From: a virus
Lineage: Duplodnaviria > Heunggongvirae > Uroviricota > Caudoviricetes
Direction: 5' to 3' (one strand)
Length of the DNA: 64,000 nucleotides
Virus record (IMG/VR): IMGVR_UViG_3300018080_000120
Part shown: one piece after another, positions 1-64,000 of the stretch
How the letters are laid out: each line of letters begins with the position of its first letter
Numbering within the stretch: the first letter of the stretch is position 1
Translations under genes and position numbers: made by a program
The notes under the pieces: generated by a model
Told to the model about the DNA's origin: nothing
Seen by the model: the letters and a program-made list of their open reading frames with translations, nothing else
Databases searched by the model: none

Positions 1-63
1 CGCGCAGGCGATATATGAAAAGCCACAGGTGCGGCTCGAGACCGTATCCATGGGAGGCGCAGT

Positions 64-255
64 ATGATATGTCCGAATTGTCTTCAACGTATTCGTCCGC
101 ACAGCCCAAATCAAAGAACTCTGAGGGGTGTGCCACAACATAAACGATGTCCAGGGCAAACGTCATATCGACAGATGCATCGCCAAAAGGTAACAGGCGA
201 CATCCAACACAAAGTCCGAGAGGCAAATAGACTCGGTGTTGCACTGGCAGCATAA
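64..255 (+). CDS. small ORF of uncertain reality in leader region
   Basis: ORF track only; no clear RBS; may be spurious or C-terminal fragment context. Confidence 0.2.
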   Translation: MICPNCLQRIRPHSPNQRTLRGVPQHKRCPGQTSYRQMHRQKVTGDIQHKVREANRLGVALAA

Positions 256-267
256 GAAAGGAGTCAA

Positions 268-789
268 ATGATGACGAAAGCAGAAGCAAAGATCGCATTT
301 CTTGAGATGGTGGCAAATACCCTCTTTTCGGTACTAAGAGGGTCGCAACTACCACCAATAGTTCATCCAAACATCAATAATGCAAACCATTTGGCACCGG
401 GGCGAATGTTCAAAGACGGAACGCTGAGGGGTTATGATATCGACGTGATATCCGATGGCGTGATAACGCAATTGAGATTTATTGAGCAAAACCCCAACAA
501 AACGGACGCATTCGGTAACCGGAGCACATATGCGATGATGGCATTGCAAGGACATCAAATCGTTTGGGCCATTGATCGCAGCACAAATAGATGGCTGGGC
601 CGGGTTCAGAACGGAAAATGGATTGCAAACGAGCCTCGCGCCTACTCGAACAGCCCCAAACAGGCGGTTGATCAGCATGGCTTGCAATATACCCAGTCAA
701 ACGGTCAGTGGGTAGACGAGTTGCAAAACATCGCACCAGGAGACATTCCGGGACATATTGAGCAGAGTGCCGAAGTTGAAGGTATATGA
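268..789 (+). CDS. hypothetical protein
   Basis: 173-aa ORF, RBS aaggag ~7 nt upstream, co-oriented operon. Confidence 0.55.
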   Translation: MMTKAEAKIAFLEMVANTLFSVLRGSQLPPIVHPNINNANHLAPGRMFKDGTLRGYDIDVISDGVITQLRFIEQNPNKTDAFGNRSTYAMMALQGHQIVWAIDRSTNRWLGRVQNGKWIANEPRAYSNSPKQAVDQHGLQYTQSNGQWVDELQNIAPGDIPGHIEQSAEVEGI

Positions 790-1127
790 AATTTGTAAAC
801 CAATACCATGGGATAGTCGAAAAGGTATCTCCGGATAAAACGAAGATTACCCTTCGACTTCCCAAAGGTGGACTTATCGAAGCTAAAAACGAAGGATTCG
901 AGGTTGGTGACCAAGTCTGCTTTTTAATGGATCCACTCGGGCGAAAAGTGATAAAAGTCACGCCAAAGATACTTGCGGATGTGCAGGTATTGATTGGCTC
1001 GAGTCCCGAACTACAAGGTGCTTTAATGGAAGTGCTGGAGGATGTGCGAGACGACGAGGATTTTAACGAGTTCGAATACGAACTAACGGAGTGGGAGGAG
1101 AACCATGGAGAATGTATTGTGGAGTAA
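786..1127 (+). CDS. hypothetical protein
   Basis: ATGA start/stop overlap with upstream gene; acidic C-terminus. Confidence 0.5.
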   Translation: MKFVNQYHGIVEKVSPDKTKITLRLPKGGLIEAKNEGFEVGDQVCFLMDPLGRKVIKVTPKILADVQVLIGSSPELQGALMEVLEDVRDDEDFNEFEYELTEWEENHGECIVE

Positions 1128-1680
1128 CCTGGGGACTGACGAATCCGGTGAGTTCGATAAATTCTATAATTATATGGAAAAGTCGGCAGAACCGGACTTG
1201 AAGTCTCTATTCACGCCGATACCAGTAGAAGACCCATATCTCCGAAAGGTGCTGATTGATGCTGCGGAGAAAATGGAGACTTTTCTGGAAAATCGAGCGA
1301 TCGACATAGGATATCGCGCCAGTCAGACGAGTGAACTCGGAATTGAGACTGACTATTTTCTGATGTCCAAAGGAGAGAATAAACCAATCATCCATGTGTT
1401 TAAATATCGCATGGATATGGAAAAATGGGCTTCCTGGTTGAAAGCTCATACTTACTTGGCGAATGAAGGCCCGTTCACAATAAGAAATCGGGGTATCCGG
1501 TTAACCTTCACAGGTGACAGCGCGGAAAAATACTCCAAACTGACGACAAGTATAAGTCGGAAAGGGTCTTCGTCGGTAGGGGATGACAACTTCCTCGACC
1601 TGAGAAATGCACCACCAACATTCGTTGTCCATAGGGACTATTTCAATAAAAAGGAATGGGTGGTTACTCAGGCAGGATAA
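1105..1680 (+). CDS. hypothetical protein
   Basis: 191-aa ORF overlapping upstream gene end (translational coupling). Confidence 0.5.
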   Translation: MENVLWSNLGTDESGEFDKFYNYMEKSAEPDLKSLFTPIPVEDPYLRKVLIDAAEKMETFLENRAIDIGYRASQTSELGIETDYFLMSKGENKPIIHVFKYRMDMEKWASWLKAHTYLANEGPFTIRNRGIRLTFTGDSAEKYSKLTTSISRKGSSSVGDDNFLDLRNAPPTFVVHRDYFNKKEWVVTQAG

Positions 1681-1846
1681 GAAATCCGCATTGCGGCTCA
1701 TCCCCGAATCTTTGGATGCTTTGCATAGTACCAAGGCCGTGCCGAGTGCCGATCGGTGCGTCGAGATACACTGGGTGCAAAGTAGGAAGGCTAATCATCA
1801 ATAACATTCCCAGACAAACATATTATTTCTTACGGAGGTATTTACT

Positions 1847-2503
1847 ATGGGAGAAATGCTATTTATCGGTACAGATTTAAGAGTTGCGAAAGACCCTGTT
1901 TTCATCCCCGGCGGAACCATTGAGGCCCCCAATCCGGACAAGAATCATGCCATGGTCACCCTGATGACCAACCGGAAGGTCGGAGATAAAGAGTATACAG
2001 ATGCCATCTCCGCCCATTTCTACGGAAAGTCCGCGTCCGTTGCTGCCAATTACCTGTGCAAGGGTAAACAGTGCAATCTTCGCGGTCGGCTTCAAGACTA
2101 TACCCAGGACACCGGCGTCGTAGACGCAAGTGGGAAGAAGATCATATACCGCAAGGTAGAGGTCATCGCCACGAAATTGGAACTGCTTGCAGACCCGATT
2201 TCCAAGATGGATGCAAACATCGCCGCCCTAAAACAGGCCGGTAGGCTCGTTGGTGACGTTACCGCCAAAGACATTCTGCCCCAGAAACACTCCATGGTCG
2301 AGTTCAATCCCGCAGCCGCCGCTTCCACAGGGAAGTATGCGCATGCGACAGTTTGGACGAAGGACCGGGGAACCTGGCAGGCCAATGGTCAGGCCGTTTC
2401 CACGCCCGCAGCCGGGGCTGACGAAGTCGCCCAGCTGAAGGCCCGCTTGGCCGCTCTGGAAGCCAATGGTGCCGCCGCTGGTAGTACCGCCTCGCCGTTC
2501 TAA
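1847..2503 (+). CDS. SSB-like OB-fold single-stranded DNA-binding protein (divergent, Ala/Gly-rich tail ending SPF)
   Basis: N-terminal pattern MLFIGT.LRVAKDP...TLMTNRK...YRKVEVIATKLELL resembles SSB OB fold; flexible A/G-rich C-tail; strong RBS ggaggt. Confidence 0.55.
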   Translation: MGEMLFIGTDLRVAKDPVFIPGGTIEAPNPDKNHAMVTLMTNRKVGDKEYTDAISAHFYGKSASVAANYLCKGKQCNLRGRLQDYTQDTGVVDASGKKIIYRKVEVIATKLELLADPISKMDANIAALKQAGRLVGDVTAKDILPQKHSMVEFNPAAAASTGKYAHATVWTKDRGTWQANGQAVSTPAAGADEVAQLKARLAALEANGAAAGSTASPF

Positions 2504-2544
2504 TACGGTCTGTGCTGAACCTTGGGGATACCCTGCCCATTATG

Positions 2545-2570
2545 GGTGGGGTTCCCCACCTTTTTTTGTT
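2545..2570 (+). terminator. rho-independent terminator
   Basis: GGTGGGG/CCCCACC stem followed by TTTTTTTGTTTTT directly after SSB-like gene stop. Confidence 0.6.
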
Positions 2571-2629
2571 TTTCTACCGAAAAATTTTACTATCTATCCC
2601 GTATTAATTTACTATATAGGAGTTAATCT

Positions 2630-3118
2630 ATGTTAAGTTCCGACTTTCCTTTTGCCGGATTTGTCTTAATTGTAGGATGCATTGTCTTTATTTGCTTGTG
2701 TCCTATTGTTGGAGTTCCGGTTATCTTGACCTGGCTGGTTTTGAACAATAAGGACCGGTTTCATGCGTTATTCTGTGAACCTAATGGCGGCGTTTCTATG
2801 GTTAGAACTTCTAAATTAAAGGAAATGGAGCAAGAATTGGAAGAAAAGGACGAATTTGTTGACCCCGTGGCGGAAAATTATAAGAAAGAGGTCGAAAGTC
2901 TGCTAAAACCGGGGTTTGATCAAAGCCCGGAGTGGCAAAAAGAGACGGAAGAGCTGCGAAAACAGCTAAAAGAAAGGCAAGAAAAGGCTAAAAAAGAAGA
3001 GAAGGAAGATTTAGAGCGCGAAAAGCGTGAAAAAGACGGATATACCGAAGAAATTAAGCAAAAAGTCGATGAAAAAGTCCAAAAAGTGCACTCTTCGTGG
3101 GTCTCCGGTTATTTTTAG
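2630..3118 (+). CDS. membrane-anchored protein with K/E-rich coiled-coil tail
   Basis: N-terminal hydrophobic segment then long lysine/glutamate-rich region. Confidence 0.55.
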   Translation: MLSSDFPFAGFVLIVGCIVFICLCPIVGVPVILTWLVLNNKDRFHALFCEPNGGVSMVRTSKLKEMEQELEEKDEFVDPVAENYKKEVESLLKPGFDQSPEWQKETEELRKQLKERQEKAKKEEKEDLEREKREKDGYTEEIKQKVDEKVQKVHSSWVSGYF

Positions 3119-3279
3119 TAGTGAAATTCCGATTTTTGAGCAATTTTGACGATTTTTTCAAGCAAAATACGATTTTTCGTCAAAAAACCGAATTCTTTTG
3201 AACAAAACGCTAATTTTTCGAAAATTTTGCTATTTTTAGCAAGCAAAATGACCATTTTTTCGATTTTGGGGGTAAAAAA
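3119..3279 (+). repeat. intergenic tandem array of ~7 degenerate ~20-22 bp units (GATTTTTY...CAAAAW)
   Basis: visible repeats: cgatttttgagcaattttgac / gattttttcaagcaaaatac / gatttttcgtcaaaaaacc / gaattcttttgaacaaaacgc / taatttttcgaaaattttgc / tatttttagcaagcaaaatgacc / attttttcgattttggg. Confidence 0.6.
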
Positions 3280-3281
3280 CC

Positions 3282-4034
3282 ATGGAAATATCAGCTCTGT
3301 CAAATAACCCATATGTTGTCAATATTTTTCCTGAACCAGAGAAAATTTCTGATATCAATGATGTGATCCAGAGCATTTTACCCTCGAACGACCTATTTGA
3401 CACAATCAGCGCCATTCAGAACGCTCAGATGGAACTTTTCCGCATTTCGGCGGGGGTAGATTATGGCAAAGCCAGTAGCCTGGATTATGTAAAATACCTG
3501 CAACAAGGAAATCCAAGAATAAAGGCTCTGGCCATGTCTATCGTTAGTCCGTGGGATAGTAATGACACCAAAATGTATAAACTGGAACAATGGGTCATTA
3601 ATAATATTGATTATGTATCTGACTGGGAAAATTATGGTCAGGATGAATACTGGGCTTACCCGACTCAAACTCTGGATCGCATGTCGGGGGATTGTGAAGA
3701 TGGCGCATTTTTACTCCATTCTCTTGCTCTTGCTGCTGGTGTTCCAGCTGAGAGGCTTCGAACTTATGGAGGTCTCGTTTTTAATCCCTATGGAACTCAA
3801 GCCGCTGGCCATGGTTGGACTTCATATCAAAGAGAATCAGATGATGAATGGATCGTAATGGACTGGTGTTATTGGCCAGAAGATTCTCCCGTCGGGGAAA
3901 GAACCCCTATGACGGAAGCTTTAAAATATATCGATGATTTCTTCTTCGTAAGTGCAAAAGAAGGAACAGTAGAAACTCCTTACTCAAATAGAGTGAGATA
4001 CGCAATGGGAGATCTCGTCAATATTTTCGCCTAA
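3282..4034 (+). CDS. transglutaminase-like cysteine protease/transglutaminase superfamily protein
   Basis: GDCEDGAFLLHSLALAAGVPAERLRTYGG (Cys core), GHGW (His), WIVMDW (Asp) = Cys-His-Asp triad of TGase-like fold. Confidence 0.7.
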   Translation: MEISALSNNPYVVNIFPEPEKISDINDVIQSILPSNDLFDTISAIQNAQMELFRISAGVDYGKASSLDYVKYLQQGNPRIKALAMSIVSPWDSNDTKMYKLEQWVINNIDYVSDWENYGQDEYWAYPTQTLDRMSGDCEDGAFLLHSLALAAGVPAERLRTYGGLVFNPYGTQAAGHGWTSYQRESDDEWIVMDWCYWPEDSPVGERTPMTEALKYIDDFFFVSAKEGTVETPYSNRVRYAMGDLVNIFA

Positions 4035-4264
4035 AATCGAAAAAGTGTAACAGTTTAGGGAATGTTCAGCCACCCCCCTATAAAATGGCGACCTCGATAT
4101 AACCCGGTAAAATTTGGTCTCCCCGGCTGGCAAAACCACATAATATATAATAATATCATAAACATACAAAATCAGGTATTTTACCATGAAAATAATACTT
4201 ACATTATGGCTGGTATTTACATTATACCATATAATATTAATATATATACATTAGGAGATAAACC

Positions 4265-4390
4265 ATGAAAGATAAAACAAGGGAAAATATAACCATAGGA
4301 TTTATTATTGGTACGGCTATGGTTATAATATTACTATATTTCTTTGGCGATATGGTGGTAGATTGGTTGTTCCACAAACTAATGTGCTGA
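4265..4390 (+). CDS. small hydrophobic protein (41 aa)
   Basis: RBS ttaggagataaacc-ATG; one TM segment; below ORF-track size cutoff. Confidence 0.35.
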   Translation: MKDKTRENITIGFIIGTAMVIILLYFFGDMVVDWLFHKLMC

Positions 4391-4649
4391 ACACCATATA
4401 AATGTAAAATACCCTATAGTTTATAGGAGGATAGAATGATCTGGAAATTATTCGATTATACTTGCATTTGCGTCATGGACCGATATATCGACGGCTGGTA
4501 TTGTTTGGTTGTCGATTATTGGCTTTGTTACATGTTTTATTGATCTATGGGAGAATAGACCATGAAAAAAGTAATGTTGTATGTTTGTATATATGTGGTT
4601 TCGTTGATGGCTTGCACGGCTTTATTTATATGGTTGGATATACTATGAT

Positions 4650-5133
4650 TTATATTTATATATATATGCCGATCAAATTTTCAGTTCCGCAAAAAATTTT
4701 CGATCGATAAGTTTGGTCGGCCGATCGATGAGAATGTGTGGTCGATCGATACCCTGACGCATACATATATATAAGTAAATATATCATAATAAAATACAAT
4801 ATCAATAACTTAAACCATTACAAACCATACTCAAACCCTACATTTCTAATACTACATATCAAATTGTCCAATCATATCTGGCGTTTATCCTATTACACTT
4901 CTATATATACCCCGTATTCTTTTACTCTACTCTATTATATAAAATAAGTAAATAAATCAAGTAGTTGAATAGGTCAAAAATGGTGTAAAAATACCATAAT
5001 AATATCAACTATTTGGCAGACGATAAATATACCATAAATAAGGCGAAAATACCGAAAAATAGGCATACATATATAAATATATATTAATAGATATTTAAAC
5101 TATTGCCATTATTATGTAAAAGGAGATAACTTT
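4650..5133. promoter_or_regulatory. AT-rich non-coding region with iterons (candidate origin/regulatory region)
   Basis: three CGATCGAT copies at ~4702, ~4723, ~4743 (~21 bp spacing); AAATACCATAA-like repeats at ~4985-5060; no convincing ORF. Confidence 0.4.
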
Positions 5134-5301
5134 ATGACAGAATGGTTGAATAGATTAACGATTCAATTAGCTGGAATCTACGACTATCTCGTGAGCTTAC
5201 CAAAGGAAATATATCACTGGTTTATATCTCTAAGCCCATTGGCTCAGATAGGATTAGTATTATTAATTATTGCTGCCATCATAATAATGCTTGACGAATA
5301 G
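5134..5301 (+). CDS. small membrane protein (55 aa)
   Basis: RBS aaaggagataac; hydrophobic C-terminal half; in-frame 168 nt. Confidence 0.4.
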   Translation: MTEWLNRLTIQLAGIYDYLVSLPKEIYHWFISLSPLAQIGLVLLIIAAIIIMLDE

Positions 5302-5335
5302 TCACTAATAAATAAAAAGGAGGTTTTATTCTATT

Positions 5336-5788
5336 ATGAAATTATTTAGTATTATACTTTGTATAAGTTTACTTTACATGATGATTCACCCCGCGGCGAT
5401 CGCAGCAGAGGGGAGCACCATTTTCTGTTTCGAATGTAGTTATCCATGTTGGAGTGATGCAAAAGGCAATCATGCCACTTCCAAAAAATATCCTATGGAA
5501 TTCAAATTCGTATGGAAACTGGGAGAACGTAATGCCACAATGATAGGAAACGTTGGAACAGCTGAAGTGGCTGCCATACAAAACGCTTGTGGTATCACGT
5601 TTGTTGAGATAACAAATACTGGGAATGTCACAGCAACCACGATTAATCTCGAACAAATAAAAGAAATTAAAAAGAATGGCATCTTACAATATGTAATAAC
5701 TGAATCAGTTCACAGCCGTAACACTATAATGCCAGATGGATATCAAACATGGTGCCAATATTACGGAACTTGTGTTATTAAAAGATAA
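5336..5788 (+). CDS. secreted Cys-containing protein with signal peptide
   Basis: N-terminal MKLFSIILCISLLYMMIHPAAIAA signal; RBS aaaaggagg. Confidence 0.55.
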   Translation: MKLFSIILCISLLYMMIHPAAIAAEGSTIFCFECSYPCWSDAKGNHATSKKYPMEFKFVWKLGERNATMIGNVGTAEVAAIQNACGITFVEITNTGNVTATTINLEQIKEIKKNGILQYVITESVHSRNTIMPDGYQTWCQYYGTCVIKR

Positions 5789-5888
5789 GAATGCAAAAAA
5801 ACATAGGTATATTAATAATAGTGATATTTATTATCCTATGGATAATTGAAGGATAAACTATTGCCATATTTGGAGAAAAGAGGAAAAT

Positions 5889-6215
5889 ATGAGACAAAAA
5901 AGGGCTATCTCAATACTCAATCGATTGAAACTAACGTGGGATGAGAAAGAACAGGAAATGTTAATAGATGACCCATTTCCGAAAATCTCAGCGGATGAAT
6001 ATGAAGACTTAATTCAAGGATGTGACATGAGTGGGTCTCCAGGTCATGATGAACAACAAATTCTAAATCTACTTAAGGCAGCCTATCCAGTAATTCCTTT
6101 CAATATAATTAAACAATTGGAAGGTAGAAAATTACAAGGATTCAGCTATGATCGAAAAAAAGGTGTACTTATAGATATATCAGAAGAAAAAGTATATAAG
6201 TATCCAGAAGAATAG
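5889..6215 (+). CDS. hypothetical protein
   Basis: 108-aa ORF with RBS ggagaaaagagg. Confidence 0.5.
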   Translation: MRQKRAISILNRLKLTWDEKEQEMLIDDPFPKISADEYEDLIQGCDMSGSPGHDEQQILNLLKAAYPVIPFNIIKQLEGRKLQGFSYDRKKGVLIDISEEKVYKYPEE

Positions 6216-6217
6216 TC

Positions 6218-6255
6218 TTTACCAGAAAACATTTTACCCCGCGGCGATCCGCGGG
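6218..6255 (+). promoter_or_regulatory. family-1 upstream element E1 (TTTACCAGAAAACATTTTACC box + CCCCGCGGCGATCCGCGGG hairpin)
   Basis: perfect 7-bp GC stem, CGAT loop, ends 11 nt before ATG 6267 within SD. Confidence 0.7.
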
Positions 6256-6266
6256 AGGAGGAGAAA

Positions 6267-6674
6267 ATGAGCTTAAAAAAATGGATAATAGTAGATTTTG
6301 ACTGCTATCATGGTTGTAATAATCCAGAATTTAATCCAGGATGTGATGAGTCTTCAATCCGAATCAAAATTGATGCAGATTTAAGCAAGGAATACGATTT
6401 GTTCAAAAAGTACATGAAGATACCTTGTCCTCGCTGTGGTAAAGTTGGCGAGCAGAAGAGAAGTGGTTGGTGGGAAGTATCAAATAATGGCAAAATGAAA
6501 GACTATGATGGGTCTTTCTTCACATCAGCACATGTCCAAGATTACACAATAGAAATGATGGAAGCAAAAATCCAAGAAATTGATCATTCAATAGAGGCGC
6601 TAAAGAGGGAAAGAAAGGCTTTTGAAAAGAAAAAGGAGTTAGTCACGGAATGGGTAGAAATTCATAGAAATTAA
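6267..6674 (+). CDS. hypothetical Cys-containing protein (paralog of 12190..12597)
   Basis: 135 aa; about 60% identity to 12190 product (MSLKKWIIVDFDCYHGCNNPEF...PCPRCGKVGE). Confidence 0.65.
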   Translation: MSLKKWIIVDFDCYHGCNNPEFNPGCDESSIRIKIDADLSKEYDLFKKYMKIPCPRCGKVGEQKRSGWWEVSNNGKMKDYDGSFFTSAHVQDYTIEMMEAKIQEIDHSIEALKRERKAFEKKKELVTEWVEIHRN

Positions 6675-6681
6675 AGAATTA

Positions 6682-6703
6682 TTCACTCGCGGGCGATCCG
6701 CGG
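6682..6703 (+). promoter_or_regulatory. family-1 upstream element E2 (TTCACTCGCGGGCGATCCGCGG)
   Basis: hairpin CGCGG-GCGATC-CGCGG 14 nt before ATG 6718. Confidence 0.65.
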
Positions 6704-6717
6704 CGAGGAGATAAAAT

Positions 6718-7170
6718 ATGAGAAATGAACAGGGCTGGATAGTTATAGCCGAAACAAAAGATATTCCAGATGGCAACTATCTTCTGTCGTGGTGGTTTGA
6801 TGGCACTGGAGCGTATCCGGTACAGATTAAGGATGGTAAGGTGGCGCCTTATACCAGCTTTCGGGAGCCACAACCACTTTCTGTATTTAACAATTATCAC
6901 CTGCTTGAAGATACAAAAGAGCGAACCGTGTTCTATGAGGTAAACTACGACAGTGCAACGAATGTAGGACCTGCCACAGCCTACGGATCCACTCACCAAA
7001 TAGGATACTATAGAACATTACTCAATGCGAAGAAAGCGGCGGAAAAACATCGTGGGGGTGAGAAGATAGAGTGGGCTCCAAGTGAGGATGCTCTGACATG
7101 TAGATATTATATCAAAGAACAGTCCCGCAATGTTAAATATGAAATAATAGCACATTTGTTTGATGATTAA
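6718..7170 (+). CDS. hypothetical protein (N-terminus duplicated as remnant at 9285)
   Basis: 150 aa; first ~17 aa nearly identical to 9285..9395 remnant. Confidence 0.6.
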   Translation: MRNEQGWIVIAETKDIPDGNYLLSWWFDGTGAYPVQIKDGKVAPYTSFREPQPLSVFNNYHLLEDTKERTVFYEVNYDSATNVGPATAYGSTHQIGYYRTLLNAKKAAEKHRGGEKIEWAPSEDALTCRYYIKEQSRNVKYEIIAHLFDD

Positions 7171-7186
7171 TTTTAAGGAGAATAAT

Positions 7187-7384
7187 ATGTTAGAAACATT
7201 GACCGGAAAGAGAAGATTCCGTAAAGGATTCTTTGGTAAGTTAATACTTCAAGTAGAAGTCACAGCAGAATTCGATACGGAGATATGTCCAGGAATAGGG
7301 GATATCGAGAGAAGAGAAGTTACTGGATATCGGGATGCAACTATTGAAGACTTAACCGTACATGATAATGTAAAAGGAGAATAA
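7187..7384 (+). CDS. hypothetical small protein
   Basis: RBS ttaaggagaataat-ATG; 65 aa. Confidence 0.5.
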   Translation: MLETLTGKRRFRKGFFGKLILQVEVTAEFDTEICPGIGDIERREVTGYRDATIEDLTVHDNVKGE

Positions 7385-7385
7385 A

Positions 7386-7505
7386 ATGCCAGAAGCATTA
7401 AAACAAATGATGTGGTGTGTATTTGGAATACTTGCAATTTATGTAGGCATATATCTTTTGTTTAGTATTCCTGTTATAGTATATAAACTTATAGAACGTT
7501 TATAA
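7386..7505 (+). CDS. small membrane protein (39 aa)
   Basis: RBS aaaaggagaataaa-ATG; single TM. Confidence 0.35.
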   Translation: MPEALKQMMWCVFGILAIYVGIYLLFSIPVIVYKLIERL

Positions 7506-7510
7506 GAGCT

Positions 7511-7546
7511 TTTACCAGAAAACATTTTACCCCGCGGCGATCCGCG
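7511..7546 (+). promoter_or_regulatory. family-1 upstream element E3 (TTTACCAGAAAACATTTTACCCCGCGGCGATCCGCG)
   Basis: second copy of extended box + hairpin, ends 12 nt before ATG 7559. Confidence 0.7.
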
Positions 7547-7558
7547 TTAGAGGTGATA

Positions 7559-7882
7559 ATGAAAGAACCAGAAATAATAAAAGAGTATCAAGTCAGAACT
7601 ATGCGAAAATGGGTAGAGTTAGGGCCAAATCGCAGATGTCCAAGATACTGGCGAGATATAATCTGCTCAAAATCAAGGAGATGCGTCTGCCTTAGAGATG
7701 TTGAAACCCCATGGTGCTGGGGATGTGCGGATTGTGAAAGATTTTTCCCAAAGGTAAGCCGTGGTATGAAGGAAAACAGTGATAACTTTCCTTGTCCTTG
7801 TGACTTATATGGCAAAGAGCAAGTTGTAAAAATGGCAAAAAAGTATATCAGAGGATGGGAAGAACAAAGTTATGAGCAATAG
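7559..7882 (+). CDS. Cys-rich small protein
   Basis: multiple Cys pairs (CPRYW...CVCLRDVETPWCWGCADC). Confidence 0.55.
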   Translation: MKEPEIIKEYQVRTMRKWVELGPNRRCPRYWRDIICSKSRRCVCLRDVETPWCWGCADCERFFPKVSRGMKENSDNFPCPCDLYGKEQVVKMAKKYIRGWEEQSYEQ

Positions 7883-7890
7883 CCTGATTA

Positions 7891-7911
7891 TTCACCCGCA
7901 GGCGATCCGCG
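7891..7911 (+). promoter_or_regulatory. family-1 upstream element E4 (TTCACCCGCAGGCGATCCGCG)
   Basis: degenerate hairpin 14 nt before ATG 7926. Confidence 0.6.
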
Positions 7912-7925
7912 TTAAGGAGGTGAGT

Positions 7926-8582
7926 ATGTATAAATATATAGTATTACTAATCAGTATGTTATGTCTGGTAGCATGTGCTCCTTCTTATGAAGAATTGTGT
8001 GAGAAACGTACTAAGATAGAAACTGAATTAGTGCTCTGGGCTAATTGTAGGAGTAGTTTCGCTCAGACATCTAATATGATACAGAAAATCCGCGAACTGG
8101 ATAAAATCACTGCTGAAATAGAGAAACACTATCCAGCCAAATGCCAGCAGGAATTAGAAGAGAATAAACCAAAAGTGGTAAAAACCTATGACAGTTTTAT
8201 AATAACTTCTGATGGATATGTTATCGAGGCAGATAAGAGAACATATTTCTACGAAGGATATGAGTATGGAAGGCGCTGTAGCTGTCTATTCGACGATCTA
8301 AGTGTATTATATGAGGACTACGACCTAAACGCCGTCCACGAGCTGGTCGCAACATATCCAAGGTGCTTCACACCTGTGAAAGCATGGACTCTTGGAGTAC
8401 TGTGTAATAAGCCAGAGAAACTGCCTGAAGGATATACATACTCAGGAATGCATAAAATAAGATTTAGCGGGTCATATAAAAAATACTATGCACATGCAAA
8501 ACAACTATTCATGTTCCAGACTTATCAAGAACCAAAACCCAAATATTTAGATATAGGAGAAGACTACGAGTTGGTAGAATAG
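7926..8582 (+). CDS. lipoprotein
   Basis: MYKYIVLLISMLCLVAC lipobox signal peptide. Confidence 0.55.
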   Translation: MYKYIVLLISMLCLVACAPSYEELCEKRTKIETELVLWANCRSSFAQTSNMIQKIRELDKITAEIEKHYPAKCQQELEENKPKVVKTYDSFIITSDGYVIEADKRTYFYEGYEYGRRCSCLFDDLSVLYEDYDLNAVHELVATYPRCFTPVKAWTLGVLCNKPEKLPEGYTYSGMHKIRFSGSYKKYYAHAKQLFMFQTYQEPKPKYLDIGEDYELVE

Positions 8583-8627
8583 TATATAACTATATATACC
8601 TAACTATTTTAGGCATTTAACACTCTA
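8581..8627 (+). repeat. family-2 upstream element A (AGTATATAACTATATATACCTAACTATTTT...)
   Basis: shares AAGTATRTATTACTAAYTATTT box with copies at 8891 and 9388. Confidence 0.5.
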
Positions 8628-8639
8628 TTGGAGGGCCAT

Positions 8640-8861
8640 ATGATTACACTGAAAGAAGGGGACATTTGCCCAGAATGTGAGAGGGGGCATTTAAAGCCAG
8701 CTGTGAAGGATATAAACTTTACATGTAAGGGTAAAGTGTTCTTTTCAGAAGAAAATATGGCCATACTACGCTGTGATCTATGTGACTATAAAACCTTTAG
8801 GGATAGGGCAAAAAGCGAAGAAATCGAAAAGGCCCTTATAGCGTTTCGAGAAAAGATGTAA
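8640..8861 (+). CDS. zinc-ribbon small protein
   Basis: CPECERG...CDLCDY; SD ggaggg 5 nt upstream. Confidence 0.55.
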   Translation: MITLKEGDICPECERGHLKPAVKDINFTCKGKVFFSEENMAILRCDLCDYKTFRDRAKSEEIEKALIAFREKM

Positions 8862-8890
8862 AAGGGCATAAATTGTATCTATGTATGTAT

Positions 8891-8951
8891 AAGTATATAT
8901 TACTAACTATTTGCTGAGCCATATCAGTGGTTTAGCAGTGATCAAGGAGGG
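8891..8951 (+). repeat. family-2 upstream element B (AAGTATATATTACTAACTATTT ... GTTTAGCAGTGATCAAGGAGGG)
   Basis: two conserved boxes; ends 5 nt before ATG 8957. Confidence 0.6.
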
Positions 8952-8956
8952 TCAGA

Positions 8957-9250
8957 ATGAAAGATACCAATTTCACGGTAGAAATAGATGTAGGTGATGG
9001 CAGAACCTTACACTTCAATACCGATCAGTTGAAGATAGACATCTATCAATTATCTGGTAAAGAACGGGTAAAGGCAATGCATATATTCGGTGTTGCAGAA
9101 GGGATTATACCAAGAGATCAGCCAGAACAGAAAGTTATGACACTTAAAGCTGAAGCTGTTTGTAAGCCTGATAGTGGTGTTGATGTACTTAAGAGAGGGC
9201 CTCATGGTAATAAGAATAGTGTTATAACCTTTAGTTCAAGTGAAATGTAA
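8957..9250 (+). CDS. hypothetical protein
   Basis: 97-aa ORF downstream of family-2 element. Confidence 0.5.
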   Translation: MKDTNFTVEIDVGDGRTLHFNTDQLKIDIYQLSGKERVKAMHIFGVAEGIIPRDQPEQKVMTLKAEAVCKPDSGVDVLKRGPHGNKNSVITFSSSEM

Positions 9251-9272
9251 TTCACCCGCGACCGATCCACAC
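9251..9272 (+). promoter_or_regulatory. family-1 upstream element E5, degenerate (TTCACCCGCGACCGATCCACAC)
   Basis: left arm conserved, right arm decayed; precedes gene remnant. Confidence 0.5.
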
Positions 9273-9284
9273 TAGGAGACAAAT

Positions 9285-9395
9285 ATGAGGAACGAACAAG
9301 GCTGGATAGTTATAGCCAAAACAGAAAATATACCACCAGTTGATTGCTTTCTACTGGGTAATGAAATCAACGAGTTCGTCAATCATGGTATATAA
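9285..9395 (+). pseudogene. truncated paralog (36 codons) of 6718..7170
   Basis: MRNEQGWIVIAKTENIP... matches MRNEQGWIVIAETKDIP...; DNA near-identical for ~50 nt then diverges to early stop. Confidence 0.5.
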
Positions 9396-9453
9396 GTATG
9401 TATTACTAATATTTTATAACGCCTTTTCGGGGCGTTAGCGGTGATCCAGGAGG
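9388..9453 (+). repeat. family-2 upstream element C (GGTATATAAGTATGTATTACTAATATTTT ... hairpin AACGCC-TTTTCGG-GGCGTT ... GCGTTAGCGGTGATCCAGGAGG)
   Basis: 6-bp perfect hairpin at ~9418-9436 embedded between the two boxes. Confidence 0.6.
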
Positions 9454-9458
9454 TCATT

Positions 9459-9668
9459 ATGGCAAGACAGCAATTTTTCTATTTATTAGAAATTGATGAT
9501 GAAGTTGAAAATGAGGTATTTTACAACACAAAACAAATAGTAGATCACATAGAAGAACAAGGACTGGTCAATGGAGATGAAGATGTACAGGTTTTGAAAG
9601 TAAAGCTCCATAAAGTTATTAAGCCTATTATAGAGAGAAAGATTACTATACCAGAGGATACAGAATAA
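9459..9668 (+). CDS. hypothetical acidic small protein
   Basis: ATG 6 nt after ccaggagg SD (ORF-track GTG 9441 also possible). Confidence 0.5.
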   Translation: MARQQFFYLLEIDDEVENEVFYNTKQIVDHIEEQGLVNGDEDVQVLKVKLHKVIKPIIERKITIPEDTE

Positions 9669-9676
9669 CCCGATAA

Positions 9677-9697
9677 TTCACCCACGACCGATTCGTG
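9677..9697 (+). promoter_or_regulatory. family-1 upstream element E6, compensatory variant (TTCACCCACGACCGATTCGTG)
   Basis: stem CACGA/TCGTG preserved by paired substitutions; 14 nt before ATG 9712. Confidence 0.65.
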
Positions 9698-9711
9698 AGA
9701 AAGAGGAGGAA

Positions 9712-9897
9712 ATGAAGTTATACTTTTTATTCAGAGTCAGTTTGCTAAGCACGACCAAGGATATTTGTAGGAAAGAGATGATGAAACCGGTGAGTGCCAG
9801 CACAGAGCAGAATGCAGTGAATAAACTCTTGCGTTACTTCGATTTTAATCACGAAGGCTGGAAAGTTGAAGAGATAGAAAACTGTACAATATCATAG
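9712..9897 (+). CDS. hypothetical small protein
   Basis: 61-aa ORF. Confidence 0.45.
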   Translation: MKLYFLFRVSLLSTTKDICRKEMMKPVSASTEQNAVNKLLRYFDFNHEGWKVEEIENCTIS

Positions 9898-9918
9898 CGT
9901 TAGCAGTGATCAAGGGGG
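9897..9918 (+). repeat. family-2 upstream element D (GCGTTAGCAGTGATCAAGGGGG)
   Basis: second box only; 7 nt before GTG 9926. Confidence 0.55.
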
Positions 9919-9925
9919 TAAGAAC

Positions 9926-10192
9926 GTGAACATTAAGAAAATAGGTAAATTTATCGAAATAGACCCAACACATTTGTTCTATAAAAAGTATACCATATGG
10001 AGTAATGGAGGCATGTTAGTAGATCGTCGTAAACCTACAAGGGTACAATCATATTTAGATGAATTGCCTCTTCTCTGGGAAGTACTTTTGAAAGCTGCAT
10101 ACTATGTAATTACATGGCCTATTGCAGCAGTTATTAAGTTCGTGTGGTACTTACTTACTGGTATATTTGTTCCTTCTAGGTTTTTAAGGTAG
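9926..10192 (+). CDS. hypothetical protein with C-terminal TM segment (GTG start)
   Basis: 88-aa ORF; hydrophobic C-terminus. Confidence 0.45.
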   Translation: MNIKKIGKFIEIDPTHLFYKKYTIWSNGGMLVDRRKPTRVQSYLDELPLLWEVLLKAAYYVITWPIAAVIKFVWYLLTGIFVPSRFLR

Positions 10193-10212
10193 GAAACAGG
10201 ACAACCTGATTA

Positions 10213-10234
10213 TTCACCCGCGCGAGGATTCGCG
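10213..10234 (+). promoter_or_regulatory. family-1 upstream element E7, compensatory variant (TTCACCCGCGCGAGGATTCGCG)
   Basis: stem CGCGA/TCGCG, loop GGAT. Confidence 0.65.
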
Positions 10235-10252
10235 AGAAAGGGAGGAAGGAGA

Positions 10253-10423
10253 ATGTTTAGACTATTCAAAAAAGACCCTCTAAAAAGGAAGCTAAGAAAG
10301 GCTAAAAGGGCAAAGAAGCAGGAAAGTAAAGCATATTGGAAAGCTGCCGAGGCAAGATGGAAAGAAGGACTTAGAATCGATGAATACATGGAGATGTGTA
10401 TACCGGCTGGAACTATGATTTAA
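10253..10423 (+). CDS. small basic protein (56 aa)
   Basis: strong SD gggaggaaggaga; follows E7; below ORF-track cutoff. Confidence 0.45.
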   Translation: MFRLFKKDPLKRKLRKAKRAKKQESKAYWKAAEARWKEGLRIDEYMEMCIPAGTMI

Positions 10424-10478
10424 ATCCACTACATAAAGCGTAATTCGCCCTGTGGTAACCAACAAGGAGGAGCAGATA

Positions 10479-10793
10479 ATGACAAAATCAGAAATTAACA
10501 GAGTAATGGAGAAAGTCAAACTTAATCCGATGCCTATTGATGAAAAGACAGGAAAACAGAATCCTTGGATATGCCCAAAATGTCAGGCTGAAGGCAAAGC
10601 AAAAGAAGAAATTCTGGATGAGAAAACTGAGTCTGCGGACTTCATGCTCGGAAATGAATCACTGTCGTACATAGAAATGGCGTGTGAATGTGGCTACGAG
10701 TGGTATATTATCTTGGAGTCAAAAGGCTGGACGGATGATGATGTTGCAGCGGAAGATATAATAAGCAAATTCATCCATGAAAAAGAAGAGTAA
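10479..10793 (+). CDS. zinc-ribbon protein
   Basis: CPKCQ...CECG; SD caaggagg. Confidence 0.55.
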   Translation: MTKSEINRVMEKVKLNPMPIDEKTGKQNPWICPKCQAEGKAKEEILDEKTESADFMLGNESLSYIEMACECGYEWYIILESKGWTDDDVAAEDIISKFIHEKEE

Positions 10794-10839
10794 GCAACAT
10801 TATTCATTCGTAGCTATCTGCGAAAAAGGAGGAAAAGAT

Positions 10840-11112
10840 ATGTCTGAGGAGAAAACAAGAGTAATTGACGGAGTCGAATATGAAGAAATGGGCCCTTACT
10901 GTGATATATGTGGGGCTCATATGGGTGAATACTATGATCCTAAGAAGGGATCTTTTATTAACCCGCACAATTATGATGAATACAGCAGCAATGTTTGCCC
11001 AGAATGCGGCCAGGAATATTCTTACGAAGAGGGTGATATGCCTATACTTGATGATGAAATGAAGGCTCTTATACTGGCGCATAACAAAGCGAAGCTCAAA
11101 GGAAAAGAGTAG
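10840..11112 (+). CDS. zinc-ribbon protein
   Basis: CDICG...CPECG; SD aaaggagg. Confidence 0.55.
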   Translation: MSEEKTRVIDGVEYEEMGPYCDICGAHMGEYYDPKKGSFINPHNYDEYSSNVCPECGQEYSYEEGDMPILDDEMKALILAHNKAKLKGKE

Positions 11113-11120
11113 GACAAATC

Positions 11121-11140
11121 TTTACCCGCGGCGATCCGCG
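11121..11140 (+). promoter_or_regulatory. family-1 upstream element E8 (TTTACCCGCGGCGATCCGCG)
   Basis: 13 nt before ATG 11154. Confidence 0.65.
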
Positions 11141-11153
11141 TTAGGAGGATAGA

Positions 11154-11498
11154 ATGATAAATCTTAAAGACTACATTTTAGACAGGATAGCGATTTCGTG
11201 CACTAACTTTCAACCATCGCTAACAGCAATGCGGCTTTTCGGAAGCTCGACCAGCTACGATAATATAGAATATGTATATATCTATAAAGATAACAAACGT
11301 GTGGGCAGCCTTAAGCTGTACTTCGAAGTGGATACTTTTAAAATAACCTTGGATAAAGGCCAGTTAGGTATGTTTAAAGGCAAATCGTATACTGGGCAGT
11401 ACGCCGATTTAACAGCTCTTGATGGAGTGGCCCAATGGCTTATTAAAGAAGCGGTTTCTGAGAACATCGACAAGGCCAAGCTCAAAGAAAAGAGATAA
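11154..11498 (+). CDS. hypothetical protein
   Basis: 114-aa ORF. Confidence 0.55.
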   Translation: MINLKDYILDRIAISCTNFQPSLTAMRLFGSSTSYDNIEYVYIYKDNKRVGSLKLYFEVDTFKITLDKGQLGMFKGKSYTGQYADLTALDGVAQWLIKEAVSENIDKAKLKEKR

Positions 11499-11540
11499 AC
11501 TCTTTATCTACTCAGCGATCCTCATAAAGGTGGTGAAACA

Positions 11541-11738
11541 ATGAACTTCGAAAAAATGAGAGAAACCTGTCCATCACATATTACAGAATATCATGGACAC
11601 TGGCATAAATGTAGATCTCGAATACATCGGGAGACTGCAAGAGGCCAGGTACTCTTTGATGTCTGTAGTAAGAAAAACTGTCCTTTTTTACATGTGTTAA
11701 GGCATGTGTTGGGATTTGTGAAGGAAAAAAGAGGATGA
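11541..11738 (+). CDS. His/Cys-containing small protein
   Basis: 65-aa ORF, SD aaaggtggtg. Confidence 0.45.
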   Translation: MNFEKMRETCPSHITEYHGHWHKCRSRIHRETARGQVLFDVCSKKNCPFLHVLRHVLGFVKEKRG

Positions 11739-11914
11739 TCTCAAAAGAACAATTATTACATATTGTGAGTGTTTGTCCAGATAAGATGCCATCAGAAAAA
11801 GAACTCAAAGATCTGTATGAGTGTCATCTTAGACAATGTAAACATCCAAAGGAAGAAGATGAGTACTGGCAAAGAGTAACGAATAGAGTTAATGATATAA
11901 TAAGAAAAAAGTAG
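11735..11914 (+). CDS. small protein (59 aa)
   Basis: ATGA overlap with upstream; SD aaaagagg. Confidence 0.4.
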   Translation: MISKEQLLHIVSVCPDKMPSEKELKDLYECHLRQCKHPKEEDEYWQRVTNRVNDIIRKK

Positions 11915-11916
11915 TT

Positions 11917-11953
11917 TTTACCAGAAAACGTTTTACCCCGCGGCGATCCGCGG
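11917..11953 (+). promoter_or_regulatory. family-1 upstream element E9 (TTTACCAGAAAACGTTTTACCCCGCGGCGATCCGCGG)
   Basis: third copy of extended box + perfect hairpin. Confidence 0.7.
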
Positions 11954-11966
11954 AGAGGAGGAGAGA

Positions 11967-12146
11967 ATGCTAGTAAAAATCAATTTGAAAGATGGGGAAG
12001 AACCTATACACGGATCATCATGGGATATCGATGAGCCTAGTGGCATGATAATACTGAGAGGAAAAACGCCAGCACCTGATGAGAAAGTATATGAATACAA
12101 TGTACCTATAGATAATATAGTGTATATCCAAGAATTGGAAGAATAA
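11967..12146 (+). CDS. small protein (59 aa)
   Basis: SD gaggaggagaga. Confidence 0.45.
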   Translation: MLVKINLKDGEEPIHGSSWDIDEPSGMIILRGKTPAPDEKVYEYNVPIDNIVYIQELEE

Positions 12147-12154
12147 CCAAATTC

Positions 12155-12176
12155 TTTACCGCGCGAGGATCCGCGC
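12155..12176 (+). promoter_or_regulatory. family-1 upstream element E10 variant (TTTACCGCGCGAGGATCCGCGC)
   Basis: stem GCGCG/CGCGC with GGATCC loop. Confidence 0.65.
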
Positions 12177-12189
12177 TGAGGAGAAGCAA

Positions 12190-12597
12190 ATGAGCTTAAA
12201 AAAATGGATAATAGTAGATTTTGACTGCTATCATGGTTGTAATAATCCGGAGTTTAAGATCGGCTGCGACGAATCCCTTATCCGTATTAAGATCGATGAC
12301 ACTTTGGCCATGAAGCATATGCTTGCCAAAAAATATATGAGAATGCCCTGCCCTCGTTGCGGTAAGGTTGGTGAGCACAAGAGATCTGGCTATTGGCTGG
12401 CTCCAGAAGATGGACAGATGGAAGATTACGATGGGACTACTTTCACTCCTGCGGACGTTCAGGACTACACAGCAGAAATGATGGAAGCGAAAATTTCAGA
12501 AATTGCCCACCTGATAAGCAACAAGAAGGAGGAACTGACAGCCCTTGAGAAAGAAAAGGAGTCTATAAAGGAATGGGTAGAAATTCATAAAAATTAA
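12190..12597 (+). CDS. hypothetical Cys-containing protein (paralog of 6267..6674)
   Basis: 135 aa, same length and register as 6267 product. Confidence 0.65.
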   Translation: MSLKKWIIVDFDCYHGCNNPEFKIGCDESLIRIKIDDTLAMKHMLAKKYMRMPCPRCGKVGEHKRSGYWLAPEDGQMEDYDGTTFTPADVQDYTAEMMEAKISEIAHLISNKKEELTALEKEKESIKEWVEIHKN

Positions 12598-12604
12598 AGA
12601 ACTA

Positions 12605-12626
12605 CCCACCCCGCGGCGATCTACGG
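12605..12626 (+). promoter_or_regulatory. family-1 upstream element E11, degenerate (CCCACCCCGCGGCGATCTACGG)
   Basis: left arm intact, right arm mutated. Confidence 0.5.
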
Positions 12627-12642
12627 AGAGGAGGCAAAAGAT

Positions 12643-12885
12643 ATGTATTTATCAGCCACGCCAGAAAATATGGAAATCGCACTGGCAATCACAAAGGAGC
12701 ATGGTGAAAACGCCAATGTGCAAATAATATCTCGTGATAAACTGAGCGCCTCCAACAAATCATTGAAAGCGCGTCATCCTGATGCAAAAGCTTTTATCTT
12801 TCTGAGCAACATAGATGTGGTATGTTTATGTACTCGGGAACTTGAAAAATATCTTGAAAAACTGGAGAAGGAGAAAGAAAAGTGA
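12643..12885 (+). CDS. hypothetical protein
   Basis: 80-aa ORF. Confidence 0.5.
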   Translation: MYLSATPENMEIALAITKEHGENANVQIISRDKLSASNKSLKARHPDAKAFIFLSNIDVVCLCTRELEKYLEKLEKEKEK

Positions 12886-13079
12886 TAGCAGTTTTTTTCA
12901 TTATAATTTTTGCCACAATGATGATAGCTTTAATGCAAGGAGTAGGATTATGTAATTTTATTACAAAATATGATTGGTCGCCTCTAAAAAGTGTGGTTAT
13001 AACTGTATTTGCTGCATTGGTAGATGGAGTTCTCATGACATGCCTTCTCTATGAAATATGTGGCATATCATTCTTTTAA
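12882..13079 (+). CDS. small membrane protein
   Basis: two TM segments; ATGA overlap. Confidence 0.45.
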   Translation: MIAVFFIIIFATMMIALMQGVGLCNFITKYDWSPLKSVVITVFAALVDGVLMTCLLYEICGISFF

Positions 13080-13088
13080 GGAAAATCT

Positions 13089-13415
13089 ATGATTAAAAAT
13101 CTATTATTATCAATAGTATTTGTTTTATACTGCGGCGCAAATGCTTTGGCGGCTGACAAATGGAATACTGAAGAAAAAGTTCTCTATGGAACTTTCATCG
13201 GATTACAGGCTTTAAACTACGGCAACACAAATGAAGCTTGTGAACAAGGCACGGAAGCAATGCCTCATATGAAGAAAATTCATGAGAAATATGGTTCAAC
13301 AGGTCTTGTTGTTTACAAAGTAGTTACCACAGCAGGTGTTGGTGTTGTAGCTCATTTTCTTCCGAAGCCTTATAGGAGATATTTCCTATGGGGGGGCAAA
13401 TTTCGTTGTTGGTAG
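13089..13415 (+). CDS. secreted protein with signal peptide
   Basis: MIKNLLLSIVFVLYCGANALA signal. Confidence 0.5.
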   Translation: MIKNLLLSIVFVLYCGANALAADKWNTEEKVLYGTFIGLQALNYGNTNEACEQGTEAMPHMKKIHEKYGSTGLVVYKVVTTAGVGVVAHFLPKPYRRYFLWGGKFRCW

Positions 13416-13477
13416 TTTTGTGATACATGATAATTTTGTTGCTGCACATTTCAAATGGTAGGAGGTTAAAAAACATA

Positions 13478-14272
13478 ATGAAAATTGCTGTTCTAAGCAA
13501 ACTGTTCGCTGAAGGGGTAGCACCAGTGGTAGGAAGGCCCTATGCAATAATTAGCATTACCGACCCAACATCGGATAGTGCTACATTCAAACCGAATGAG
13601 TATTGCAGGGGTGTCCTATTCTTAAAGTTTTACGATATTGACTTTACCGACCCGGAAAAAACTGATGACCAAGTTGCCGTGAAAAGAGATTATGGACACG
13701 GTCTATTCACGAATGAGCAAGCAAAACAAATAGTTGACTTTGTTGAAGAAATCAAAGACAAAGTGAAAATCATCATTTGTAATTGCGATGCTGGCATTTC
13801 TAGGTCATCAGGTGTTGGTGCTGCCATTCAGAAATATCTAACCGGCTCGGATAAAGAAATATTTAACGATAATCGATATCTGCCAAATATGTATGTATAT
13901 CGGAAAGTTCTAAATGAGTTTTACAAGGAGGAAATAACGATGCAAAAATTTCAACGAGGACAAAGAGTACGAATAACAGATAAAATGCCTTCTTCTATGT
14001 CGCATTTTGAATGTGACTGCGAAGCTATTGTAGAATATACTTATACTGAAAGATATCATGGAGGCGAAAATAATGATAAAGAATATTCTTTGTTTATTCT
14101 TGTGGAACCTGGTACAAAGCTCGTGAGTCTGGAAACTGGCGAAGTGAGTACCGATAGAGAAGGATACTCAATTTCTTGGTACAAAGAAGACCAACTTACA
14201 TTGGTAAACAAAGACCCAAAACCAGGCCTTGAAATTCTAAAAAGAGCTGGCAGAGAAATAACATGGAAATGA
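13478..14272 (+). CDS. dual-specificity/tyrosine phosphatase-like protein with C-terminal extension
   Basis: ICNCDAGISRSSGVGAAI = CX5R(S) P-loop (HCxAGxxRSG-like); SD ggtaggagg. Confidence 0.55.
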   Translation: MKIAVLSKLFAEGVAPVVGRPYAIISITDPTSDSATFKPNEYCRGVLFLKFYDIDFTDPEKTDDQVAVKRDYGHGLFTNEQAKQIVDFVEEIKDKVKIIICNCDAGISRSSGVGAAIQKYLTGSDKEIFNDNRYLPNMYVYRKVLNEFYKEEITMQKFQRGQRVRITDKMPSSMSHFECDCEAIVEYTYTERYHGGENNDKEYSLFILVEPGTKLVSLETGEVSTDREGYSISWYKEDQLTLVNKDPKPGLEILKRAGREITWK

Positions 14273-14583
14273 AAAAACGAGAATGGATGTACGTCCAGCA
14301 GCCAGCCGAATATGAAATGAGCTGTGACAAATGTGGTGGGGTTAATATCACATGGTCAGAATTCGAAGGTCATATCTGGTGTTACGACTGTGAAATAGAC
14401 ACACCAGGAAATGCTGGTGTCTTTGATGGCCCAATCCCTCTGGCCACAGCCGCTTTGCTCGGAATGAACTTCTCCATAGTCTACCTTGAAACTGGCAAGG
14501 TCGAAACACCGGTCGTAGAGCATGGCCGAATCGTGTGGAAGGAGATAGACTTAAAGAAAGGGAAAACAAATGGTCAGACTTAA
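14263..14583 (+). CDS. zinc-ribbon protein
   Basis: CDKCGG...CYDCE. Confidence 0.5.
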   Translation: MEMKKREWMYVQQPAEYEMSCDKCGGVNITWSEFEGHIWCYDCEIDTPGNAGVFDGPIPLATAALLGMNFSIVYLETGKVETPVVEHGRIVWKEIDLKKGKTNGQT

Positions 14584-15025
14584 ATATAAAAATACCTTCA
14601 TATATCTTACAAATGCAGAGCATATAAGCTTGCTGGCTCGATTCAATATTCTAAATTTTAAACCTCAGCACTATGTTTCTGGATGGCTAATAAACGAAAC
14701 GCCGTGCGTTTTGTGTAAAAAATACCGCAAGTATGATGGCGACATTCAGATTTGTCGTGAATGCCCATTTGATGGGATATTCGAAAAAGACAATTATGCT
14801 GTCTTCGGATGCATAACGGTTATGAAGGGCATTTTGAAAAAACTAGTATGTGGATTTAGTCCCTTCGATATTAGCGTAGAATCTATCAGCTTCCGCGAAT
14901 TTGAAAAAGATAAATGTACAAAGATTTTGGAGTTACTTACCAACTTTCTTAAAAGCGGTGTGAAAATTCCATTTTGGAGAAAAATTCCATTTCGGATAGA
15001 CCAAAAACCACAAAAAGGGAGATAA
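14570..15025 (+). CDS. Cys-rich hypothetical protein
   Basis: 151-aa ORF; CVLCKK...CRECP. Confidence 0.5.
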   Translation: MVRLKYKNTFIYLTNAEHISLLARFNILNFKPQHYVSGWLINETPCVLCKKYRKYDGDIQICRECPFDGIFEKDNYAVFGCITVMKGILKKLVCGFSPFDISVESISFREFEKDKCTKILELLTNFLKSGVKIPFWRKIPFRIDQKPQKGR

Positions 15026-15027
15026 AA

Positions 15028-15393
15028 ATGGGATTGGATGCAAATATTCTGTGTATTGGAAAATTTAGTGAGGATATCAAGAACGCTCTTGATTATTCCC
15101 ACAAAGATGATACTGAGGATGAGGATGCTTACGCAGATACAGCAGAGGGTACGATAGTAATTTCTCATCTTTGTAATTGCAATACAACTGACCAAAGTAT
15201 GCGATTGTCTGATGCTCTTGGTATAGAAGATCCTTGGGATTTCAACCAACATGCTTTTACTGAAGAAAGAGTGGACTGGGACGAACTGATTGAATTATCT
15301 GATAATTGTGCTGAATGGGATATTGATGATGTAAACTATTTACGGGATCTGCTTAACAAAGGATTCCTTTGTATTTATCAACCAAATGGATAG
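15028..15393 (+). CDS. acidic hypothetical protein
   Basis: SD aaagggagataaaa-ATG; D/E-rich. Confidence 0.5.
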   Translation: MGLDANILCIGKFSEDIKNALDYSHKDDTEDEDAYADTAEGTIVISHLCNCNTTDQSMRLSDALGIEDPWDFNQHAFTEERVDWDELIELSDNCAEWDIDDVNYLRDLLNKGFLCIYQPNG

Positions 15394-15404
15394 GGAGAAT
15401 GACT

Positions 15405-15704
15405 ATGCATAAATATATATCAATATTATTAATCAGTCTGTTTTGTGTGTCAGCATTCATTACTCCTCTGGCTGCTTATGAGCCACAAGTAGGGGAAGAG
15501 TTCAAAGTAATACTTAAAGTGGTTATATATACCAGAGATGGCGAGCGAGTTAATGAAATCCTTACAAACAACATAAGATTTCTTCGACAATGCTTGGAAG
15601 TGCATCCTAAAAGGACTCCTATAATCAATGGATTAGGACACACAATATACATACCATATTCAAATATAAAGGCAGTGATAGAGAGAAGAATTCATACCCA
15701 ATGA
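15405..15704 (+). CDS. secreted/membrane small protein
   Basis: signal-like MHKYISILLISLFCVSAFITPLAA. Confidence 0.5.
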   Translation: MHKYISILLISLFCVSAFITPLAAYEPQVGEEFKVILKVVIYTRDGERVNEILTNNIRFLRQCLEVHPKRTPIINGLGHTIYIPYSNIKAVIERRIHTQ

Positions 15705-16042
15705 TATACTATGAATACGATGATGGCTGGTACTTCCTATTAGATGAGACTCGGCAATGTCTTTGGTCTGGAAAAGAGATAGCTGTAGGATTTTCCTATG
15801 ACCCTGACGATGATCCCATTCCCGGCACTCTCCATAAGCACGGTAGTCCAGAAGCCATAAATAAGTGGGCTGCTGAGCAGCGTAAACTATTGAGTGCAGC
15901 TGGACTCCAGGATATGGCCAAAAGAATCATTGTAGTTTCCGGTCAGATTCCAGTTGAAGATCTGAATAAGATCATTTCTATCAGCGGATACGTCGGGATA
16001 TGGTACAAAAGAATGCAAGAAAAAAAGGAGCGTAATGAGTAA
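15701..16042 (+). CDS. hypothetical protein
   Basis: ATGA-coupled 113-aa ORF. Confidence 0.5.
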   Translation: MIYYEYDDGWYFLLDETRQCLWSGKEIAVGFSYDPDDDPIPGTLHKHGSPEAINKWAAEQRKLLSAAGLQDMAKRIIVVSGQIPVEDLNKIISISGYVGIWYKRMQEKKERNE

Positions 16043-16217
16043 AATAGGAGACACATTAAGATCCATGTGGAAGAAACTTGGAGAAGTTCCAGACTGCCCA
16101 GCATGTGGAGGAACAGGGGAGCCAACAGGCAGATATAAAAACTTGGCCGTCCAAGTATGGTGGAAAGGAAGGCTTGTCACTGTCTGCCATAATTGTGAAG
16201 GCCGAGGAAAAGTATAA
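16035..16217 (+). CDS. zinc-ribbon protein
   Basis: CPACGG...CHNCEG; SD aaaaaggag. Confidence 0.55.
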   Translation: MSKIGDTLRSMWKKLGEVPDCPACGGTGEPTGRYKNLAVQVWWKGRLVTVCHNCEGRGKV

Positions 16218-16269
16218 AAAGAAAGGAGTAAGTGATGAACAACCCATTAAAAGAAGTTATGGCAACTTT

Positions 16270-16824
16270 ATGAAAAACGTGCTTGAAGATTTTGAAAATG
16301 GTGAAGTATTCAATCTAAAAAAAGAAGAATCTCTATTTGGCCCTTCTGATACCCCCGCCGTGATCCTGCATAATCCCAAATATCCTCATAATGTTGGTGC
16401 AGTAGTTCGGGCTTTATCTTGCTTTGGTGGTAAAACCTTGGTTTTTACAGGCAACCGGGTTTCTTTAACTCCGCCGGAAAATAAGGGGTATCGCTTACCG
16501 AGAGAGGAAAGAATGAAGGGATACAAAGATGTCACCATGATCAATGATGACTACCCTTTCAATCGCTTTTCTAAAAATGTTATTCCGGTCGCAATAGAAG
16601 TAAGGCGTAATTCTACACCATTGCCTATTTTCGAGCACCCTGAAAATGCTGTCTATGTGTTTGGGCCTGAAGATGGTAGCATTCCACAGGTTATGCTCCA
16701 ACATTGTCAGAGATTCGTGGTGATTCCGTCCAAACACTGCTTAAATTTGGCAGCGGCGGTGAACGTTATTCTTTATGACAGAATATCAAAACTTAACATA
16801 CTTATAGAGGAGGACATAAGATGA
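16270..16824 (+). CDS. SpoU/TrmH-family (SPOUT) RNA 2'-O-methyltransferase
   Basis: PHNVGAVVRALSCFG, VYVFGPEDGSIP, VVIPSKHCLNLAAAVNVILYDR = SpoU motifs 1-3; start chosen after upstream zinc-ribbon gene (ORF track extends to 16078). Confidence 0.75.
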   Translation: MKNVLEDFENGEVFNLKKEESLFGPSDTPAVILHNPKYPHNVGAVVRALSCFGGKTLVFTGNRVSLTPPENKGYRLPREERMKGYKDVTMINDDYPFNRFSKNVIPVAIEVRRNSTPLPIFEHPENAVYVFGPEDGSIPQVMLQHCQRFVVIPSKHCLNLAAAVNVILYDRISKLNILIEEDIR

Positions 16825-17051
16825 GTGACAATGAGAAATTGATAGAAGAAGGAATGGAAACTTTGCGTTCTATGGCAAAATCAGCGGCTAGTAGCGTAGC
16901 CCCTTCTGCTGAAAGATTGAAAGCCGTCGCAGAATCGATTGACTGGTCAGTAGTTAGAACTCTCGAACTTGACTGGAAAACCGTGGAAGGCGAGCTTGTA
17001 CCAGTGCTCAAAATTGAAACCTATCCAAATGGAGAAGAAGTAGGATCGTAA
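16821..17051 (+). CDS. hypothetical protein
   Basis: 76 aa, ATGA overlap. Confidence 0.5.
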   Translation: MSDNEKLIEEGMETLRSMAKSAASSVAPSAERLKAVAESIDWSVVRTLELDWKTVEGELVPVLKIETYPNGEEVGS

Positions 17052-17052
17052 A

Positions 17053-17289
17053 ATGGGAAAAGTAACCCCATATGGTCTACAGTCGTGGAATTTGTGGAAC
17101 ATTTTCACAGGCCGAAAAAAATATACCATTTGTTGTGGGAAATGTCACCATGTTTACGAAGATAAACTAAACTTTCATTTAAATGACACCGCTTCCTCTA
17201 TTTGCCCAGGCTGTGGAAGCCAAAATGTGTGGTCTCATTCCAAATGGGCAGCTTACATGGAGCATGAACTGGAAAAAAGGAGCAAATAA
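17053..17289 (+). CDS. zinc-ribbon protein
   Basis: CCGKCHH...CPGCGS. Confidence 0.5.
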   Translation: MGKVTPYGLQSWNLWNIFTGRKKYTICCGKCHHVYEDKLNFHLNDTASSICPGCGSQNVWSHSKWAAYMEHELEKRSK

Positions 17290-17438
17290 TGAACAGATAC
17301 TTCATAGAGACGGACGGCAACACAGGCGTTCTGAGTGCAAAAAATATCATAGAAGCTCTTGAGCTCTTTGAGAAGTATTTCGGGCCTCTTGGGGATTCTG
17401 TGAGCGTGAAGACCGTCTACAATCAAAGGGGGGAATAA
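17289..17438 (+). CDS. small protein (49 aa)
   Basis: SD aaaaggagcaaata; fills gap exactly to next ATG. Confidence 0.4.
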   Translation: MNRYFIETDGNTGVLSAKNIIEALELFEKYFGPLGDSVSVKTVYNQRGE

Positions 17439-17720
17439 ATGTCCTGTATATTAAAAGATATGATCGAGCGGTATGTAAATGATCGAATACCTCAACTTCA
17501 GGCTGAAATAAAAGAGGTAACCACCAAACTTACAGAAACAACTATTGAATTGAGAACTGCAAAAAGTCAGATTGACCTTCTTAATCACCATCAAAAGATA
17601 AATACTAAAGAGAGGGACGAAATAGCCAAGGGATCTAAATGGTTAAAAATTAGTATATCTTTTTCTATTCTGGGAAATATTGCTCTTATTATAGTTTCAC
17701 TTTACCTTTATTTCTGCTGA
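17439..17720 (+). CDS. coiled-coil protein with C-terminal TM anchor
   Basis: 93 aa. Confidence 0.5.
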   Translation: MSCILKDMIERYVNDRIPQLQAEIKEVTTKLTETTIELRTAKSQIDLLNHHQKINTKERDEIAKGSKWLKISISFSILGNIALIIVSLYLYFC

Positions 17721-17753
17721 TAATATAAACGTTATGAGCATAGGAGATAAGAT

Positions 17754-18464
17754 ATGGAAAAGCATTATGAAACAACCGTGTTTGAAGGGAAAAAAGTAAA
17801 GCGTAGTGTATCTCTGGAAAACATAAAACGCATATCACGTTGGGGGAAAAACATACTAAGCTTAGGAAGAAAAAAGAAAAGGTCAATGGACAAAGGATGT
17901 GCTGTCTCCTTGTGTGGTCCCGCCATAGAGACCCATGTAAAAGAAATTCTTCCTTTACTCAGATGCAAATCCGAGTTGCTTGTAGCGGAATGGAGTAAAA
18001 AGACCATTGAAAAGGAAAATATGGTCGAACGTGTCAAATCAATCGGCGATGAGCGGGTAGTCTTTTATGTCGGAAACGTGTGGGACGGTATTCGACAGCA
18101 TTACCTTAAGAAAAAAGGGTGGAATCATAAACACGTTCTTTTTGATCTTGATTTTTGTAATACTGTTGATGAGCTATTGACCCAAAAGTTACAGATAGAG
18201 TTAAAGCATCTCGCAAGAAGTAAGTTACCCAGACGTCAAGGATTTTGGGTATTTCTCACTTTTTTACAGCGTGGAGATATGGATAAAGAATATTGGGATT
18301 TTGCTAATAAAGTGGGAAGAATTTTTCATGAGGCCGGGTGGCAAATAAGTTATCATCATATGTTGCCATACCGAGATGGGCATAAAGGTGCCCCAATGTG
18401 TAATATCGTATTTAGGTTCCATTGGGATTATAGTAAACAGAGGAGAAACAAAAATGATAGATGA
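17754..18464 (+). CDS. hypothetical protein
   Basis: 236-aa ORF, SD ataggagataag. Confidence 0.55.
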   Translation: MEKHYETTVFEGKKVKRSVSLENIKRISRWGKNILSLGRKKKRSMDKGCAVSLCGPAIETHVKEILPLLRCKSELLVAEWSKKTIEKENMVERVKSIGDERVVFYVGNVWDGIRQHYLKKKGWNHKHVLFDLDFCNTVDELLTQKLQIELKHLARSKLPRRQGFWVFLTFLQRGDMDKEYWDFANKVGRIFHEAGWQISYHHMLPYRDGHKGAPMCNIVFRFHWDYSKQRRNKNDR

Positions 18465-18681
18465 TAGAATAACACTAAGGATTTTGGGCAATGATGTAGA
18501 TCTTGATCATGGCTGTTGGAATTGCTCGGTAGGCAAAACTGGGCCTAAAGGAAAAGACGATACCTTTTGGACCGAAGATGGAGTTTGCGAGATCTGCCGT
18601 GGAACTGGATATGAGTTAACCGACAACGGCAAAAAGATCCTTGAATTCCTAAAGAGACATGTAGGCCGTTCTGATGTATGA
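18454..18681 (+). CDS. zinc-finger small protein
   Basis: CWNC...CEICRG; SD acagaggag. Confidence 0.5.
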   Translation: MIDDRITLRILGNDVDLDHGCWNCSVGKTGPKGKDDTFWTEDGVCEICRGTGYELTDNGKKILEFLKRHVGRSDV

Positions 18682-18785
18682 CAACCAGAAATATTTCCGT
18701 AGACAAAAACGATTAACATTAACCACCCAGCTTAAATATCACCTGGGCCAGGTCTGGCATACTTTGGGAAGAATATGGAGGTTCT

Positions 18786-19433
18786 ATGGGAAGCAAGACT
18801 GGTAATAAATATATAAGTATAGGGAAGTTTTCCCCAGATGAGGTTTTGCCATATGTGGTCTTTGGCGATGTTACTCATAAACTGAGGCAGAAGGGAATAA
18901 AGAGGTCTGACGATCAATGGAAAGCGGTATGTCAAAAAGAATACTGCGGTGTAATGGTCAATATGACTTCAATGCGATATCGGACATTTGCAACCAAAGG
19001 ATTGAAGTGCGTTCAATGCGGATTAGAGGGAAGCTATTTTTCTCTTGAGTCACACATATATAAAAGCGGTAATCGCTATTATCACTTCAATCTTTATGCC
19101 ATTGATAAAGTCGGCGATCCCGTCCTTATGACGAAGGATCATATTATTCCAAAATCTCTCGGGGGGAGAAATGATCTAAACAATCTCCAACCAATGTGTG
19201 TCCTTTGCAACCAAAGAAAAGGCCATAAAATAAATGACCAAAAGCGAGTAAGATCATTTACTGATTTGTTTGCAGAGGTAATTCGAAGTTTTCAACGGTC
19301 TGAAGAAGGAAGGATAACCACAGAGCTTCATTCGAAAGGGCTGTCTGGGCATGAGGCTGCGAGTGCTTTAAGGGAGATGGAAAGATCCGTCAAAAGATGG
19401 GAAAAACAATTAAATCGTCATATGAACAAGTGA
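18786..19433 (+). CDS. HNH endonuclease with N-terminal zinc ribbon
   Basis: DHIIPKSLGGRNDLNNLQPMCVLCNQRKG = HNH motif. Confidence 0.8.
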   Translation: MGSKTGNKYISIGKFSPDEVLPYVVFGDVTHKLRQKGIKRSDDQWKAVCQKEYCGVMVNMTSMRYRTFATKGLKCVQCGLEGSYFSLESHIYKSGNRYYHFNLYAIDKVGDPVLMTKDHIIPKSLGGRNDLNNLQPMCVLCNQRKGHKINDQKRVRSFTDLFAEVIRSFQRSEEGRITTELHSKGLSGHEAASALREMERSVKRWEKQLNRHMNK

Positions 19434-19436
19434 GGT

Positions 19437-19883
19437 ATGAAAATGGAAAAAGCAATAACCAAATTTAGAGGAGAACATGCTTTTCTCAGCAATTTCTTTG
19501 GCGCCGAAATCAGAATAGGCAATAATACTTATTCTACCAATGAGCATGCATTTCATGCCGCTAAATGTGTAGACCCCGCCCAGCACGTGCTTATTTTAAA
19601 CGCCAAAAGCCCCGCTGAGGCAAAGTCTATTGGTAAGGAAGTAACCTTAAAGCCAAATTGGCTCGAAATTCAAGACGAAATCATGTTCTTTATCAATATG
19701 GTTAAATACACCACTCACTTTGACCTAAAACAGAAATTGTTGGCCACTGGCAGCCGAGAGTTGGTTGAGGGCAACTGGTGGGGTGACACTTATTGGGGAG
19801 TCTGCAATGGAGCAGGTGAAAATCGCCTGGGCAAGATCCTTATGAGAATTCGATATATTATGGGAGGAGCAATAGGAGAATAA
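19437..19883 (+). CDS. NADAR (YbiA-like, DUF1768) family protein
   Basis: FRGEHAFLSNFF, STNEHAFHAAK, WGDTYWGVCNGAGENRLGKILMRIR match YbiA/NADAR signature. Confidence 0.8.
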   Translation: MKMEKAITKFRGEHAFLSNFFGAEIRIGNNTYSTNEHAFHAAKCVDPAQHVLILNAKSPAEAKSIGKEVTLKPNWLEIQDEIMFFINMVKYTTHFDLKQKLLATGSRELVEGNWWGDTYWGVCNGAGENRLGKILMRIRYIMGGAIGE

Positions 19884-19884
19884 A

Positions 19885-20103
19885 ATGGACACAGGTACAA
19901 TTATTTTAATTGTCGTATGTATTATCGCTGGTGGTGTCGCTGGTATAATCCTAGGTGCGATATGGGTATGCGTCTCGATATTAAATCTACTTATAGAGGG
20001 ATGGGCGTATAGCTACGGATATATCAATGTGCATGGGAAACCAACCTATATATACTCCATCTCAGACAAAAGAAGATGGGTCTGGAGGGCACCATGGAGT
20101 TAA
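19885..20103 (+). CDS. small membrane protein
   Basis: TM helix IILIVVCIIAGGVAGIILGAIWV. Confidence 0.5.
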   Translation: MDTGTIILIVVCIIAGGVAGIILGAIWVCVSILNLLIEGWAYSYGYINVHGKPTYIYSISDKRRWVWRAPWS

Positions 20104-20321
20104 AACATAAGAGTTTATGTCCGCAGTGCGAAAGAGGGCGTCTCTTCTATAATGTTAGAGATGTCGCGTTCGATTACAAAGGCGAACTACGCACGTTTCG
20201 AAGGGTAGGACTTCTATCTTGCAGCCTTATCGCTTGCGGTTGGGAAGGATTCGCTGACAGAAATAAAGCTCAGTATATAGAAAAGGAATTAACCAAATTT
20301 CGCAGAAAGGTAAACAAATAA
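20094..20321 (+). CDS. zinc-ribbon protein
   Basis: CPQCERG...; SD ggaggg 5 nt before ATG 20094. Confidence 0.5.
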   Translation: MELKHKSLCPQCERGRLFYNVRDVAFDYKGELRTFRRVGLLSCSLIACGWEGFADRNKAQYIEKELTKFRRKVNK

Positions 20322-20322
20322 A

Positions 20323-20550
20323 ATGGCTTTAATAAAAGTTAAATCAGACGAAAAGCTGTTCGACAGAATAAGAGATTTGTCTTATAAGATCCAAAATCTT
20401 GGTGGTATTGTTCAAAATGATATGGAGTTAGAAGCAGCTGAAGTGGTAAGAATCACTGAGACGGATTGGAATACTGCGATCAAGGAACTTTGGGACACTC
20501 GAACCGCCGTTCTGAGACACATAATTCAATGCAATGAGGAGATAGCATAG
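20323..20550 (+). CDS. hypothetical protein
   Basis: 75 aa. Confidence 0.5.
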   Translation: MALIKVKSDEKLFDRIRDLSYKIQNLGGIVQNDMELEAAEVVRITETDWNTAIKELWDTRTAVLRHIIQCNEEIA

Positions 20551-20551
20551 G

Positions 20552-20812
20552 ATGGTAGAAGGAAAATGTGTTTCCAGTGTGGACAGTTTCGGCAGACATA
20601 AATGGTCTACTAAGTTTAGCGCCGTACCAAAAATAGGTGATCGGGTTGAATCGATTGGCGGAGGTTGTAAGCTTGTAGTCTATTCCATAACTCATTGCGA
20701 AAAGGCCGTGAGAGGGATTTATGGAACAAAAGGGTTAATGGTAAGAAAATACGAGCATAAACCATATATAAAGGTGGGATTATGTCGAAATCTAAATGGA
20801 TCTCAGCAATAG
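20552..20812 (+). CDS. hypothetical protein
   Basis: 86 aa. Confidence 0.5.
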   Translation: MVEGKCVSSVDSFGRHKWSTKFSAVPKIGDRVESIGGGCKLVVYSITHCEKAVRGIYGTKGLMVRKYEHKPYIKVGLCRNLNGSQQ

Positions 20813-20902
20813 TAATAGCTGTGGTTATAATTGCTGCACATATTCTATTGATGACATATCTGCCTGAGAAATATACACAATTACCAGGAGGTATGATGTA
20901 AA

Positions 20903-21151
20903 ATGTTTTACAAGAGAGGAACAGTAATAAAAGCAAAAGACTTGCCAGATTGGGCCGGATATTTCCGTAAACAAAGGGGAACATATGTCTATTTGAGAAT
21001 ATCAAATGCTTCGGTTAAGCACCTTAGACTGGACAAAGATAAGATTCATGGTGTGTGTTTCAACGGAAATGTGACTTCTATCGACCCGGAGAAATTTATA
21101 GTAGTCTGTGATGTGCTTGATATGGCACGAAATGTTCAAGAAGTTCAATAA
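20903..21151 (+). CDS. hypothetical protein
   Basis: 82 aa. Confidence 0.5.
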   Translation: MFYKRGTVIKAKDLPDWAGYFRKQRGTYVYLRISNASVKHLRLDKDKIHGVCFNGNVTSIDPEKFIVVCDVLDMARNVQEVQ

Positions 21152-21186
21152 TACGAACTACGGCTCTTGCCCGGAAGGAGAGATGT

Positions 21187-21930
21187 ATGGAAGTAATGAA
21201 AAGAAACGAAAAAGGAGAAGTCGATCTGCCAGACGTGGATATGCAAATACGGATTCCAAAGGATAAATTGGCTTTGTCTTTATTCGCCAATAATCGGATA
21301 GGACATGGATTTCATTTCCGAGAAGATGGGTGGGTATATGTGGAAGGCGAGAGATCTCATAAATGGTTCACCCAAATACACAGTAACCAAGGCGGTGTTA
21401 ATGTGAATGTGTGGGAGCCTATCCTTAAAAACGTGTCGCTTATAGAAAAACGATATTCTCGGATGAAGAAACGCTATGATCGTTTTCTTAATGAAGTCTT
21501 TCGGCCAGTTTTCGAAAAATTAGGCGCGGTTGGCAGGGCACATGCTAAACCTACACATAAGTTTGATCATTATAAAGACCTTGATTGGTGGCTTTATACA
21601 ACTCATCCATATGAAGACACACACAGCGTAGGATTTGAGTGGGTAAAGAGGCCAAATAAGCCGGAGAATCTTGAAATTGGACAAGCTTATTATGAGCTTG
21701 ATAAAAGATTGATGCAATATAGTCGATATAAGTCCAAATTTCGAACCGCGCTGGCTGAATCCATTAAAAGGCTTCTTGCTAAAAATGCACCGAAAGAGGA
21801 AAATATCACACTCAAACTTGTGATCAACGACAAAATATTTTGGTATCTGTCGTATAAACAGCATAGGTATCTTGGCTGGAAAAAAATAGCTTGGCCGGAA
21901 GATCAAGTTAAACAACTGATAGTCGTATAG
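21187..21930 (+). CDS. hypothetical protein
   Basis: 247-aa ORF, SD ggaaggagagatgt. Confidence 0.55.
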   Translation: MEVMKRNEKGEVDLPDVDMQIRIPKDKLALSLFANNRIGHGFHFREDGWVYVEGERSHKWFTQIHSNQGGVNVNVWEPILKNVSLIEKRYSRMKKRYDRFLNEVFRPVFEKLGAVGRAHAKPTHKFDHYKDLDWWLYTTHPYEDTHSVGFEWVKRPNKPENLEIGQAYYELDKRLMQYSRYKSKFRTALAESIKRLLAKNAPKEENITLKLVINDKIFWYLSYKQHRYLGWKKIAWPEDQVKQLIVV

Positions 21931-21945
21931 AGGGGGAATAAAGAA

Positions 21946-22071
21946 ATGATAATTAAATCTATTTTCGTCTGTACCGCGGCAGGATTATTGACTGCGACCG
22001 CTGCTTTATATATTGGTGGAGCCGTTTTTATAGGTGGTCTTGCGGTTTACTATGTGATAACCAAAAAATAG
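21946..22071 (+). CDS. small membrane protein (41 aa)
   Basis: SD agggggaataaagaa; hydrophobic. Confidence 0.35.
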   Translation: MIIKSIFVCTAAGLLTATAALYIGGAVFIGGLAVYYVITKK

Positions 22072-22084
22072 AAAGGAGTTTCCA

Positions 22085-22267
22085 ATGGAAACAAAATGCA
22101 TTAATCAGTTAATTCGCCCAAAGACATCTGTGCCGGAATGGATTAGGCCAGATGGAGTTGGTGATTGTACTAAATGTAAGCCTTGCGAGAACAATCAACA
22201 TTGTGCGGGATACACACCAGTTCGTGTAGGAACCTTCACGATAAGGAGGAAAAAGAAAAATGGATAA
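22085..22267 (+). CDS. Cys-containing small protein
   Basis: 60 aa, CTKCKPCENNQHC. Confidence 0.45.
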   Translation: METKCINQLIRPKTSVPEWIRPDGVGDCTKCKPCENNQHCAGYTPVRVGTFTIRRKKKNG

Positions 22268-22427
22268 TAGGCCAAAAAGAATGATCCATTTCGTAGCCGG
22301 GGCAGCTATTGGTTTAATGTCTTTTATGTTTGGCATGATGGTAGTTGCAGACAACCATATCTTTCTCGGCGCACTCATTTTATTCGCTGGAGGAGTTGCA
22401 GCGCACTGGAATTTTAGGAGAATATAA
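22260..22427 (+). CDS. small membrane protein (55 aa)
   Basis: two TM segments, overlaps upstream stop. Confidence 0.4.
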   Translation: MDNRPKRMIHFVAGAAIGLMSFMFGMMVVADNHIFLGALILFAGGVAAHWNFRRI

Positions 22428-22428
22428 C

Positions 22429-22641
22429 ATGAGTCCATATTTTGCAGTAGCTCTGATATTCGAAACATGTGTTTTTACTCTTGCTTTGCTTGTCTCTCGT
22501 TATCTTGGCAAACAAGCTGATGCCTTTCTTAGAAAGCATAAATTTAATAAAGACACTGGTGATTTTTGGGAGTTTACTATTTCATATGTATTTCCAGCAT
22601 TTTGTTTTGCTTATGGAATGTTGCATTACGCGACTTCATAG
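22429..22641 (+). CDS. small membrane protein
   Basis: SD ttaggagaatataac-ATG; TM helices. Confidence 0.45.
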   Translation: MSPYFAVALIFETCVFTLALLVSRYLGKQADAFLRKHKFNKDTGDFWEFTISYVFPAFCFAYGMLHYATS

Positions 22642-22653
22642 GAGGATATAAAA

Positions 22654-22824
22654 ATGAGATGGGATATATTATTACTCATAGTATTGATCTATTTCGCTAT
22701 GGGCTGTACTTACGCTCAACAACTGTCCATGCGAAAAGAGAAAAGATCAGTGCGAAATAAAATGGTAATTGCATGGCTGCCAGCTTTCTTTAGCAAGCGA
22801 GTAGCCCGCTGGATCTATAAATAA
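22654..22824 (+). CDS. small membrane protein (56 aa)
   Basis: SD taggaggatataaaa. Confidence 0.4.
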   Translation: MRWDILLLIVLIYFAMGCTYAQQLSMRKEKRSVRNKMVIAWLPAFFSKRVARWIYK

Positions 22825-22836
22825 GGAGATTCTCAA

Positions 22837-23142
22837 ATGCACAACAGAATACGTATTCGTTGGATCGAGACTTCACTTATTCCTGAGCCTGAAATTGTGG
22901 GAGAAGTTGAAATCGCTGAAAATTTCAACGGAGTAGGTGAAAGCCCGCTAAGAAGATTCGTAATTACCAAAAAGCAAGGTTCTCTGACATCATCGGCTGC
23001 TCCTGGGCATGACTATCTGCCAAAGTTGACACAAGAAGAGCAGGATAGAATTGAAGCCATGGTAAGATGTTATTATGAAGGCGTTACTCATAACAAAGAA
23101 AGTATTTCCTGGATGGAGAAATCAGATGATAACGGTAGTTAA
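22837..23142 (+). CDS. hypothetical protein
   Basis: 101 aa. Confidence 0.5.
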   Translation: MHNRIRIRWIETSLIPEPEIVGEVEIAENFNGVGESPLRRFVITKKQGSLTSSAAPGHDYLPKLTQEEQDRIEAMVRCYYEGVTHNKESISWMEKSDDNGS

Positions 23143-23452
23143 CCGTAAATTCTATAAAGGCCCAGGTATCTATATTGGCCGACCCATGCCAAGGCTTGGA
23201 TTAAATGGAAGCCTTCTTGCTAATCAGTATAGAATCGGCAAGGATGGAACCCGCGATGAATGCTGCGATAAATATGAAATTTGGTTCAACTGGCGTCTTG
23301 AGAGCGACCCATCTTTTGTTGCCTACATTGATTCACTTGTGATAGGAGCAAAGGAAGGTAAAGATCTTATCTTTATATGCTGGTGTAAACCTGAGCGGTG
23401 CCATGGGGACTTTATCAAGTCATTCATTGAGAATAAATTATGGGGCAATTAA
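23126..23452 (+). CDS. DUF4326-family protein
   Basis: IYIGRPMPRLGLNGSLLANQYRIG...CWCKPERCHGDFI resembles DUF4326 signature (YIGR...GNPF..., C.C.P..CHGD). Confidence 0.6.
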   Translation: MITVVNRKFYKGPGIYIGRPMPRLGLNGSLLANQYRIGKDGTRDECCDKYEIWFNWRLESDPSFVAYIDSLVIGAKEGKDLIFICWCKPERCHGDFIKSFIENKLWGN

Positions 23453-23760
23453 AACGGCCAGCATGTGTGAGATGTGGAGTTTGTTGTATTGCTGCCACTT
23501 GTTATCTGGGAAAAGAATCATCGCGTACTGGCCTATGCGTTCACCTTAGAATAAATCAGCGGGAAGGATATACTACTTGCAAGCTGATCGAAAAATGGGG
23601 AATGCCGGATTCTTTTGGAAAAGGATGTGTCATTCGCCGAGATCCCGTGGTGTTTGAGGAATTTAGAAAGCTTGCAGAAACCAAAATAGGCCACAAACTC
23701 CCTGGAATAGGAGAACAAAGTGCAAAGAACAATAACTTTGAAAGTGCAAAAAATTATTGA
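23440..23760 (+). CDS. YkgJ-family (CxxCxxCC) putative zinc/iron-chelating protein
   Basis: CVRCGVCCIAATC motif. Confidence 0.5.
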   Translation: MGQLKRPACVRCGVCCIAATCYLGKESSRTGLCVHLRINQREGYTTCKLIEKWGMPDSFGKGCVIRRDPVVFEEFRKLAETKIGHKLPGIGEQSAKNNNFESAKNY

Positions 23761-23950
23761 CTCGGAGGACGAAAAAGACTACGAGTCAAAAAGAGATCTT
23801 CTGATTCGGCAGCTTCAGTCTTTAAGGCTTAATGTAACAGTAGAGGCTAAAGACGAAATTTATGACCTCGTAGAGCAATGTGAGAATTGCCCAGAGGAAA
23901 CTAAAGGCGTGCTTTGTTATATATGCGAGAACTTATCAGGAAGGGGATAA
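23720..23950 (+). CDS. hypothetical protein (GTG start)
   Basis: 76 aa; Cys pairs CENCPEE...CYIC. Confidence 0.45.
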   Translation: MQRTITLKVQKIIDSEDEKDYESKRDLLIRQLQSLRLNVTVEAKDEIYDLVEQCENCPEETKGVLCYICENLSGRG

Positions 23951-23953
23951 AAT

Positions 23954-24844
23954 ATGAAAGCTCAAAATTTAACAATCAGTATCCCGTGTGAGGGAAAATG
24001 TGATAAGAATTGTGAATATTGCATCAGTAAGATGACTGGTTATCTAAAGCCAGATCTATATATGATGAGAAGAAATCTTCCCAAAGTAAGGAATCTTCTG
24101 GAGAGAGCTGATGCAGCATTCGTTTTATTCACAGGCAAAAAAGAGCCTTTGCTCAATTTTGAAGTCCTGCTGGAATTTGCCAACTATTTCAAAGATTATC
24201 CTATAGAAATTCAAACAAATGGTCTCCGCCTCAACAAACATAGAGAGTGGATTCATTTCTTAGAGGGTGCAGGCGTAGATGTATTTGCTTTTTCAATCGA
24301 TGATATTAGACAGATGGAAAGATACAGGCTTATGTTTAAAGCAATAGCTGATGTAAATCTCACCACCCGAATTTGTTTGAATTTGACCAATAAAATTTCG
24401 ACAAATGTGAATTTCGAAGAAATCTTTTCTATCTGCAAATCGTATCCTGTTCAGCAACTACTAGTTCGAAATATAATGATACCTGACAAAATAGTGAACA
24501 CTGAGGAATCTCATAGGGCAGCACAATGGATAAAGAGCAATGTAGATCCAGTTCGATACTATGAAATGTATATGGAGTTTCTCAGACTATCAGGAATCGC
24601 TTATGCAGGAAGTGGCTATGGCACTCTTGATAAAATACTGGCTGATGTAGATAACCGGAGAACACATCTTGTACGAAAGCTGCCTCATGGTGCCTTAGTA
24701 TGGGACCATGAAGATATTGCTGTGAGTTTTTCAGACTATTGCATTCAAGAGGCAAATAATACAGAAGATATTCGAAGCTTGATCCTTCAGGATACTGGAC
24801 ATGTTGATACTTCCTGGGATAAGAAAGCAAGTCGATTATTTTAA
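23954..24844 (+). CDS. radical SAM domain protein
   Basis: CDKNCEYC = CxxxCxxC near N-terminus. Confidence 0.7.
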   Translation: MKAQNLTISIPCEGKCDKNCEYCISKMTGYLKPDLYMMRRNLPKVRNLLERADAAFVLFTGKKEPLLNFEVLLEFANYFKDYPIEIQTNGLRLNKHREWIHFLEGAGVDVFAFSIDDIRQMERYRLMFKAIADVNLTTRICLNLTNKISTNVNFEEIFSICKSYPVQQLLVRNIMIPDKIVNTEESHRAAQWIKSNVDPVRYYEMYMEFLRLSGIAYAGSGYGTLDKILADVDNRRTHLVRKLPHGALVWDHEDIAVSFSDYCIQEANNTEDIRSLILQDTGHVDTSWDKKASRLF

Positions 24845-24855
24845 GGAGATTTATA

Positions 24856-25104
24856 ATGTCTGAACCTGAGAAAATAGAGAAAGAAGAAAATCTCGGCTTG
24901 ATATATGCTGAATATAAAGCCAGAATCGTACAGCGCGATAAAAGTGGCAATATGATATCCATCTTCACTACCTGGCGGGAAGATTTCATTTCAAAGATGA
25001 TAGAAGGATCTAATCTCAGCTTTACCAAGGGAGAAAAATTCCATATCGAAATAGTTCCTGAAACAGAAGATTTTCAGCATATATCTGACGATTTAGATAT
25101 CTAA
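24856..25104 (+). CDS. hypothetical protein
   Basis: 82 aa. Confidence 0.5.
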   Translation: MSEPEKIEKEENLGLIYAEYKARIVQRDKSGNMISIFTTWREDFISKMIEGSNLSFTKGEKFHIEIVPETEDFQHISDDLDI

Positions 25105-25119
25105 TGGAGGAAATAAGAA

Positions 25120-26037
25120 TTGATTGAACTAAGCAAAGATTACGAAAGAATATATGATAACATAATCGATCACACAGGGCGCTATATACAAAAACATAAA
25201 TTGCAATCTGTAGTGATTGGGTTATCTGGTGGAATAGATAGCACTCTGACCGCAGCTCTTGCAGATGCTATAGCTTGGGATATTGATGTCCATCTGAGAA
25301 TAATCGGCGTAAGTATTCCTTCTATGACCAACCATCAGGCCGAAATAGAAAGGGCGAGAAAGACGGGCGAAGCTTTTTGTGATGAGCTTCATGTAATGGG
25401 CAAGGGATTCGGCACAAAGAGATATACTCTGGATTCCATTCTTAAAGCATTCACCTCTCGGCTAAAACCATATAACAAAATCTTCCCCATTCCTATCGCA
25501 ATCCGGAATAGAAGTTCTAGAATGCAAAAGGTTGGCCGAGGCAATTTGAAAGCTCGAATAAGAATGGCAATTCTTTATGACATTGCCCATCATCGTTCAG
25601 GTATGGTTTTATCTACTGATAACTATACTGAATATTTACTCGGCTTCTGGACCTTACATGGAGATGTCGGCGATTTTGGAATGTTTCAAAACTTATTCAA
25701 GACCGAAGTTTACGGGCTTGCTAAGTATGTTTCCACCCGCCTTGTGAAGAAAGGTTGGAAGAATAAAAAACTCCCTCTGCAAATTGAGGCGCTTAGGGAA
25801 GCTGCTTCAGCTATTCCAACGGATGGGCTTGGTCTTGGCAGCGATATGGATCAGATAGGAGCCTCGAATTATTATCAGGTTGACAAAGTCTTGTTGAAAC
25901 ATCTAAATGATGTTCCTATAGTTTCGCCTTATATAGCCGAGAGAATGACAGCCGATCGTATTATTAAAAGACACAAAAGTACGAATTATAAAAGGCATAA
26001 TCCATATAACATTCCAAGAGAGGGCTTATTGAAATGA
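25120..26037 (+). CDS. nadE: NH3-dependent NAD+ synthetase-like PP-loop ATPase (TTG start)
   Basis: GLSGGIDSTLTAALA PP-loop; TDNYTEYLLGFWTLHGDVGDFGMFQNLFKTEVYGLAKYV matches NadE region (GTDNKSE..GY.T.YGDG...P...L.K..V..LA). Confidence 0.65.
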   Translation: MIELSKDYERIYDNIIDHTGRYIQKHKLQSVVIGLSGGIDSTLTAALADAIAWDIDVHLRIIGVSIPSMTNHQAEIERARKTGEAFCDELHVMGKGFGTKRYTLDSILKAFTSRLKPYNKIFPIPIAIRNRSSRMQKVGRGNLKARIRMAILYDIAHHRSGMVLSTDNYTEYLLGFWTLHGDVGDFGMFQNLFKTEVYGLAKYVSTRLVKKGWKNKKLPLQIEALREAASAIPTDGLGLGSDMDQIGASNYYQVDKVLLKHLNDVPIVSPYIAERMTADRIIKRHKSTNYKRHNPYNIPREGLLK

Positions 26038-27221
26038 TAATCAAGAGCTTATTAGATAATGACACCTACAAATTTACCATGTGGCAAGCTGCACTACATC
26101 GATTTCCGGATGCAATGGTGCGATACAAATTTCATTGTCGCACTCCAGGTTTGGACCTCGGTAAATTTGCTGTTAGGGTGGTGGATGAGATAAATCACCT
26201 TTGCTCCTTAAGATTTCTGGGCGACGAGCTGGAATATTTGAGTAAATTACGATTCATTAAGCCTGATTTCGCTCAATTTCTCAAGCTATACCAATATGAT
26301 CCCCAGTTTGTAAAAGTCAATTCTCATAAGAGTTTTGAGAATAACGACTTAGAGATTGAAGTGGAAGGCCCGTGGGTTCATACCATTGGTTTCGAAGTTC
26401 CGATTCTGGCCATTGTCAGCGAGATATACAGCGAATCACAGAATCCAGACTGGGACCTTGGTAGAAATAAGCTTGACGAAAAAATAGAGCTGGTCAAAAG
26501 GCATGGCTTTCCTCAAACATTGACAACTACGGAACTCATTTTTCTATTTTCAGAATTTGGTGGTAGAAGAAGAGCAAGTTTCGATTGGCATGATTATGTG
26601 ATTCGATTATTATCTGTTACCTTGCCGGAAAATCTTGTTGGTACCAGCAACGTCTATTTTGCCAAGAAATACAATCTGAAAGCGATTGGAACTCAAGCTC
26701 ATGAATGGTTTCAAGCTCATCAACAGCTTGGCTATCGATTGATAGACTTTCAAAGAATGGCTTTGGAAAACTGGGCAAAAGAATATCGCGGAGATTTAGG
26801 AATTGCATTATCTGATACTGTTGGCGTGAATGCCTTTCTCAGAGATTTTGATATGTATTTTGCCAAACTCTACGATGGAAGCCGCCAGGATTCTGGATCT
26901 CCGTATTCATATTGTGAAAAAATGATACACCATTATGAAGGATTCAAAATATCTCCATTGTCGAAATTCGTAGTTCCGAGTAATGGTTTAACAATGAGAG
27001 AAGCCCTGAAAATTTACCATGAGTTTCGGCATCATATAAACATATCTTGTGGTATTGGAACTCATTTAACAAATGACCTTAACTATAAACCAGCACAGCT
27101 GGTTATGAAAATGGTTGAGTGTAACGGTCAGCCTGTCGCAAAGATAAGCGATGATCCAGCGAAGGGAATGTGTGAAGATCCCGAATATGTGGAACATCTA
27201 AAGAAAGCCTTTAGCCTTTAA
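26034..27221 (+). CDS. pncB: nicotinate phosphoribosyltransferase-like protein
   Basis: N-terminus LLDNDTYKFTMWQAALHRFPDAMVRYKF resembles PncB N-terminus; length ~400 aa. Confidence 0.65.
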   Translation: MIIKSLLDNDTYKFTMWQAALHRFPDAMVRYKFHCRTPGLDLGKFAVRVVDEINHLCSLRFLGDELEYLSKLRFIKPDFAQFLKLYQYDPQFVKVNSHKSFENNDLEIEVEGPWVHTIGFEVPILAIVSEIYSESQNPDWDLGRNKLDEKIELVKRHGFPQTLTTTELIFLFSEFGGRRRASFDWHDYVIRLLSVTLPENLVGTSNVYFAKKYNLKAIGTQAHEWFQAHQQLGYRLIDFQRMALENWAKEYRGDLGIALSDTVGVNAFLRDFDMYFAKLYDGSRQDSGSPYSYCEKMIHHYEGFKISPLSKFVVPSNGLTMREALKIYHEFRHHINISCGIGTHLTNDLNYKPAQLVMKMVECNGQPVAKISDDPAKGMCEDPEYVEHLKKAFSL

Positions 27222-27235
27222 CTAAGAGAGGGTTT

Positions 27236-27874
27236 ATGCCAACTAAATTACAATTAGAAGAGGAGATAGGAGAGTTAAGTAGGAGTAAAAATGATATTTT
27301 GCGAGCTCTTGAGTTGTATCGGAATTATATTACTCGCAAATTATATAATCGAAAAGATTTTTCGAAGTCTCATCGTAAGCGTGGGCATTATCCATTTATT
27401 CCATCTGGCAGCTGCGAAGTGCTTTCCTGGTTAGAAGGAACCGCTAAATATCTGAACGAGCGAGATGGTAATGAACCTAACGCAGGTTTATGGAGATATC
27501 GATTTTTAGATTGCGGGTGTGGTATAGGAAATATCGTAATGTTTGCATCCATTATGGGATTTAATTCAACTGGTATAGAGTACGACTTTCGAACCATTGC
27601 AATAGCTAGAGAACTTTTAGATGGCCGGGGAACAATAATAAAAGGCGATATTACAGCCTTCCATAATTATGCTAAATATGATGTGATCTATTATTATCAG
27701 CCAATGACTGATCATGGACTGATGGATAAGTTTCAACAAAAATTGATAAAAGATCTGAAGGTTGGTGCTATCATTTTGCCAAATGGAATCACCAAACCGA
27801 TACGGGAAAGTGGGAAGTTTAAAAAGATATTAACTGGTGACCACTACTATGCTTATGAGAAAGTGAGTAAATAA
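27236..27874 (+). CDS. class I SAM-dependent methyltransferase
   Basis: FLDCGCGIGNIVMFAS = motif I. Confidence 0.65.
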   Translation: MPTKLQLEEEIGELSRSKNDILRALELYRNYITRKLYNRKDFSKSHRKRGHYPFIPSGSCEVLSWLEGTAKYLNERDGNEPNAGLWRYRFLDCGCGIGNIVMFASIMGFNSTGIEYDFRTIAIARELLDGRGTIIKGDITAFHNYAKYDVIYYYQPMTDHGLMDKFQQKLIKDLKVGAIILPNGITKPIRESGKFKKILTGDHYYAYEKVSK

Positions 27875-27875
27875 A

Positions 27876-28082
27876 ATGGAACAATCTCAATATAAAGATG
27901 ATGCAGATTTAGCCAAAATATATCTGGAGAAAACAAAAGATCCAGATCTGCCGGAAAATTATACATGGGATAACTTCTTTGATGAAGTAGGAGTACCAAA
28001 AGAAGCTCGTAGTGATTTTGCGGCAGCAGCAATATTAAAACAGGCAAAGGAAATAGAAAAGCAGGAGAACAGTAATGACTAA
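27876..28082 (+). CDS. hypothetical protein
   Basis: 68 aa. Confidence 0.45.
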   Translation: MEQSQYKDDADLAKIYLEKTKDPDLPENYTWDNFFDEVGVPKEARSDFAAAAILKQAKEIEKQENSND

Positions 28083-28398
28083 TTTAATGTTTACTCCCCA
28101 GGATGGTCGAAAAAAATTCGAAATCGGTCAAACAGTGTGGTATCTCGATCATTTTAACTGCATTGTAAAGGAAGGTAGATTTGTCGGATATATAGAGCGT
28201 GACATCAAATGTGAAGACACAGTTTATGTCAGAGATGTAAAAAGCGGATTGGATCGTATTATGGAAGCCTGGACATTTGATACACCTGAGAAAGCTCATA
28301 AATGTTGTATAAAATATATCGAAAGACAAATGGATCAAAAGCAGTCAGAATTGAAAGCTTTAAGGAAAAAGCTTGCAGACTATCAGGTTTTACAATAG
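28075..28398 (+). CDS. hypothetical protein
   Basis: 107 aa. Confidence 0.5.
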   Translation: MTNLMFTPQDGRKKFEIGQTVWYLDHFNCIVKEGRFVGYIERDIKCEDTVYVRDVKSGLDRIMEAWTFDTPEKAHKCCIKYIERQMDQKQSELKALRKKLADYQVLQ

Positions 28399-28405
28399 GG
28401 AGTAG

Positions 28406-28543
28406 ATGGCAAAAGTAATTGATATTACCAAGCGTATCGAAAGGAAGAAAAAGGAAGATGAAGAAAAGGCTGCAAGGAGAAGAGCCATTGATCATATAAT
28501 AGATGAGGCAAATCGTTACTGGGGCGATGAGGAGGAGGAATAA
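28406..28543 (+). CDS. small charged protein (45 aa)
   Basis: SD gggagtag; below track cutoff. Confidence 0.35.
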   Translation: MAKVIDITKRIERKKKEDEEKAARRRAIDHIIDEANRYWGDEEEE

Positions 28544-28722
28544 TGAGTCTTTGTGACATAGAGGACAGCGAAAGAGTAGCTGAATGCTGCTCATGTGGTA
28601 GAATGATGCCTGCACATCAAATAGTAATCTGTGAATATTGTGCAAGCACTTTTTGCATAATTTGTGCTGGCCTGTCAGAACCAGATGCAATAGCACGATG
28701 TAAAAATTGTAGGGGGTTTTAA
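28543..28722 (+). CDS. zinc-finger small protein (59 aa)
   Basis: CCSCG...CEYC...CAGL...CKNC; ATGA coupling. Confidence 0.45.
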   Translation: MSLCDIEDSERVAECCSCGRMMPAHQIVICEYCASTFCIICAGLSEPDAIARCKNCRGF

Positions 28723-28724
28723 CG

Positions 28725-29075
28725 ATGAGATTACTTATATTTAAAATTTCTGAAAAGGCGCATTGGGAAGATGGAATGATTGTGGTCGCGGCAGAAAATT
28801 TTGATGACGCGATAGATGTCCTAAAAAACATAACAGATAAGGATATGCATCAGGACGGAGACGAGAACAGCCGCTTCTTTGAGGGCGATGATATGTCTGT
28901 TTATAAAAGTGAAGAAGAAGTTCCTGAAAAAGGAGAGGATTGTTGGGTTCTTCATACAGTCATCGATAATCTACATTGGTGTGATGAGCCTAAATCTGGT
29001 ATGAATCACCGACATCTCCAATGTGTTCACAGATCCAAACGCGGTTTTATAGCCGGAGTTTATTACGAGGTATAA
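28725..29075 (+). CDS. hypothetical protein
   Basis: 116 aa. Confidence 0.5.
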   Translation: MRLLIFKISEKAHWEDGMIVVAAENFDDAIDVLKNITDKDMHQDGDENSRFFEGDDMSVYKSEEEVPEKGEDCWVLHTVIDNLHWCDEPKSGMNHRHLQCVHRSKRGFIAGVYYEV

Positions 29076-29076
29076 A

Positions 29077-29214
29077 ATGGAAGAAAAAATAAAATATAAT
29101 AGCCATACGAAATCACCATATTATTGGCCAATTTTTGGCCAACGCCACAAAGATATCGAAAATACCTTAATGATAGGTTTGATCAGCTTTTTTCTATCTT
29201 TGGTAATCTTATAA
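29077..29214 (+). CDS. small membrane protein (45 aa)
   Basis: hydrophobic C-terminus. Confidence 0.3.
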   Translation: MEEKIKYNSHTKSPYYWPIFGQRHKDIENTLMIGLISFFLSLVIL

Positions 29215-29229
29215 GAACGGAGGAAAAGA

Positions 29230-29367
29230 ATGTATTCCAAAGACGAATATTTCGTAGAATTATGTGCTTTGTCTGAGCGCCCAGCCAGCGATAATCCAAA
29301 TCCGCCGCACGAGCTCACTGACGAAAAGGGCGATAAAGAAACAGAAATAGAGGAGGATATATCATGA
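29230..29367 (+). CDS. small acidic protein (45 aa)
   Basis: SD acggaggaaaaga; ATGA overlap with next gene. Confidence 0.35.
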   Translation: MYSKDEYFVELCALSERPASDNPNPPHELTDEKGDKETEIEEDIS

Positions 29368-29723
29368 TACAATATGTAAGAAAAGGGAAAAACAGATTTC
29401 CAATTGGTGTATTGGTTGCCAAATTGGATGATGATGGCCGGATTGTAGTAGGCCATAGTAAGTGGTGTCAGAGCAGAGACAAATATGACAAAATGGAAGG
29501 TATTAGGATTGCTGATTCAAGAGCCGATCTTGACAGTAAATCTCCTCCGGCTTTGTCTATTCTTAAAGCGTATGGAAAGTTTTTAGAACGCGCTTTGAAA
29601 TATTACAAAGGCGCATCACTTTCTTTTAACACGCAAGAGGCTTTTGTCAGAGCCACTAAAAAGCTCGAAGCTGTTAAAGAGGAACATGCTGCTGAAAAAG
29701 CAAATTATGCGATGGAAGTATAA
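29364..29723 (+). CDS. hypothetical protein
   Basis: 119 aa. Confidence 0.5.
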   Translation: MIQYVRKGKNRFPIGVLVAKLDDDGRIVVGHSKWCQSRDKYDKMEGIRIADSRADLDSKSPPALSILKAYGKFLERALKYYKGASLSFNTQEAFVRATKKLEAVKEEHAAEKANYAMEV

Positions 29724-29725
29724 GA

Positions 29726-29932
29726 ATGACGGCCAGAAAATTACCAACAATCGAAAAGTGGGGAGAAACTTACTACATAGATCATCGGTTAGGTGAATTG
29801 AGAAATGTGGAAAATCCATGGGACGTTGTAAATATTGATAATTGTCCTGATGAAGAAGAATTCTTTAACATTATGATGGACGCTGTATCCATAGAAAAAC
29901 ATGAAGACACTGAACTCAATAAATGGGGGTAA
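29726..29932 (+). CDS. hypothetical protein
   Basis: 68 aa. Confidence 0.45.
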   Translation: MTARKLPTIEKWGETYYIDHRLGELRNVENPWDVVNIDNCPDEEEFFNIMMDAVSIEKHEDTELNKWG

Positions 29933-29934
29933 AT

Positions 29935-30366
29935 ATGCTGTTAGCTGTTTACGGAAGTTTTCGAAAAGGTGAAAGCCGTGCCCACGTTCTCGATGAATTG
30001 AGAGCAAAGGGTAAATCAGAACTCGCTGAAATTCCAGGAGTTAAACTGTATGTCATGGGTTATGTGCCTGGTGCAAAGGTAACATATGATCTTGACGATA
30101 AAGCGGTGGTTGAACTGATATATGCACATCTTTCTAAGAAGGAAACAGAAGATCTTCTGGAAGAGCTGGACCGCATTGAAGGTGTCAAGCACGGCTTGTA
30201 CCAGAGAAATTATATCATAACTCAATTAGGCGAGGCTCTTATTTACACATTCTGTGGTTCGGTAGAAGGATCTGTAGAGATAACCGATTGGCATGAATGG
30301 CAAGGTAGAAGCGAAAGAGAAAAAAGAAAAGCCGTAAGAAATCTTGATGGCAGAGCAATAATGTAG
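29935..30366 (+). CDS. gamma-glutamylcyclotransferase (GGCT/AIG2)-like protein
   Basis: MLLAVYGSFRKGESRAHVL (YGSLxxG motif), LEELDRIEG...YQRNYI (catalytic Glu region). Confidence 0.6.
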   Translation: MLLAVYGSFRKGESRAHVLDELRAKGKSELAEIPGVKLYVMGYVPGAKVTYDLDDKAVVELIYAHLSKKETEDLLEELDRIEGVKHGLYQRNYIITQLGEALIYTFCGSVEGSVEITDWHEWQGRSEREKRKAVRNLDGRAIM

Positions 30367-30377
30367 GAGGGTTTCTA

Positions 30378-30572
30378 ATGGAAATACCAAAGAGACCATT
30401 AACATTTGAAGAAGTACTTGAGAAATATGGCAACACTCAAGTATACTTTTGCTACAATTGCTGGACGAGTTCTACTCTTACGAAATCATTTGGGCTGCCA
30501 AAATGCTATAACTGTGGCATGGAGATGTCCGTGATTACGTTGAAAGAGCTGGCTGAAAGGATGAGCAAATAA
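30378..30572 (+). CDS. zinc-ribbon protein
   Basis: CYNCW...CYNCG. Confidence 0.5.
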   Translation: MEIPKRPLTFEEVLEKYGNTQVYFCYNCWTSSTLTKSFGLPKCYNCGMEMSVITLKELAERMSK

Positions 30573-30928
30573 TGGACCCTATTGAACTCGCTTTAGGTGA
30601 TAATCGGGATCCCGAGAATGATAAAATAAAGGTAGAAGTTATAGAATTTACTGATCGCAAAATAGGCATGCGGATTGGTAGAACTATAAAGACTGACGAT
30701 GTAAAATATGAGTTCGTTAAATTCGATCTGATGTTTGATGGGACAATTCCAGATGGTTCAGATCATTTTCGAGCCTATGATCAAGTGTTTCGGGATCTTT
30801 TTAAGGAGATGTCTATTCGTGAAGCGGTTGTTCGGGCCATTGGAAATAACAGCAAAGTCATGGGCCAAGTGGTCGAATTATTGAAAAAGGCCATCAATCT
30901 GGAGGAAATAAATGCCAGTAGCGTGTAG
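30572..30928 (+). CDS. hypothetical protein
   Basis: 118 aa. Confidence 0.5.
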   Translation: MDPIELALGDNRDPENDKIKVEVIEFTDRKIGMRIGRTIKTDDVKYEFVKFDLMFDGTIPDGSDHFRAYDQVFRDLFKEMSIREAVVRAIGNNSKVMGQVVELLKKAINLEEINASSV

Positions 30929-31085
30929 TAAATGTGGAACTGTAATATTATTGTCGGAATCAGTGATATGTGCTGAGTGTGGCACGGTTTATTGCAAGAA
31001 CTGTGCTAAAGACCTGAATCTTTTTGTGAGTGAGGACGGGAGTTATTCGGTGGATCACTGTTCGAACTGCGGCATTGCCGCTTAG
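30912..31085 (+). CDS. zinc-ribbon small protein (57 aa)
   Basis: CSKCG...CAECG...CSNCG. Confidence 0.4.
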   Translation: MPVACSKCGTVILLSESVICAECGTVYCKNCAKDLNLFVSEDGSYSVDHCSNCGIAA

Positions 31086-31118
31086 AGAAGCTAGATCTAA
31101 AAGAAAGGAGGGACATTC

Positions 31119-31538
31119 ATGGTTAGATTGCTCAATTTTGGGATGGGTATCCCGGCATGGATAAATTTGCTTGTTATCTTAGTCGCTGTTGCGCTAGCTG
31201 TATGGATTGGATATGCAATATATGCATTGATTCTTGATCCGAACAACTGGAAGCTACGGGTAAAGCCCATTGTCTTTCGAGTTTTAATACTCGCCGTTTT
31301 TCTATGGGCCACTCTGACGGCTTTTGGTCCAGGTACCCCAGCGCCGCCGATGCCTTCAGACATTGGTGCAATGAAGCTTATCGAAAAAGCTCCAGATGAA
31401 AAGTCTCTTTCTGAAATTCAGAAAGAAGCTGCTGAGAAACGTGATGAATTTCTCAAGGCACAAGACAGAGGCTTTCAAAAGGAAAAAGAGGAAGCCGACA
31501 AGTACATCGATGAAGCACTCAAAAAATATGCCGACTAA
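31119..31538 (+). CDS. membrane protein with coiled-coil tail
   Basis: two TM helices then K/E-rich tail. Confidence 0.55.
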   Translation: MVRLLNFGMGIPAWINLLVILVAVALAVWIGYAIYALILDPNNWKLRVKPIVFRVLILAVFLWATLTAFGPGTPAPPMPSDIGAMKLIEKAPDEKSLSEIQKEAAEKRDEFLKAQDRGFQKEKEEADKYIDEALKKYAD

Positions 31539-31579
31539 TATAGTTGGTAAATAAAAAAAGAGAAGGAGAAAAGAAGACT

Positions 31580-32461
31580 ATGAAAAGTATCAAAAGATTT
31601 TTATCCGCAATTGTAGTTACCGCATGTATGTTTCTTGTAATGGGATGTACCGAGCGCGTTCCGCCTGGGTACGTTGGTATGGTTATGGAGCCCGACGGTC
31701 TGACAGGTATCGTCTGTCAGCCTGGTAATCACCAATGTTACAATCGTGACAAAATGGCCCTTATTGAGATGGTTGAAGTCACCAAGACAGAAAAGATGGC
31801 AGTTTTGTGTACCGACGATCTCAATATGAAGTTTGACCTGAAGATTCGTTCAAGGCTAAAAACGCAGGATAGCAAAAGCGTTATGGCCGTGTTGAATCGG
31901 CAAGGCTCAAAGATCAAGTGGGACGGTGCCTCCGGTATTTTACCGTTTGATGCACTATATGTGACTTATGTTCAGGGGCCGGCCCGGTCCATCGCAAGGG
32001 GCATAGTATCAAAATATGAAACGACTGCCATCCGAGGCGCTCGAAAAGAAATCGAGAAATCGATAGCCACAGAATTGCTGGAGGCCGTCAAAGGAACTCC
32101 TGTTGAAATCACGATGGTTGTGACCTCCAATCTGGATTACCCCGACGTTATAACTAAAGCCATGGAAAAGAAGAGAACCCGGGAGATCGAGATCCAAGAG
32201 GAAAAGGCCAAACAGGCCATGGAATTGCTGAAGGCTGATAACCGGCTCAAGGTTGCCAATAAGTTGAAGGTTACGAGAACCGCTGAGGCGGAAGCAGAAG
32301 CCGTGTACAATCGCATCATGGGCAAATCCCTGACTGATAGGTACCTCAAGTTGAGAGAGGTCGAGGCCAGACTCGAGCTGTACAAGAATATCAAGGATAA
32401 GGACAAGATCGTCATTACAGACGGTGGAACGGCCACACCCTTGGTAAATCTCGGTAAATAA
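31580..32461 (+). CDS. lipoprotein
   Basis: MKSIKRFLSAIVVTACMFLVMGC lipobox. Confidence 0.55.
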   Translation: MKSIKRFLSAIVVTACMFLVMGCTERVPPGYVGMVMEPDGLTGIVCQPGNHQCYNRDKMALIEMVEVTKTEKMAVLCTDDLNMKFDLKIRSRLKTQDSKSVMAVLNRQGSKIKWDGASGILPFDALYVTYVQGPARSIARGIVSKYETTAIRGARKEIEKSIATELLEAVKGTPVEITMVVTSNLDYPDVITKAMEKKRTREIEIQEEKAKQAMELLKADNRLKVANKLKVTRTAEAEAEAVYNRIMGKSLTDRYLKLREVEARLELYKNIKDKDKIVITDGGTATPLVNLGK

Positions 32462-32486
32462 TCCGGCCCCAGTTGTAAGACTATTA

Positions 32487-32516
32487 GTGGCCTCTTAACT
32501 GAGGCCACTTTTTTTA
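32487..32516 (+). terminator. rho-independent terminator
   Basis: GTGGCCTC-TTAACT-GAGGCCAC then TTTTTTT. Confidence 0.75.
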
Positions 32517-32530
32517 TTTTGGAGGAAAAA

Positions 32531-33091
32531 ATGAAAAGGTTAGCTGCAATTTTTATAATTTTGATATTTCCGATGTCAGCCTTCTGTTTTGACGATGTTA
32601 GTGTTGGCTTGTTTAGTGGAGGTCAGATATCTTTCAATGATCACTGGCGAAATCATCATCATAATTACAGACTTGAAGAATTATCTGTGAGTCTCGGCAA
32701 ATATCTGGATGAAAGAAAGAAATGGAAGATAGAATGTGAGTTTCTAACGGGATTTTTCACAGATAGATATCAAAATTATATCAAAAGTTGCAGATCATTA
32801 GGATTTAATCTTCATCTAAAAAGAGAGTTTTATTCCATCTCTGTTTTCACTCCTTATATTGGAACTTATGGAGGATTGGCAATTCTAAGTCCTCACAATA
32901 ATCAATCTAATTTTGAAAATTCTGGAGCACTTGGAACCTTTGGTGGATATGCCGGTTTCAAGTTTCCGATATCAGATTACCAACATGTCTCAGTTGCATT
33001 TCGAATAATGCATACTTCTGATCCTTTTAATACAGGAGATCTTGGCAGAAATCACCAAGGAATTTCAGTCCGTATGTCCTGGGAGTTTTAA
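32531..33091 (+). CDS. secreted outer-membrane-like protein
   Basis: signal peptide MKRLAAIFIILIFPMSAFC; C-terminal ...WEF aromatic terminus typical of beta-barrel OMPs. Confidence 0.5.
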   Translation: MKRLAAIFIILIFPMSAFCFDDVSVGLFSGGQISFNDHWRNHHHNYRLEELSVSLGKYLDERKKWKIECEFLTGFFTDRYQNYIKSCRSLGFNLHLKREFYSISVFTPYIGTYGGLAILSPHNNQSNFENSGALGTFGGYAGFKFPISDYQHVSVAFRIMHTSDPFNTGDLGRNHQGISVRMSWEF

Positions 33092-33092
33092 A

Positions 33093-33689
33093 ATGCTGAT
33101 GAACTATTTTGTAAAAAACAAAGAAGACCTTTTGGACTATATGAAACATGTCCGCGAATCGCATGGAGGACCAGATCGCCTCATATATATAGATATGCCA
33201 ACCATCCCGTATAAATTTCCATGTTTTATAGGGCATATCGCCGATTATGTCTCGGCAACAATGGGGCCTCTTGGAGATGAAAGATTTAAGATAAAATTAT
33301 CTTTTGTAACGGTTCATAGAGATTTAGCCAAGACTCTGATATATCCTACTAATTCCAAAATTCCTTCTAAATATGGTAAAGGTCAATATCCATGGTTTCC
33401 TTTTCCGTGTAAAACACCTGATGAGTTAATTGATCTCAAACACAGTCATGAGCATCATTTCTCTCAGGTCTTTGGGCAGGAAGTATTAGAATCCCCAATA
33501 AATCTTGATAGCGTTCCGTGTTTAGTGAGATCTCTTCCTCATCGAACAGTGGTAGCTGCATATAAAAATGACATCATCAATCCTCACGGATTGGTTTATA
33601 AAGTAAAATTCTTTCAATTGAGCGAACATCAGGCCAAAGGCTTAGTTTACTATTTCAAAAATAAGAAAGGTGAGAGTAATTTTTTATGA
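33093..33689 (+). CDS. hypothetical protein (tandem paralog 1)
   Basis: HRDLAKTLIYP / LVYKVKFFQLSEHQAKGLVYYFKNKKG shared with next gene. Confidence 0.55.
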   Translation: MLMNYFVKNKEDLLDYMKHVRESHGGPDRLIYIDMPTIPYKFPCFIGHIADYVSATMGPLGDERFKIKLSFVTVHRDLAKTLIYPTNSKIPSKYGKGQYPWFPFPCKTPDELIDLKHSHEHHFSQVFGQEVLESPINLDSVPCLVRSLPHRTVVAAYKNDIINPHGLVYKVKFFQLSEHQAKGLVYYFKNKKGESNFL

Positions 33690-34330
33690 TTAGTAAATTG
33701 ATATACACCGAAGCAGAATTTGATGACTATGCCACATCCATATACAACAAGGAAAGGGAGGATGCAAGAATGATACTATATCATCCTTTCGCTATTCCTA
33801 AGAAATTCCCTATTCTTGTAGATTCGTATATAAGATATAGTGTGTCACCAGCTGTGAGTGCAGCTATTGCAGAAGGAGCAGTAGCTGTCAATCCATTTAA
33901 CAAAATAGTCAGTTTTATTTGGGTAGACAGAAATTTGGCAAAATGTTTGGTTTATCCAAAAACAAATCCGATCAAACTGAAATACACTGATGATTCATAT
34001 AATAAGTGGTCCAGCTATATAGCCAAGAGTGACGAAAATGTGGAATATTATAGAGTGGTATCAATGAATAACTTCATACATCAAAATCCAGGTGAAGCGT
34101 GTTTCCAAACTCCACCTCTTTATGGTGAAACGCCATGTCTTATAACGCATCGCGTTTATCAATCTGTCAACTCACTATATATATCAGCGGATAACCCGTT
34201 AGGATTATTGACCAGAGTTCATTTTTTTCAAGTGAACCTGAATGCTGCAAGAAATTTGGTCTATTACAATAAGAATCAGAAGAAGAAAATTGAAGAGGAA
34301 AAGTACCAGTCATTTTGGGGTATTCTATGA
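33686..34330 (+). CDS. hypothetical protein (tandem paralog 2)
   Basis: DRNLAKCLVYP / LLTRVHFFQVNLNAARNLVYYNKNQKK. Confidence 0.55.
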   Translation: MISKLIYTEAEFDDYATSIYNKEREDARMILYHPFAIPKKFPILVDSYIRYSVSPAVSAAIAEGAVAVNPFNKIVSFIWVDRNLAKCLVYPKTNPIKLKYTDDSYNKWSSYIAKSDENVEYYRVVSMNNFIHQNPGEACFQTPPLYGETPCLITHRVYQSVNSLYISADNPLGLLTRVHFFQVNLNAARNLVYYNKNQKKKIEEEKYQSFWGIL

Positions 34331-34455
34331 AAGCAAAAACAATAAAGAAAATACAAAACATAGCCAGATGGATATTAACTGCTGCCGCTCTTTATGTATT
34401 GGTTAATGGTATAATAGTGGGAAGCGTGTTGTTTTCCATGTGGGGAAATGGATAA
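34327..34455 (+). CDS. small membrane protein (42 aa)
   Basis: ATGA overlap; TM helix. Confidence 0.3.
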   Translation: MKAKTIKKIQNIARWILTAAALYVLVNGIIVGSVLFSMWGNG

Positions 34456-34622
34456 AATTATGTTCACAATTTGCTTTGTTCACGACATGTATGGCCGGAC
34501 TATTGGGTTGAAAATTTACTTTACCCCGGTTTCGGTACCGGCAACAATATGGCGGTACAAACATATATATAGTAATATAATACGAAAGGACGGCAGGTAC
34601 GTCAAAATATAGGAGGTGCATT

Positions 34623-34847
34623 ATGGATGAAATGACAATGTATTGTATATTTTGGCTCACAATTTTCGGAATTGTTATTGCATCGTTAATCTATTCCTAT
34701 AAATCGAAGAGAGCCGAAATATCTGTCATCGTGAGAGAAAAAGCAAGGGTGGCAAGAGTATCAGTTAAATGTAAGGTAGATCATGCGAATAATGTACAAA
34801 ACACCCTTAAGACAATTTTCAAAGAATCAGATATCAGTATAACCTAA
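34623..34847 (+). CDS. small membrane protein
   Basis: SD aggaggtgcatt; N-terminal TM. Confidence 0.5.
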   Translation: MDEMTMYCIFWLTIFGIVIASLIYSYKSKRAEISVIVREKARVARVSVKCKVDHANNVQNTLKTIFKESDISIT

Positions 34848-34883
34848 GGTGCGGCTCATGCCCGCTAATGGAGGGATAATAAA

Positions 34884-35777
34884 ATGAAAGTAGGATTAGC
34901 CCTGGGAGCAGGTGGAGCAAGAGGTCTTGCTCATCTTGGCGTATTAAAATTATTAGAAGAGGAAAAGATTCCAATTAGTCAAATCACAGGATCTTCAATT
35001 GGTTCTGTAGTTGCCGCAGCCTATGCTCAAAAGCCAGATGCTAACCGATTAATAGAAGGATTGAAGAGATTGGTAAGTCATGGTGCTTTCGATAAGTTAG
35101 GTTTGGATTATTTGAAACCCGGCGCCGAATTATCTCTTTTGCGGCAGATAGCTGAGAACGTCAAGAAAAGGATCGTCATAAATCTTGCATATAATAAGAA
35201 AGCTTTTCTGAAAAGAGAAGACCTCAGATCTGTATTGAGCAAAATTTTAGAAAACAAAAATATAGAAGACTGTAGAATTTCTCTTGGCATTGCCTCGACC
35301 GATTTGAAAACAGGCGATACTTATATGTTTCATAAAGGAAACATTATTGAAGCAGCGATGGCTAGTTGTGCCGTTCCCGGATTTCTTTCCCCCTTCGAGA
35401 TCGGCCACAAATTGTTATCGGATGGCGGAGTTAGCTGTCCAGTCCCCGTTCAATTTTTGAACACGGACTTAAAAATTGCAGTGGAAGTTGGAGTGCGAGA
35501 GCATTTTCCTCTGAGAAATCTCAATATCATAGAGATAATAGATTGCTCGAGCGGAATAATGATAAGAAAGCTGGCCGCTTTAATGGCAAGGACAGCGGAT
35601 ATTGCAATTTATCCCGATACCAAAGACGTGCATTGGTCTGATTTTCATAGAGCAGACGAACTAATTAGAGCTGGTTATATTGCTGCAGGTAGAGCTCTGC
35701 CTAAAATTAAGGAAGCTTTACGAAAACCTTCGTGGCTGGAGAGGCTTTTACACAAGAAAAGGACTTGGGTAGTATGA
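34884..35777 (+). CDS. patatin-like phospholipase
   Basis: GAGGARGLAHLGVL (oxyanion GGxR), GSSIGS (GxSxG serine), LSDGGV (catalytic Asp DGG). Confidence 0.85.
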   Translation: MKVGLALGAGGARGLAHLGVLKLLEEEKIPISQITGSSIGSVVAAAYAQKPDANRLIEGLKRLVSHGAFDKLGLDYLKPGAELSLLRQIAENVKKRIVINLAYNKKAFLKREDLRSVLSKILENKNIEDCRISLGIASTDLKTGDTYMFHKGNIIEAAMASCAVPGFLSPFEIGHKLLSDGGVSCPVPVQFLNTDLKIAVEVGVREHFPLRNLNIIEIIDCSSGIMIRKLAALMARTADIAIYPDTKDVHWSDFHRADELIRAGYIAAGRALPKIKEALRKPSWLERLLHKKRTWVV

Positions 35778-36208
35778 AAGTAATTATCGCTGGTAGTCGA
35801 AGTATAAAAGATTATGCTTTTGTTAGACAAATTCTAAATCATGTATGCCAAATCTATTCAATAATTCCGTCTGAAATAGTCTCTGGAAAGGCGAAAAGGG
35901 GAATAGATAAATTAGGTGAAAGATGGGCGGAAGAAAATGGAGTCCCCGTTAAACCATTTCCTGCGGATTGGGATAATCTGGCAGCTCCTGGTGCAGTTGT
36001 AAGAACTAACAACTTTGGTAAACAATATAACGTGAGAGCTGGATATGACCGCAATCAGGAAATGGCAGAATATGGTGATGTTCTGATCGCTATATGGGAT
36101 GGTGTCAGTAATGGTACTAAGGATATGGTTGAAAGAGCAAGAAAAGAAGGTCTAATAGTCTTTCTTTATAACACATCCATTGACGAATGGAAAATTTGGA
36201 GTGTATAA
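35774..36208 (+). CDS. SLOG-superfamily (DUF2493/YspA-like) protein
   Basis: MKVIIAGSRSI..., GKAKRGIDKLGERWA, AGYDRNQEMAEYGDVLIAIWDGVSNGTKDMVERA match DUF2493 pattern (GSR, G.D, RN..M, WDG.S.GT). Confidence 0.55.
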   Translation: MKVIIAGSRSIKDYAFVRQILNHVCQIYSIIPSEIVSGKAKRGIDKLGERWAEENGVPVKPFPADWDNLAAPGAVVRTNNFGKQYNVRAGYDRNQEMAEYGDVLIAIWDGVSNGTKDMVERARKEGLIVFLYNTSIDEWKIWSV

Positions 36209-36375
36209 TGGGCTTGTATAATGCAGTAGATCCGATCGATTGCCCAGTTTACCGGGGACAGTGTGAGGATTGTGGACTTAGCATCTTTGAGATGCCAGAT
36301 GGAACGTTAAGGGTGAAAGGAACCCCTCCACCTGACCATCTTTGTACTTTATCAAGAGAGGATCAAGAAAAATGA
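36208..36375 (+). CDS. small Cys-containing protein
   Basis: track ORF 36187..36375; start ambiguous (36187 or 36208). Confidence 0.4.
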   Translation: MGLYNAVDPIDCPVYRGQCEDCGLSIFEMPDGTLRVKGTPPPDHLCTLSREDQEK

Positions 36376-36563
36376 GAAGGCACAAACACTGTGGGAAAGT
36401 GGCTGAAATGCTGCAAAAGGCAGATAAAGGGAGAAAGAAACCTTGGATGCCAAGAGGTGGAGACCCTATACCAGCAAGCAGAGCCCACAAACCAAAGAAA
36501 GGGGCGTACAACCGCAAAAAAGAAAGAAATATTTCGAGATTTTTGGAGGATGATTATGGATAG
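36372..36563 (+). CDS. small basic protein
   Basis: K/R-rich 63 aa; ATGA overlap. Confidence 0.4.
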   Translation: MRRHKHCGKVAEMLQKADKGRKKPWMPRGGDPIPASRAHKPKKGAYNRKKERNISRFLEDDYG

Positions 36564-36738
36564 AGTAGGCGAATGGTTAATGGGAACTTTAATAGTGGTT
36601 GGTATCATAATATCAGTAGCTCTTTTCGGAACCACTTGTTTGATAGGAGCAGTTTTATTACTCGCGGTTATTTTGTTTCTTTTTCGGCCAATTTTGTCAA
36701 TTGTGCTCATCATACTTCTCATAGCTCTAATACGTTGA
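36556..36738 (+). CDS. small membrane protein
   Basis: SD ttggaggatgatt-ATG; two TM helices. Confidence 0.45.
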   Translation: MDRVGEWLMGTLIVVGIIISVALFGTTCLIGAVLLLAVILFLFRPILSIVLIILLIALIR

Positions 36739-36745
36739 GGTTAAA

Positions 36746-37057
36746 ATGACAATAGCAATCACTAAAAGAATGCTTGAGACATACAATGTCGATAGCGGAA
36801 AAATTCATAAAGATCGCCGAACCGCTGAACTGGAATTTGAATTTACAATGAAAAGTTCAATGCAAAGACTGCCAGATCTTAGGGTATTCTCTACTTTCAC
36901 AGTGGATGATGAATTTCTTACTCGAATTCATACTGATGCGAGTGGATTCATTATGAGGGAGGGCGTTAGAAAAATTCTTAAAGAAAAGTTAAATGAGGTT
37001 TTATTACACTGGGTCTATAGAGGAATGGAACTAGTGTTAAGGCGTCAAGAAGGATAA
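36746..37057 (+). CDS. hypothetical protein
   Basis: 103 aa. Confidence 0.5.
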   Translation: MTIAITKRMLETYNVDSGKIHKDRRTAELEFEFTMKSSMQRLPDLRVFSTFTVDDEFLTRIHTDASGFIMREGVRKILKEKLNEVLLHWVYRGMELVLRRQEG

Positions 37058-37075
37058 GGAGGAGCTAAGGGGCAA

Positions 37076-37249
37076 ATGTCGGCTTTTGTCTGCGAAGAGT
37101 GCAGACTAATATCGGATAATGGAGATAAGTGTTCATCTTGTAGCAGTAAGAGACTACTTCGCATAACTTCGATGAACATAGGAAAAGTAATCGATAACCC
37201 ATATCAACAAATGTGTATCCGTATGGATCACACAATTGACAAAGAATAG
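37076..37249 (+). CDS. zinc-ribbon small protein (57 aa)
   Basis: CEEC...CSSC; SD aaggaggagctaagg. Confidence 0.4.
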   Translation: MSAFVCEECRLISDNGDKCSSCSSKRLLRITSMNIGKVIDNPYQQMCIRMDHTIDKE

Positions 37250-37261
37250 AGGAGGAATAAG

Positions 37262-37570
37262 ATGAAAAGATTTTTAACGATTTTGTTTGTATCACTATTT
37301 ACATTTGGTTTGATGGCCCCGGCCAGCGCTGCCACAGGAACGAATGTAATTGTTCCTCTGGAAGAATTGGATGACATGACTCGAAATAAGGTCATCAAAA
37401 AGATCAAGATAAAACAGCTTAATGACAAAGGGAAGCCTATTACCACTGAGGTAAAATATATAAAACGATATGAGTTCAAGGACAGTGCATGCAGGTCGGT
37501 ATCTGCGGCATGTCACGCTCTAGCCTTTATTGCTTTGAATATCACTACCATTAGCTTGTTGGTAGGGTAA
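37262..37570 (+). CDS. secreted protein with signal peptide
   Basis: MKRFLTILFVSLFTFGLMAPASA. Confidence 0.5.
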   Translation: MKRFLTILFVSLFTFGLMAPASAATGTNVIVPLEELDDMTRNKVIKKIKIKQLNDKGKPITTEVKYIKRYEFKDSACRSVSAACHALAFIALNITTISLLVG

Positions 37571-37571
37571 A

Positions 37572-37745
37572 ATGAGTCACGATTGTAAAAATTGCGGAAA
37601 CGCATGTAAATTGAGGCCACTTGACGACCTTACTCCATTAGAATTATGGCATATTATGGAAGGATTCGATGACATATATCCATATGTTCAGATTGGATGG
37701 AGTGCAATGCAAACGCCAATGATGGCATTTCCAGAGGAGGAGTAG
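37572..37745 (+). CDS. Cys-containing small protein (57 aa)
   Basis: CKNCGNAC; overlaps alternative start of next ORF. Confidence 0.3.
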   Translation: MSHDCKNCGNACKLRPLDDLTPLELWHIMEGFDDIYPYVQIGWSAMQTPMMAFPEEE

Positions 37746-38149
37746 AGCGGCGCTCTCCTTGTCTAATGGCTTTAACAATAGAGCATATAGAGGATTGCCA
37801 ACACTATCTTGGAAAAGCATATGCTGCAGTTCACTCATTTCTCGATCAGTATGCACATGATTTTCCGGTCGAACATTTTGTCGATTATCACCGGACTTTT
37901 TTGCACAATTCCTATGGTGTGGCAATCCTAAAAGCATTTTTTGGGGAGGGCGGTGAAAAAGCCGCCCTTATTCATCTATATCGAGATTATTTCGAAGGGC
38001 CTATCACGCATTTACCTTTAGAGGTAGTGCTGGAGAGGGCTCGTAAATCTCTAATATGGTGGAATACAATGCAGCATAGTTATTCACCCCAACCACATAT
38101 TTTAAGAGGTTGGGAAGGACAAAGTCTGTGCTATTTAGCATTTAAGTAA
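37697..38149 (+). CDS. hypothetical protein (start uncertain, possibly 37766)
   Basis: 150-aa track ORF. Confidence 0.45.
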   Translation: MECNANANDGISRGGVERRSPCLMALTIEHIEDCQHYLGKAYAAVHSFLDQYAHDFPVEHFVDYHRTFLHNSYGVAILKAFFGEGGEKAALIHLYRDYFEGPITHLPLEVVLERARKSLIWWNTMQHSYSPQPHILRGWEGQSLCYLAFK

Positions 38150-38158
38150 GGAGGCAAA

Positions 38159-38587
38159 ATGCCAGTAATAGTATTCAATAAAAGGACGGGCAAATATCTT
38201 CAAAGACATTCGGGGTCTTTTAATAAAAAAGTCCGAGATATGCGATGGAAATTGGGGAAGAAGATCTGCGAAATATTTGGACCAGCTCCCTCGTGGTATG
38301 GAGGAATGAGTGAGAGTGCTCGAGAAGAGTATGAGAAGTATCATGTTAAAGTACGGCAATTTTGTGAAGATTCCATCTTCAACGCAGAACCAGGAGATGC
38401 TCGAGTTTATGCCACCGAGAGTTCAGCGAAAACATCAGTTGGAGTATGGAATAAACCATTTAAAGATCGTGTTTACAAATTGCCAGATCATCTGGAAATA
38501 CATGAAATAAAGGAATCGTTCGTTTGCGTGATGAGACCAGATGGCAGTTCAAACTGCGATGATGAGGAAGAAAATGAGCGAAGCTAA
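38159..38587 (+). CDS. hypothetical protein
   Basis: 142 aa, SD taaggaggcaaa. Confidence 0.55.
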   Translation: MPVIVFNKRTGKYLQRHSGSFNKKVRDMRWKLGKKICEIFGPAPSWYGGMSESAREEYEKYHVKVRQFCEDSIFNAEPGDARVYATESSAKTSVGVWNKPFKDRVYKLPDHLEIHEIKESFVCVMRPDGSSNCDDEEENERS

Positions 38588-38876
38588 ATGGGTTGTTAAA
38601 AAAGAGTGGACTACCGAGGAAGATTGTGAAGAGATGCTCGAAGAATATGGCCATGATCCAGATGACTATGAAATGGATGATTTCCAGGAAATAGAAATCT
38701 CCGTTGTCAGAAACAATAACATTCATGGCCTTAGATCTTATGGATGGGCTGGTGTAGATAAGATAATTTTATTCAGTGATGAGAGCTTCGATGAAGAAGT
38801 AACTCAGGAAACAATTGACTGGTGTGTTAAAGTGGCAGAAGCAGTTGCCAAAACTCTTAACAAGAAAGGTTTATAA
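38574..38876 (+). CDS. acidic hypothetical protein
   Basis: D/E-rich. Confidence 0.5.
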   Translation: MSEAKWVVKKEWTTEEDCEEMLEEYGHDPDDYEMDDFQEIEISVVRNNNIHGLRSYGWAGVDKIILFSDESFDEEVTQETIDWCVKVAEAVAKTLNKKGL

Positions 38877-38878
38877 AA

Positions 38879-39214
38879 ATGCCAGAAAATAAAAAGAAAA
38901 CAACAACAATGGATGTAAGACAAGTAAAAGCGAAACTTATCAAAGATGCGGGTCGCATTGTACAATTGGATCAGCTGTGTGCGATGACAAAGGATAAAGA
39001 GCTGTCTGAAAAGATGAAGCTTGCCAGTGAAACCGCCATAAATGCGATTGCAGCAGTACTAATTCTAACGCCTGATATAATTGAGTTGCCCTACAGCATG
39101 GAAGAGCTGAAAAGCAGTTCTAAGATTATGATAGTCGAGAGTAAAGAAGAAGGTCAGGATAAACTCGCAGCGCTTCAAAGAAATCTAACTCTCGGCCAAG
39201 GAGGCAACGCGTAA
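38879..39214 (+). CDS. hypothetical protein
   Basis: 111 aa. Confidence 0.5.
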   Translation: MPENKKKTTTMDVRQVKAKLIKDAGRIVQLDQLCAMTKDKELSEKMKLASETAINAIAAVLILTPDIIELPYSMEELKSSSKIMIVESKEEGQDKLAALQRNLTLGQGGNA

Positions 39215-39224
39215 GGAGTAAGCC

Positions 39225-40637
39225 ATGAATTTTGCAAAGGCTCTACAAGAAAATCGAGTTCTTCAAGAAGCAACTTCTATTTTGAGTAAAATAGAGCAGG
39301 CCGGATATTCTGCTTTTATCGTTGGTGGGGCAGTCCGTGATTTACTAATGGGTAAGGAAATAGATGATGTTGATTTAACCACCAATTGTCCAGTAAAAAT
39401 CCTCGAAGAAATGTTTATTACCTATGACATTGGCAGATCAAAAGATTTTGGTATCTTGTCTATAGTTGGGGATCATGGAACTTATGAAACTGCTCAATTC
39501 CGAACTGATGGTAAATATGAGGATGGTAGAAGACCTAAAGATGTCAAAATAGCAGGCACTTTTCGAGAAGATTCTTTCCGGCGAGATTTTACCGTCAACG
39601 CTATGGGTATAGATAAGAAAGGAAATCTTTTTGATTACGTTGGCGGAAGAGGTGATATTTATTGTCGAAGAATTCGTGCGGTTGGAAATCCAGTAGTGAG
39701 ATTTACGGAAGATCATCTGCGAATGATAAGAGCTCCGAGGTTTGCTTCTAAAACAGGCTTTTCCATCGAAAGGAGTACTCGAATAGCCATAAGAAGGCTG
39801 TTCAAACTAATAAATAATATCACACCTGAAAGAATCCGCTTGGAAATCATAAAAGCTGCAAAGCTTGGTGGAAAAAGATTTGCCAATTTCATTCTTCAGC
39901 TCGACAATTTGAAACTTTTGTCTCGAATTTTACCAGAAGTCCATAATCTAAAATATTTCGAGCACAATCTCCGCCATCATCCTGAGGGAAAAGACGTGCT
40001 TACTCATGTTATTCGGTGTTTGGAAGTCAGTGATGGTGTTGACTATCTTTCACTACTAAGCATTCTGTTTCATGACATAGGAAAAGGGACTTCTTGGCAA
40101 GAAAAAGGTGGTGGGTTTCCCCCAAGTTATCATCGACATGAACGAGCGAGTGCAGACCTCACTCAAGGAATATGTGAGAGGCTGAAATTCAGTCTTTACG
40201 AAACTCGAGCTATGGTTTTTGCCGTCAAAAATCACATGAAGTTTTTTGAAATGTGTGATATGAAGCCATCCAAAATAGCTCGGCTTGTGAACGAGGAACA
40301 TTTCGATATTCTTAAAAGAGTGGCATATGCTGACCAATTTTCTCGTGGCGAAGAATTCATGTATTACAATCAATTCGACAAGTATTTAGCAAAAGCTCTC
40401 AAGCTGAAAAACCAGTGGGAAAACAAAACAGTGGACCACAAATTGAAATTGGTTGATGGCAAGAGGATCATGGAATTGCTGGATATTGATCCCGGCCCAA
40501 TAGTGGGAGAGATCAAAAACGAAGTGGAAGAATATATAATTGATAACTCTATAAACCCAGACGATAAGGAGAAGATAGATGAAATAATTCTGTCTATTGG
40601 AGGGAAAAATGAAAAGCATACTAAGATCGATTCTTGA
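39225..40637 (+). CDS. cca: CCA-adding enzyme / tRNA nucleotidyltransferase with C-terminal HD domain
   Basis: FIVGGAVRDLLMGKEIDDVDLTT (class II NTase head GGxVRD...DxD), FRRDFTVNAM (RRD motif), LFHDIGK (HD). Confidence 0.9.
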   Translation: MNFAKALQENRVLQEATSILSKIEQAGYSAFIVGGAVRDLLMGKEIDDVDLTTNCPVKILEEMFITYDIGRSKDFGILSIVGDHGTYETAQFRTDGKYEDGRRPKDVKIAGTFREDSFRRDFTVNAMGIDKKGNLFDYVGGRGDIYCRRIRAVGNPVVRFTEDHLRMIRAPRFASKTGFSIERSTRIAIRRLFKLINNITPERIRLEIIKAAKLGGKRFANFILQLDNLKLLSRILPEVHNLKYFEHNLRHHPEGKDVLTHVIRCLEVSDGVDYLSLLSILFHDIGKGTSWQEKGGGFPPSYHRHERASADLTQGICERLKFSLYETRAMVFAVKNHMKFFEMCDMKPSKIARLVNEEHFDILKRVAYADQFSRGEEFMYYNQFDKYLAKALKLKNQWENKTVDHKLKLVDGKRIMELLDIDPGPIVGEIKNEVEEYIIDNSINPDDKEKIDEIILSIGGKNEKHTKIDS

Positions 40638-41019
40638 TATGTTGAAAGCGGCTCTTAAACTTGTGCGAACTTTTATACGGCTGTTATTCAAAGCTGTTTA
40701 TCTGTCTCTAAGGAACAGAATTTACAAATTGTTAGCGCGTTTTCTCATGAGCAAGTATTTTCTGTTCCTGGCGAAAATCTATTATTCAACAAAATGGGTC
40801 ATACCATATAATAGAGCTAAAGTCTGTATGGCTTATCGCTTGTACGAAGGCAGCGAACTTTATCGGCAGCGGTGCATTCAAGTAAACCCGCATTTTGCTG
40901 AAGAGTCCTTTATAACTTGCAAGGGATATAACTATTTCAGGCACAAACTTACTAAGATGGACAAGTTGAAAGCTTTGGTAATTCCTTTCAATTATTGCTC
41001 GCCGCCACAGGAGGATTGA
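40609..41019 (+). CDS. hypothetical protein
   Basis: SD ggaggg 5 nt upstream; track ORF from 40597. Confidence 0.5.
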   Translation: MKSILRSILDMLKAALKLVRTFIRLLFKAVYLSLRNRIYKLLARFLMSKYFLFLAKIYYSTKWVIPYNRAKVCMAYRLYEGSELYRQRCIQVNPHFAEESFITCKGYNYFRHKLTKMDKLKALVIPFNYCSPPQED

Positions 41020-41023
41020 TATT

Positions 41024-41227
41024 ATGTCAAAAGACTTGGTCGTCATTGATCCCAAAGTAATAGCAAAAACAATGGTAGATAAATTTGAATTCGACTTTGA
41101 TCAATTAAGAGAAAATGAGTGTGATGGTTGGTCTGATGCAATAATAGACGCTATGCAATATCTTTATGACATCGAAACAAAGGTTTACGAGCAGATGAAA
41201 TCGATATATCTCGGGAGTGGAAAATGA
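41024..41227 (+). CDS. hypothetical protein
   Basis: 67 aa. Confidence 0.45.
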   Translation: MSKDLVVIDPKVIAKTMVDKFEFDFDQLRENECDGWSDAIIDAMQYLYDIETKVYEQMKSIYLGSGK

Positions 41228-41412
41228 TAGAAATAGACGGAAAGATTCATGATAAATATTGTCCATTTCATCATATGCCTTATTTCTCTGGAGATGGATG
41301 TCCTAATTGCCGTAAATTAAGTCCTTCTGTAAAAGAAAAGATTCCTTTAGCAATTCGTATGTCAAATAAAGAAAAGAGGCTTAAAGATGTTCAGGAAGTA
41401 TCCGGAAATTGA
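41224..41412 (+). CDS. zinc-ribbon protein
   Basis: CPFHH...CPNC. Confidence 0.45.
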   Translation: MIEIDGKIHDKYCPFHHMPYFSGDGCPNCRKLSPSVKEKIPLAIRMSNKEKRLKDVQEVSGN

Positions 41413-42355
41413 GAATACTTACAATAGAAAGTTCATAGATAAGTTTATCTATTTGTATCCACAACTTCTTAAGGCACATTATGTGATCTATGAGAAGCTA
41501 CATGGTAGTAATGTACAAATTATCGTTCCCAGTAATGGAGATTTTCAGTTAGGTAAGCGCCACAGTCTAATTGAACCCAATGAAAACTTTTATGGTATAT
41601 GGGATACTATAAAACGTTATTCTCAGCCTATAAACAAAATCTCTGAATATGTGAAGAGATGTGGTTATTCCTATATGAATTACTACTGCGAGTATTTTGG
41701 TGGCGATGGTGAAAGAGAGCCAAGGATCCAAAAAGGAGTAATTTACAACCCTCTACAACAGATTAGATTTTTCGCTGTGGCGATTGAGGGTAGACTTCAG
41801 CCGCCCATAGTTCTTGAAGATATTTTTGACCATTTAGGGCTGAAAGAATTGTTAGTACCAAAAATAGGTATAATAGAAGGCTTGGATGCTGCTTTACATA
41901 TAGATGTAAATATGACTACTTTAATTAATCCTTACATTGAGGATAACTTTTTGGAAGGTGTGGTCATCCAGCCTCATACCAGAACTTTCGTAGATAAAAC
42001 TGGTAAACGTTTCCTTCTGAAGAAAAAACATCCGAAGTTTGAAGAAAGGGGAAAAAGGAAGAAATCAAAGCCAGTAGTTAATGATTTAGACGAAAAGATC
42101 ATTGGTCGGCTTCATGAGATATTTCTTGGATATCTAAATGAAAATAGGCTGCAAGGAACATTTTCTAAGGTCGGAGAAATTCAGGACAAATCCGAGATGA
42201 GCAAGTACATCGAATTTACGATAAAAGATGCCATCAAAGATTTTGAAAAAGATTTCGGCGATGAAATGGATGAAGCTGGGTATAGCCGCTTAGAAAGGAA
42301 GCGTATCTACAAAGGGGCAGGAGTTATTGTGGAAATGCTTAAGCAATATTTATAG
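41387..42355 (+). CDS. ATP-dependent RNA ligase (Rnl2-like)
   Basis: EKLHGSNVQI = ligase motif I (KxHGxN as in T4 Rnl2 KIHGTN); NFLEGVVIQP (motif IV), FLLKKKHPKF (motif V). Confidence 0.7.
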   Translation: MFRKYPEIENTYNRKFIDKFIYLYPQLLKAHYVIYEKLHGSNVQIIVPSNGDFQLGKRHSLIEPNENFYGIWDTIKRYSQPINKISEYVKRCGYSYMNYYCEYFGGDGEREPRIQKGVIYNPLQQIRFFAVAIEGRLQPPIVLEDIFDHLGLKELLVPKIGIIEGLDAALHIDVNMTTLINPYIEDNFLEGVVIQPHTRTFVDKTGKRFLLKKKHPKFEERGKRKKSKPVVNDLDEKIIGRLHEIFLGYLNENRLQGTFSKVGEIQDKSEMSKYIEFTIKDAIKDFEKDFGDEMDEAGYSRLERKRIYKGAGVIVEMLKQYL

Positions 42356-42364
42356 GAGAGAACA

Positions 42365-42655
42365 ATGAAAAGAGCAGAAAAATCAATTCCAAGATTTAGT
42401 GGTACATTGTGGAAAACAAAGATATTTTTCAAAGCATTTTGGAAACATATTATTACGGGTATATTAATACTTCTATTTTTTCTGTGGACACTTGTGAGCA
42501 TTGTTCATAGCATTTCGTCTATTAATAGACAAGATGTCATCGATGGCTCAGCCCGAGCTGTGGTAAAAACTGAAAAATTCTTTGAAGATCTAAAAACAAA
42601 AGTAGATGAATTAAGAAAGGAGAAAAACGATGCAGATAAAAACTATGGGAAGTAG
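42365..42655 (+). CDS. membrane protein
   Basis: TM helix ITGILILLFFLWTLVSIV. Confidence 0.5.
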   Translation: MKRAEKSIPRFSGTLWKTKIFFKAFWKHIITGILILLFFLWTLVSIVHSISSINRQDVIDGSARAVVKTEKFFEDLKTKVDELRKEKNDADKNYGK

Positions 42656-43259
42656 AAGTAAAATGGCGATACTGTGCATATCATACCTGGTATTAATTCT
42701 GACCATTTCGCTCAATTTAGGATGTGCAGGCATGCAATATCAGGCTCCGCAATTGACCACAAAGTCTTGTTCGGAGCTATTTTCGTGGGTAAAGAGTGTC
42801 ATGCCACCGGTTTTCGACGAGGGTTTTGATGAAGTTCCTGAGGTTTACATAGTAAGCCGTGACGAGATAAGAGAAAGGATGGCCGATGCAATAGACAGTG
42901 ATCCGCTGTTCAAAAAGTGGGTAGAAAAATATGGTCGCAAAAGTGCAGAAGAAATGCGCGCTGCTACAATCGAAAACGTCGTCACTCTCTGTCATATGAC
43001 AACATTGAAAATATATGTGGTTGATGGCTTAAGTCCATGCCAAACTGAAACCCAAATTGCCTATGGAATGGCTTACTATCTCATGGTTTCCAAGTATGGA
43101 AGAGGAGATGATTTGTCTTTTGGCCAAGCTTTGATGAGACGGATGTATTATGGAAGAATATCCACCATCATAAAGATGGCTTATTTTCGAACTTTTTGTG
43201 TGAAAGTGGAGACTTCTAAGGAGCCTTCGAAAGAAGCGGGAGAAGGCGATTACATATAA
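42630..43259 (+). CDS. lipoprotein/secreted protein
   Basis: signal MAILCISYLVLILTISLNLGC. Confidence 0.5.
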   Translation: MQIKTMGSRSKMAILCISYLVLILTISLNLGCAGMQYQAPQLTTKSCSELFSWVKSVMPPVFDEGFDEVPEVYIVSRDEIRERMADAIDSDPLFKKWVEKYGRKSAEEMRAATIENVVTLCHMTTLKIYVVDGLSPCQTETQIAYGMAYYLMVSKYGRGDDLSFGQALMRRMYYGRISTIIKMAYFRTFCVKVETSKEPSKEAGEGDYI

Positions 43260-43459
43260 TGGTTGTTTGCGCAAAATGCCACAAAAGGGATTTGTTTACC
43301 ACGCAATGTAAAAGACCTTTAGAAAATCATTCAATTATGATAGCTCCATCGAAATTGGCTGATGGGTGCGACATGTGTGGAAAAAAAGGCAAACTTTACA
43401 TATGTTTGGAATATAACAAAATAAAAAGAGAAACAAATGAAAACATTTATTGCTCATAG
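43259..43459 (+). CDS. zinc-ribbon protein
   Basis: CAKCH...CDMCG. Confidence 0.45.
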   Translation: MVVCAKCHKRDLFTTQCKRPLENHSIMIAPSKLADGCDMCGKKGKLYICLEYNKIKRETNENIYCS

Positions 43460-43468
43460 GAGATCAAT

Positions 43469-44782
43469 GTGTTTGTAATACCGCCCGGATTACTTATAAA
43501 TAGTAATGTAAATGACATAATATTGCCACTAGATTATTTTGGCATACATCTTGAGGATTTCATTGCCAAGCCTATTAAAGTCTGGATGAATAGAGCTCTT
43601 GATATCGAACCGGAATGTTTTGGACAATTAATGAACCTGGCAAATCTGCCGTTCATTCATTCTCATGTATCTCAGATGGCTGATGGTCATAAGGGATATG
43701 GTATGTCTATTGGCGGTGTAATTGCCACAAAAGATGTGATAATTCCTAACGCAGTAGGAAAAGACGTTGGGTGTGGTATGTTGGCTTTCATGTTGACTAA
43801 TCTAACTTTAGATGATATTATGCCCCGAAGAGAAGACATTGTTGCAGAAATTCTCAAAAAGATCCCGGTTGGTTTTGATCACAGAAAGAATCCTTTCCGA
43901 ATGAAAGGATACATCATGACCAAAATAAAGAAGGAGATATTAGAGAGAAGCGCAATAAATGGTATCGGCCATCCCAAAAAGCCTGAGCCTCCTGTTTTTG
44001 GAAAGGAAAAGGAAAGAATAGAATATCAAACTGCAACCCTTGGCGGAGGGAATCATTTTATTGAAATTCAGAAAGACGAAGAAGGCCATCCCTGGATAAT
44101 GATTCATTCAGGAAGTCGTAATTTTGGCTCCAGAGTATGTGGTTATTACGACAAAATTGCCGCAGATATAAATGATAAATACTATTCTCAAGTGCCAAGA
44201 AAATGGGAGCTTGCATTCATACCGAGAGAAGATCCTTTGTTCAATTATTATTGGTATGACATGCAATGTGCTTTGTATTTTGCCTATCTAAATAGGTTAT
44301 ATATGCATTTTGTGATTGTGGAAGATGTATTACCTGCCATATTCGGCAAAAGGACAGGATATACTGCACCTATTAATATCCATCATAACTATGCGTCTCT
44401 TGAAAATCACTTCGGGAAAAATGTGTTCGTCCACCGGAAAGGTGCGACCCAAGCAAAGAAAGGACAAACTTGCATAATACCTGGATCAATGGGTACAAAT
44501 AGTTATATTGGAAAAGGTTTGGGGAACAAAGATTCATTCGAATCTTGTTCTCATGGATCTGGTAGGGCTCTTCCTCGCAATAAGGCTTTGAAGAAGTTTA
44601 CCAAAGAACAAGTTCTTGCTTATTACAAAGAAAGAGATATTGTGCTGGGTGTTAAGGATCTTGAAAAGATCGCAGCTGAATGTGATTGGGCTTACAAAGA
44701 TATCAAGGACGTAATGAAAAATCAGGAAGACCTTGTAAAAATTGTCCATGAACTGACACCAGTTGCAGTCGTCAAGGGATAA
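43469..44782 (+). CDS. rtcB: RtcB-family RNA ligase
   Basis: IPGSMGTNSYIGKG, CSHGSGR, VFVHRKGAT, GGGNHFIE match RtcB conserved motifs. Confidence 0.85.
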   Translation: MFVIPPGLLINSNVNDIILPLDYFGIHLEDFIAKPIKVWMNRALDIEPECFGQLMNLANLPFIHSHVSQMADGHKGYGMSIGGVIATKDVIIPNAVGKDVGCGMLAFMLTNLTLDDIMPRREDIVAEILKKIPVGFDHRKNPFRMKGYIMTKIKKEILERSAINGIGHPKKPEPPVFGKEKERIEYQTATLGGGNHFIEIQKDEEGHPWIMIHSGSRNFGSRVCGYYDKIAADINDKYYSQVPRKWELAFIPREDPLFNYYWYDMQCALYFAYLNRLYMHFVIVEDVLPAIFGKRTGYTAPINIHHNYASLENHFGKNVFVHRKGATQAKKGQTCIIPGSMGTNSYIGKGLGNKDSFESCSHGSGRALPRNKALKKFTKEQVLAYYKERDIVLGVKDLEKIAAECDWAYKDIKDVMKNQEDLVKIVHELTPVAVVKG

Positions 44783-44808
44783 GATTAACCTTTAACTGAG
44801 AAGAGGGA

Positions 44809-45270
44809 ATGTATTACACATACGATGAGGCTTTGAATAGAATAGAAGAATTCATGATGAAAAGTGGTCTTCGATATTTCTGTACGAAGGTTTGTAAAGG
44901 CGCTTGCTGTTCTGGTTGTTATGAAAGTGATAAGGCATGCCATAAAAATGAAGGCCGGAGATTATCATGTTCCATTTTTCTTTGCTTGCAATTGGTCAGT
45001 ATAGCATTTTCTTCCGAAGAAAGAAATGAGTTTCTCGAAGTGAAAGGCCATTGCTTAGATGTGATTGACAGGAATTTAACAAAAGGCAGTCAATATTTTG
45101 ATGTACATACAAAGACATTACAGAACAAATGTAAATTTAATTCTGCTGTAATAGACAAACTGGAACAAATAAATACTTCCAAAGTCAAATATAAAGTAAT
45201 GAGTATGAGAGCACTTCTTAATAGGATGGCTGAGCGCGCTCTATGGAAGAAGAGAAAAAATGAAGCATAA
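44809..45270 (+). CDS. Cys-rich hypothetical protein
   Basis: CKGACCSGCYESDKACH. Confidence 0.5.
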   Translation: MYYTYDEALNRIEEFMMKSGLRYFCTKVCKGACCSGCYESDKACHKNEGRRLSCSIFLCLQLVSIAFSSEERNEFLEVKGHCLDVIDRNLTKGSQYFDVHTKTLQNKCKFNSAVIDKLEQINTSKVKYKVMSMRALLNRMAERALWKKRKNEA

Positions 45271-45826
45271 AATAATAACATTAATGATAATAGCGGCAAT
45301 TATTTATTCTTCTGCCGCTGCCGCACAAAACCTGGAAGTGATTGTGCCTGATTATAAAGTCAGTGCTTTAACACAGGCTATTATTGATTTACATCCAAAG
45401 ATAGATTCGGTGATTGCAAATAAAATTGCTTATTGTGTTATGTCAGAGTGTACAAAGAAAGATCTTGAACCCGCACTCATAACTGCATTAATTTACGTTG
45501 AATCCACTTTTAATCCACTGTCAGAAAGCAAAAAGGGAGCATGTGGATTAATGCAAGTTCGATACTCAATTTGGAAAGAAACTGACATTCTGATTAAGAA
45601 CAACGTAACTTCACGAGATCAATTATTTTGGATAGAAGCCAATATAAAGTGTGGAACAGACATCTTTCTAAGATATTATGAAAGGGCGGAAGGGGATATA
45701 GGCAAAGCTTTATACAGATATAATACTGGCAAAAGCTTGCCTGGTAAAACTAAACCTACAAAGATAAGGTATATAAATAAGGTGGTATATACTGCCTATA
45801 TTATTTTGTCAAAAATAGGAGGTTAA
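45260..45826 (+). CDS. lytic transglycosylase (SLT domain) with signal peptide
   Basis: ESTFNPLSESKKGACGLMQV = SLT catalytic motif (E-S...GLMQ). Confidence 0.85.
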   Translation: MKHKIITLMIIAAIIYSSAAAAQNLEVIVPDYKVSALTQAIIDLHPKIDSVIANKIAYCVMSECTKKDLEPALITALIYVESTFNPLSESKKGACGLMQVRYSIWKETDILIKNNVTSRDQLFWIEANIKCGTDIFLRYYERAEGDIGKALYRYNTGKSLPGKTKPTKIRYINKVVYTAYIILSKIGG

Positions 45827-45832
45827 GAAAGG

Positions 45833-47122
45833 GTGATGAATTTCGGAAACTTAAACAGAAAGTTATTAAGGAAGGTTTGGGAAAGGGAGATGGAATTTGC
45901 TATGTTAGGAGGAGACCCTGAGTTCTTTGTTGCAAATAAAAAGGGCAAAATTCTTCCAGCGGACAAATTTCTTCCAAGTAAATATAAACCTTACAAGGTA
46001 AATGCGATAAGTGATTCAAAAGACAAAGAATGGCAAAAGAATCGCATTTATTTTGATGGCATTCAAGCCGAAATGGCGGTAGCGCCATGTACTTGTAGAG
46101 AAGATTTGCTATCTAATTTCTATAATTGCTTGAGAGGGGCAGAAAGAAAGATTGGAACCAACCAGATAATTCTGAAGCCTTCGGTTAAAGTTGATTTCAA
46201 AACCATCGAAGAGGCTGACCCCGAAGCGAGGATATTTGGGTGTGACCCTGATTTTAATGCGTATACCCTTACTCAGAATACTCCAGAAATGGATGCTTCT
46301 CGTCATCCATATCGATATGCTGGCGGGCACATTCATCTTGGTATAATTAAAAACTATCTTGAAGAGATCCCAGAAAATCAACGCGTGATAGCAATGGAGC
46401 CTGAAGGGCATATTCGTCTCGTGAAGTTCCTGGATGTTATGGTTGGTATTCCTGCTTTGTTGCTTGATAATGTACCTGGATCAAAGAGGAGAAGATCAAA
46501 ATACGGTAAGGCTGGTTGTTTCAGACCAACACCATACGGTATAGAATATAGAACTTTGAGCTGTTGGTGGCTTAAGTCGCCCATTACTGCGTCCTTAGTT
46601 TATGGCCTCGCAAGAATGGCATGGAGTCTGTGCATACAAAAGCTGGACGAAGAAGTAAGAGAAGCCGCAGGATGCGCTGAGGAGGATATCAGAGGAATTC
46701 TTGATTCTGGTGATGTAAAAGCTGCCACAAAATTGTGGGAAAATCATTTAGGTCCTCATATAGCTGGTATGTATAGTGAAAGTGAAAATCCCCTGCATAT
46801 AGGAGCATTCACTTCTCCCGATTATGCTTATTTGGACCCCAAATGGGAACCGTTAAAAGGAAGTAGACCCAGTCTTCTAGCTGGTAGAGCGTTAGACCCA
46901 AAAGAGGATGGCCTTCCAGTCTTCACTCTTGCAGCTTTTGAATATATGAGGAAGAACGGAATTCACAGTGTCATAAATGAAGATGTCAAGACAGAATGGG
47001 ATATAGATCAGAGAAGAGCTTTAGAAGCTCCAAACAGCGGAATGGTTGAAGGCTTATATGAAAAGCTACGCTTTCATCCAGATTTCCATAAATTCCAAGA
47101 ATCTTTTCTTGGAGCATTTTAA
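45833..47122 (+). CDS. glutamine-synthetase-like amidoligase superfamily protein (paralog A)
   Basis: LGGDPEFF N-terminal metal-binding acidic motif, YAGGHIHLGI (HxH), shared with 62027 product (GCDPEFFL, FHIHFGLP, ELRP). Confidence 0.4.
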   Translation: MMNFGNLNRKLLRKVWEREMEFAMLGGDPEFFVANKKGKILPADKFLPSKYKPYKVNAISDSKDKEWQKNRIYFDGIQAEMAVAPCTCREDLLSNFYNCLRGAERKIGTNQIILKPSVKVDFKTIEEADPEARIFGCDPDFNAYTLTQNTPEMDASRHPYRYAGGHIHLGIIKNYLEEIPENQRVIAMEPEGHIRLVKFLDVMVGIPALLLDNVPGSKRRRSKYGKAGCFRPTPYGIEYRTLSCWWLKSPITASLVYGLARMAWSLCIQKLDEEVREAAGCAEEDIRGILDSGDVKAATKLWENHLGPHIAGMYSESENPLHIGAFTSPDYAYLDPKWEPLKGSRPSLLAGRALDPKEDGLPVFTLAAFEYMRKNGIHSVINEDVKTEWDIDQRRALEAPNSGMVEGLYEKLRFHPDFHKFQESFLGAF

Positions 47123-47140
47123 TTTCAGGGAGGATAAGAG

Positions 47141-47410
47141 ATGAAAAGAGTGATAGTAGGACTATTAACAAAAGGTCAGGTGCTCACGGTAGGAGAAACG
47201 GCTTATCAGGGCCTCGTAATAAAAACCATCCAATATCGGCAAAATGGGCAGGATAAAATAAATGTTGGTACTCCAGGATATCGTGTTGAGATGGCCGATG
47301 AAAACACTTCATTGAATTTGTTCGTGCCAGAAAGAGATACAGAAGGTGCTCTGTTTATTGAGGAGAAAACCAAAAAGGGGGATGAAGTGGAGGTAGCCAG
47401 TGCAGATTGA
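47141..47410 (+). CDS. hypothetical protein
   Basis: 89 aa. Confidence 0.5.
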   Translation: MKRVIVGLLTKGQVLTVGETAYQGLVIKTIQYRQNGQDKINVGTPGYRVEMADENTSLNLFVPERDTEGALFIEEKTKKGDEVEVASAD

Positions 47411-48155
47411 TAAAAAACACAATGTAGTTATTTTAAACAATGACTATTTATATGCAGGGCCGTTCGAAGATTCTGCGAATATCTCATTTCATATAGACGA
47501 TATTGTTCCTGGTAAAACAGACCTGGTTCTTTTTACAGGCGGCGCTGATGTCCATCCAATGCTCTACAAAGGAAGAGACTGTGGCATCTCAGCGACCAAT
47601 ATTGGAAGGGATGGTAAAGAAAGGCACATCTTTAACTTTTGTAAAAAGCATGGAATAAAAATGACCGGAATCTGTAGGGGATTTCAGTTCCTAAATGTAA
47701 TGTGCGGCGGGTTCATGTATCAGCATATAAATAATCATGGTGGCTGTTGCCATCCAGTGAAATTTCACGATGCAGAATTTATCGTGACTAGCACTCACCA
47801 TCAGTTGGTGGGTCTTGGAGAAGGATCTATTCCTATGGCATGGTCATCGGAACGAAGATCTAACGTGTATTATGGTCCTCAAGGAAATAAGGTTTCTCCG
47901 CCAGAAAGAGAGATGGAGGCTGCAATATTTCCTGAAGAAATGGCGATGGGTGTGCAGTACCATCCCGAGATGATGTATATCAATGAAGAAGGTAGAATAC
48001 ATTACGAAAAGATGATAAATGACTTTATCTGTTTAGAGATGAGTGATTTTGTCCAAAAATACACCAAAATCAATGGAGGAAAAAGATGGCTCCAAAAGAT
48101 ACGGAAGGCGATGTCAAGAACGAAGCCATTGAGGTTGTCTCAGAAGAGCAATTAA
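47400..48155 (+). CDS. class I glutamine amidotransferase-like / gamma-glutamyl hydrolase (peptidase C26, COG2071) protein
   Basis: GICRGFQFLNVMCGG (nucleophile Cys), VTSTHHQLV, GVQYHPE (His-Glu). Confidence 0.85.
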   Translation: MQIDKKHNVVILNNDYLYAGPFEDSANISFHIDDIVPGKTDLVLFTGGADVHPMLYKGRDCGISATNIGRDGKERHIFNFCKKHGIKMTGICRGFQFLNVMCGGFMYQHINNHGGCCHPVKFHDAEFIVTSTHHQLVGLGEGSIPMAWSSERRSNVYYGPQGNKVSPPEREMEAAIFPEEMAMGVQYHPEMMYINEEGRIHYEKMINDFICLEMSDFVQKYTKINGGKRWLQKIRKAMSRTKPLRLSQKSN

Positions 48156-48880
48156 CCGAGGAAAGTAAGAAGGTAGATGTATTAGATTCTAACTTTCCTC
48201 TATTTAAAAGACTTAGAGAGGAAGCTCCAGGTACCCATAAACATACTCAAACATTAATGAGTATGATAGACAATGTTTGTGCAGCTTTGGGGATAGAAGG
48301 CAGATCTTTAAAAATGGCTGCCATGTATCACGACATTGGTAAACTTTGGGCACCAACAATCTTCTCTGAAAACCAAATTATGGATGAGAATGTGCATGAT
48401 GGATTAGAACCTTGGGTAAGCTATCATTTGTTAACTCGGCATGTCTCTGATTCAGTTACCATTCTTATGGCCAATGATTTTCCCAGCGAGGTGATAAAAA
48501 TAGTCAGCCAACATCATGGTAAATCCATTCTAAAAGCCATCTATGACAAAGCTGTAAAGGCGAAAGGCCGGAAAAGAATAAAAATACCTATGAATGATTT
48601 CCGGTACAAAACCGAAAAGCCCTCCTCTTTAGAATCACTGATTCTAATGCTATGCGATAGCATTGAAGCAAGATCGAGAGCAGTTTACGGCGAACAGAAG
48701 AAAAATGTTGACCCGGCTGTTTTTGTGCTGGATACTTTCAATAGCATTATGGCAGATGGTCAGTTTGATGAGGTTGAAATAAGACTAGGGCATATCAATA
48801 TAATTCAAGAAGCTTTGATATCTGATGTTGGTGCCAATTATCACAAAAGGGTAGAATTTCCTGGAGATAAAAAGCTTTAA
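48086..48880 (+). CDS. HD-domain phosphohydrolase
   Basis: HTQTLMS...AAMYHDIGK...QHHGKS...LMLCDSIEA = H..HD..H..D pattern; 70-nt overlap with upstream gene. Confidence 0.65.
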   Translation: MAPKDTEGDVKNEAIEVVSEEQLTEESKKVDVLDSNFPLFKRLREEAPGTHKHTQTLMSMIDNVCAALGIEGRSLKMAAMYHDIGKLWAPTIFSENQIMDENVHDGLEPWVSYHLLTRHVSDSVTILMANDFPSEVIKIVSQHHGKSILKAIYDKAVKAKGRKRIKIPMNDFRYKTEKPSSLESLILMLCDSIEARSRAVYGEQKKNVDPAVFVLDTFNSIMADGQFDEVEIRLGHINIIQEALISDVGANYHKRVEFPGDKKL

Positions 48881-48892
48881 AGGAGTGAAATT

Positions 48893-49396
48893 ATGTTTGG
48901 CTTAGGAATGAACCTACAACACATCGCGCAAATGAAAGCTCGTAATTTATTGGAATCTGTGAGGAAAGATGAAAAGCAGATAATCAAATATTCTGATGTG
49001 ATTTTAGACATTGGTGACCTTAAAGCATTTAAAGCTCAATGGATATATTTGCTTTTCGCTTATGACGGACAACAGACCGATATGATCGGATGTACTCGCA
49101 AAGAAGACATCGATGAATACGCTGAACATTTCAAAATATTTTCCAACGGTGAAGATCATAAAACTCTTTTGAAATGTTTCCCATTAGATCCTCTCAATCT
49201 GCCATATGAAATTAATATAGGCAAAAATTATAAGATATGGCTTCTTTGCCAAGATTGGTATATAGAGGCATGGGACACGATAAAACAGGTAACCAATGTT
49301 ATTGAATCGATGGTGCAAGACAACTCTACCGCCATAATAGATGATTTTGCGATACTCTTTGGATGCGAAGAAAATTACCCAATTAAAGAGGAGTAG
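48893..49396 (+). CDS. hypothetical protein
   Basis: 167 aa. Confidence 0.5.
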   Translation: MFGLGMNLQHIAQMKARNLLESVRKDEKQIIKYSDVILDIGDLKAFKAQWIYLLFAYDGQQTDMIGCTRKEDIDEYAEHFKIFSNGEDHKTLLKCFPLDPLNLPYEINIGKNYKIWLLCQDWYIEAWDTIKQVTNVIESMVQDNSTAIIDDFAILFGCEENYPIKEE

Positions 49397-49398
49397 AA

Positions 49399-49962
49399 AT
49401 GGCGCGAGAAAAATTTCCTATTGTAAACGATAGGGACGAAATCATTTCATTCACTAATGATAAAAAAATGCTTCATTGTCTAAACATGTCTCATCGCGCT
49501 ATACATATCTTCGTGGAAACTTATGGTGGCAGGTTTATACTTCAAAAGAAAGGCAAAGGAACAGAAAACGAAGGAAAATGGAGTTCTGCTGTCTCTGGAC
49601 ATGTAAGAATTGGCGAGTTTTATCGAGGCGCAGCTGTGCGAGAGATGGAAGAGGAGCTCGGCCTGGAAATTTATTCAGAAGAGCTTGATTATATTGGCAA
49701 ACTCAAGGCTTCTCCAGAAACTGGATATGAATTCATTGAACTCTATATCTATCTTGCCGATAATTCTGAATTAGGTCAAATAAAGCCTTCATCGGAAGAA
49801 ATTGAAGAGTTGGTTATATGTCCTTTAGAAGATATAAAAAAGGATGTTGTGAAAGATAGGGGCATATATTCGGTTCCTTTTTTAATGCTGTTCGATATGT
49901 TTTTAAAATCTGAATATTACAGACTTTCAAAAGGAGTTCAAAAGAAATGCGGAAAGACCTAG
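49399..49962 (+). CDS. Nudix hydrolase
   Basis: GHVRIGEFYRGAAVREMEEELGL = Nudix box GX5EX7REUXEEXGU. Confidence 0.8.
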   Translation: MAREKFPIVNDRDEIISFTNDKKMLHCLNMSHRAIHIFVETYGGRFILQKKGKGTENEGKWSSAVSGHVRIGEFYRGAAVREMEEELGLEIYSEELDYIGKLKASPETGYEFIELYIYLADNSELGQIKPSSEEIEELVICPLEDIKKDVVKDRGIYSVPFLMLFDMFLKSEYYRLSKGVQKKCGKT

Positions 49963-50411
49963 TAGAAAATATATATAATCTCAACAAAGAGCTGGTGGGC
50001 AAAAATGCTTACATTATCATAAGTGATAACTCCATAATTGCTGCAACTTCTAAATATGATTTAAATAACTATTTAGAAGAAGATGAATGTGTTCTCACGC
50101 CAGACCTTGGAGACGAACTTACCGAAGCAAAAATTATATATGGCTACGTTTTTGATATTGAAGAATTGCCATACGAACTGCCTAAAGAAATAGAAGATAA
50201 GAGTATGTTTTTGTTAATAGATTCAACTCAACAATCGATTGCGGTTTATGAATGTAGCTCAATTGAAGAAGCAACAGGTTGGGTTGAATTTCACATTGAA
50301 GATGAGGGGCTTGACATTGAAGATTTTGCTCTAATAGTGGGAGAAGAGCTGTCTTTTAATTTAACTGTTACAGAAACAGGGTCACATATAAGCCCATTGA
50401 TCTTTAAATAG
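49947..50411 (+). CDS. acidic hypothetical protein
   Basis: 154 aa D/E-rich. Confidence 0.5.
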   Translation: MRKDLVENIYNLNKELVGKNAYIIISDNSIIAATSKYDLNNYLEEDECVLTPDLGDELTEAKIIYGYVFDIEELPYELPKEIEDKSMFLLIDSTQQSIAVYECSSIEEATGWVEFHIEDEGLDIEDFALIVGEELSFNLTVTETGSHISPLIFK

Positions 50412-50421
50412 GAGATTGGAA

Positions 50422-50802
50422 ATGCCAGATAATGTAAAAGTAACGGCTAAGCGTGGTTATGGATGCTATGAAAAAACTACTGAAAGAACTGGCAGATTGA
50501 TAGGTCTTGCAAATGAAAAAGAATGCCGAGCAATAATAAACTTGAAAGACGGCGCAAGACGAGCATCTACTCATGGCAATAAATCAATAGATGATATCTA
50601 TGATGATCCACATATATATGAATCTCGATTTGTCTTGGTTTTTAGAGAAGCCGGGTTGCAAAAACTGTTTATTTCTCCAAAGATAAGATCAAAGATGAGT
50701 GATACACTTCAAAAAGGATTTATATGCTGTGATGACAGCCGATACGTATTCGAGATGATTGAAGAAAAGGAGAAAAAACAGGAGGAAAAATGTATTTTAT
50801 AA
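50422..50802 (+). CDS. hypothetical protein
   Basis: SD taggagattggaa. Confidence 0.5.
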   Translation: MPDNVKVTAKRGYGCYEKTTERTGRLIGLANEKECRAIINLKDGARRASTHGNKSIDDIYDDPHIYESRFVLVFREAGLQKLFISPKIRSKMSDTLQKGFICCDDSRYVFEMIEEKEKKQEEKCIL

Positions 50803-51935
50803 AACCTCTCCAGAAAATTGAAGTGGTGGAAAGCGATAAAATATGTAAGCCTGGGAGTATCGGATATATTGCTGCTATCGATGTTGGAGTTCGATTCAAT
50901 ACTAACAGACTTTCGATAGTATTCACTCGATTCGGAAAAGGCGGAAAGAACCGGCTGTCTAACATAAGTTTGGTTCAAAACATTCTGGATGTAAGTTTTA
51001 TTGAGGATGAAGGGCTGCAGAATTCTTTGAAAGTGTGCATACAAGGATATGGCCCTGTAAGAAAGGCCTCCATTGTAAAACCAATACCACATTCCAAAAA
51101 CCTATTGACTATGGATACGTGGGATTTCATGGGATATATTTCAGCTTTTTCTATATTGCTCGATAAAATGAAGTATAGAAGAAATATAGACGGACATTTC
51201 CATGGCCCGACTTATTTTCATGGTGGTAAACTGGTAGAAGAGAGAATGGAAGACATACCCATAGAATTTCTTGGATATGCTTTATGTGGCAAAATGGGTA
51301 GACCGCCTCTGAATACCTTTCTGTATAACTATTTCAAGACAAAAAAGCATCGTCAGTGGTGGCTGGAAAAAATGTATAAATACTATGCCATGAATTTAAG
51401 AGCTCACGTCATTGACAAAATGCGAATTCTTAAAAATACGTTCACCAAGACTAGATTACAATTCAGCGATTGTTTGGGTCTAAAAGCATCTCAATTTATT
51501 AAGCTGGACCCACATTTTGAAATAAAAGGTATGAATGATTTGGCATTTTATAATTTCAAAACACCACCATTGAACAGGGTTCCAACGCCAAGGCCTCAGC
51601 CTGGGAGACGGGCCTATCCAAGAGTGCGGCAGGCTCAAAATCAAGGCTTTATCACTGTTAATATGGAACCCCAACAACTCGGATATGCTTTCGAAAATGG
51701 TCCGGTAGAGGCTCATCCAGCTGAAAATGCTATTCAGGAAGAAGTCCCATCTGTACTTCCAGTCAATCCTCAAATTGTGATAGATGGAATCGATGTTGAA
51801 CTTGTAAGACAGCTTCCATCCCGGCCAAGAAATGGAGATAGATTTAATATAACAGACGTGGAAGGTACTCGACGTACGTATGTATATGACATGGCAATGA
51901 GAGCATACATAAAAACCAGGCCAATCGGAGAATAA
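50790..51935 (+). CDS. hypothetical protein sharing N-terminal domain with next gene; candidate RNAP-associated
   Basis: IEVVESDKICKPGSIGYIAAID vs next gene IIVVESSVSKNGHPNVGDIGYLD. Confidence 0.5.
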   Translation: MYFIKPLQKIEVVESDKICKPGSIGYIAAIDVGVRFNTNRLSIVFTRFGKGGKNRLSNISLVQNILDVSFIEDEGLQNSLKVCIQGYGPVRKASIVKPIPHSKNLLTMDTWDFMGYISAFSILLDKMKYRRNIDGHFHGPTYFHGGKLVEERMEDIPIEFLGYALCGKMGRPPLNTFLYNYFKTKKHRQWWLEKMYKYYAMNLRAHVIDKMRILKNTFTKTRLQFSDCLGLKASQFIKLDPHFEIKGMNDLAFYNFKTPPLNRVPTPRPQPGRRAYPRVRQAQNQGFITVNMEPQQLGYAFENGPVEAHPAENAIQEEVPSVLPVNPQIVIDGIDVELVRQLPSRPRNGDRFNITDVEGTRRTYVYDMAMRAYIKTRPIGE

Positions 51936-51947
51936 AGGAGATCCATC

Positions 51948-53063
51948 ATGATTCAGCGAGGAAAAAGAATAATAGTCGTTGAAAGCTCTGTCTCAAAGAA
52001 CGGGCATCCTAATGTCGGCGATATTGGTTATTTGGATAATGCTTATTTATTTCCTAAACAGAGATTTATTTTAGCAGATGCTTTCTTTTATCAATACAAG
52101 AAAGATGCTACGAAATCTAAAACCCGGCTTGAGAAGAAAGTGTTTATAATAGATCTCAATATGAACAAATCTCTAAAGAATAAAATCCAGAAATCAGGCA
52201 TTTCTAAAAAATATTTTTCAGACAATAATAATGTCATTAACTTAACCGCAGTGGGATTTGATCCACACAGCGAGTTCCATGACACTTCTCCTCAGATATT
52301 TGATCACTGTGGTTTATGGACCTCTTCAAATTTAAATCCTGTAAAAATTCCTTTTGTCCATATTGCAGATGCAAATTGTATAACTTTACAAAGGGAAAAA
52401 ATTTCTGAAATAGATAAAATCAGTGCTTGGTTTGCTTGTTTCGAAGAGGTGTTTCGCAAATCTCGTCGTACAATGATATCTAAAGAAGCACATAATGTTG
52501 TGTCTTCTTGTATAGAAAAACATGTAAAAAAAGTTCACAACAGTAAAGGCGTTATAAAATATACTGTAAACAAAATATCTCCCGTAAGAATAGCCCTTGA
52601 AAGTTCTAGAAGCTTTGTGAAAAGTGTTAGATTTTTGGAAATTATTCTTGACATGGAATTCGAGAGGTACAGAAAATCAATTTTTAATTGGCCAAGAGAG
52701 AACGATCTGAGTAAATTGGCCATAGTATGGAATAAATCGTCTATATTTGAAACTAATAGAATAAGCAATGTAATATTCTATGATATAAGTATATCAGAGG
52801 CCGCAATTGCAATTAAAGTTCTCCGGTTTTCATTATTTCGTGCCCTTTTCGTATCACCAAATACATATAGAGCTTTTAGCCCTTTCGAAAATTTTCTTAT
52901 AATTAACAATCAGTTAAGCCTTTTTAAATCACACGCAGACTTTGCGATATTTTGCGAATTCTGTGATAAAGTTAAGTCGTCTGCTAATCAGAGCAGTGCG
53001 GCTCTTACCCGTATTCTCGATAGGTTGGCCGAACTTGAATCGAAAAGGTCCAACTCGAAGTAA
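51948..53063 (+). CDS. hypothetical protein (paralogous N-terminus to 50790 product); candidate RNAP-associated
   Basis: 371-aa ORF immediately upstream of RNAP gene. Confidence 0.5.
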   Translation: MIQRGKRIIVVESSVSKNGHPNVGDIGYLDNAYLFPKQRFILADAFFYQYKKDATKSKTRLEKKVFIIDLNMNKSLKNKIQKSGISKKYFSDNNNVINLTAVGFDPHSEFHDTSPQIFDHCGLWTSSNLNPVKIPFVHIADANCITLQREKISEIDKISAWFACFEEVFRKSRRTMISKEAHNVVSSCIEKHVKKVHNSKGVIKYTVNKISPVRIALESSRSFVKSVRFLEIILDMEFERYRKSIFNWPRENDLSKLAIVWNKSSIFETNRISNVIFYDISISEAAIAIKVLRFSLFRALFVSPNTYRAFSPFENFLIINNQLSLFKSHADFAIFCEFCDKVKSSANQSSAALTRILDRLAELESKRSNSK

Positions 53064-53090
53064 CCTCAAAATCTAAATAAGGAGGCGAAG

Positions 53091-56000
53091 TTGGGAGAAA
53101 ACATTCAAGGCAGGACAGAGAGTTTGGTTAATGACATAAAATGTGAATTTAACCGACAAAAGGAATATCTTAAGTCCAATGCTGAAATGGATCTTCAAGT
53201 CGCTGATGATCTGCTGAAGATAACTTTTAGCGACGGTAATATCTCTCAAACTCTTTCTATTCCTCTTCCTACTATAAATGAGAAAGGACTTAATCTCCTA
53301 AACAATAACGATGTAACCAGAGTGATGTGTGATTATTGGTTGGAGAGAGAACAAAAACGCTTGAATTATCACGATGTTATCCGAGTGATATTGTGTGGTG
53401 AAATAAATGAAGTAATGCCACATAGGTCAAGTATGGGATCTCTTCTGAGTCGAGTAATAAAAGCATTTAGTCAGAACGCAGTACCATATATGGTCAATTC
53501 TATTCAGCGACTCGTCAGTGAAATTGTCAACGTAATGCCGCTTCATGAAACGGACATGAATAGTTGGGCAATGAATCATCGATTGATAATTATAGACCCA
53601 TTATTTAACGCCCTAACTGATCCAAATGACAGGCTTGAATATCAAGTCGAAAAGAACAAAAAGTATTATAAAAAGTTTGGATGGAGTACAATCGGCCTAT
53701 CTGAAGGAGTCTTGTCCGATAAAAACTTCATTCTAACAACTGATCTTAGAAAACTGACTCCATATGGATGGTATCATAATCCGCAGAGAAATCTTTATTC
53801 CACTCTTGGAATGAAAGGTGATGAGCTTCCAAAAGTAAGATCTCGATCTGAACACGAGCTCATCAAAAGAGGTATTCAACGAAAAGGATGGAATCTTGTC
53901 ACTGCAATAATTGACACTCCATTGGTATTTGAAGACCAAATTCTGGTTGACAAAAGACATGCTGGTCTTTTTCATACTGTGGAAAAAAGATTTGTCGTTT
54001 ATGGCGATAAAATAATGATTAAAAAGGGCGACAAAATTTCTACAGACGGCGTTCTCGGGATATCTAATGACAATGAAAAAGTTCGGATGACATTGAAATG
54101 CGATGAAGCTGAAATTACAGATGTCAAGAAAGAACTGGCAAATGTCGGCGGCGAAGAAGTGGTAACGACTGTTATTAAGGTCAAAGGTAAAAGATATTTC
54201 CGGGATGGCACCAAGTTTTCCAATCTTCATGGAAATAAAGGAATTGTTCGTATGGTAGATCTCGGTTATGCAATAGACCCGAGAGATGGAAAGAAAGTCC
54301 CGATTGATGTTATGATTTCTGCCACATCCATTAACAAAAGAGCCAACTTCGGTCAAATACTGGAAGCTCTGTCCAGCAATCTTATTCCTGAGGATGCAGA
54401 GTATTTGATAATAGAAGATGATCATCAAACTAATAGAACAAAAGTGGAAAATGCTCTGGAAACTGCTGGATTTCCAAAAGATGGTACGTGGATGATTGAT
54501 ACTTATTGCGGTGAACATTCTGCAATAGTTGGCAAAATGTTTTGGGGAGTGACCAAAGATCCAGAAGACCAATTGTGGGAGGGTAATCGAACTCTTGTTA
54601 CAGATAATCGAGAATTGAGAACTTCTGGGCTCAAATTTAGCCATGTTGAATTTAAGGCTCTTACGACTCGGTTTGGCCCTCAAAACGCTGTCACTAAAGA
54701 AATACTTTCGCATGCTCAAGGCATGGAAGTTCTTCACGATGAGATAAAGATTTTGAAATCTGCTCATGGAGAACTGCCAGACAACCTTCCTGAAATAGAT
54801 GCTTCTAATGTGGATTTTGTAGATAATAGCAAAGGGATATTTCACACCGCGACGGAAGTTGCTGGAACAGTTGTGGATGAGAGCTTCATGCCTGATGGAT
54901 TCATTCTTAAATTACCTTGTGATTTTCAGGCAATTGTGAATAAAAAGAACCCTGACCATTTCACTTGTGGAATGCCTCAGGAAATAATTGACCCTGAAGA
55001 AAAGAATGTATATCAATATAATAAAATATTTATACCAAATGCTTTGCTTCGTAGATGTTGGAGGCATCCATCTGGTAAATGGGGACTGAGTGTAACGGGG
55101 TCCCTTATAAATCGAATTATAGAATGGTGCCATCGATTCAAAGCAAGCGGTGATGTAAATGACCAAGTGGTCTTAATGAGAGTAATTGCCAGCTATTTTC
55201 GCAATATTGCAAAAATGATGGGGTCCAAAACTGGCGAATTGAGTACTTATGGAATGGCCGTCCGATATCCTTATTCTACTCGAGCAACTGCTGCACTATC
55301 TGATAATTTGCCAAGAGACACAATCGAAATTCATAGGGACATGGCGAACCTATTGAAGGTTAAGACTGGTGATATAGTCATAGCTGAAAGATTTCCCTGT
55401 CTTGGATTTATGTCCATTCGACCACAGTTTGTTAGAGTAACAGACGATCCGCAATGCAAATATGTGATAAGAGTGAGTGGAAATAGTCTGGTATCCATGA
55501 ATCTGGATTTTGATGGAGATACTCTATTTCTCGCAAGTCTTCATACTCCACAAGCAAAAGAAGCGATGCGAAAGGAATTGACTAATTCGAATACATTGTG
55601 CAAACAAGTAATCGAACAAATGAATGCAAAGAAAGTGCCTCAAACAAAGGAAATGAATCTGGATGGCTTCGAAATTCGAGTCTTTCCGCCGCCAACTAAT
55701 GAAGAACATGCTCAAATAGTGAGAAATGCGACTGGTGTGAAAAGCCATACCGGGCCGGTTATCGCACTTGCTTATAATCTCATGCGGATAGTAGAAAGAA
55801 ATGTGCCTTATTCTGATAATACTCAGCATGTTAATCTTGAGGTTCTTCTTGACTTCCTTGGTAATACTGTTTTTAAACAGAAACATGGTATTAAATCCTT
55901 GCAGGAAGAGGCAACAGATGCCATATGCTTGGCCGATGCGGAAAGAATGGTTGAGCTGGGATTTGAAAGAAGCCCAAGTGAATTATTGTGCAGATTGATT

Positions 56001-56390
56001 AAAGAAGAAGCGAAGTCGATTGGAGTAAAGGACCTAAAATGGTATTATAAAACAGCAAAGGAAAGAGGCTGGAGTAAGATAATAAATCTTATCGTCAGAA
56101 AGAAGAATAAAGTATACTTTGCTACTCGATCTACTCTCGGCCCCTTTAATCTGCTGGAGCATCTAAAAGTAGGTCCCGCTGATTTGCCAAGTTTTATGTT
56201 GAGTTTGATTCTAAGAAAAGAGACAGAAGATATCGAAGAAAAGCTCAATCTAAGGAAATTCGAAAGAGCGGAAAAGCATCGAGAAGCTGTGCTTTCTGCA
56301 TTCAAGGGCGTCTATAGAATAATGTCGGACTATATTGATAATATGATGACGCCTAAACCACAAGCAATGAGCGGCTCTTGCTCGGCCTAG
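53091..56390 (+). CDS. single-polypeptide two-barrel DNA-dependent RNA polymerase (fused beta-like and beta-prime-like catalytic modules; TTG start)
   Basis: beta-type: KFSNLHGNKGIVRMV and PIDVMISATSINKRANFGQILEAL (cf. GRHGNKGV...[22 protein letters not shown]); beta-prime-type: ERFPCLGFMSIRPQ and MNLDFDGDTLFLASLHT (cf. NADFDGDQM); SD aaggagg. Confidence 0.8.
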   Translation: MGENIQGRTESLVNDIKCEFNRQKEYLKSNAEMDLQVADDLLKITFSDGNISQTLSIPLPTINEKGLNLLNNNDVTRVMCDYWLEREQKRLNYHDVIRVILCGEINEVMPHRSSMGSLLSRVIKAFSQNAVPYMVNSIQRLVSEIVNVMPLHETDMNSWAMNHRLIIIDPLFNALTDPNDRLEYQVEKNKKYYKKFGWSTIGLSEGVLSDKNFILTTDLRKLTPYGWYHNPQRNLYSTLGMKGDELPKVRSRSEHELIKRGIQRKGWNLVTAIIDTPLVFEDQILVDKRHAGLFHTVEKRFVVYGDKIMIKKGDKISTDGVLGISNDNEKVRMTLKCDEAEITDVKKELANVGGEEVVTTVIKVKGKRYFRDGTKFSNLHGNKGIVRMVDLGYAIDPRDGKKVPIDVMISATSINKRANFGQILEALSSNLIPEDAEYLIIEDDHQTNRTKVENALETAGFPKDGTWMIDTYCGEHSAIVGKMFWGVTKDPEDQLWEGNRTLVTDNRELRTSGLKFSHVEFKALTTRFGPQNAVTKEILSHAQGMEVLHDEIKILKSAHGELPDNLPEIDASNVDFVDNSKGIFHTATEVAGTVVDESFMPDGFILKLPCDFQAIVNKKNPDHFTCGMPQEIIDPEEKNVYQYNKIFIPNALLRRCWRHPSGKWGLSVTGSLINRIIEWCHRFKASGDVNDQVVLMRVIASYFRNIAKMMGSKTGELSTYGMAVRYPYSTRATAALSDNLPRDTIEIHRDMANLLKVKTGDIVIAERFPCLGFMSIRPQFVRVTDDPQCKYVIRVSGNSLVSMNLDFDGDTLFLASLHTPQAKEAMRKELTNSNTLCKQVIEQMNAKKVPQTKEMNLDGFEIRVFPPPTNEEHAQIVRNATGVKSHTGPVIALAYNLMRIVERNVPYSDNTQHVNLEVLLDFLGNTVFKQKHGIKSLQEEATDAICLADAERMVELGFERSPSELLCRLIKEEAKSIGVKDLKWYYKTAKERGWSKIINLIVRKKNKVYFATRSTLGPFNLLEHLKVGPADLPSFMLSLILRKETEDIEEKLNLRKFERAEKHREAVLSAFKGVYRIMSDYIDNMMTPKPQAMSGSCSA

Positions 56391-56432
56391 TGGAAAGTAA
56401 GAGCTGTTAAATAAATTTTTAGGAGGTTCTAT

Positions 56433-56798
56433 ATGTTAGACTATAGTAAGAGCGTATTCGTAGGAAAGGTAGATAATGCTCCACAAATTAATCAAAATGC
56501 CCAGGGCAGGAAACAAGCATTTTTTCATCTGATAGTTAACAACCGGGTGAGAGATGCTAATGGAAACTGGGTAGATAAATTTGTCAAAGCGCCTATTTAT
56601 GCCACGGATAAAAAGGCCGATATCATTGAGCAATATGTTGTAAAAGGACATCAATTGCTTATCGAAGCGAGATATCAAAGTTGGGAGGCAAATGGTCAAA
56701 TGCAGCACGCTTTTGAGTTGTTAGGCGTGACTTTGGGATATAAGCCCAAGCAAGACAATGCAGGGGGACAGCCTCCTAAAGATGATATTCCGTTCTAA
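56433..56798 (+). CDS. ssb: single-stranded DNA-binding protein
   Basis: OB-fold pattern VFVGKVDNAPQI...QAFFHLIVNNRVRD...YVVKGHQLLIEARYQSWEANGQ and canonical acidic C-terminal tail DDIPF. Confidence 0.85.
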   Translation: MLDYSKSVFVGKVDNAPQINQNAQGRKQAFFHLIVNNRVRDANGNWVDKFVKAPIYATDKKADIIEQYVVKGHQLLIEARYQSWEANGQMQHAFELLGVTLGYKPKQDNAGGQPPKDDIPF

Positions 56799-56832
56799 TT
56801 AGCTCATCATCTCTCTCTCACTCATCGTTAAA

Positions 56833-56869
56833 GGGGGTGTGGATATTCTCTGCACCCCCGAATTTTTTT
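56833..56869 (+). terminator. rho-independent terminator
   Basis: GGGGGTG...CACCCCC stem then GAATTTTTTT. Confidence 0.7.
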
Positions 56870-56881
56870 GGAGAAGAAGAT

Positions 56882-57460
56882 ATGAAAATAATGAAAACTT
56901 ATAAAGTTCAATCCAGTCGCAATTTATTTCTTACTGGAGATGAGCACTATTTCCATAAACTAATACTTCGTTTAAGACAATTTTCCACAATGGAAGAGAT
57001 GAATGAGACTCTTATATCGAATAACAACGAAGTGGTTAGAGATAAGGATCTTGTAGTTCATCACGGAGATTTCTCTTTAGGAACCGTGAAGCAGACTGAA
57101 GAAATATTAAGACGACTGAAAGGCCACCATATCATAATTCCTGGCGATCATGATGCTATTCTGGGACAACTAAACAAGAGTGGATTATTTGAATTGCGCT
57201 CTCCAATCTTTAAGATGCAGAGAGATGATATCCAACTAATCGGCTGCCATTATTGCTTAAGAACGTGGCCAAGATCGCATTATAACAGCTGGCATACTTT
57301 TGCCCATTCTCATGGCAGATTATTGCCAGTTGGTAAATCACATGATGTGGGAGTCGATAATAATTATTTCCGACCGATTTCTTTTGCTCAGTTGATCGAG
57401 ATAATGGAGAAAAGATTGGACAACGAAAATTTTATAAAGCAGGAGGATCGAAAAAGATGA
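56882..57460 (+). CDS. calcineurin-like metallophosphoesterase
   Basis: LTGDEHYFH, VVHHGDFS, IIIPGDHD resemble phosphoesterase motifs I-III; start after terminator. Confidence 0.5.
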   Translation: MKIMKTYKVQSSRNLFLTGDEHYFHKLILRLRQFSTMEEMNETLISNNNEVVRDKDLVVHHGDFSLGTVKQTEEILRRLKGHHIIIPGDHDAILGQLNKSGLFELRSPIFKMQRDDIQLIGCHYCLRTWPRSHYNSWHTFAHSHGRLLPVGKSHDVGVDNNYFRPISFAQLIEIMEKRLDNENFIKQEDRKR

Positions 57461-57954
57461 GTAATGCTCAGCAAAAAGCGTATGTTGAAAAAGGAATAGG
57501 CAAAGACCGTTGTGTTGCACTGGGTGAAGATATTGAATTGGCTGATGCTGAAGCAGCTGAAATAATACCAGCGCCTGATAAAGTCCCAACACTTGAAGAA
57601 AGAGTCGCTAATTTGGAACAAATGTTATCCCATCTCACCCTATCGCTTGATAGTCTTTATGAAATGTTCAAGCCAATTCGAAACCGCTTGCAAGGCAAAG
57701 TTGATCATGCAGTCAATAATAAGTTTCGAGAGGTAAAATCTGAAAACAAGATTCCCGAAGGAACAATATTGACAGGTAAATCAAAAGGTTTGTCATATTA
57801 TCTAACGGTAAGAGATGGCGGATTCTATATTGGTGATGTGAAACATGGAAGTTTATCAGCCGCCGCAGAAAAAGTGAGCGGTGTAAGAAGAAGCGGTTTA
57901 ACATTTTGGCATTTTACAGATGGCAAAACAGTGAAAGAAAAGTTTTCAGAATAA
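57457..57954 (+). CDS. hypothetical protein
   Basis: 165 aa. Confidence 0.5.
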   Translation: MSNAQQKAYVEKGIGKDRCVALGEDIELADAEAAEIIPAPDKVPTLEERVANLEQMLSHLTLSLDSLYEMFKPIRNRLQGKVDHAVNNKFREVKSENKIPEGTILTGKSKGLSYYLTVRDGGFYIGDVKHGSLSAAAEKVSGVRRSGLTFWHFTDGKTVKEKFSE

Positions 57955-57967
57955 AGGAGTCCCGAAA

Positions 57968-58666
57968 ATGGGTAAATCTCACGAAGAATGTGGAGACGCT
58001 TTAACAAATCTATTTTTAAAGAGGGTTTGTAAGCTATGTGGAATATGCGAAGCTCCGGATAATCCAGAGTTCTGTACTTTGTTCTGTCATGCCGATTGTA
58101 TGAAGTTTTTCAAAGATATTGTAGTAACCGCTGCCATGCTAAAAAGGTCTGATCCTGAAAAATTCGAAAGAATTCGTAGTTTTGAGGGATTTTGCGCCTT
58201 GCATTGTAAAATATGTCCTTTTCGAGGGCCAGATTGTTCTGGACTAAGACAAAGGGTTGAATGCTATCAACATTTCCTTGAACAGTCATCGACGGTTGAT
58301 GTGGGCGAAGAAATAGATAAAGCTAGATTGTATGAAAAGTGGAGCGGCATCGATCTGGACACGATTCCTAAATTGGAAAAGGATGCAAATGCAGTGTCCA
58401 AAAACGCCAGAAAGAGAATAACCAAAAAAGCAAAAAATGCCAAAAAAGACGCAACAACAATAATAGAAGGGATAAGAAAAGGAAAGAATAAAAAACACAA
58501 GCCTAAAGTAAAAAATAGAGGTAAAAAGAAAGATATATCAACAACATTCTTTTACAATGAAGAAGATGAAGGATGGAAAGAGTTGATAAATAAATATTTG
58601 GAGATCACCACACCGAATGAGGATAATAATAGACAATCGGATAAAACTGCTGGATCTACCACCTGA
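57968..58666 (+). CDS. Cys-rich protein with K-rich basic tail
   Basis: multiple CxxC pairs then KKAKNAKKD...KNKKHKPKVKNRGKKK. Confidence 0.5.
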   Translation: MGKSHEECGDALTNLFLKRVCKLCGICEAPDNPEFCTLFCHADCMKFFKDIVVTAAMLKRSDPEKFERIRSFEGFCALHCKICPFRGPDCSGLRQRVECYQHFLEQSSTVDVGEEIDKARLYEKWSGIDLDTIPKLEKDANAVSKNARKRITKKAKNAKKDATTIIEGIRKGKNKKHKPKVKNRGKKKDISTTFFYNEEDEGWKELINKYLEITTPNEDNNRQSDKTAGSTT

Positions 58667-60020
58667 AATAAATGAATGGTTAATCAACGAACTGACTTTT
58701 AGCAATCCAAAATACGAAGAAGCAGTAAAATATGGCCGATATACGAGAAATATTCCAGAATTTCTAAAATTATATTCAAAAACGCCGAATGGTCTGTTCG
58801 TTCCCCGTGGATTTTTGCAAAAAATCGAAAAAAGGTTATTTGGAAAAGGGCATAATATTGAAATCGTTGATAGTCGAGTATTAAACGATCCAATAGACGT
58901 AGATTCTCTTATTAGTTTGCGTCCATACCAAGAACCAGCAAAATATGATTTATTGGAAAATCCGAATGGTATGCTCATCGCTCCTGCCGGATCTGGCAAA
59001 ACAGTTCTCGGATTAGATGTTTTTGCGACTCTCCGCCAAAAGCTGTTGTGGCTGACCCATACAAAAAGATTAGCTGGACAAGTGATAGACCGAATTTTAG
59101 GTTCTGAAGAAAATCCTCCGCTTTTGGGCAATATCACCAAAGACGACATAGGAATGCTCGGAAGTGGTAAATGGAAAATTGGCAACAAAGCGACAATAGG
59201 AATAATTCAGACTTTAGTACGTAGATTGGAAATGTTGCCAGAAATTGGTCGAGAATTCGGATTAGTCATAGTCGATGAAGCACACCATGTTCCAGCAAGC
59301 ACCTTTTTGAAGGTTTTAGGTTATTTTTCCGCTTATCACTTATATGGATTGACAGCTACTCCATATCGCCGAGACAAACTTGAGAACATCATGTTTGCTA
59401 CCCTTGGCGGTAAAAACGCGGAAATTCAAAGATATTCAGTCAAAAAGGAAAAAGGAATAATCACTCCAAAAGTGATCGTAAAGGAAGTCCCCGCACCAAT
59501 TCACGAAGGTAATGATTTCCAATATATCCTTCGAGAGTTGTTGATACCAAATGAACACCGGCTTCTTTTAATAGGAATAGACGTTATAAATGAAGCTCAT
59601 GCCGGAAATTGCTGTATCGTGATAAGTCTGCGAAAAGAGTATTGCGAAATGCTCCATGACATAATAAAAAGAGCATGGGACAAAACTGGCATTGCAACAG
59701 GCGATTATTCCGACAAACATAATAATGCCCAGGTGGAAAAACTGGAAAATGGGGAAATAACAGTTTTAGTAACAACTTTCGAATTGCTTGGTGAAGGGTT
59801 TGACGTTAAAAAGTTAAATCGCGGATTTCTCGCTCTACCGTTCAGAGAGAAAACAAGGGTGGAGCAGGCGGTTGGCCGAATTCAGAGAACTTGCCCTGGT
59901 AAGAAAGATGCGTTTATCTACGATTATGTCGATTCAAATATCGGAATTTTAAAGAATCAATTCCGTCATAGAGCCTATACCTACAAAAAGTTGGGTATGG
60001 AAATAATAGTAGGGGGATAG
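58617..60020 (+). CDS. superfamily-2 DEAH-box helicase
   Basis: LIAPAGSGKT (Walker A), VIVDEAHH (DEAH), GLTATPYRRD (motif III), QAVGRIQR (motif VI). Confidence 0.8.
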   Translation: MRIIIDNRIKLLDLPPEINEWLINELTFSNPKYEEAVKYGRYTRNIPEFLKLYSKTPNGLFVPRGFLQKIEKRLFGKGHNIEIVDSRVLNDPIDVDSLISLRPYQEPAKYDLLENPNGMLIAPAGSGKTVLGLDVFATLRQKLLWLTHTKRLAGQVIDRILGSEENPPLLGNITKDDIGMLGSGKWKIGNKATIGIIQTLVRRLEMLPEIGREFGLVIVDEAHHVPASTFLKVLGYFSAYHLYGLTATPYRRDKLENIMFATLGGKNAEIQRYSVKKEKGIITPKVIVKEVPAPIHEGNDFQYILRELLIPNEHRLLLIGIDVINEAHAGNCCIVISLRKEYCEMLHDIIKRAWDKTGIATGDYSDKHNNAQVEKLENGEITVLVTTFELLGEGFDVKKLNRGFLALPFREKTRVEQAVGRIQRTCPGKKDAFIYDYVDSNIGILKNQFRHRAYTYKKLGMEIIVGG

Positions 60021-60022
60021 AA

Positions 60023-60232
60023 ATGAAAGAAGATTTCGAAAAATATAAAAATTCAAATTTTGCGAAGTGCCCTTTATGTAATTCACGTATAATAGGCACA
60101 CGTGCTCCTTTTAAAAGACGGGGCAAAGACGAAGTTACATGGCAAATGCATTGTTTTTTATGTGGACATTATTGGCATGAAATATACAAAATGGTGGATA
60201 TTGAATTCTTTTCTGATGAAGAAGAGAAGTAA
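60023..60232 (+). CDS. zinc-ribbon protein
   Basis: CPLCN...CFLCGH. Confidence 0.5.
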   Translation: MKEDFEKYKNSNFAKCPLCNSRIIGTRAPFKRRGKDEVTWQMHCFLCGHYWHEIYKMVDIEFFSDEEEK

Positions 60233-60234
60233 TT

Positions 60235-60420
60235 ATGCCTAAATTTCAAGTGGTGAGAGTATGGGATGTTGAGGTAAAAAATGCTCCAGACGCAGTTGCA
60301 AAGACTAGGAACTGGAAACACCATACAACTCGTGCTTACAAAAAAGGCGGAGAAATGGAAAAGCAAGAAAAATCCGCCTTATTGAAAGCACTTGACATAA
60401 TAATAGGTGAAGAAATATAA
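60235..60420 (+). CDS. hypothetical protein
   Basis: 61 aa. Confidence 0.45.
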   Translation: MPKFQVVRVWDVEVKNAPDAVAKTRNWKHHTTRAYKKGGEMEKQEKSALLKALDIIIGEEI

Positions 60421-60461
60421 CTACCGTGGTCAAACGGAAAAAGGAGGAGAAAAAAAACAAA

Positions 60462-60932
60462 ATGAAAGATTCCAAAAAAATGACACAAGGCCAAAAAAGT
60501 TACTTGGTGACAAGAATCAATGGTATCATGGAAGAAAAGATAAAGGGAATTGTGGAAGAGTATGGGTATTCTGTACTTCCCCATCAGCCACCGCCGGGAT
60601 GGCCGAAGGATCATGTTGTAGATGGTGAAATTATTAAAGCGGTTATAAAGGGCAAAGTAGGTCTTTTACCTAAGAAGAAAGTAATAGAAAACCTTAAGAA
60701 AAAGGTTACCACTCCTGGCCACCTGATATTAAACAATGCAGATTTTCTCGATATGGAAGCAGTAAAACTTTTCAATATCAGCAGACGCACTGAAAATCTT
60801 GTCAAGTACAACAAAGTGGCAAAAAGAGTGAAGGCCTTGAAGGATGCTGCTCTCGCTTTAAAAGATAAAATAATGTTTGATGGAGAGGTAGCTCCAAAAC
60901 TTCTCGCAGACTTCGAAGCACAAGAATTCTAA
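60462..60932 (+). CDS. lysine-rich hypothetical protein
   Basis: strong SD aaaaaggaggag; track ORF from GTG 60426. Confidence 0.5.
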   Translation: MKDSKKMTQGQKSYLVTRINGIMEEKIKGIVEEYGYSVLPHQPPPGWPKDHVVDGEIIKAVIKGKVGLLPKKKVIENLKKKVTTPGHLILNNADFLDMEAVKLFNISRRTENLVKYNKVAKRVKALKDAALALKDKIMFDGEVAPKLLADFEAQEF

Positions 60933-60939
60933 GATCATC

Positions 60940-61125
60940 ATGGTCGAGAGAAAAAATCGGAGGGAAAAAATAAAAATGATATTAATCAATGGTCCTTATG
61001 AGGGTCATCCTTCCAATCCAGAAGGAAAGACTATCATTGTCACTGAAAACAATGGTACCACCCATGCAATGACAGAGGATGAATTTATCTTATATCTTCA
61101 AGGGAGAAAAGATGGGATCATATAA
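60940..61125 (+). CDS. hypothetical protein
   Basis: 61 aa. Confidence 0.45.
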   Translation: MVERKNRREKIKMILINGPYEGHPSNPEGKTIIVTENNGTTHAMTEDEFILYLQGRKDGII

Positions 61126-61996
61126 TGTAGCGTGTTCCGTTTCAAACATAAGCATTGGGCCGGGGGAGAGGATAGCGTATTTTCCATTAAGACCTAACCA
61201 ATATGCAAAAGGATTTGAAGGTGGGCCAGCGGACGGTAATAATACACTCATACATACTAATTGTTACTATTATCCTGTAACTTTGCCTATTTTTGGTACC
61301 TACGATGACTATGGCGGAATAGAAAACATTGAAAAGAATTTAAACACTTATATTCTTGAGAAGTATTTCGGGCAAGTAATTGAAGTCATTGCGAATATAC
61401 ATCGCGGAGAAGGTATCCCGAAAATAACTTCCGGAATGTTTGTTCACCGGGATATTTTTGACACTCTCGTCAATAAATGTGCAAAGGTAGATGAATTCGG
61501 AAGAAAACACATCTTAATGTATAATAGTTCTGAGAAGAATATAGATAAAGAGTTGTCACGAGAGTTCGATGAATTCGCTGCATCCATTCGAAAAGCGAAG
61601 GAAAGAGAAGCAGAATTTTCTTCACAGCTGAAAGAGAAAACTCGCCTTGGCTGGGAAATATGGATTGAAAATTGGAAAATATTCAACTTTCGAGACTATC
61701 CTGTGTTCCGTGACATTTATCTACCGCATATAGAAAACGGAGATCTAAAACAACAGCTAATACAATTCGTGAAGTTTGAAACGGGTTTATTCGCAACAAA
61801 TAACTTTTATTTTCCAGCGATGAATGGATACCAATGTGGAAATGTCTACGCCAGCAGATATCTATATCAGAAAGCATATAAAATGATGCGAAACGAAGTT
61901 TATTCTCGGCGCTGGAGAAATTTTTTTAAAGATCCAATTGATATGTTCATATGGAGAAATAAAAGGCGACTAAAGAAGTTGATAGGAAAGGGGTAA
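61112..61996 (+). CDS. hypothetical protein
   Basis: SD agggagaaaag-ATG. Confidence 0.5.
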   Translation: MGSYNVACSVSNISIGPGERIAYFPLRPNQYAKGFEGGPADGNNTLIHTNCYYYPVTLPIFGTYDDYGGIENIEKNLNTYILEKYFGQVIEVIANIHRGEGIPKITSGMFVHRDIFDTLVNKCAKVDEFGRKHILMYNSSEKNIDKELSREFDEFAASIRKAKEREAEFSSQLKEKTRLGWEIWIENWKIFNFRDYPVFRDIYLPHIENGDLKQQLIQFVKFETGLFATNNFYFPAMNGYQCGNVYASRYLYQKAYKMMRNEVYSRRWRNFFKDPIDMFIWRNKRRLKKLIGKG

Positions 61997-62026
61997 AAGG
62001 AGGCAAGAGGTGAAAGCGAGGTAAAA

Positions 62027-63235
62027 ATGAAGCTTAAAATTAAGGCATCGAAACTGATGTCTAAGAATAAATCTGTCTTGGGATCAATGGAAGATAGGTT
62101 GATTCGTATTCCAGCAGGTCTAAGAGAAGAATTAAATATCAGAACAGGATCTTTTTTGAGACTGAAACAAAAGGGTGGTAGAGAAGCGGTTTTACAGGTT
62201 ATGATTTCTTATCTCGAAGATGCGCTTGAAGATGAAATGCAGGCTTATGTAAGTAAGGACACACATAATTTATTAAAGCTGTCCAAAATAAGTCTGGTAG
62301 ATCCAGCTGATGATATTTTAGTTGGGTGTGACCCCGAATTCTTTTTAGTTGACCTAAAGACAGGTAGAACCCGACCTGCATCCCATTTCTTTCCATATGT
62401 AGGAAAGTTGGGGAGTGATTGTGGTTTGGCAGAACTTCGACCAAGACCAGCTTATTATGAAAAAGATTTAACAGCAAATCTATTAGAGTTAATGGATAAA
62501 GCTTACAAACGTATAGCTGATAGAGTTCTGTATCGAAAAGAAGATCTTGCAATGATAGCTGCATCGCACTTGAATGAAGCATCAGCAGGATTTCATATTC
62601 ATTTTGGTCTGCCCTCAATATTATTAGATGAATCGGATATATCAGGTAAGTTACTGAAAAATATGTCTTATATATTAGATTATTATGTAGGCATTCCGGC
62701 AATTATGCCTGAAGGATCAGAGGACTGTAGAAGAAGGGTATCTGGTTATAGTCAGTATGGAAAACCAGGCGATGTAAGAGCAGATCGCATAACATTGGAA
62801 TATAGAGTTCCCGGCGGACATTTGCTAAGACATCCAGTTCTAACTGCTGGTTTATTAGGTATAGGTGTAGTTGTAATGAAAGATATGCTGAGTCGGATAA
62901 AATTATATTCAAATGAATATAGAAACAAAAATATATTCTATGAATATGACCAGTTAAGAGATTTATATCCTAATTTACCAGATCGGGTGGAGATTTACAA
63001 AAGCATAGTGTCTCCAGATACAAAAAACGCAATTCGTCATTTGGATAATATAGTTGATGATTTATCTAAAATGATAGGATTTTCTGAAAACTCAGAAGCC
63101 GTCTTGAATTATTTTAAATATGTATTATCTTATATAAGAGGAGAGAAAAAGTTCGGCGGCAATTTAGCAATCAATTGGAGGTTATTTGATGAGAAACAAC
63201 CGGAACAAGTGGCGTTTTTACAATCCGCCTTCTAA
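62027..63235 (+). CDS. glutamine-synthetase-like amidoligase superfamily protein (paralog B)
   Basis: VGCDPEFFLVD, AELRPRP, AGFHIHFGLP; paralog of 45833 product. Confidence 0.4.
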   Translation: MKLKIKASKLMSKNKSVLGSMEDRLIRIPAGLREELNIRTGSFLRLKQKGGREAVLQVMISYLEDALEDEMQAYVSKDTHNLLKLSKISLVDPADDILVGCDPEFFLVDLKTGRTRPASHFFPYVGKLGSDCGLAELRPRPAYYEKDLTANLLELMDKAYKRIADRVLYRKEDLAMIAASHLNEASAGFHIHFGLPSILLDESDISGKLLKNMSYILDYYVGIPAIMPEGSEDCRRRVSGYSQYGKPGDVRADRITLEYRVPGGHLLRHPVLTAGLLGIGVVVMKDMLSRIKLYSNEYRNKNIFYEYDQLRDLYPNLPDRVEIYKSIVSPDTKNAIRHLDNIVDDLSKMIGFSENSEAVLNYFKYVLSYIRGEKKFGGNLAINWRLFDEKQPEQVAFLQSAF

Positions 63236-64000
63236 ACCAGAACTTTCAGCGGAAGAAGTGAGATATTGGAAACAATCACTGAAAAAATTGCTGAAAGTCG
63301 GCATGGAATTTGAGTTCAATCTGCCAGAGCAAAAGAAAGGTGGATGTAAAGGAGATAACATTGATTGTGTGTGCTTAAATATAAAGAAAGGGTGCTGGGA
63401 AATTTGTCAGAGACTACCAGTTTGTAGAAAGATAAAATCCTATGACACATGTGATAATAAAAAGAAGACATGTACACCTGAAAAATGTGAGTCTTGCAAG
63501 AGTTTCAAGTTCAAATGTTTAGGAACAACATGTGCAGATTTTTGTAGTATGTGTTTCGCATGTGAAGAATTTGCCAAAAACTGCGAAAAATGCCCGAAAA
63601 GATTCGATCCCAACAAAGATCCGCGCCAGATAAGAGAAAATCTGGTCAAATATTTTGAACCAAGTCATAACTATGGACTTGTTAGCCCGTCTGGCGTTGT
63701 TGAAGTCAAAGAGGATGGGTCTTTGAAAGGTGACCGTGGGGCCGAAATCATAACTGTTGGTAGAAGAGTGGACTATTGGGAATTCTACGGCATGGCAAAG
63801 AACATCATTGATAGATTGACCGCTGACGGCGGATATCTAAATGAGAGATGTGGTTCTCATATGCATCTTTTGACCAGTTATTATGGTGAACATGATACTG
63901 GTGGTAGAGGAATGAATGAGATGGAAAAAGACATGCCAGAAATAATACTGGCCAATTTCCATCAGTTGTGTCGAAGATATCAAAATGCCATAACCTGGAT
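63189..64000 (+). CDS. amidoligase-like protein with Cys-rich insert (partial, continues beyond window)
   Basis: VGMEFEFNLPE (E-x-E N-terminal motif of GS-like amidoligases), CGSHMHLL (HxH), long CxxC-rich insert; not in ORF track because no stop in window. Confidence 0.45.
   Translation, partial: MRNNRNKWRFYNPPSKPELSAEEVRYWKQSLKKLLKVGMEFEFNLPEQKKGGCKGDNIDCVCLNIKKGCWEICQRLPVCRKIKSYDTCDNKKKTCTPEKCESCKSFKFKCLGTTCADFCSMCFACEEFAKNCEKCPKRFDPNKDPRQIRENLVKYFEPSHNYGLVSPSGVVEVKEDGSLKGDRGAEIITVGRRVDYWEFYGMAKNIIDRLTADGGYLNERCGSHMHLLTSYYGEHDTGGRGMNEMEKDMPEIILANFHQLCRRYQNAITW

Follow-up and report, generated by a model that had tools for sequence, protein, structure and literature searches.

Linked genes for a long-form ligase and a C26-type amidotransferase very probably form part of a split variant of the phage amidoligase module

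A phage module for 'peptide-bond synthesis' was reportedly predicted by Iyer et al. in 2009. The module is already catalogued, with a Pfam family of its own and hundreds of annotated phage genomes; it has been described as seven ORFs for peptide-bond synthesis with host peptidoglycan as the proposed target (PMC6256558), and has been proposed to alter the cell wall, blocking superinfection (PMC10580990). The literature that we searched offers annotations and speculation on its members, and we found no experimental function there for any of them. Comparable pairs are known from cells—PuuA/PuuD of E. coli and PauA/SpuA of P. aeruginosa, in which a GS-superfamily ATP-dependent ligase is accompanied by a C26 hydrolase for removal of the gamma-glutamyl group. 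The initial annotation of the phage DNA considered here had proposed an amide- or gamma-glutamyl-forming phage module and left its substrate open, in agreement with the two published descriptions (PMC6256558, PMC10580990).

The window, that is, the whole stretch of DNA that was analysed, comprises 64,000 nucleotides, and the genes at the locus are as follows:

45260..45826, + strand: SLT lytic transglycosylase, secreted or membrane-anchored (PF01464, E=1e-16; hydrophobic N-terminus, MKHKIITLMIIAAIIYSSAAAA)
45833..47122, + strand: long-form phiEco32-type COOH-NH2 ligase of GS/GCS2 fold, 429 aa, a predicted ATP-dependent carboxylate-amine ligase
47141..47410, + strand: small orphan ORF, 89 aa, with a beta-rich core and a Glu/Lys-rich tail (GGGAGG ribosome-binding site 8 nt upstream)
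47400..48155, + strand: class-I amidotransferase-fold enzyme of Peptidase_C26/COG2071 type, 251 aa, a predicted gamma-glutamyl amide hydrolase or glutaminase (PF07722, PHROG 7218 and PDB matches)
48086..48880, + strand: PgpH-type HD phosphohydrolase (PDB 4s1b, Lmo1466, E=3.8e-35 over residues 35-259; PF01966, 1.4e-11; TIGR00277 HDIG; GGAGG ribosome-binding site)

As the initial annotation had noted, exactly one gene, the 89-aa ORF, separates the ligase and C26 genes. GGAGG-type ribosome-binding sites precede each of the ligase, small ORF, C26 and HD genes; the C26 gene begins with GTG and shares 11 nt with the small ORF, and because the HD start overlaps its 3' end by 70 nt, the C26 and HD genes are probably translationally coupled. 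The stretch from 45833 to 48880 (3,048 nt) was found with zero mismatches in contigs of two other sequencing runs. None of the ligase, small ORF and C26 proteins has a hydrophobic signal-like N-terminal segment, sigma-70 promoter-like sites did not exceed their frequency in shuffled sequence, and PADLOC returned no defence-system match among these three proteins and the two paralogs described below.

The ligase contains DPEFF (aa 28-32, nt 45914-45928) and HIH (aa 166-168, nt 46328-46336), the motifs from which it had been called an amidoligase, and that assignment is supported by PF14395 (E=2.8e-17, 63.2 bits, cut-off 25) and PHROG 3815 (4e-44). The fold of the protein is glutamine-synthetase/GCS2-like, and its C-terminus forms a helical extension of ~125 aa. 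Across 24 homologs at 42-66% identity, D28 and E30 are kept in at least 90%, and Q78, E80, H166, H168, E238 and R240 are invariant. These residues appear to be of the metal/ATP-site type, with catalytic roles that we infer from their conservation; by family, fold and intact residues, the protein is probably a carboxylate-amine ligase, for which ATP-dependent activity is predicted. YbdK (PDB 1tt4), a cellular GCS2 ligase that acts on its own and forms gamma-Glu-Cys weakly, is 13-14% identical.

The C26 protein carries GICRG (aa 90-94, nt 47667-47681), HHQ (aa 133-135, nt 47796-47804) and HPE (aa 188-190, nt 47961-47969), as reported initially; calling these the exact signature of gamma-glutamyl hydrolases was an overstatement, because all three are common to class-I amidotransferases in general. 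Cys92, His188 and Glu190 are invariant in all homologs covering these columns (39-42 of 44, the remainder ending at contig edges), and the triad aligns with the ICRG and HPE motifs of 3fij and 7d4r. Peptidase_C26 (PF07722) matched at E=1.5e-18 and 67.8 bits (cut-off 20.5), versus 4.9e-6 and 26.8 bits for the generic GATase family (PF00117), and PHROG 7218 matched at 1.1e-29; the family matches of both enzymes are thus not attributable to chance. The only PDB sequence matches at E<0.01 were 3fij (Lin1909, uncharacterised) and the gamma-glutamyl-amine hydrolases 7d4r (SpuA) and 6vtv (PuuD), these last two being weak (1e-6 and 3e-3); chains of PabA, TrpG, GuaA and CarA gave no match in the same search. 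Every match to NCBIfam equivalogs fell far below cut-off, with glutamine-hydrolysing GMP synthase the best, and the protein scored 23 bits on the PuuD equivalog model (cut-off 266) and 26 bits on that of gamma-glutamyl-CDP-amidate hydrolase (cut-off 250). On the Pfam and PDB matches, those to NCBIfam being ambiguous, the protein appears to group with C26 hydrolases and not with biosynthetic GATases; clustering with PabA/TrpG, the outcome that the initial annotation had named as contrary to its reading, was not seen. As far as residues go, the Cys-His-Glu triad and the motifs do not separate a hydrolase from an ammonia-donating glutaminase.

The small ORF between the two enzymes is a constant 3' neighbour of the long-form ligase: it has positional homologs in all five sister contigs, and its family HMM finds it in 51 of the 58 loci where downstream DNA is available. 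Family-database searches returned no match, and only two relatives were found among 5.8 billion proteins. Four long repeat proteins matched among 1.84 billion representative proteins (2e-5 to 7e-4), but we regard these as spurious, since the family profile gives them negative scores. In comparisons, the small ORF resembled neither the ~200-aa ORF found after short ligases, nor the C-terminal extension of the ligase, nor the ORF before GAT-I. The tail shows no consensus in a profile alignment of 61 sequences, nor is a C-terminal Gln/Glu conserved, six full-length ends being different (e.g., SAD, ANG, EIS, KEG, AED and RIK). In most relatives, a further ORF of 300-400 aa (MID), absent from this window, precedes the C26 gene; it gave no match to PDB sequences, and its resemblance to the ~310-aa ORF before GAT-I in known phages is at motif level and not significant (hhalign, 19.6%).

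The order SLT, ligase, small orphan ORF, (300-400-aa ORF), C26, PgpH-type HD and NUDIX is kept in ~80 metagenomic contigs that represent one uncultivated clade of large phages from sediment. The C26 gene lies 3' of the ligase in 30 of 30 related metagenomic loci having at least 2.6 kb of downstream DNA and in four of five sister contigs, usually with one or two genes in between; sister contig L012 has the ligase without C26. The HD gene comes after C26 in 23 of 28 loci, and C26 is coupled more closely to this gene (and, in relatives, to the MID ORF) than to the ligase; the HD protein is a candidate member of the ligase/C26 pathway. The SLT gene, immediately 5' of the ligase here and in 20 of 32 related loci with sufficient upstream DNA, is a putative member of the system by context. 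Further enzymes encoded nearby, besides HD and NUDIX, are RtcB, Rnl2 and a CCA-adding enzyme. A scan of IMG/VR with the ligase alignment returned no matches, and one of GTDB genomes matched just two contigs of MAGs, binned as Atribacteria and Deltaproteobacteria; these are probably mis-binned phage DNA and therefore no pointer to the host.

The pairing recurs outside the clade. GenBank holds 313 phage records with the ligase, most of them without C26, and 60 with a C26 homolog—mostly Zobellviridae-type podophages of ~45-51 kb and phiM6-like phages, with one crAss-like phage—and the amidoligase module was also present in each of the latter records that was inspected or compared against the list of ligase matches. 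The clade HMMs matched Zobellviridae phages at 1e-30 to 1e-37 (PF14395 ligase) and 1e-35 to 1e-44 (GAT-I), with orthology-level matches for both in O4, KZY1 and Phriendly. The two genes lie within two to three genes of each other in Zobellviridae, abut in crAss-like phage cr108_1 and are likewise clustered in phiM6-like Rhizobium phages.

Further candidate members of the gene set lie elsewhere in the window:

29923..30366, + strand: GGACT/AIG2-like gamma-glutamyl(amine) cyclotransferase (PF06094, E=4.5e-7; PHROG 2520, 3.3e-7)
62027..63235, + strand: second ligase paralog of the PF14395 family, 402 aa, its N-terminal segment weakly AbrB-like (PF14395, E=6.3e-24, 85 bits)
63189..64000, + strand: GS/GCS2-fold protein, putatively Amidoligase_2-like, the N-terminal 270 aa of 549 aa, cut at the window end

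The gene at 62027 is the first of a second, larger amidoligase cassette; its product carries DPEFF (nt 62330-62344) and HIH (nt 62594-62602) and aligned with the ligase family at 98.5% by hhalign (E=3.5e-15). The 549-aa protein contains an insert with 16 Cys and ends in a winged helix; its family gave no match to PF14395 by hhalign and none to PDB sequences by profile. Both genes had been taken for paralogs of the ligase, which holds for the one at 62027, whereas the one at 63189 belongs to a different GS-like family (putatively Amidoligase_2-like); a lack of GS-like fold in the three proteins, the other outcome named as contrary, was not what we found. The GGCT-like cyclotransferase recorded near 29935 is the PF06094 protein, possibly a distant member of the same chemistry set, and GGCT genes adjoin the module in Aeromonas phage LAh_8, Rhizobium phage RHph_N3_19 and sister contig L011. 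The protein at 3282 had also been counted in the toolkit; it lies 42 kb from the pair and has no link to it. Beyond the window end, the same phage genome (L004) encodes two GATase_6 (GAT-II) proteins (272 and 700 aa) and an ATP-grasp protein of 359 aa that matches RimK and PHROG 2599. The toolkit of the clade comprises four GS-fold ligases (three PF14395 paralogs and the Cys-rich 549-aa protein), one GAT-I and two GAT-II proteins, a GGCT and an ATP-grasp enzyme.

With the PF14395 ligase and GAT-I both found here, and GAT-II and RimK-like ATP-grasp proteins found on L004, we are confident that the pair belongs to the known phage amidoligase module, as a lineage-specific, long-form, split variant with clade-specific partners. 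Like the module of phiEco32 (Kuravirus), PA11/O4, CW02 (Zobellviridae), PhiRIO-1, PhiM6 and cr108_1, it has a ligase of the same family and fold (PF14395/PHROG 3815), and its companions are a C26-like GAT-I, GAT-II, a putative Amidoligase_2-like second ligase, a RimK-like ATP-grasp enzyme and a GGCT. Unlike in those phages, the ligase bears the extra C-terminal extension; it is followed by an orphan ORF of 89-120 aa in place of one of ~200 aa, the two showing no detectable homology; the PF14395 paralogs number three, besides the Cys-rich ligase; and the GAT-I gene overlaps that of a PgpH-type HD protein. The genes also do not form a single contiguous cluster, being split into two clusters 14 kb apart (ligase and C26 at 45.8-48.2 kb, the rest from 62.0 kb, with GGACT at 29.9 kb).

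The best explanation overall, which we put forward tentatively, is that this split module combines an amide-forming ligase with a C26 hydrolase, in the manner of PuuA/PuuD. It is likely that the two enzymes act in a joint pathway; if they do, hydrolysis is the somewhat favoured role for C26, and ammonia donation a less probable one. The ligase would use ATP to activate a carboxylate to an acyl-phosphate and then join an amine to it, yielding an amide or isopeptide bond, most likely of gamma-glutamyl type, and the C26 Cys-His-Glu amidohydrolase would cleave a gamma-glutamyl-type amide of the same pathway; following PuuA/PuuD logic, a gamma-glutamyl (or similar) group installed by the first would later be removed or turned over by the second. 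The remaining steps might be supplied by the cassette at 62 kb, with its two more GS-like ligases, two GAT-II and the ATP-grasp enzyme. Wholly speculatively where the substrate is concerned, the target could be either a small molecule of the cytoplasm or a precursor of the cell wall. Unlike PuuA, the ligase is PF14395/GCS2-like and falls outside the GlnA type (PF00120), and unlike in the Puu pathway, oxidase or dehydrogenase genes are absent here. That the ligase occurs without C26 in L012 and in most of the GenBank records is easier to reconcile with an optional eraser than with an obligate subunit that donates ammonia. Gene order within the clade could be mere inheritance, a point that we count against the PuuA/PuuD-like mechanism, together with the closer coupling of C26 to the HD gene and the MID ORF than to the ligase.

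A second reading, which we regard as unlikely but worth serious attention, is glutamine-dependent amidation, in which C26 would be an ammonia-supplying glutaminase and the ligase (or MID/PRE in relatives) would activate a carboxylate for conversion to a carboxamide, for example on a peptidoglycan precursor, as MurT/GatD does on lipid II, or in the manner of asparagine synthetase-type enzymes. The class-I GATase fold with its intact triad would suit such a role, as would the top NCBIfam match (albeit far below cut-off), the GAT-II proteins of the module, the abutting genes of cr108_1 and the SLT gene beside the ligase. The lipid II D-isoglutamate amidotransferase MurT/GatD likewise couples ATP-driven carboxylate activation to a class-I glutaminase to form an amide, and the phage module, too, has been proposed to act on the cell wall (PMC6256558). 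The phage pair differs from it in having a GS-fold ligase and a C26-type GATase. MurT itself adopts a Mur-ligase fold, and its partner GatD is a GATase of CobB/CobQ type. Against amidation stand the far higher score for Peptidase_C26 than for generic GATase, the solved-structure matches confined to C26 proteins of which the characterised ones are hydrolases, the ligases that occur without GAT-I in L012 and most ligase-bearing GenBank phages, and the one or two genes that usually separate ligase and C26; moreover, we know of no C26-family member that acts as an ammonia-channelling subunit.

That the two genes are functionally unrelated neighbours, their order inherited in one clade and each enzyme acting alone, is improbable. 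Core blocks of phage genomes keep their order by descent, synteny here spans the entire stretch from SLT to RNAP in sister contigs and related loci, C26 overlaps HD and not the ligase, and L012 does without C26; yet orthologous ligase and GAT-I genes cluster again in Zobellviridae, phiM6-like Rhizobium phages and Crassvirales, whose genomes are otherwise different, and GenBank phage C26 homologs are concentrated in groups that bear the amidoligase module.

We give little credence to PafA/Dop-Pup-like tagging, in which the ligase would conjugate or modify the small ORF product, or add residues to its acidic tail, and C26 would trim or deconjugate. Equally doubtful is its broader form, that the long-form ligase and small ORF might be a phage protein-modification pair placing an amino-acid or isopeptide mark on or via the acidic tail, with C26 as eraser. 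The small ORF lacks the conserved C-terminal Gln/Glu through which Pup is conjugated, we saw neither proteasome nor Mpa genes, and identity to PafA/Dop is 10-11%. If the broader form were true, a bacterial virus would possess something akin to Pup tagging or polyglutamylation, and the protein-modification set would lie within a counter-defence island with PgpH-type HD, NUDIX, NAD-salvage and RNA-repair genes.

Also very improbable is that the pair decorates a DNA base, nucleotide or RNA with an amino-acid-derived group: the nucleotide and RNA enzymes nearby, and the reported association of amidoligase and glutaminotransferase genes with 5-HMUDK/aGPT-Pplase clusters (PMC8989533), are countered by the lack of any hydroxymethylase, 5-HMUDK, aGPT-Pplase, TET/JBP or DpdA match among the ~50 window ORFs scanned, a part of all its ORFs. 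Thymidine-hypermodification clusters are a suspected precedent for base decoration by amidoligases and GATases. To our knowledge, the same module occurs in phages with no reported DNA hypermodification.

The question of what the module does is no easier to test here than in the cultured phages O4/PA11, CW02 or phiEco32. What this locus adds is the linkage of the ligase with a C26-type GAT-I across four unrelated phage lineages, two constant partners—the small orphan ORF and, in relatives, the 300-400-aa ORF—and an uncultivated clade of sediment phages with an unusually heavy investment in amidoligase chemistry.

The ligase locus lies in a phage-like window, with nearly all long ORFs on the plus strand and a GC content of about 0.38, and its central part comprises three genes:

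45833-47122, +: PF14395 COOH-NH2 ligase, 429 aa, with DPEFF at aa 28-32 (nt 45914-45928) and HIH at aa 166-168 (nt 46328-46336)
47141-47410, +: small ORF, 89 aa, the sole ORF between the ligase and the next gene
47400-48155, +: class-I GATase ("C26"), 251 aa, with GICRG at aa 90-94, HHQ at aa 133-135 and HPE at aa 188-190

All of the motifs reported in the initial annotation, as well as the single intervening gene, were recovered where it had placed them. GGAGG-type ribosome-binding sites precede each of these genes and the HD-domain gene that follows (48086-48880, +), and assembly error does not account for the arrangement, since 45833-48880 matches contigs from two other sequencing runs base for base. 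Public annotations of this phage omit C26 (L100 6897-7573; L101 7652-8328), so that no gene is called from the small ORF to HD; the ORF is intact in both contigs and identical to the window's, and its GTG start and overlap with both neighbours are the likely reason it goes uncalled. A terminator-like hairpin (47093-47114, +; 9-bp stem, then a T-rich tail) falls within the ligase gene's final 30 nt, just 5' of the small ORF.

The C26 protein scored 67.8 bits against Peptidase_C26 versus 26.8 against the generic class-I GATase model, and matched PHROG 7218, "glutamine amidotransferase" (1.1e-29). Among all PDB sequences, its matches at E<0.01 were exclusively C26-type—Lin1909 (3fij), P. aeruginosa SpuA (7d4r and variants), and E. 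coli PuuD (6vtv)—and alignments to the 3fij, SpuA, and PuuD chains bring the ICRG and HPE motifs into register. Cys92, His188, and Glu190 are invariant in all homologs from the clade, an uncultivated large-phage group, that cover those columns (39-42 of 44). NCBIfam matches were all sub-threshold (GMP synthase, 3e-6; gamma-glutamyl-CDP-amidate hydrolase, 8e-6; PuuD, 5e-5). Given these results, the predicted membership in Peptidase_C26 is sound, yet comes without a nameable equivalog. The initial annotation had taken the motifs as an exact gamma-glutamyl hydrolase signature; Pfam and PDB favour the C26 type, but motifs and triad alone give no such signature, as the triad by itself does not separate hydrolases from ammonia-donating glutaminases.

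We compared gene order across five sister contigs (one of 270 kb) and 80 metagenomic loci, mostly from JGI metagenomes, using HMMs built from window and sister-contig proteins. A pattern scan of IMG/VR did not find the clade, and GTDB genomes represent it by two MAG contigs only. The order is almost invariant: SLT, ligase, small ORF, a 300-400-aa ORF (MID), C26, HD, a 167-aa ORF, and NUDIX. SLT lies upstream of the ligase in 20 of 32 loci, C26 is present in all 30 loci that retain 2.6 kb or more of downstream sequence, and HD follows C26 in 23 of 28; sister contig L012 retains ligase and small ORF and lacks both C26 and HD. The small ORF is fast-evolving and constantly follows the long-form ligase within the clade, being HMM-detected in 51 of the 58 loci that have downstream sequence, with some ORF at that position in the remainder. 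It has just two relatives among 5.8 billion proteins; matches to long repeat proteins in a 1.84-billion-protein library were rejected, as the family profile does not reproduce them. MID, missing from the window and present in 25 of 30 loci, overlaps the C26 start (L007 11518-12627, L010 9613-10536, L011 9770-10774) and shares weak similarity, at the level of motifs, with the ~310-aa ORF preceding GAT-I in Zobellviridae and crAss-like phages. The HD protein, whose start overlaps the C26 gene end by 70 nt, is a soluble protein homologous to the HD domain of PgpH, the Listeria phosphodiesterase for c-di-AMP (225 residues matched in PDB 4s1b at E=3.8e-35), making it a candidate phage cyclic-nucleotide phosphodiesterase.

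Searching GenBank by tblastn, we found ligase homologs in 313 phage records, among them Bruynoghevirus-type Pseudomonas phages, Kuravirus, Zobellviridae, and Aeromonas Lahexavirus, and C26 homologs in just 60. In Zobellviridae (O4, KZY1, Klyazma) the cluster reads ~310-aa ORF, GAT-I, GAT-II, PF14395 ligase, ~185-aa ORF, Amidoligase_2, ATP-grasp; Rhizobium phage RHph_N3_19 carries a similar cluster plus GGCT, although no PF14395 ligase is named in its deposited annotation, and in crAss-like phage cr108_1 ligase and GAT-I directly adjoin. Clade ligase HMMs match these known-phage ligases at 1e-30 to 1e-37, versus a weaker 1e-13 for the window's own paralogs, and clade C26 HMMs match the GAT-I proteins at 1e-35 to 1e-44; the pair is thus the counterpart of PF14395 ligase and GAT-I in the known phage module, to which it very probably belongs. 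The literature searched gave no experimental assignment of function for this module, whose genes have been taken as nitrogen-metabolism AMGs (PMC10945688) or linked, in a repeated idea, to cell-wall modification that blocks superinfection (PMC10580990).

A second, larger amidoligase cassette spans the window end (window 62027-64000 plus L004 10001-19189, a contig of the same genome), in this order:

PF14395 ligase, 402 aa
GS-fold ligase, 549 aa (full length at L004 11163-12812; first part at window 63189-64000)
GAT-II, 272 aa
unknown protein, 327 aa
GAT-II, 700 aa
PF14395 ligase, 448 aa
RimK-like ATP-grasp, 359 aa

The 549-aa protein, which has over 500 homologs but belongs to no Pfam family, ends in a winged-helix domain and carries, after the first catalytic strand, a low-pLDDT insert of ~85 residues whose 16 invariant cysteines probably form several zinc sites. 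Residues 26-55 of the first ligase (62027-63235) weakly resemble an AbrB/MazE-like swapped hairpin (PF04014, E=0.012; TIGR01439, E=0.0085; both below cut-off).

Enzymes of the GS/GCS2 superfamily use ATP to turn a carboxylate into an acyl-phosphate, which an amine then attacks, and the ligase would form an amide in this way. Because of this chemistry, and because hydrolysis of gamma-glutamyl amides is the activity of every characterised C26 enzyme known to us (PuuD, SpuA, gamma-glutamyl hydrolase, plant GGP1, Cj1417), our favoured, if tentative, reading is that a gamma-glutamyl-type amide is installed and later removed by C26. The target would be either a small molecule of the cytoplasm or a precursor of the cell wall; no hydrophobic N-terminal signal-like segment was found in the ligase, small ORF, or C26 proteins. 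Further steps of ligation and amido transfer would come from the second cassette, and GGCT genes would add a second gamma-glutamyl-cleaving activity. Glutamine-dependent amidation is unlikely: the ligase frequently occurs without GAT-I, as in L012 and most of the ligase-bearing GenBank records, a pattern more in keeping with an optional hydrolase than with an ammonia-donor subunit that the ligase requires. That ligase and C26 are unrelated neighbours is more doubtful again, since their pairing recurs in unrelated phage genomes, which argues for a shared pathway; we consider a joint role likely. Pup-like tagging involving the small ORF seems very improbable, and nucleic-acid modification, despite the occurrence of genes for amidoligases and GATases in clusters for thymidine hypermodification (PMC8989533), the least probable of all.

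Elsewhere, the window encodes:

3282-4034, +: putative BTLCP/LapG-type cysteine protease
23954-27221, +: radical SAM (23954), NAD synthase NadE (25120), nicotinate phosphoribosyltransferase (26034)
31544-32461, +: SPFH/Band-7 protein, early-gene region
34884-35777, +: patatin-like phospholipase, same region
35732-36208, +: YAcAr SLOG-domain protein
39225-40637, +: CCA-adding enzyme with HD domain
41387-42355, +: Rnl2-type RNA ligase
43469-44782, +: RtcB
53091-56390, +: 1099-aa RNAP protein

The first had been called transglutaminase-like; its scores point to a protease (Peptidase_C93, 1.8e-7; NCBIfam LapG, 4.6e-8, below cut-off) and not to a transglutaminase that forms cross-links. The radical SAM, NadE, phosphoribosyltransferase, and YAcAr genes look like an NAD-salvage or counter-defence set. 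An RNA-repair set (39225-44782) lies just upstream of the ligase locus, and RtcB, CCA-adding-enzyme, and GGACT genes again precede the ligase in some sister contigs. The RNAP protein, kept at the same position in sister contigs (1096-1161 aa), matches both beta (Rpb2_6) and beta-prime (Rpb1_2) catalytic domains, which suggests a fused single-chain multisubunit-type polymerase. GC is 0.45-0.47 in the first 4 kb versus about 0.38 elsewhere, and the 1.3-kb AT-rich stretch that comes next (4035-5335; GC 0.32 over 4001-6000) has no ORFs other than small ones, along with AT-rich repeats in direct and inverted orientation; this may mark the border of a module, or a region for regulation or replication origin.

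This kind of module is already known, since its family is listed in both Pfam and PHROG and phage genome annotations already show ligase and GAT-I together. New here are the long-form ligase, its constant small orphan ORF, and the relatives' MID; the predicted translational coupling of C26 to a PgpH-type HD protein; and the splitting into two clusters with multiplied ligase paralogs. A specialist is unlikely to find the variant surprising; what the module makes is a genuine question, for which cultured phages are better suited.

Follow-up and report, generated by a model that had tools for sequence, protein, structure and literature searches.

A single gene in the 64-kb stretch of DNA from a large uncultured phage analysed here (hereafter the window) probably encodes an active two-barrel DNA-dependent RNA polymerase, in which trimmed beta and beta-prime subunits are fused in one chain and which would serve, as a non-virion enzyme, in middle or late transcription. 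The data show the polymerase fold, conserved catalytic motifs, a family of relatives and the fusion itself; we infer the activity, template type, timing and promoter use of the enzyme, and also its flap, bridge helix and trigger loop.

One continuous ORF contains both halves of the polymerase

The gene and its start region are listed below.

53091..56390 (+): single-chain two-barrel RNA polymerase gene, 1099 aa, TTG start, beta-like half followed by beta-prime-like half
53080..53085 (+): Shine-Dalgarno AGGAGG, 5 nt 5' of the polymerase TTG, read from the sequence

The first-pass annotation had described one 1099-aa ORF with a beta signature followed by a beta-prime signature, and the ORF was found as described. 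The quoted motifs were also located where they had been placed: GTKFSNLHGNKG at residues 373-384, KRANFGQILEAL at 416-427, ERFPCLGFMSIRPQ at 766-779 and NLDFDGD at 804-810. The mass of the fused chain is approximately 125 kDa.

It had been feared that a sequencing frameshift joined two ORFs. Split forms of the gene do occur, since a distant relative (L019) has both halves as separate overlapping ORFs and one cluster member is split into 280 + 789 aa on one contig. However, the chance that the 1099-aa ORF is an artefact, whether a pseudogene in decay or two genes merged by a frameshift in sequencing or assembly, is negligible, because more than 100 relatives (45-82% identity) have the full length of about 1100 aa. 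The same continuous ORF recurs in independent assemblies, about two dozen 50%-identity cluster representatives are also full length, and the catalytic residues are invariant in 49 relatives.

The beta-like half

The features of the first half and of the junction are as follows.

53886..54560 (+): beta-type double-psi beta-barrel region, residues ~266-490 (Pfam Rpb2_6, hhalign to RpoB, invariant columns, AF2 strand pattern)
53952..54206 (+): beta-rich insert in the beta barrel, residues ~288-372, which may be a minimal flap/SBHM domain
54207..54242 (+): two active-site lysines, K375 and K383, in GTKFSNLHGNKG (hhalign, conservation)
54561..54635 (+): junction or linker of the two halves, residues ~491-515 (pLDDT dip, split point in relatives)

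Pfam RNA_pol_Rpb2_6 matched residues 331-476 with 37.9 bits, compared with a curated cut-off of 23.4. In hhalign, the beta part aligned to residues 1047-1120 of E. coli RpoB, with K375 and K383 opposite K1065 and K1073 of E. coli beta; both lysines are invariant in 49 relatives. The FEDQI motif in the barrel region is invariant as well, and its E281 and D282 would correspond to the beta 'ED' motif. The predicted model places the beta-rich insert inside the beta barrel, at the flap position of cell-type enzymes; it is a candidate for a minimal flap/SBHM domain. An SBHM (flap/wall) domain inserted in the beta barrel is a mark of the multisubunit-type clade, and YonO and the RdRP-type enzymes are reported to have no such insert (Iyer et al. 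2021, PMC7824862).

At the junction, the pLDDT of the AF2 model falls to 70-75. The beta-like ORF of L019 ends and its beta-prime-like ORF begins at the homologous point, and P0205, of the split sister form, stops at the same point.

The beta-prime-like half

The second half contains the following features.

55254..55580 (+): beta-prime-type double-psi beta-barrel, residues ~722-830; ERFPCLGF and the catalytic loop lie in it
55500..55520 (+): NLDFDGD with the Mg-binding Asp triad D806, D808 and D810, invariant in 49 relatives
55698..55802 (+): long helix, residues 870-904, that bears the invariant TGVKSHTGPVIALAYNLMR and may be the bridge helix
55818..55928 (+): helix-loop-helix, residues 910-946, with invariant Q930, K931, H932 and G933, candidate trigger loop (AF2, conservation)

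Pfam RNA_pol_Rpb1_2 matched residues 742-826 (28.0 bits; curated cut-off 25.3), and NLDFDGD was the sole D[FYHW]D[GTA]D motif among all ORFs of the window. The beta-prime sequence signal is weak. PDB profile matches reached only E values of 0.01-0.09, and hhalign of the polymerase against the single sequence of E. coli RpoC gave no significant alignment. The beta-prime assignment draws on the Pfam, PHROG and fold evidence. The PHROG matches, to families of jumbo-phage (phiKZ/AR9) RNAPs, were marginal and of one barrel each (phrog_2987, E 8.3e-6; phrog_3295, E 7.4e-4). AF2 predicted helices at 910-932 and 938-946. The helix at 870-904 would be the bridge helix and the hairpin at 910-946 the trigger loop.

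Structure, conservation and family

The AF2 model of the polymerase is confident (pLDDT 86.9, pTM 0.81). Its overall fold agrees with solved RNAP large subunits, and the best 50 matches in a Foldseek search against the PDB were all RNAP second-largest subunits. Hits in BFVD included A0A8S5SD80 and A0A172Q0S6. PDB and NCBIfam sequence searches matched only RNAP beta, B and A' subunits. Across 49 relatives (44-82% identity), E281, D282, K375, N382, K383, G384, R417, N419, Q422 and E425 were invariant in the first half, as were R767, P769, D806, D808, G809 and D810 in the second, and the set includes the whole catalytic Asp triad and both beta lysines. These observations support the reading that the double-psi beta-barrels of both types, beta and beta-prime, are present in a single chain and that no catalytic residue is missing. 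The protein had been called far from canonical, and this agrees with its scores against the NCBIfam equivalogs, which are 28 bits for TIGR02013 (cut-off 801) and 19 bits for NF006336, the A' model (cut-off 819).

Viral contigs of IMG/VR, 45-238 kb long, carry the relatives, as does one contig of 264 kb. In a distant sister form (L019 and P0205/P0198), the two halves appear as separate overlapping genes. The genome is at least 124 kb; no second RNAP-like ORF was found in the 64-kb window, and a second polymerase may lie outside it. A tblastn search of GenBank phages, SPbeta among them, yielded no polymerase homologue at E 1e-5. Family members are called only 'hypothetical protein' in all sources consulted, and the literature searched contained no description or name of the family. 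By these sources, the polymerase belongs to a sizeable unnamed metagenomic family, which may nevertheless be among the 23 two-barrel families that Koonin and co-workers have catalogued.

Gene neighbourhood and promoters

The polymerase gene is located within a tightly packed metabolic and replication block, and two features lie 3' of it.

56433..56798 (+): SSB gene directly 3' of the polymerase gene (Pfam SSB, E 1.6e-11), position kept in all loci (synteny)
56833..56859 (+): intrinsic-terminator-like hairpin, 11-bp stem and T-run, after the SSB gene (consensus scan)

By the gene calls of L014, the hairpin falls in the gap that precedes the next gene, and it probably ends the transcription unit that holds the polymerase gene.

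The enzyme had been expected to transcribe from repeated elements seen elsewhere in the window. These elements cluster at 5.3-12.7 kb, 5' of small early-looking genes, and transcription from them by the polymerase is doubtful. The repeated hairpin abuts the ribosome-binding site, an arrangement that suits a 5'-UTR RNA element more than a promoter. A scan for sigma-70-type promoters at 43-61 kb returned 52 sites compared with 56 ± 7 by chance, that is, no excess, and no cognate promoter for the polymerase was identified within the 64-kb window.

We also considered the downstream XPB/Rad25-like helicase as a transcription partner and rejected it. A Rad25-like helicase was linked to jumbo-phage RNAPs by Iyer et al. 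(PMC7824862). Since homologues are carried by more than 3000 phages, among them phages with no recognised polymerase gene of their own (T5-like phages and Bacillus siphophages), the helicase gives no evidence of a link to the polymerase.

Two paralogous upstream genes

Two genes immediately precede the polymerase gene.

51948..53063 (+): upstream gene 1, 371 aa, fast-evolving orphan, candidate polymerase partner (adjacency, paralogous N-domain)
50790..51935 (+): upstream gene 2, 381 aa, paralogous N-domain, candidate polymerase partner (family alignment, hhalign)

The first-pass annotation had them share an N-terminal domain. Comparison of the family profiles by hhalign bore this out (probability 94.6%, E 6.7e-8, 117 columns), but BLASTP between the proteins did not (E 0.13). 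The N-domains of both proteins are conserved (~70-120 aa in upstream gene 1) and the remainder of each evolves fast. Relatives of upstream gene 2 contain a basic loop of the RRGKxGKxR type. Profile searches of both families found no Pfam or NCBIfam family and no PDB match, only noise, and known factors were dropped as candidates. A KOW-like N-terminal motif seen by eye was supported by no tool and was also dropped.

We considered whether the 1099-aa chain is the catalytic core of a small holoenzyme, in which the two paralogous proteins would dock via the shared N-domain and either select promoters, as sigma and AR9 gp226 do, or stand in for lobe or clamp modules that the chain has lost. This proposal is tentative; it extends the preferred reading of the chain as a fused polymerase and is compatible with it. 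The gene pair comes right before the polymerase gene both here and in each of the 14 relatives with upstream sequence (40-46% polymerase identity), and at least two further homologues of upstream gene 1 match a polymerase homologue in the length of their longest contig (19108 and 32854 bp). The paralogous, conserved N-domains with fast-evolving remainders also speak for it. Much of what forms the lobes of beta and the clamp and jaw of beta-prime is absent from the polymerase, and no sigma-like gene was seen nearby. However, a block of about 10 genes around the polymerase is syntenic as a whole, so adjacency alone does not prove an accessory role and may reflect shared ancestry only. Furthermore, the upstream proteins have no similarity to sigma, TFB, AR9 gp226, phiKZ gp68 or any solved chain, their families show no relation to the polymerase profile, and the AF2 model of the upstream gene 1 protein is unreliable (pLDDT 51.8).

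A more specific version, which we consider rather unlikely, is that the polymerase is self-contained and minimal, that the two paralogues form a new class of initiation factor, and that the split L019 and P0205/P0198 forms represent a two-subunit ancestor. The shared N-domain (~70-120 aa) would then dock, and the divergent C-terminal domains would guide the polymerase to promoters of two classes, such as middle and late ones. If true, this would be a sigma-independent and TFB-independent solution for a cell-type polymerase.

Proposed function and alternatives

In the probable fused polymerase, the beta module would comprise a fork-like region, the barrel with its small flap-like insert and the two catalytic lysines, and the beta-prime module the barrel with the Asp triad, the bridge-helix-like helix and the trigger-loop-like hairpin. 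Catalysis would occur at the interface of the two barrels by the universal two-metal mechanism, with Mg ions bound by D806/D808/D810 and with the NTP and the transition state stabilised by K375/K383. The host polymerase would make the phage enzyme after infection, and this non-virion enzyme would then carry out middle and/or late phage transcription without the host enzyme. The gene lies in a dense early/middle block, made up of genes for nucleotide metabolism, RNA repair and replication and closed by a bacterial-type terminator, which suggests a non-virion role. T7 RNAP, P23-45 gp64, YonO and the phiKZ/AR9 non-virion enzymes are made after infection and then transcribe phage genes.

Virion polymerases such as crAss gp66, N4 vRNAP and P23-45 gp96 provide models for another role, in which the enzyme would be packaged, injected with the DNA and used for the earliest genes, possibly from the hairpin-bearing repeats at 5-13 kb. 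Among viral proteins, the one that matches best in global structure (TMq 0.51) carries the annotation 'minor tail protein', reminiscent of the P23-45 vRNAP with its tail fusion, and ten repeated elements are located 5' of small early-looking genes. Nevertheless, the polymerase gene lies among metabolic and replication genes rather than structural genes, the 1099-aa chain has no extra ejection or tail domains, the transcription unit appears to end in a bacterial-type intrinsic terminator, and the repeated hairpin better fits the 5'-UTR element described above. We regard a packaged enzyme as improbable. No two-barrel RNAP is known to act mainly as a primase, and a main function in synthesising replication primers rather than phage transcripts is quite improbable for this enzyme too, even though SSB lies directly 3' of its gene, an SF2 DNA helicase is 2 kb away and no primase was recognised among the ORFs scanned in the 64-kb window. 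As the whole genome has at least 124 kb, a primase may sit elsewhere, and candidate elements related to processivity (flap-like insert, bridge helix, trigger-loop-like hairpin) appear to be kept. Priming by a two-barrel RNAP has been raised for primase-less jumbo phages (Iyer et al. 2021, PMC7824862).

The single-chain two-barrel enzymes studied so far (YonO, crAss gp66, P23-45 gp64/gp96 and QDE-1) belong to a clade too divergent to teach much about how cell-type polymerases work. The present phage family apparently packs into about 125 kDa a beta barrel of the cell type with its small flap, together with a bridge helix and a trigger-loop-like element, and it offers many natural variants and a split sister form. 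If active, the enzyme would be a tractable minimal model of what a multisubunit-type active centre requires, could reveal promoter recognition without sigma, would be a further instance of the repeated fusion and fission of the two catalytic subunits, and would be a candidate new enzyme for in vitro transcription.

Comparison with known polymerases

The protein had been likened to YonO and to crAss gp66. YonO, from the Bacillus prophage SPbeta, is a single-chain two-barrel phage RNAP of about 100 kDa (PMC5467207), and the number of chains, the two barrels and the size (839 aa in YonO) are similar. Phi14:2 gp66 (crAss-like), QDE-1 and P23-45 gp64/gp96 are also single-chain two-barrel polymerases, with solved structures. 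However, the likeness to YonO or gp66 was not upheld, and a divergent single-subunit polymerase of the RdRP-related clade, YonO- or crAss-type, is very improbable. The hhalign comparison of the family profile with YonO (yonO from SPBc2) gave a probability of 0.07% and an E value of 0.72, and we rejected the kinship. In the Pfam control YonO matched no RNAP model, whereas the 1099-aa polymerase matches two; its model also has an insert in the beta barrel. YonO is a non-virion enzyme that transcribes late genes and is reported to show no msRNAP homology beyond a few catalytic residues and no trigger loop (PMC5467207), whereas the polymerase described here has a candidate trigger-loop-like hairpin with an invariant QKHG. 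YonO belongs to the RdRP-related clade and is reported to be without a flap insert, in contrast to the candidate flap insert found here. The crAss gp66 type is a giant virion protein of about 2200 aa with a QDE-1-like fold, a description that differs from the 1099-aa polymerase.

In both sequence and structure, the polymerase is nearer to beta and beta-prime chains than to the single-chain RdRP-clade enzymes, and its family is closer to the cellular and jumbo-phage polymerases than to the single-chain enzymes known from phages. It shares its two barrels and catalytic residues with cellular RpoB/RpoC, with natural RpoB-RpoC fusions and with the mReC phage RNAPs (PMC7481178), and the beta to beta-prime order is that of bacterial rpoBC operons and fusions. 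Compared with RpoB/RpoC, the polymerase has about 1100 aa against about 2700 aa, is without the lobes, the jaw and most of the clamp, and has no evident alpha or omega partners. The jumbo-phage phiKZ/AR9 non-virion RNAPs consist of 4-5 polypeptides with a total of more than 2500 aa, with beta and beta-prime each split into at least two polypeptides and with a dedicated specificity subunit (gp68/gp226), whereas a single continuous 1099-aa ORF is found here and in more than 100 relatives.

The closest system in layout, compared by description, is the RNAP of the yeast linear plasmids (killer plasmid/VLE), K2ORF6p + K2ORF7p (PMC6211774). This multisubunit-type enzyme has beta and then beta-prime regions in one chain of about 1000 aa, with shortened spacers and most of the clamp lost, and the domain order and size of our polymerase agree with it as described. 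The VLE enzyme has its C-terminal beta-prime regions on a 132-aa subunit of their own. In the phage protein, the bridge-helix-like and trigger-loop-like parts belong to the one chain, and no small beta-prime-like ORF was noticed beside its gene. The VLE enzyme belongs to a eukaryotic cytoplasmic plasmid, works with a capping enzyme and is said to be related to poxvirus/NCLDV enzymes (PMC6211774). The beta-beta-prime fusions of the VLE and phage enzymes are probably independent.

Features of the polymerase gene

The polymerase ORF and its motifs were found where the first-pass annotation had placed them. An AGGAGG ribosome-binding site, read from the window sequence, lies 5 nt 5' of the start codon.

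53091..56390, +: polymerase ORF, 1099 aa, TTG start, uninterrupted (ORF reading of the window)

Pfam searches placed RNA_pol_Rpb2_6 at residues 331-476 (E 1.6e-9; 37.9 bits, cut-off 23.4) and RNA_pol_Rpb1_2 at residues 742-826 (E 3.1e-6; 28.0 bits, cut-off 25.3). Both models exceeded their cut-offs in the order beta then beta-prime, confirming the claim of two barrels in one chain. The description of the enzyme as far from canonical also held, since the NCBIfam models rpoB, rpoB_arch and A' scored far under their respective cut-offs. PHROGs gave marginal matches to phage RNAP subunit families that carry one barrel each, and PDB sequence searches with the single protein or the family profile returned solely RNAP beta/B chains and, weakly, Rpb1. 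When the family profile was aligned with E. coli RpoB by hhalign (E 6.7e-6), GTK375FSNLHGNK383G was matched with GDK1065MAGRHGNK1073G, making K375 and K383 the counterparts of the active-site lysines K1065 and K1073.

Conservation of the polymerase family

The protein database holds at least 432 relatives of the polymerase. Most of the best 120 measured 1080-1220 aa and a few were shorter (712-1036 aa); identity was 45-100%. When 1.84 billion cluster representatives were searched exhaustively with a profile, 471 matched at E ≤ 1e-3 and 71 of them at E ≤ 1e-30. Some two dozen were near-full-length, after which the scores fell sharply to other RNAP families. GenBank phages contained no homologue at E 1e-5. 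In the sources searched, no relative bore a name other than 'hypothetical protein'.

We aligned 49 members with 44-82% identity to the window polymerase. The beta lysines and the Asp triad singled out by the first-pass annotation (K375, K383, D806, D808 and D810) were invariant, as were E281, D282, N382, G384, R417, N419, Q422, E425, R767, P769 and G809. Further invariant blocks comprised a long stretch, T881-R899, and QKHG at 930-933. Because residues of the catalytic region do not vary across the 49 sequences, the alignment indicates that the active site is under selection. The first-pass annotation had raised the risk that a sequencing frameshift joined two ORFs. This was ruled out, because the full-length relatives form a real family in which the same residues are invariant.

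Fold and clade placement

The first-pass annotation had likened the polymerase to YonO-type and crAss-like enzymes. The single-chain two-barrel enzymes scored lower (QDE-1, 12.0; RDR2, 10.2; P74-26 gp62, 9.9; P23-45 gp96, 9.2; crAss gp66, 8.5), although both halves could align simultaneously; PolD DP2 scored 7.4. In a Foldseek search of the PDB, the top 50 matches were all beta/Rpb2 chains. Comparison of the family profile with YonO was blank (probability 0.07%), and YonO itself matched no Pfam RNAP model. The proposed YonO or crAss kinship was therefore dropped. Taken together, the sequence matches, the Foldseek ranking, the scores and the YonO comparison place the polymerase in the multisubunit-type clade, as a trimmed beta→beta-prime fusion that is neither YonO- nor crAss-like.

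After the barrel, conservation is highest in two elements, a helix of 35 residues (870-904) and a helix-loop-helix (910-946). Judged from the model, we infer that these are a candidate bridge helix and a candidate trigger loop, respectively.

A proposed split sister form

A distant relative at locus L019 (1-2356) is encoded by two ORFs, beta-like then beta-prime-like in another frame, with a 14-nt overlap. The break falls at the point homologous to residues about 495-515 of the window polymerase. The homologous point is also where an independent beta-like protein of 506 aa, P0205, ends. These observations suggest that L019, P0205 and a further protein, P0198, represent a genuine two-subunit sister form, although L019 may instead carry a frameshift.

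Neighbouring genes

The polymerase gene sits in a syntenic block ordered as follows: amidotransferase, NUDIX-like gene, two small genes, up2, up1, polymerase, SSB, DUF2924 protein and helicase.

50790..51935: up2, 381 aa
51948..53063: up1, 371 aa
56833-56859, +: strong intrinsic-terminator-like hairpin just 3' of the SSB gene; 7 GC pairs in the 11-bp stem, T-run after it
57457-57954: DUF2924 protein gene, conserved immediately 3' of the SSB gene at every related locus
58617-60020: SF2 helicase, XPB/Rad25-like (best NCBIfam matches XPB, E 7e-20, and Rad25)

BLASTP detected no similarity between up1 and up2. We gathered their counterparts from eleven related loci and aligned each family separately. 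Compared by hhalign, the two families matched over 117 columns (94.6% probability, E 6.7e-8) and had the N-terminal pattern GTKhxV…GPxxGSxGYh…hhFxRaG…K.R in common, which upholds the claim of a shared N-terminal domain. Neither family matched Pfam, NCBIfam or the PDB, sigma factors and the AR9/phiKZ specificity subunits included, and the AF2 model of up1 was unreliable (pLDDT 51.8). In all 14 loci with upstream sequence, both genes directly precede the polymerase gene. Because the whole block is syntenic, this adjacency alone is a weak sign of a functional link, and we consider it possible, if rather doubtful, that up1 and up2 are accessory or specificity proteins of the polymerase.

The helicase is conserved at all loci, 2 kb beyond the polymerase gene, and has a large insertion in two of them (L005/L008; 812-833 aa). 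It was not counted as a polymerase partner, as its homologues occur in thousands of phages.

Repeated hairpin elements

A hairpin, TTYACCCCGCGG-CGAT-CCGCGG (CCGCGG-CGAT-CCGCGG), occurs ten times between 5.3 and 12.7 kb of the window. These copies are the repeats that the first-pass annotation took for promoters read by the polymerase.

5385-5411, 6233-6259, 6682-6708, 7526-7552, 7891-7917: first five copies
9677-9714, 11111-11157, 11932-11958, 12155-12181, 12605-12631: last five copies

Each copy abuts the 5' side of the Shine-Dalgarno/start codon of a small gene. Some hold the stem by compensatory changes (CACGA/TCGTG, GCGCG/CGCGC), and several have a AGTATATAA-like box about 60 nt upstream. 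From sequence, the repeat could serve in the 5'-UTR or in processing, or it could belong to an early promoter. Since it abuts the ribosome-binding site of small early-looking genes, its position would be more natural for a 5'-UTR RNA element of such genes than for a promoter used by an enzyme made later. A duplication of ~480 nt (6255-6732 and 12178-12655; 72-83% identity, 5923 nt between copies; families D1, D6 and D7) spans a small gene as well as the hairpin elements that flank it.

The carrier phage

Every sizeable ORF of the window reads along the + strand; the GC content is about 38%.

1847-2503: SSB-like gene, left end
3282-4034: transglutaminase-like protease gene, left end
25120-27221: NAD salvage pair, NadE (NAD synthase) and adjacent nicotinate phosphoribosyltransferase (NAPRTase)
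39225-44782: RNA-repair set, CCA-adding enzyme/poly(A) polymerase-family protein with HD domain, T4 Rnl2-type ligase and RtcB
45833-48155, 62027-63235: peptide-modification candidates, two phiEco32-type COOH-NH2 ligases and a C26 amidotransferase/gamma-glutamyl hydrolase

The RNA-repair set may counter host tRNA or RNA cleavage, and the NadE/NAPRTase pair may counter NAD-depleting host defences. The amidoligase genes flank the polymerase block on both sides in the window and in distant relatives, as a conserved system; the same types occur at L016 (5124-8392 and 16405-17499), and a GGACT gene is added in L016/L017. GC in 1-4000 is 0.45-0.47 against about 0.38 elsewhere, and this left end may be a distinct module or may have been acquired. 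Further genes encode a radical SAM protein, a patatin, HD and NUDIX proteins, SSB and the SF2 helicase, and PHROGs also matched HNH endonucleases, an endolysin/transglycosylase and a phosphoesterase.

Polymerase relatives come from IMG/VR viral contigs (45-238 kb), from a 264-kb contig and from contigs that had been binned into unrelated MAGs. An 85-kb ENA contig carries the identical gene, and the records also include a 124-kb contig. The carriers form a lineage of uncultured phages of large to jumbo size.

Proposed role of the polymerase

The enzyme is predicted to synthesize RNA from a template where the two barrels meet, using the two-metal mechanism that the superfamily shares. Its gene lies within a gap-free run of metabolic and replication genes, and the hairpin after SSB probably closes this transcription unit. 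The 64-kb window holds no second RNAP-like ORF. The host enzyme would express the polymerase gene, and the product, a non-virion polymerase, would then take over middle and/or late transcription. Such non-virion behaviour is described for YonO (PMC5467207), P23-45 gp64 (PMC10770324) and jumbo-phage nvRNAPs (PMC7598289).

Comparison with known polymerases

The finding is a family of cell-type beta–beta-prime fusion polymerases in large uncultured phages, with a possible partner pair and a suggested split sister form. No paper, name or family model for it was found in the literature searched or in Pfam, PHROGs or NCBIfam, sources separate from the published list of 23 two-barrel families. As a minimal model the family would be useful, and it adds a data point on evolution, although phage-encoded single-chain two-barrel polymerases are already an established concept.

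Two proteins were the best global matches in the viral structure library (BFVD). One, A0A8S5SD80 of Siphoviridae sp. ctnpt50 (TMq 0.51 across 1223 columns), is a long protein from a gut siphovirus MAG that bears the annotation 'minor tail protein'. The other is A0A172Q0S6, an uncharacterised 798-aa protein of the Acinetobacter jumbo phage vB_AbaM_ME3 (TMt 0.48). Both have 10-13% identity to the window polymerase. They match along the whole chain and may be unrecognised single-chain two-barrel polymerases; other such forms would thus exist. Two metagenomic proteins, P0239 (1403 aa) and P0237 (2278 aa), carry Rpb2_6 then Rpb1 domains in one chain and therefore show that there are further beta–beta-prime fusion families; the P0239 match is much stronger (Rpb2_6, 171 bits).

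Compared by description, the nearest enzyme in layout is K2ORF6p/K2ORF7p of yeast cytoplasmic linear plasmids, whose authors in 2018 called its beta–beta-prime fusion unique (PMC6211774). Chaban et al. include in the multisubunit clade 'some derivatives with fused DPBB domains' (PMC10770324), and Koonin et al. describe fusions of this kind as recurrent (PMC7281927).

Follow-up and report, generated by a model that had tools for sequence, protein, structure and literature searches.

An expanded phage amidoligase cassette encoding a divergent Amidoligase_2-like ligase with a Cys-rich insertion

Cassettes that combine an amidoligase, a glutamine amidotransferase (GATase) and an ATP-grasp enzyme are widespread and occur in phiEco32, LUZ24-like phages and OM43 phages. 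[quoted passage not shown] The order in phage tf was PF14395, hypothetical protein, PF12224, GATase II, hypothetical protein, ATP-grasp and GGCT, and the UFV-P2 cassette is ordered in the same way (PMC3890496). According to a passage in PMC10580990, the amidoligase and GATase of phiEco32 were predicted by Iyer et al. 2009 to modify the cell wall. In the literature searched, no experimentally established product was found for the cassette predicted in 2009.

The window analysed here, a stretch of 64,000 nucleotides from a Caudoviricetes virus (IMG/VR record IMGVR_UViG_3300018080_000120), terminates within a conserved phage operon whose enzymes form amide bonds using ATP. Locus L002 was identical to the window base for base across the 11,974 bases compared. 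The cassette comprised the following genes, with positions past 64000 given as window equivalents:

62027..63235, + strand: COOH-NH2 ligase type 2 (PF14395), 402 aa; Pfam E 6.3e-24, 85.0 bits
63189..64838, + strand: Amidoligase_2-like ligase with glutamine-synthetase (GS) fold, 549 aa, assigned by profile comparison; the first 270 of 549 codons lie in the window (63189..64000)
64850..65668: Ntn glutamine amidotransferase, 272 aa, begins MCGI
beyond the window: hypothetical protein, 327 aa
beyond the window: 700-aa protein with an N-terminal Ntn-GATase domain, begins MCGI
beyond the window (L001:16752-18098): further PF14395 ligase
beyond the window: RimK-like ATP-grasp ligase

The neighbours of the 549-aa gene matched GATase_6, PF14395 and RimK in Pfam and NCBIfam. 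When the 327-aa and 700-aa proteins were searched against PDB sequences, nothing useful emerged apart from the GATase domain. A type-2 ligase, an Amidoligase_2-type ligase, a Cys1 class-II GATase and an ATP-grasp enzyme were co-located, and the arrangement corresponds to the phiEco32/LUZ24/tf-type amidoligase cassette in an expanded form. Compared with the LUZ24/tf type, it held two GATase genes and an extra internal PF14395 ligase, and a third PF14395 ligase was located 16 kb upstream. The central ligase was far diverged, about 150 aa longer and carried a Cys16 insert. Altogether, four GS-fold ligases, one ATP-grasp ligase and two Ntn-GATases were counted. The gene order was identical in loci L004 and L005, where the 549-aa orthologs were about 50% identical. 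Adjacency of GATase and central ligase was not universal, as the two were about 2 kb apart in a relative lacking the insert, although this relative still had a pair of GATase_6 genes inside a 6-kb span. No similarity to any deposited phage was detected, either in DNA or at BLAST level in protein. The preliminary description had suggested a radiation of substrate specificity; the arrangement is not a local radiation but the conserved multi-enzyme cassette of LUZ24/tf-like phages.

Further relevant genes were located in the window:

29935..30366, + strand: GGACT/AIG2-like gamma-glutamyl cyclotransferase; Pfam E 4.5e-7 among pooled window ORFs, position mapped through the L007-to-window offset
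45260..45826, + strand: SLT lytic transglycosylase immediately upstream of the 45833 ligase; Pfam SLT E 1e-16
45833..47122, + strand: second PF14395 COOH-NH2 ligase type 2, 429 aa; Pfam E 2.8e-17, 63.2 bits; PHROG 3815 E 4e-44
47400..48155, + strand: Peptidase_C26/class-I GATase (gamma-glutamyl hydrolase type) downstream of the 45833 ligase; Pfam E 1.5e-18

The GGACT gene, whose equivalent in phage tf is tf_25, was present in the same genome but not adjacent to the cassette, whereas it lies inside the cassette in tf and LUZ24. A transglutaminase-like protease was encoded elsewhere in the window.

The gene at 63189 overlapped the upstream 62027 gene by 47 nt, had a GGAGG 7 nt 5' of its ATG and was open up to the window end. 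In L002, the frame ran on to a stop at window-equivalent 64838. The partial ORF proposed in the preliminary description is therefore a genuine gene, with the same contig beyond the window giving an uninterrupted protein of 549 aa and no interruption of the frame seen past 64000. Its absence from the ORF list was correctly attributed to its running off the window, and the protein contained MEFEFNL (aa 39-45) and CGSHMH (aa 221-226) as claimed. It had no matches in Pfam, NCBIfam or PHROGs. PF12224 was not matched in Pfam by the 270-aa fragment (E up to 1) or the full-length protein (E up to 0.1), and a full-length construct without the insert matched nothing in Pfam at E up to 10. The best PF12224 score of any relative was 15.3 bits (P0173), below the gathering threshold of 22 bits. 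Among 50,697 GenBank phages, no match was obtained in megablast with 60000..64000 or in tblastn with either the 270-aa fragment or the full 549-aa protein.

The family affiliation was examined by profile comparison. In hhalign, the profile of the 549-aa family (A3) matched 22 LUZ24/tf-type amidoligases with a probability of 97.9% and E 4.8e-13 over 161 columns, spanning DGSL to E-x-R. Against tf_21 alone, which passes PF12224 with 24.9 bits, the values were 93.7% and E 1.9e-7. By this measure, the 549-aa protein is a divergent relative of Amidoligase_2/PF12224, and it has the glutamine-synthetase/glutamate-cysteine-ligase (GS/GCL) fold. The relevant features were, all within the window:

63306..63314, + strand: E40-F-E42, the E-x-E strand, predicted to bind metal and acyl-phosphate (alignments A1 and A3)
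63327..63617, + strand: Cys-rich insertion, aa 47-143, with 17 Cys, 16 of them invariant
63714..63746, + strand: D176-G-S-L...G184-x-E186, aligned with DGSLR...E of PF12224-type amidoligases
63846..63866, + strand: R220-C-G-S-H224-M-H226, aligned with RCSTHVH of PF12224-type amidoligases

E40 and E42 were invariant throughout the family, including relatives without the insert. Across 33 divergent members, again including insert-less ones, E186, H224, E340 and R342 were likewise invariant and H226 nearly so; D176 and S178 were also kept in the 549-aa protein. We take E40/E42, D176/S178, E186, H224/H226 and E340/R342 to be the metal, ATP and acyl-phosphate positions of the GS/GCL fold. PF12224 enzymes such as gp21 of Pseudomonas phage tf share the motif series E-x-E, DGSL, E, RCxxHxH, KYxxxN and E-x-R and are also partnered with GATase_6. 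Unlike these, the 549-aa protein stayed under the Pfam threshold whether or not the insert was included, carried a Cys-rich insertion of 97 aa behind its first strand and continued after the aligned core with a helical and winged-helix-like region (aa 368-549) outside the profile-profile match. YbdK/GCS2 carboxylate-amine ligases, glutamate-cysteine ligase, PafA/Dop and glutamine synthetase showed 8-14% identity and no Cys-rich insertion at the same site. Substrates are not transferable from these enzymes to the 549-aa ligase.

The PF14395 ligases were separate from this family. PF14395 denotes the phiEco32-like COOH-NH2 ligase type 2, with a Pfam gathering threshold of 25 bits that was exceeded by the 62027 and 45833 proteins and by the ligase just past the window (91.1 bits). 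The 62027 and 45833 proteins were homologous in BLASTP (E 2e-9, 22% identity), and each was 38% identical to separate orthologs in related phages; 62027 orthologs occupied the equivalent position in L004 and L005. Judged from their sequences, the two are old paralogs. The motifs said to be shared were partly confirmed: DPEFF-type and HIH-type motifs were present in both (VGCDPEFF and AGFHIHFG in 62027, LGGDPEFF and GGHIHLG in 45833), but E-L-R-P was not, as AELRPRP of 62027 corresponds to AEMAVAP in 45833 with just Glu and Pro in common. Putative catalytic residues of 62027 were D102-x-E104, E136, H190-x-H192 and E258-x-R260, invariant in alignment A2. At its N-terminus, the 62027 protein had an additional conserved domain of some 95 aa, which yielded no match to the PDB in phmmer and a weak MazE/AbrB match in Pfam below the cut-off. 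The 45833 protein lacked this domain and had internal and C-terminal extensions, with all catalytic motifs kept. In tblastn against GenBank phages, 62027 matched a lone 76-aa stretch of Salmonella phage 7-11-type ligases (E ~1e-3).

The three proteins had been described as triplicated paralogs. This held for the 62027 and 45833 pair, which could be aligned, but not for the third protein, which found its relatives among the PF12224-type amidoligases. Between A3 and the profile of the PF14395 proteins (A2), hhalign gave E 0.17 with the E-x-R strand alone aligned, comparisons of the 549-aa family with single PF14395 proteins were not significant, and the 63189 protein had no PF14395 match in Pfam. 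A close paralogy with 62027 and 45833 was accordingly rejected. The PF12224-type and PF14395 profiles did not match each other either (E 0.24). In the PF14395 pair, the motifs D-x-E, E, H-x-H and E-x-R follow each other as their counterparts do in the 549-aa protein; the third protein has the same fold but is assigned to a different family.

The Cys-rich insertion, sketched in the preliminary description as a stretch of about 90 aa with more than 20 Cys in CxxC spacing, is real, but it comprised about 97 aa and 17 Cys, with CxxC spacing in 4 of 16 Cys-Cys gaps. Counted over the 270 aa inside the window, Cys totalled 19, and over the whole protein 22. It was located between the E-x-E strand and the following helix, which are directly joined in relatives of 420-450 aa. 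The invariant Cys were C53, 60, 62, 69, 73, 79, 88, 95, 100, 103, 110, 115, 122, 125, 132 and 135, giving a spacing skeleton of 6-1-6-3-5-8-6-4-2-6-4-6-2-6-2. Cys columns were 100% conserved, compared with 49% for the remaining insert columns, and the non-Cys positions evolve fast. Relatives had 0, 12 or 16 Cys, and the 12-Cys forms lacked one contiguous 4-Cys block. This series, together with the loss of four Cys as a block, suggests a clade-specific module of Cys4 metal sites, four in this protein and three in the shorter variants, with zinc as the most likely metal. The structure model of the insert was poor, matched no known fold and gave no confirmation of a zinc ribbon. The module emerges beside the active-site sheet and probably serves in acceptor or partner recognition and not in catalysis, because the insert-less relatives keep every catalytic residue. 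A conserved basic surface for nucleic-acid binding was considered and rejected, as the net charge of the insert was not conserved (mean +1, range -5 to +8).

Taken as a whole, the locus is likely to be an expanded amide-bond cassette with a GS-fold ligase that carries an inserted Cys4 module. The 549-aa enzyme would convert a carboxylate with ATP to an acyl-phosphate, which would then be joined to an amine or ammonia. The adjacent Cys1 amidotransferase might supply glutamine-derived ammonia, resulting in a carboxamide, or might trim a gamma-glutamyl handle in the manner of EgtC; the Ntn-GATase could be a peptidase or gamma-glutamyl hydrolase instead of an ammonia donor. The two PF14395 ligases and the ATP-grasp enzyme would add further residues, probably of glutamyl type, and the C26 hydrolase, the GGACT-like cyclotransferase and the transglutaminase-like protease could strip such residues. 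As the acceptor, the published prediction favours the host cell envelope.

The chemistry of the insertion could be different from zinc binding, with the Cys residues holding Fe-S clusters or forming a disulfide-knotted domain. This is unlikely, although 16 Cys would be enough for four Fe-S clusters and a radical-SAM gene was present within the window. A conserved CxxCxxC...CP ferredoxin motif was absent, and the single CxxCxxC run relied on the non-conserved C119. For disulfides, the family profile had solely insignificant matches among PDB sequences, all to disulfide-rich proteins, namely phospholipases A2 at E 7-9. Eight disulfides are disfavoured in an ATP-dependent enzyme expected to be cytoplasmic, for which no signal peptide was evident; by eye, the N-terminus was polar and not signal-peptide-like. 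The block loss of exactly four Cys fits Cys4 sites.

Other readings concern the acceptor. The cassette might hypermodify phage DNA by placing amino-acid or polyamine groups onto a modified base such as 5-hmdU, with the Cys-rich insert, together with the winged helix at the C-terminus, holding the enzyme on DNA. We regard this as quite unlikely. At the level of Pfam, no dUMP hydroxymethylase/thymidylate synthase, 5-HMUDK, aGPT-Pplase or TET/JBP was found in about 90 kb of the contig and near-identical relatives, a part of the genome with many ORFs lacking any Pfam match, and the insert had no conserved basic charge. To our knowledge, no base hypermodification has been reported for LUZ24/tf-type phages, which also possess the cassette. 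It is very unlikely that the 549-aa enzyme acts as a tagging ligase like PafA/Dop in pupylation; in such a scheme, a small protein or peptide would be linked via a glutamyl carboxylate to a host or phage target, which the Cys-rich insert would bind. The likeness to PafA/Dop was confined to the fold (8-11% identity), and sequence homology leads to Amidoligase_2 and not to PafA. A C-terminal Gly-Gly-Glu/Gln is the mark of Pup, and such an ending was present in none of the translated small neighbouring ORFs. More generally, the Cys16 insertion and the winged-helix-like domain might indicate a ligase that acts on macromolecules, amidating or glutamylating nucleic acids (DNA or RNA) or one specific protein of host or phage. 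This is speculative and rather unlikely; if true, the phage would encode a system for covalent tagging that resembles pupylation or DNA hypermodification in mechanism but uses an Amidoligase_2 scaffold equipped with a new metal-thiolate domain for recognition.

An amide-bond cassette with a Cys4-module ligase remains our preferred explanation. The locus defines a sizeable branch of the central enzyme that bears modular Cys12 or Cys16 inserts beside the active site. Insert-less, 12-Cys and 16-Cys forms constitute a natural series for testing recognition by the module and could give a handle on the acceptor of the cassette. The 549-aa enzyme belongs to this unannotated, metagenome-only branch of the central ligase, which goes undetected by Pfam, NCBIfam and PHROGs. 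The branch comprised more than 538 clusters when grouped at 90% identity and 244 when grouped at 50%. A profile from its family would annotate hundreds of 'hypothetical' phage proteins.

The amidoligase-like feature at the end of the window is real. From the ATG at 63189, located 7 nt 3' of a GGAGG and overlapping the preceding gene by 47 nt, the frame was open through base 64000 and encoded MEFEFNL and CGSHMH, matching the E-F-E-F and CGSHMH motifs first described for it. Three contigs were found by exact-protein look-up of the 62027..63235 product. The longer contig L002 (ENA ERZ27256796 k141_440059, 85,077 bp), identical to the window at 11,974 of 11,974 compared bases, carried the frame on to a stop at window-equivalent 64838; the gene is therefore not broken just past the window and encodes 549 aa. 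The version in the near-identical locus L001, P0001, which served as query in searches, showed 14 substitutions, all after residue 305. Every long ORF of the window was on the plus strand, consistent with an early or middle phage region.

Features of the window and its continuation
3282..4034, plus strand: transglutaminase-like/BTLCP cysteine protease (Pfam Peptidase_C93 and Transglut_core; core SGDCEDG...GHGWT)
29935..30366: GGACT-like gene
45833..47122, plus strand: PF14395 ligase, 429 aa (LGGDPEFF, AEMAVAP, GGHIHLG)
47400..48155: Peptidase_C26 gene, flanking the 45833 ligase
In the window: SLT transglycosylase gene, flanking the 45833 ligase
62027..63235, plus strand: PF14395 ligase, 402 aa (VGCDPEFF, AELRPRP, AGFHIHFG)
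63327..63617, plus strand: Cys-rich insertion, residues 47-143 of the third protein, absent from 420-450-aa relatives
First gene 3' of the third gene, same contig: class-II glutamine amidotransferase (GATase), 272 aa
Second gene 3' of the third gene: 327-aa protein
L001 14653..16755 (window-equivalent 66680..68782): 700-aa protein with N-terminal class-II GATase domain
Next after the 700-aa gene: further PF14395 ligase, 448 aa in L001
Last in this downstream order: RimK-like ATP-grasp protein

The 62027 and 45833 products were related as proposed (BLASTP E 2e-9, 22% identity), scoring 85.0 and 63.2 bits with Pfam PF14395, 'phage phiEco32-like COOH.NH2 ligase type 2' (cut-off 25 bits). In the two relatives L004 and L005, orthologs of 62027 were 38% identical to it and other PF14395 genes 21-25%; judged from these identities, PF14395 duplicated long ago and each copy has been kept. 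Six of seven aligned PF14395 ligases carried ~95 additional N-terminal aa, a domain marked by the motif RLIRIP..R..L....G.FV.L (window 62027..62320, plus strand; equivalent N-termini of L001:16752.., L004:8796.. and L005:8848..), and the 45833 paralog was without it. This domain looks like an AbrB or CDC48-N-type beta-barrel; its MazE/AbrB Pfam match was weak and sub-threshold (E 0.012), and a phmmer search of the PDB gave no match.

Neither the 270-aa fragment nor the full-length third protein matched any model in Pfam, NCBIfam or PHROG scans, and an insert-deleted construct matched none in Pfam. PDB sequences searched with the family profile returned nothing significant, and tblastn against 50,697 GenBank phage genomes gave no match. 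Metagenomes held more than 538 homolog clusters at 48-75% identity, none of them named, and 244 clusters at 50% identity were present among 1.84 billion representatives. Foldseek against predicted viral structures matched phage proteins annotated as 'Amidoligase enzyme', among them one from Pseudomonas phage tf; gp21 of this phage passes PF12224 Amidoligase_2 (24.9 bits, cut-off 22). In profile-profile comparison the third-protein family matched tf gp21 (93.7%, E 1.9e-7) and an alignment of 22 LUZ24/tf-type amidoligases (97.9%, E 4.8e-13, 161 columns), with DGSL, G-x-E, RCxxHxH, KYxxxN and E-x-R aligned, but had no significant match to PF14395 proteins of the window aligned with orthologs (hhalign E 0.17). 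PF12224-type and PF14395 profiles did not match each other either (E 0.24). By these profile matches, the third protein is a deeply diverged Amidoligase_2 relative that shares the superfamily fold alone with the two PF14395 proteins. The preliminary description was correct in naming three amidoligase-like genes and overstated in calling them paralogs.

Among 33 divergent family members, invariant residues included E40, E42, D176, S178, G184, E186, H224, E340, R342 and D345, with H226, R283, Y319, N323 and H338 nearly so. We take the E-x-E ... E ... H-x-H ... E-x-R series to be the GS/GCL metal and acyl-phosphate site. The fold, conserved catalytic residues, Amidoligase_2 homology and cassette synteny of the protein are shown, and its enzymatic class is well supported. 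The homolog P0096 (52% identical) came from contigs reaching 327 kb and P0112 was deposited under a Patescibacteria MAG; either could be a hint on genome size or host, or a binning artefact.

The Cys-rich insertion was confirmed, with fewer cysteines (17) than the more than 20 first counted and CxxC spacing in only four gaps. In the 420-450-aa relatives the E-x-E strand runs straight into the helix preceding the P-S/T motif, which marks residues 47-143 as a true insertion. Sixteen cysteines were invariant across 29 homologs; Cys columns were 100% conserved, and non-Cys columns of the insert averaged 49% identity versus 67% for the remainder of the protein. Family-wide, the segment held 0, 12 or 16 cysteines, at times one extra, and 12-Cys forms kept the spacing skeleton and lacked one contiguous block (C88, C95, C100, C103). 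Independent Cys4 metal sites would produce this pattern. A domain built on disulfides only is less likely on that account, and also because an ATP-dependent enzyme that lacks an evident signal peptide is expected in the cytoplasm. As to the zinc-ribbon array considered in the preliminary description, CxxC spacing was limited to those four gaps and the insert-only structure model was weak (pLDDT 68.5, pTM 0.36). The net charge of +8 (Lys-rich) was not conserved among homologs. A 393-aa protein of an uncultured phage, A0A6J7X2B6, named 'LIM domain containing protein', matched the amidoligase model in the fold search (E 6e-4), so zinc-finger-type additions may occur on other phage amidoligases too.

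Both GATases begin with MCGI, the N-terminal Cys being the nucleophile of class-II GATases. The 700-aa protein contained a long acidic low-complexity linker (D/E/S runs around aa 320-400 and 520-560), and its C-terminal ~150 aa had no detectable family. L004 and L005 kept the cassette order, with 549-aa orthologs ~50% identical. In 150-kb phage contigs, an insert-less relative of the third protein had a pair of GATase_6 genes inside 6 kb and no PF14395 gene closer than 10 kb, which leaves the GATase as the constant partner. Phage tf has the same order of PF14395, hypothetical, PF12224, GATase II, hypothetical, ATP-grasp and gamma-glutamyl cyclotransferase, as does UFV-P2 (PMC3890496). The cassette is of an already known, uncharacterised kind; what is new here is an Amidoligase_2-like branch, unannotated and seen in metagenomes only, together with the modular Cys12/Cys16 insertion that it carries. 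By function, the 3282..4034 protease may go with the amide-bond enzymes. Contig SRR21285571_3618, in other respects near-identical, had no called Peptidase_C26 counterpart and a 676-bp gene-free gap at 5463..6139, which could be gene loss or a pseudogene in a close relative.

From ATP and a carboxylate, the third protein would make an acyl-phosphate, which it would join to an amine or to ammonia. The adjoining Ntn-GATase may supply glutamine-derived ammonia or strip a gamma-glutamyl group as EgtC does, its EgtC-like similarity being weak (NCBIfam), and the remaining ligases would lengthen the product. As cited in PMC10580990, the only proposal in the literature, made for phiEco32, is a cell-wall modification blocking superinfection (Iyer et al. 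2009). The SLT gene beside the 45833 ligase is compatible with this proposal. A role in DNA hypermodification, suggested by reported amidoligase and amidotransferase associations (PMC8989533) and by the winged-helix-like C-terminus of the third protein, was not supported by gene content, since no dUMP hydroxymethylase, 5-HMUDK, aGPT-Pplase or TET/JBP gene was found among Pfam matches over ~90 kb. Pupylation-like tagging is compatible with the fold but found no specific support.

Elsewhere in the window, the 1099-aa product of 53091..56390 (plus strand) had Pfam matches to RNA_pol_Rpb2_6 and, weakly, to RNA_pol_Rpb1_2, suggesting a single-chain beta/beta'-like RNA polymerase, either fused or minimal. 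The protein was conserved in L004 and L005 (1104 and 1130 aa), with a sigma70_r2-like gene downstream there. Just 5' of the first amidoligase, an RNA-repair cluster (39225..40637, 41387..42355 and 43469..44782, plus strand) comprised a CCA-adding tRNA nucleotidyltransferase, an Rnl2-type RNA ligase and RtcB, and probably counters host anticodon nucleases. NAD synthase and NAPRTase/NAMPT-like genes (25120..26037 and 26034..27221, plus strand) overlapped by 4 nt; with NADAR, DUF4326, YAcAr (SLOG) and Patatin matches among pooled ORFs of 1..43000, they resemble a toolkit for NAD/ADP-ribose salvage or for counter-defence. GC content was 45.8% in 1..4000 versus 35-40% over the remaining window.
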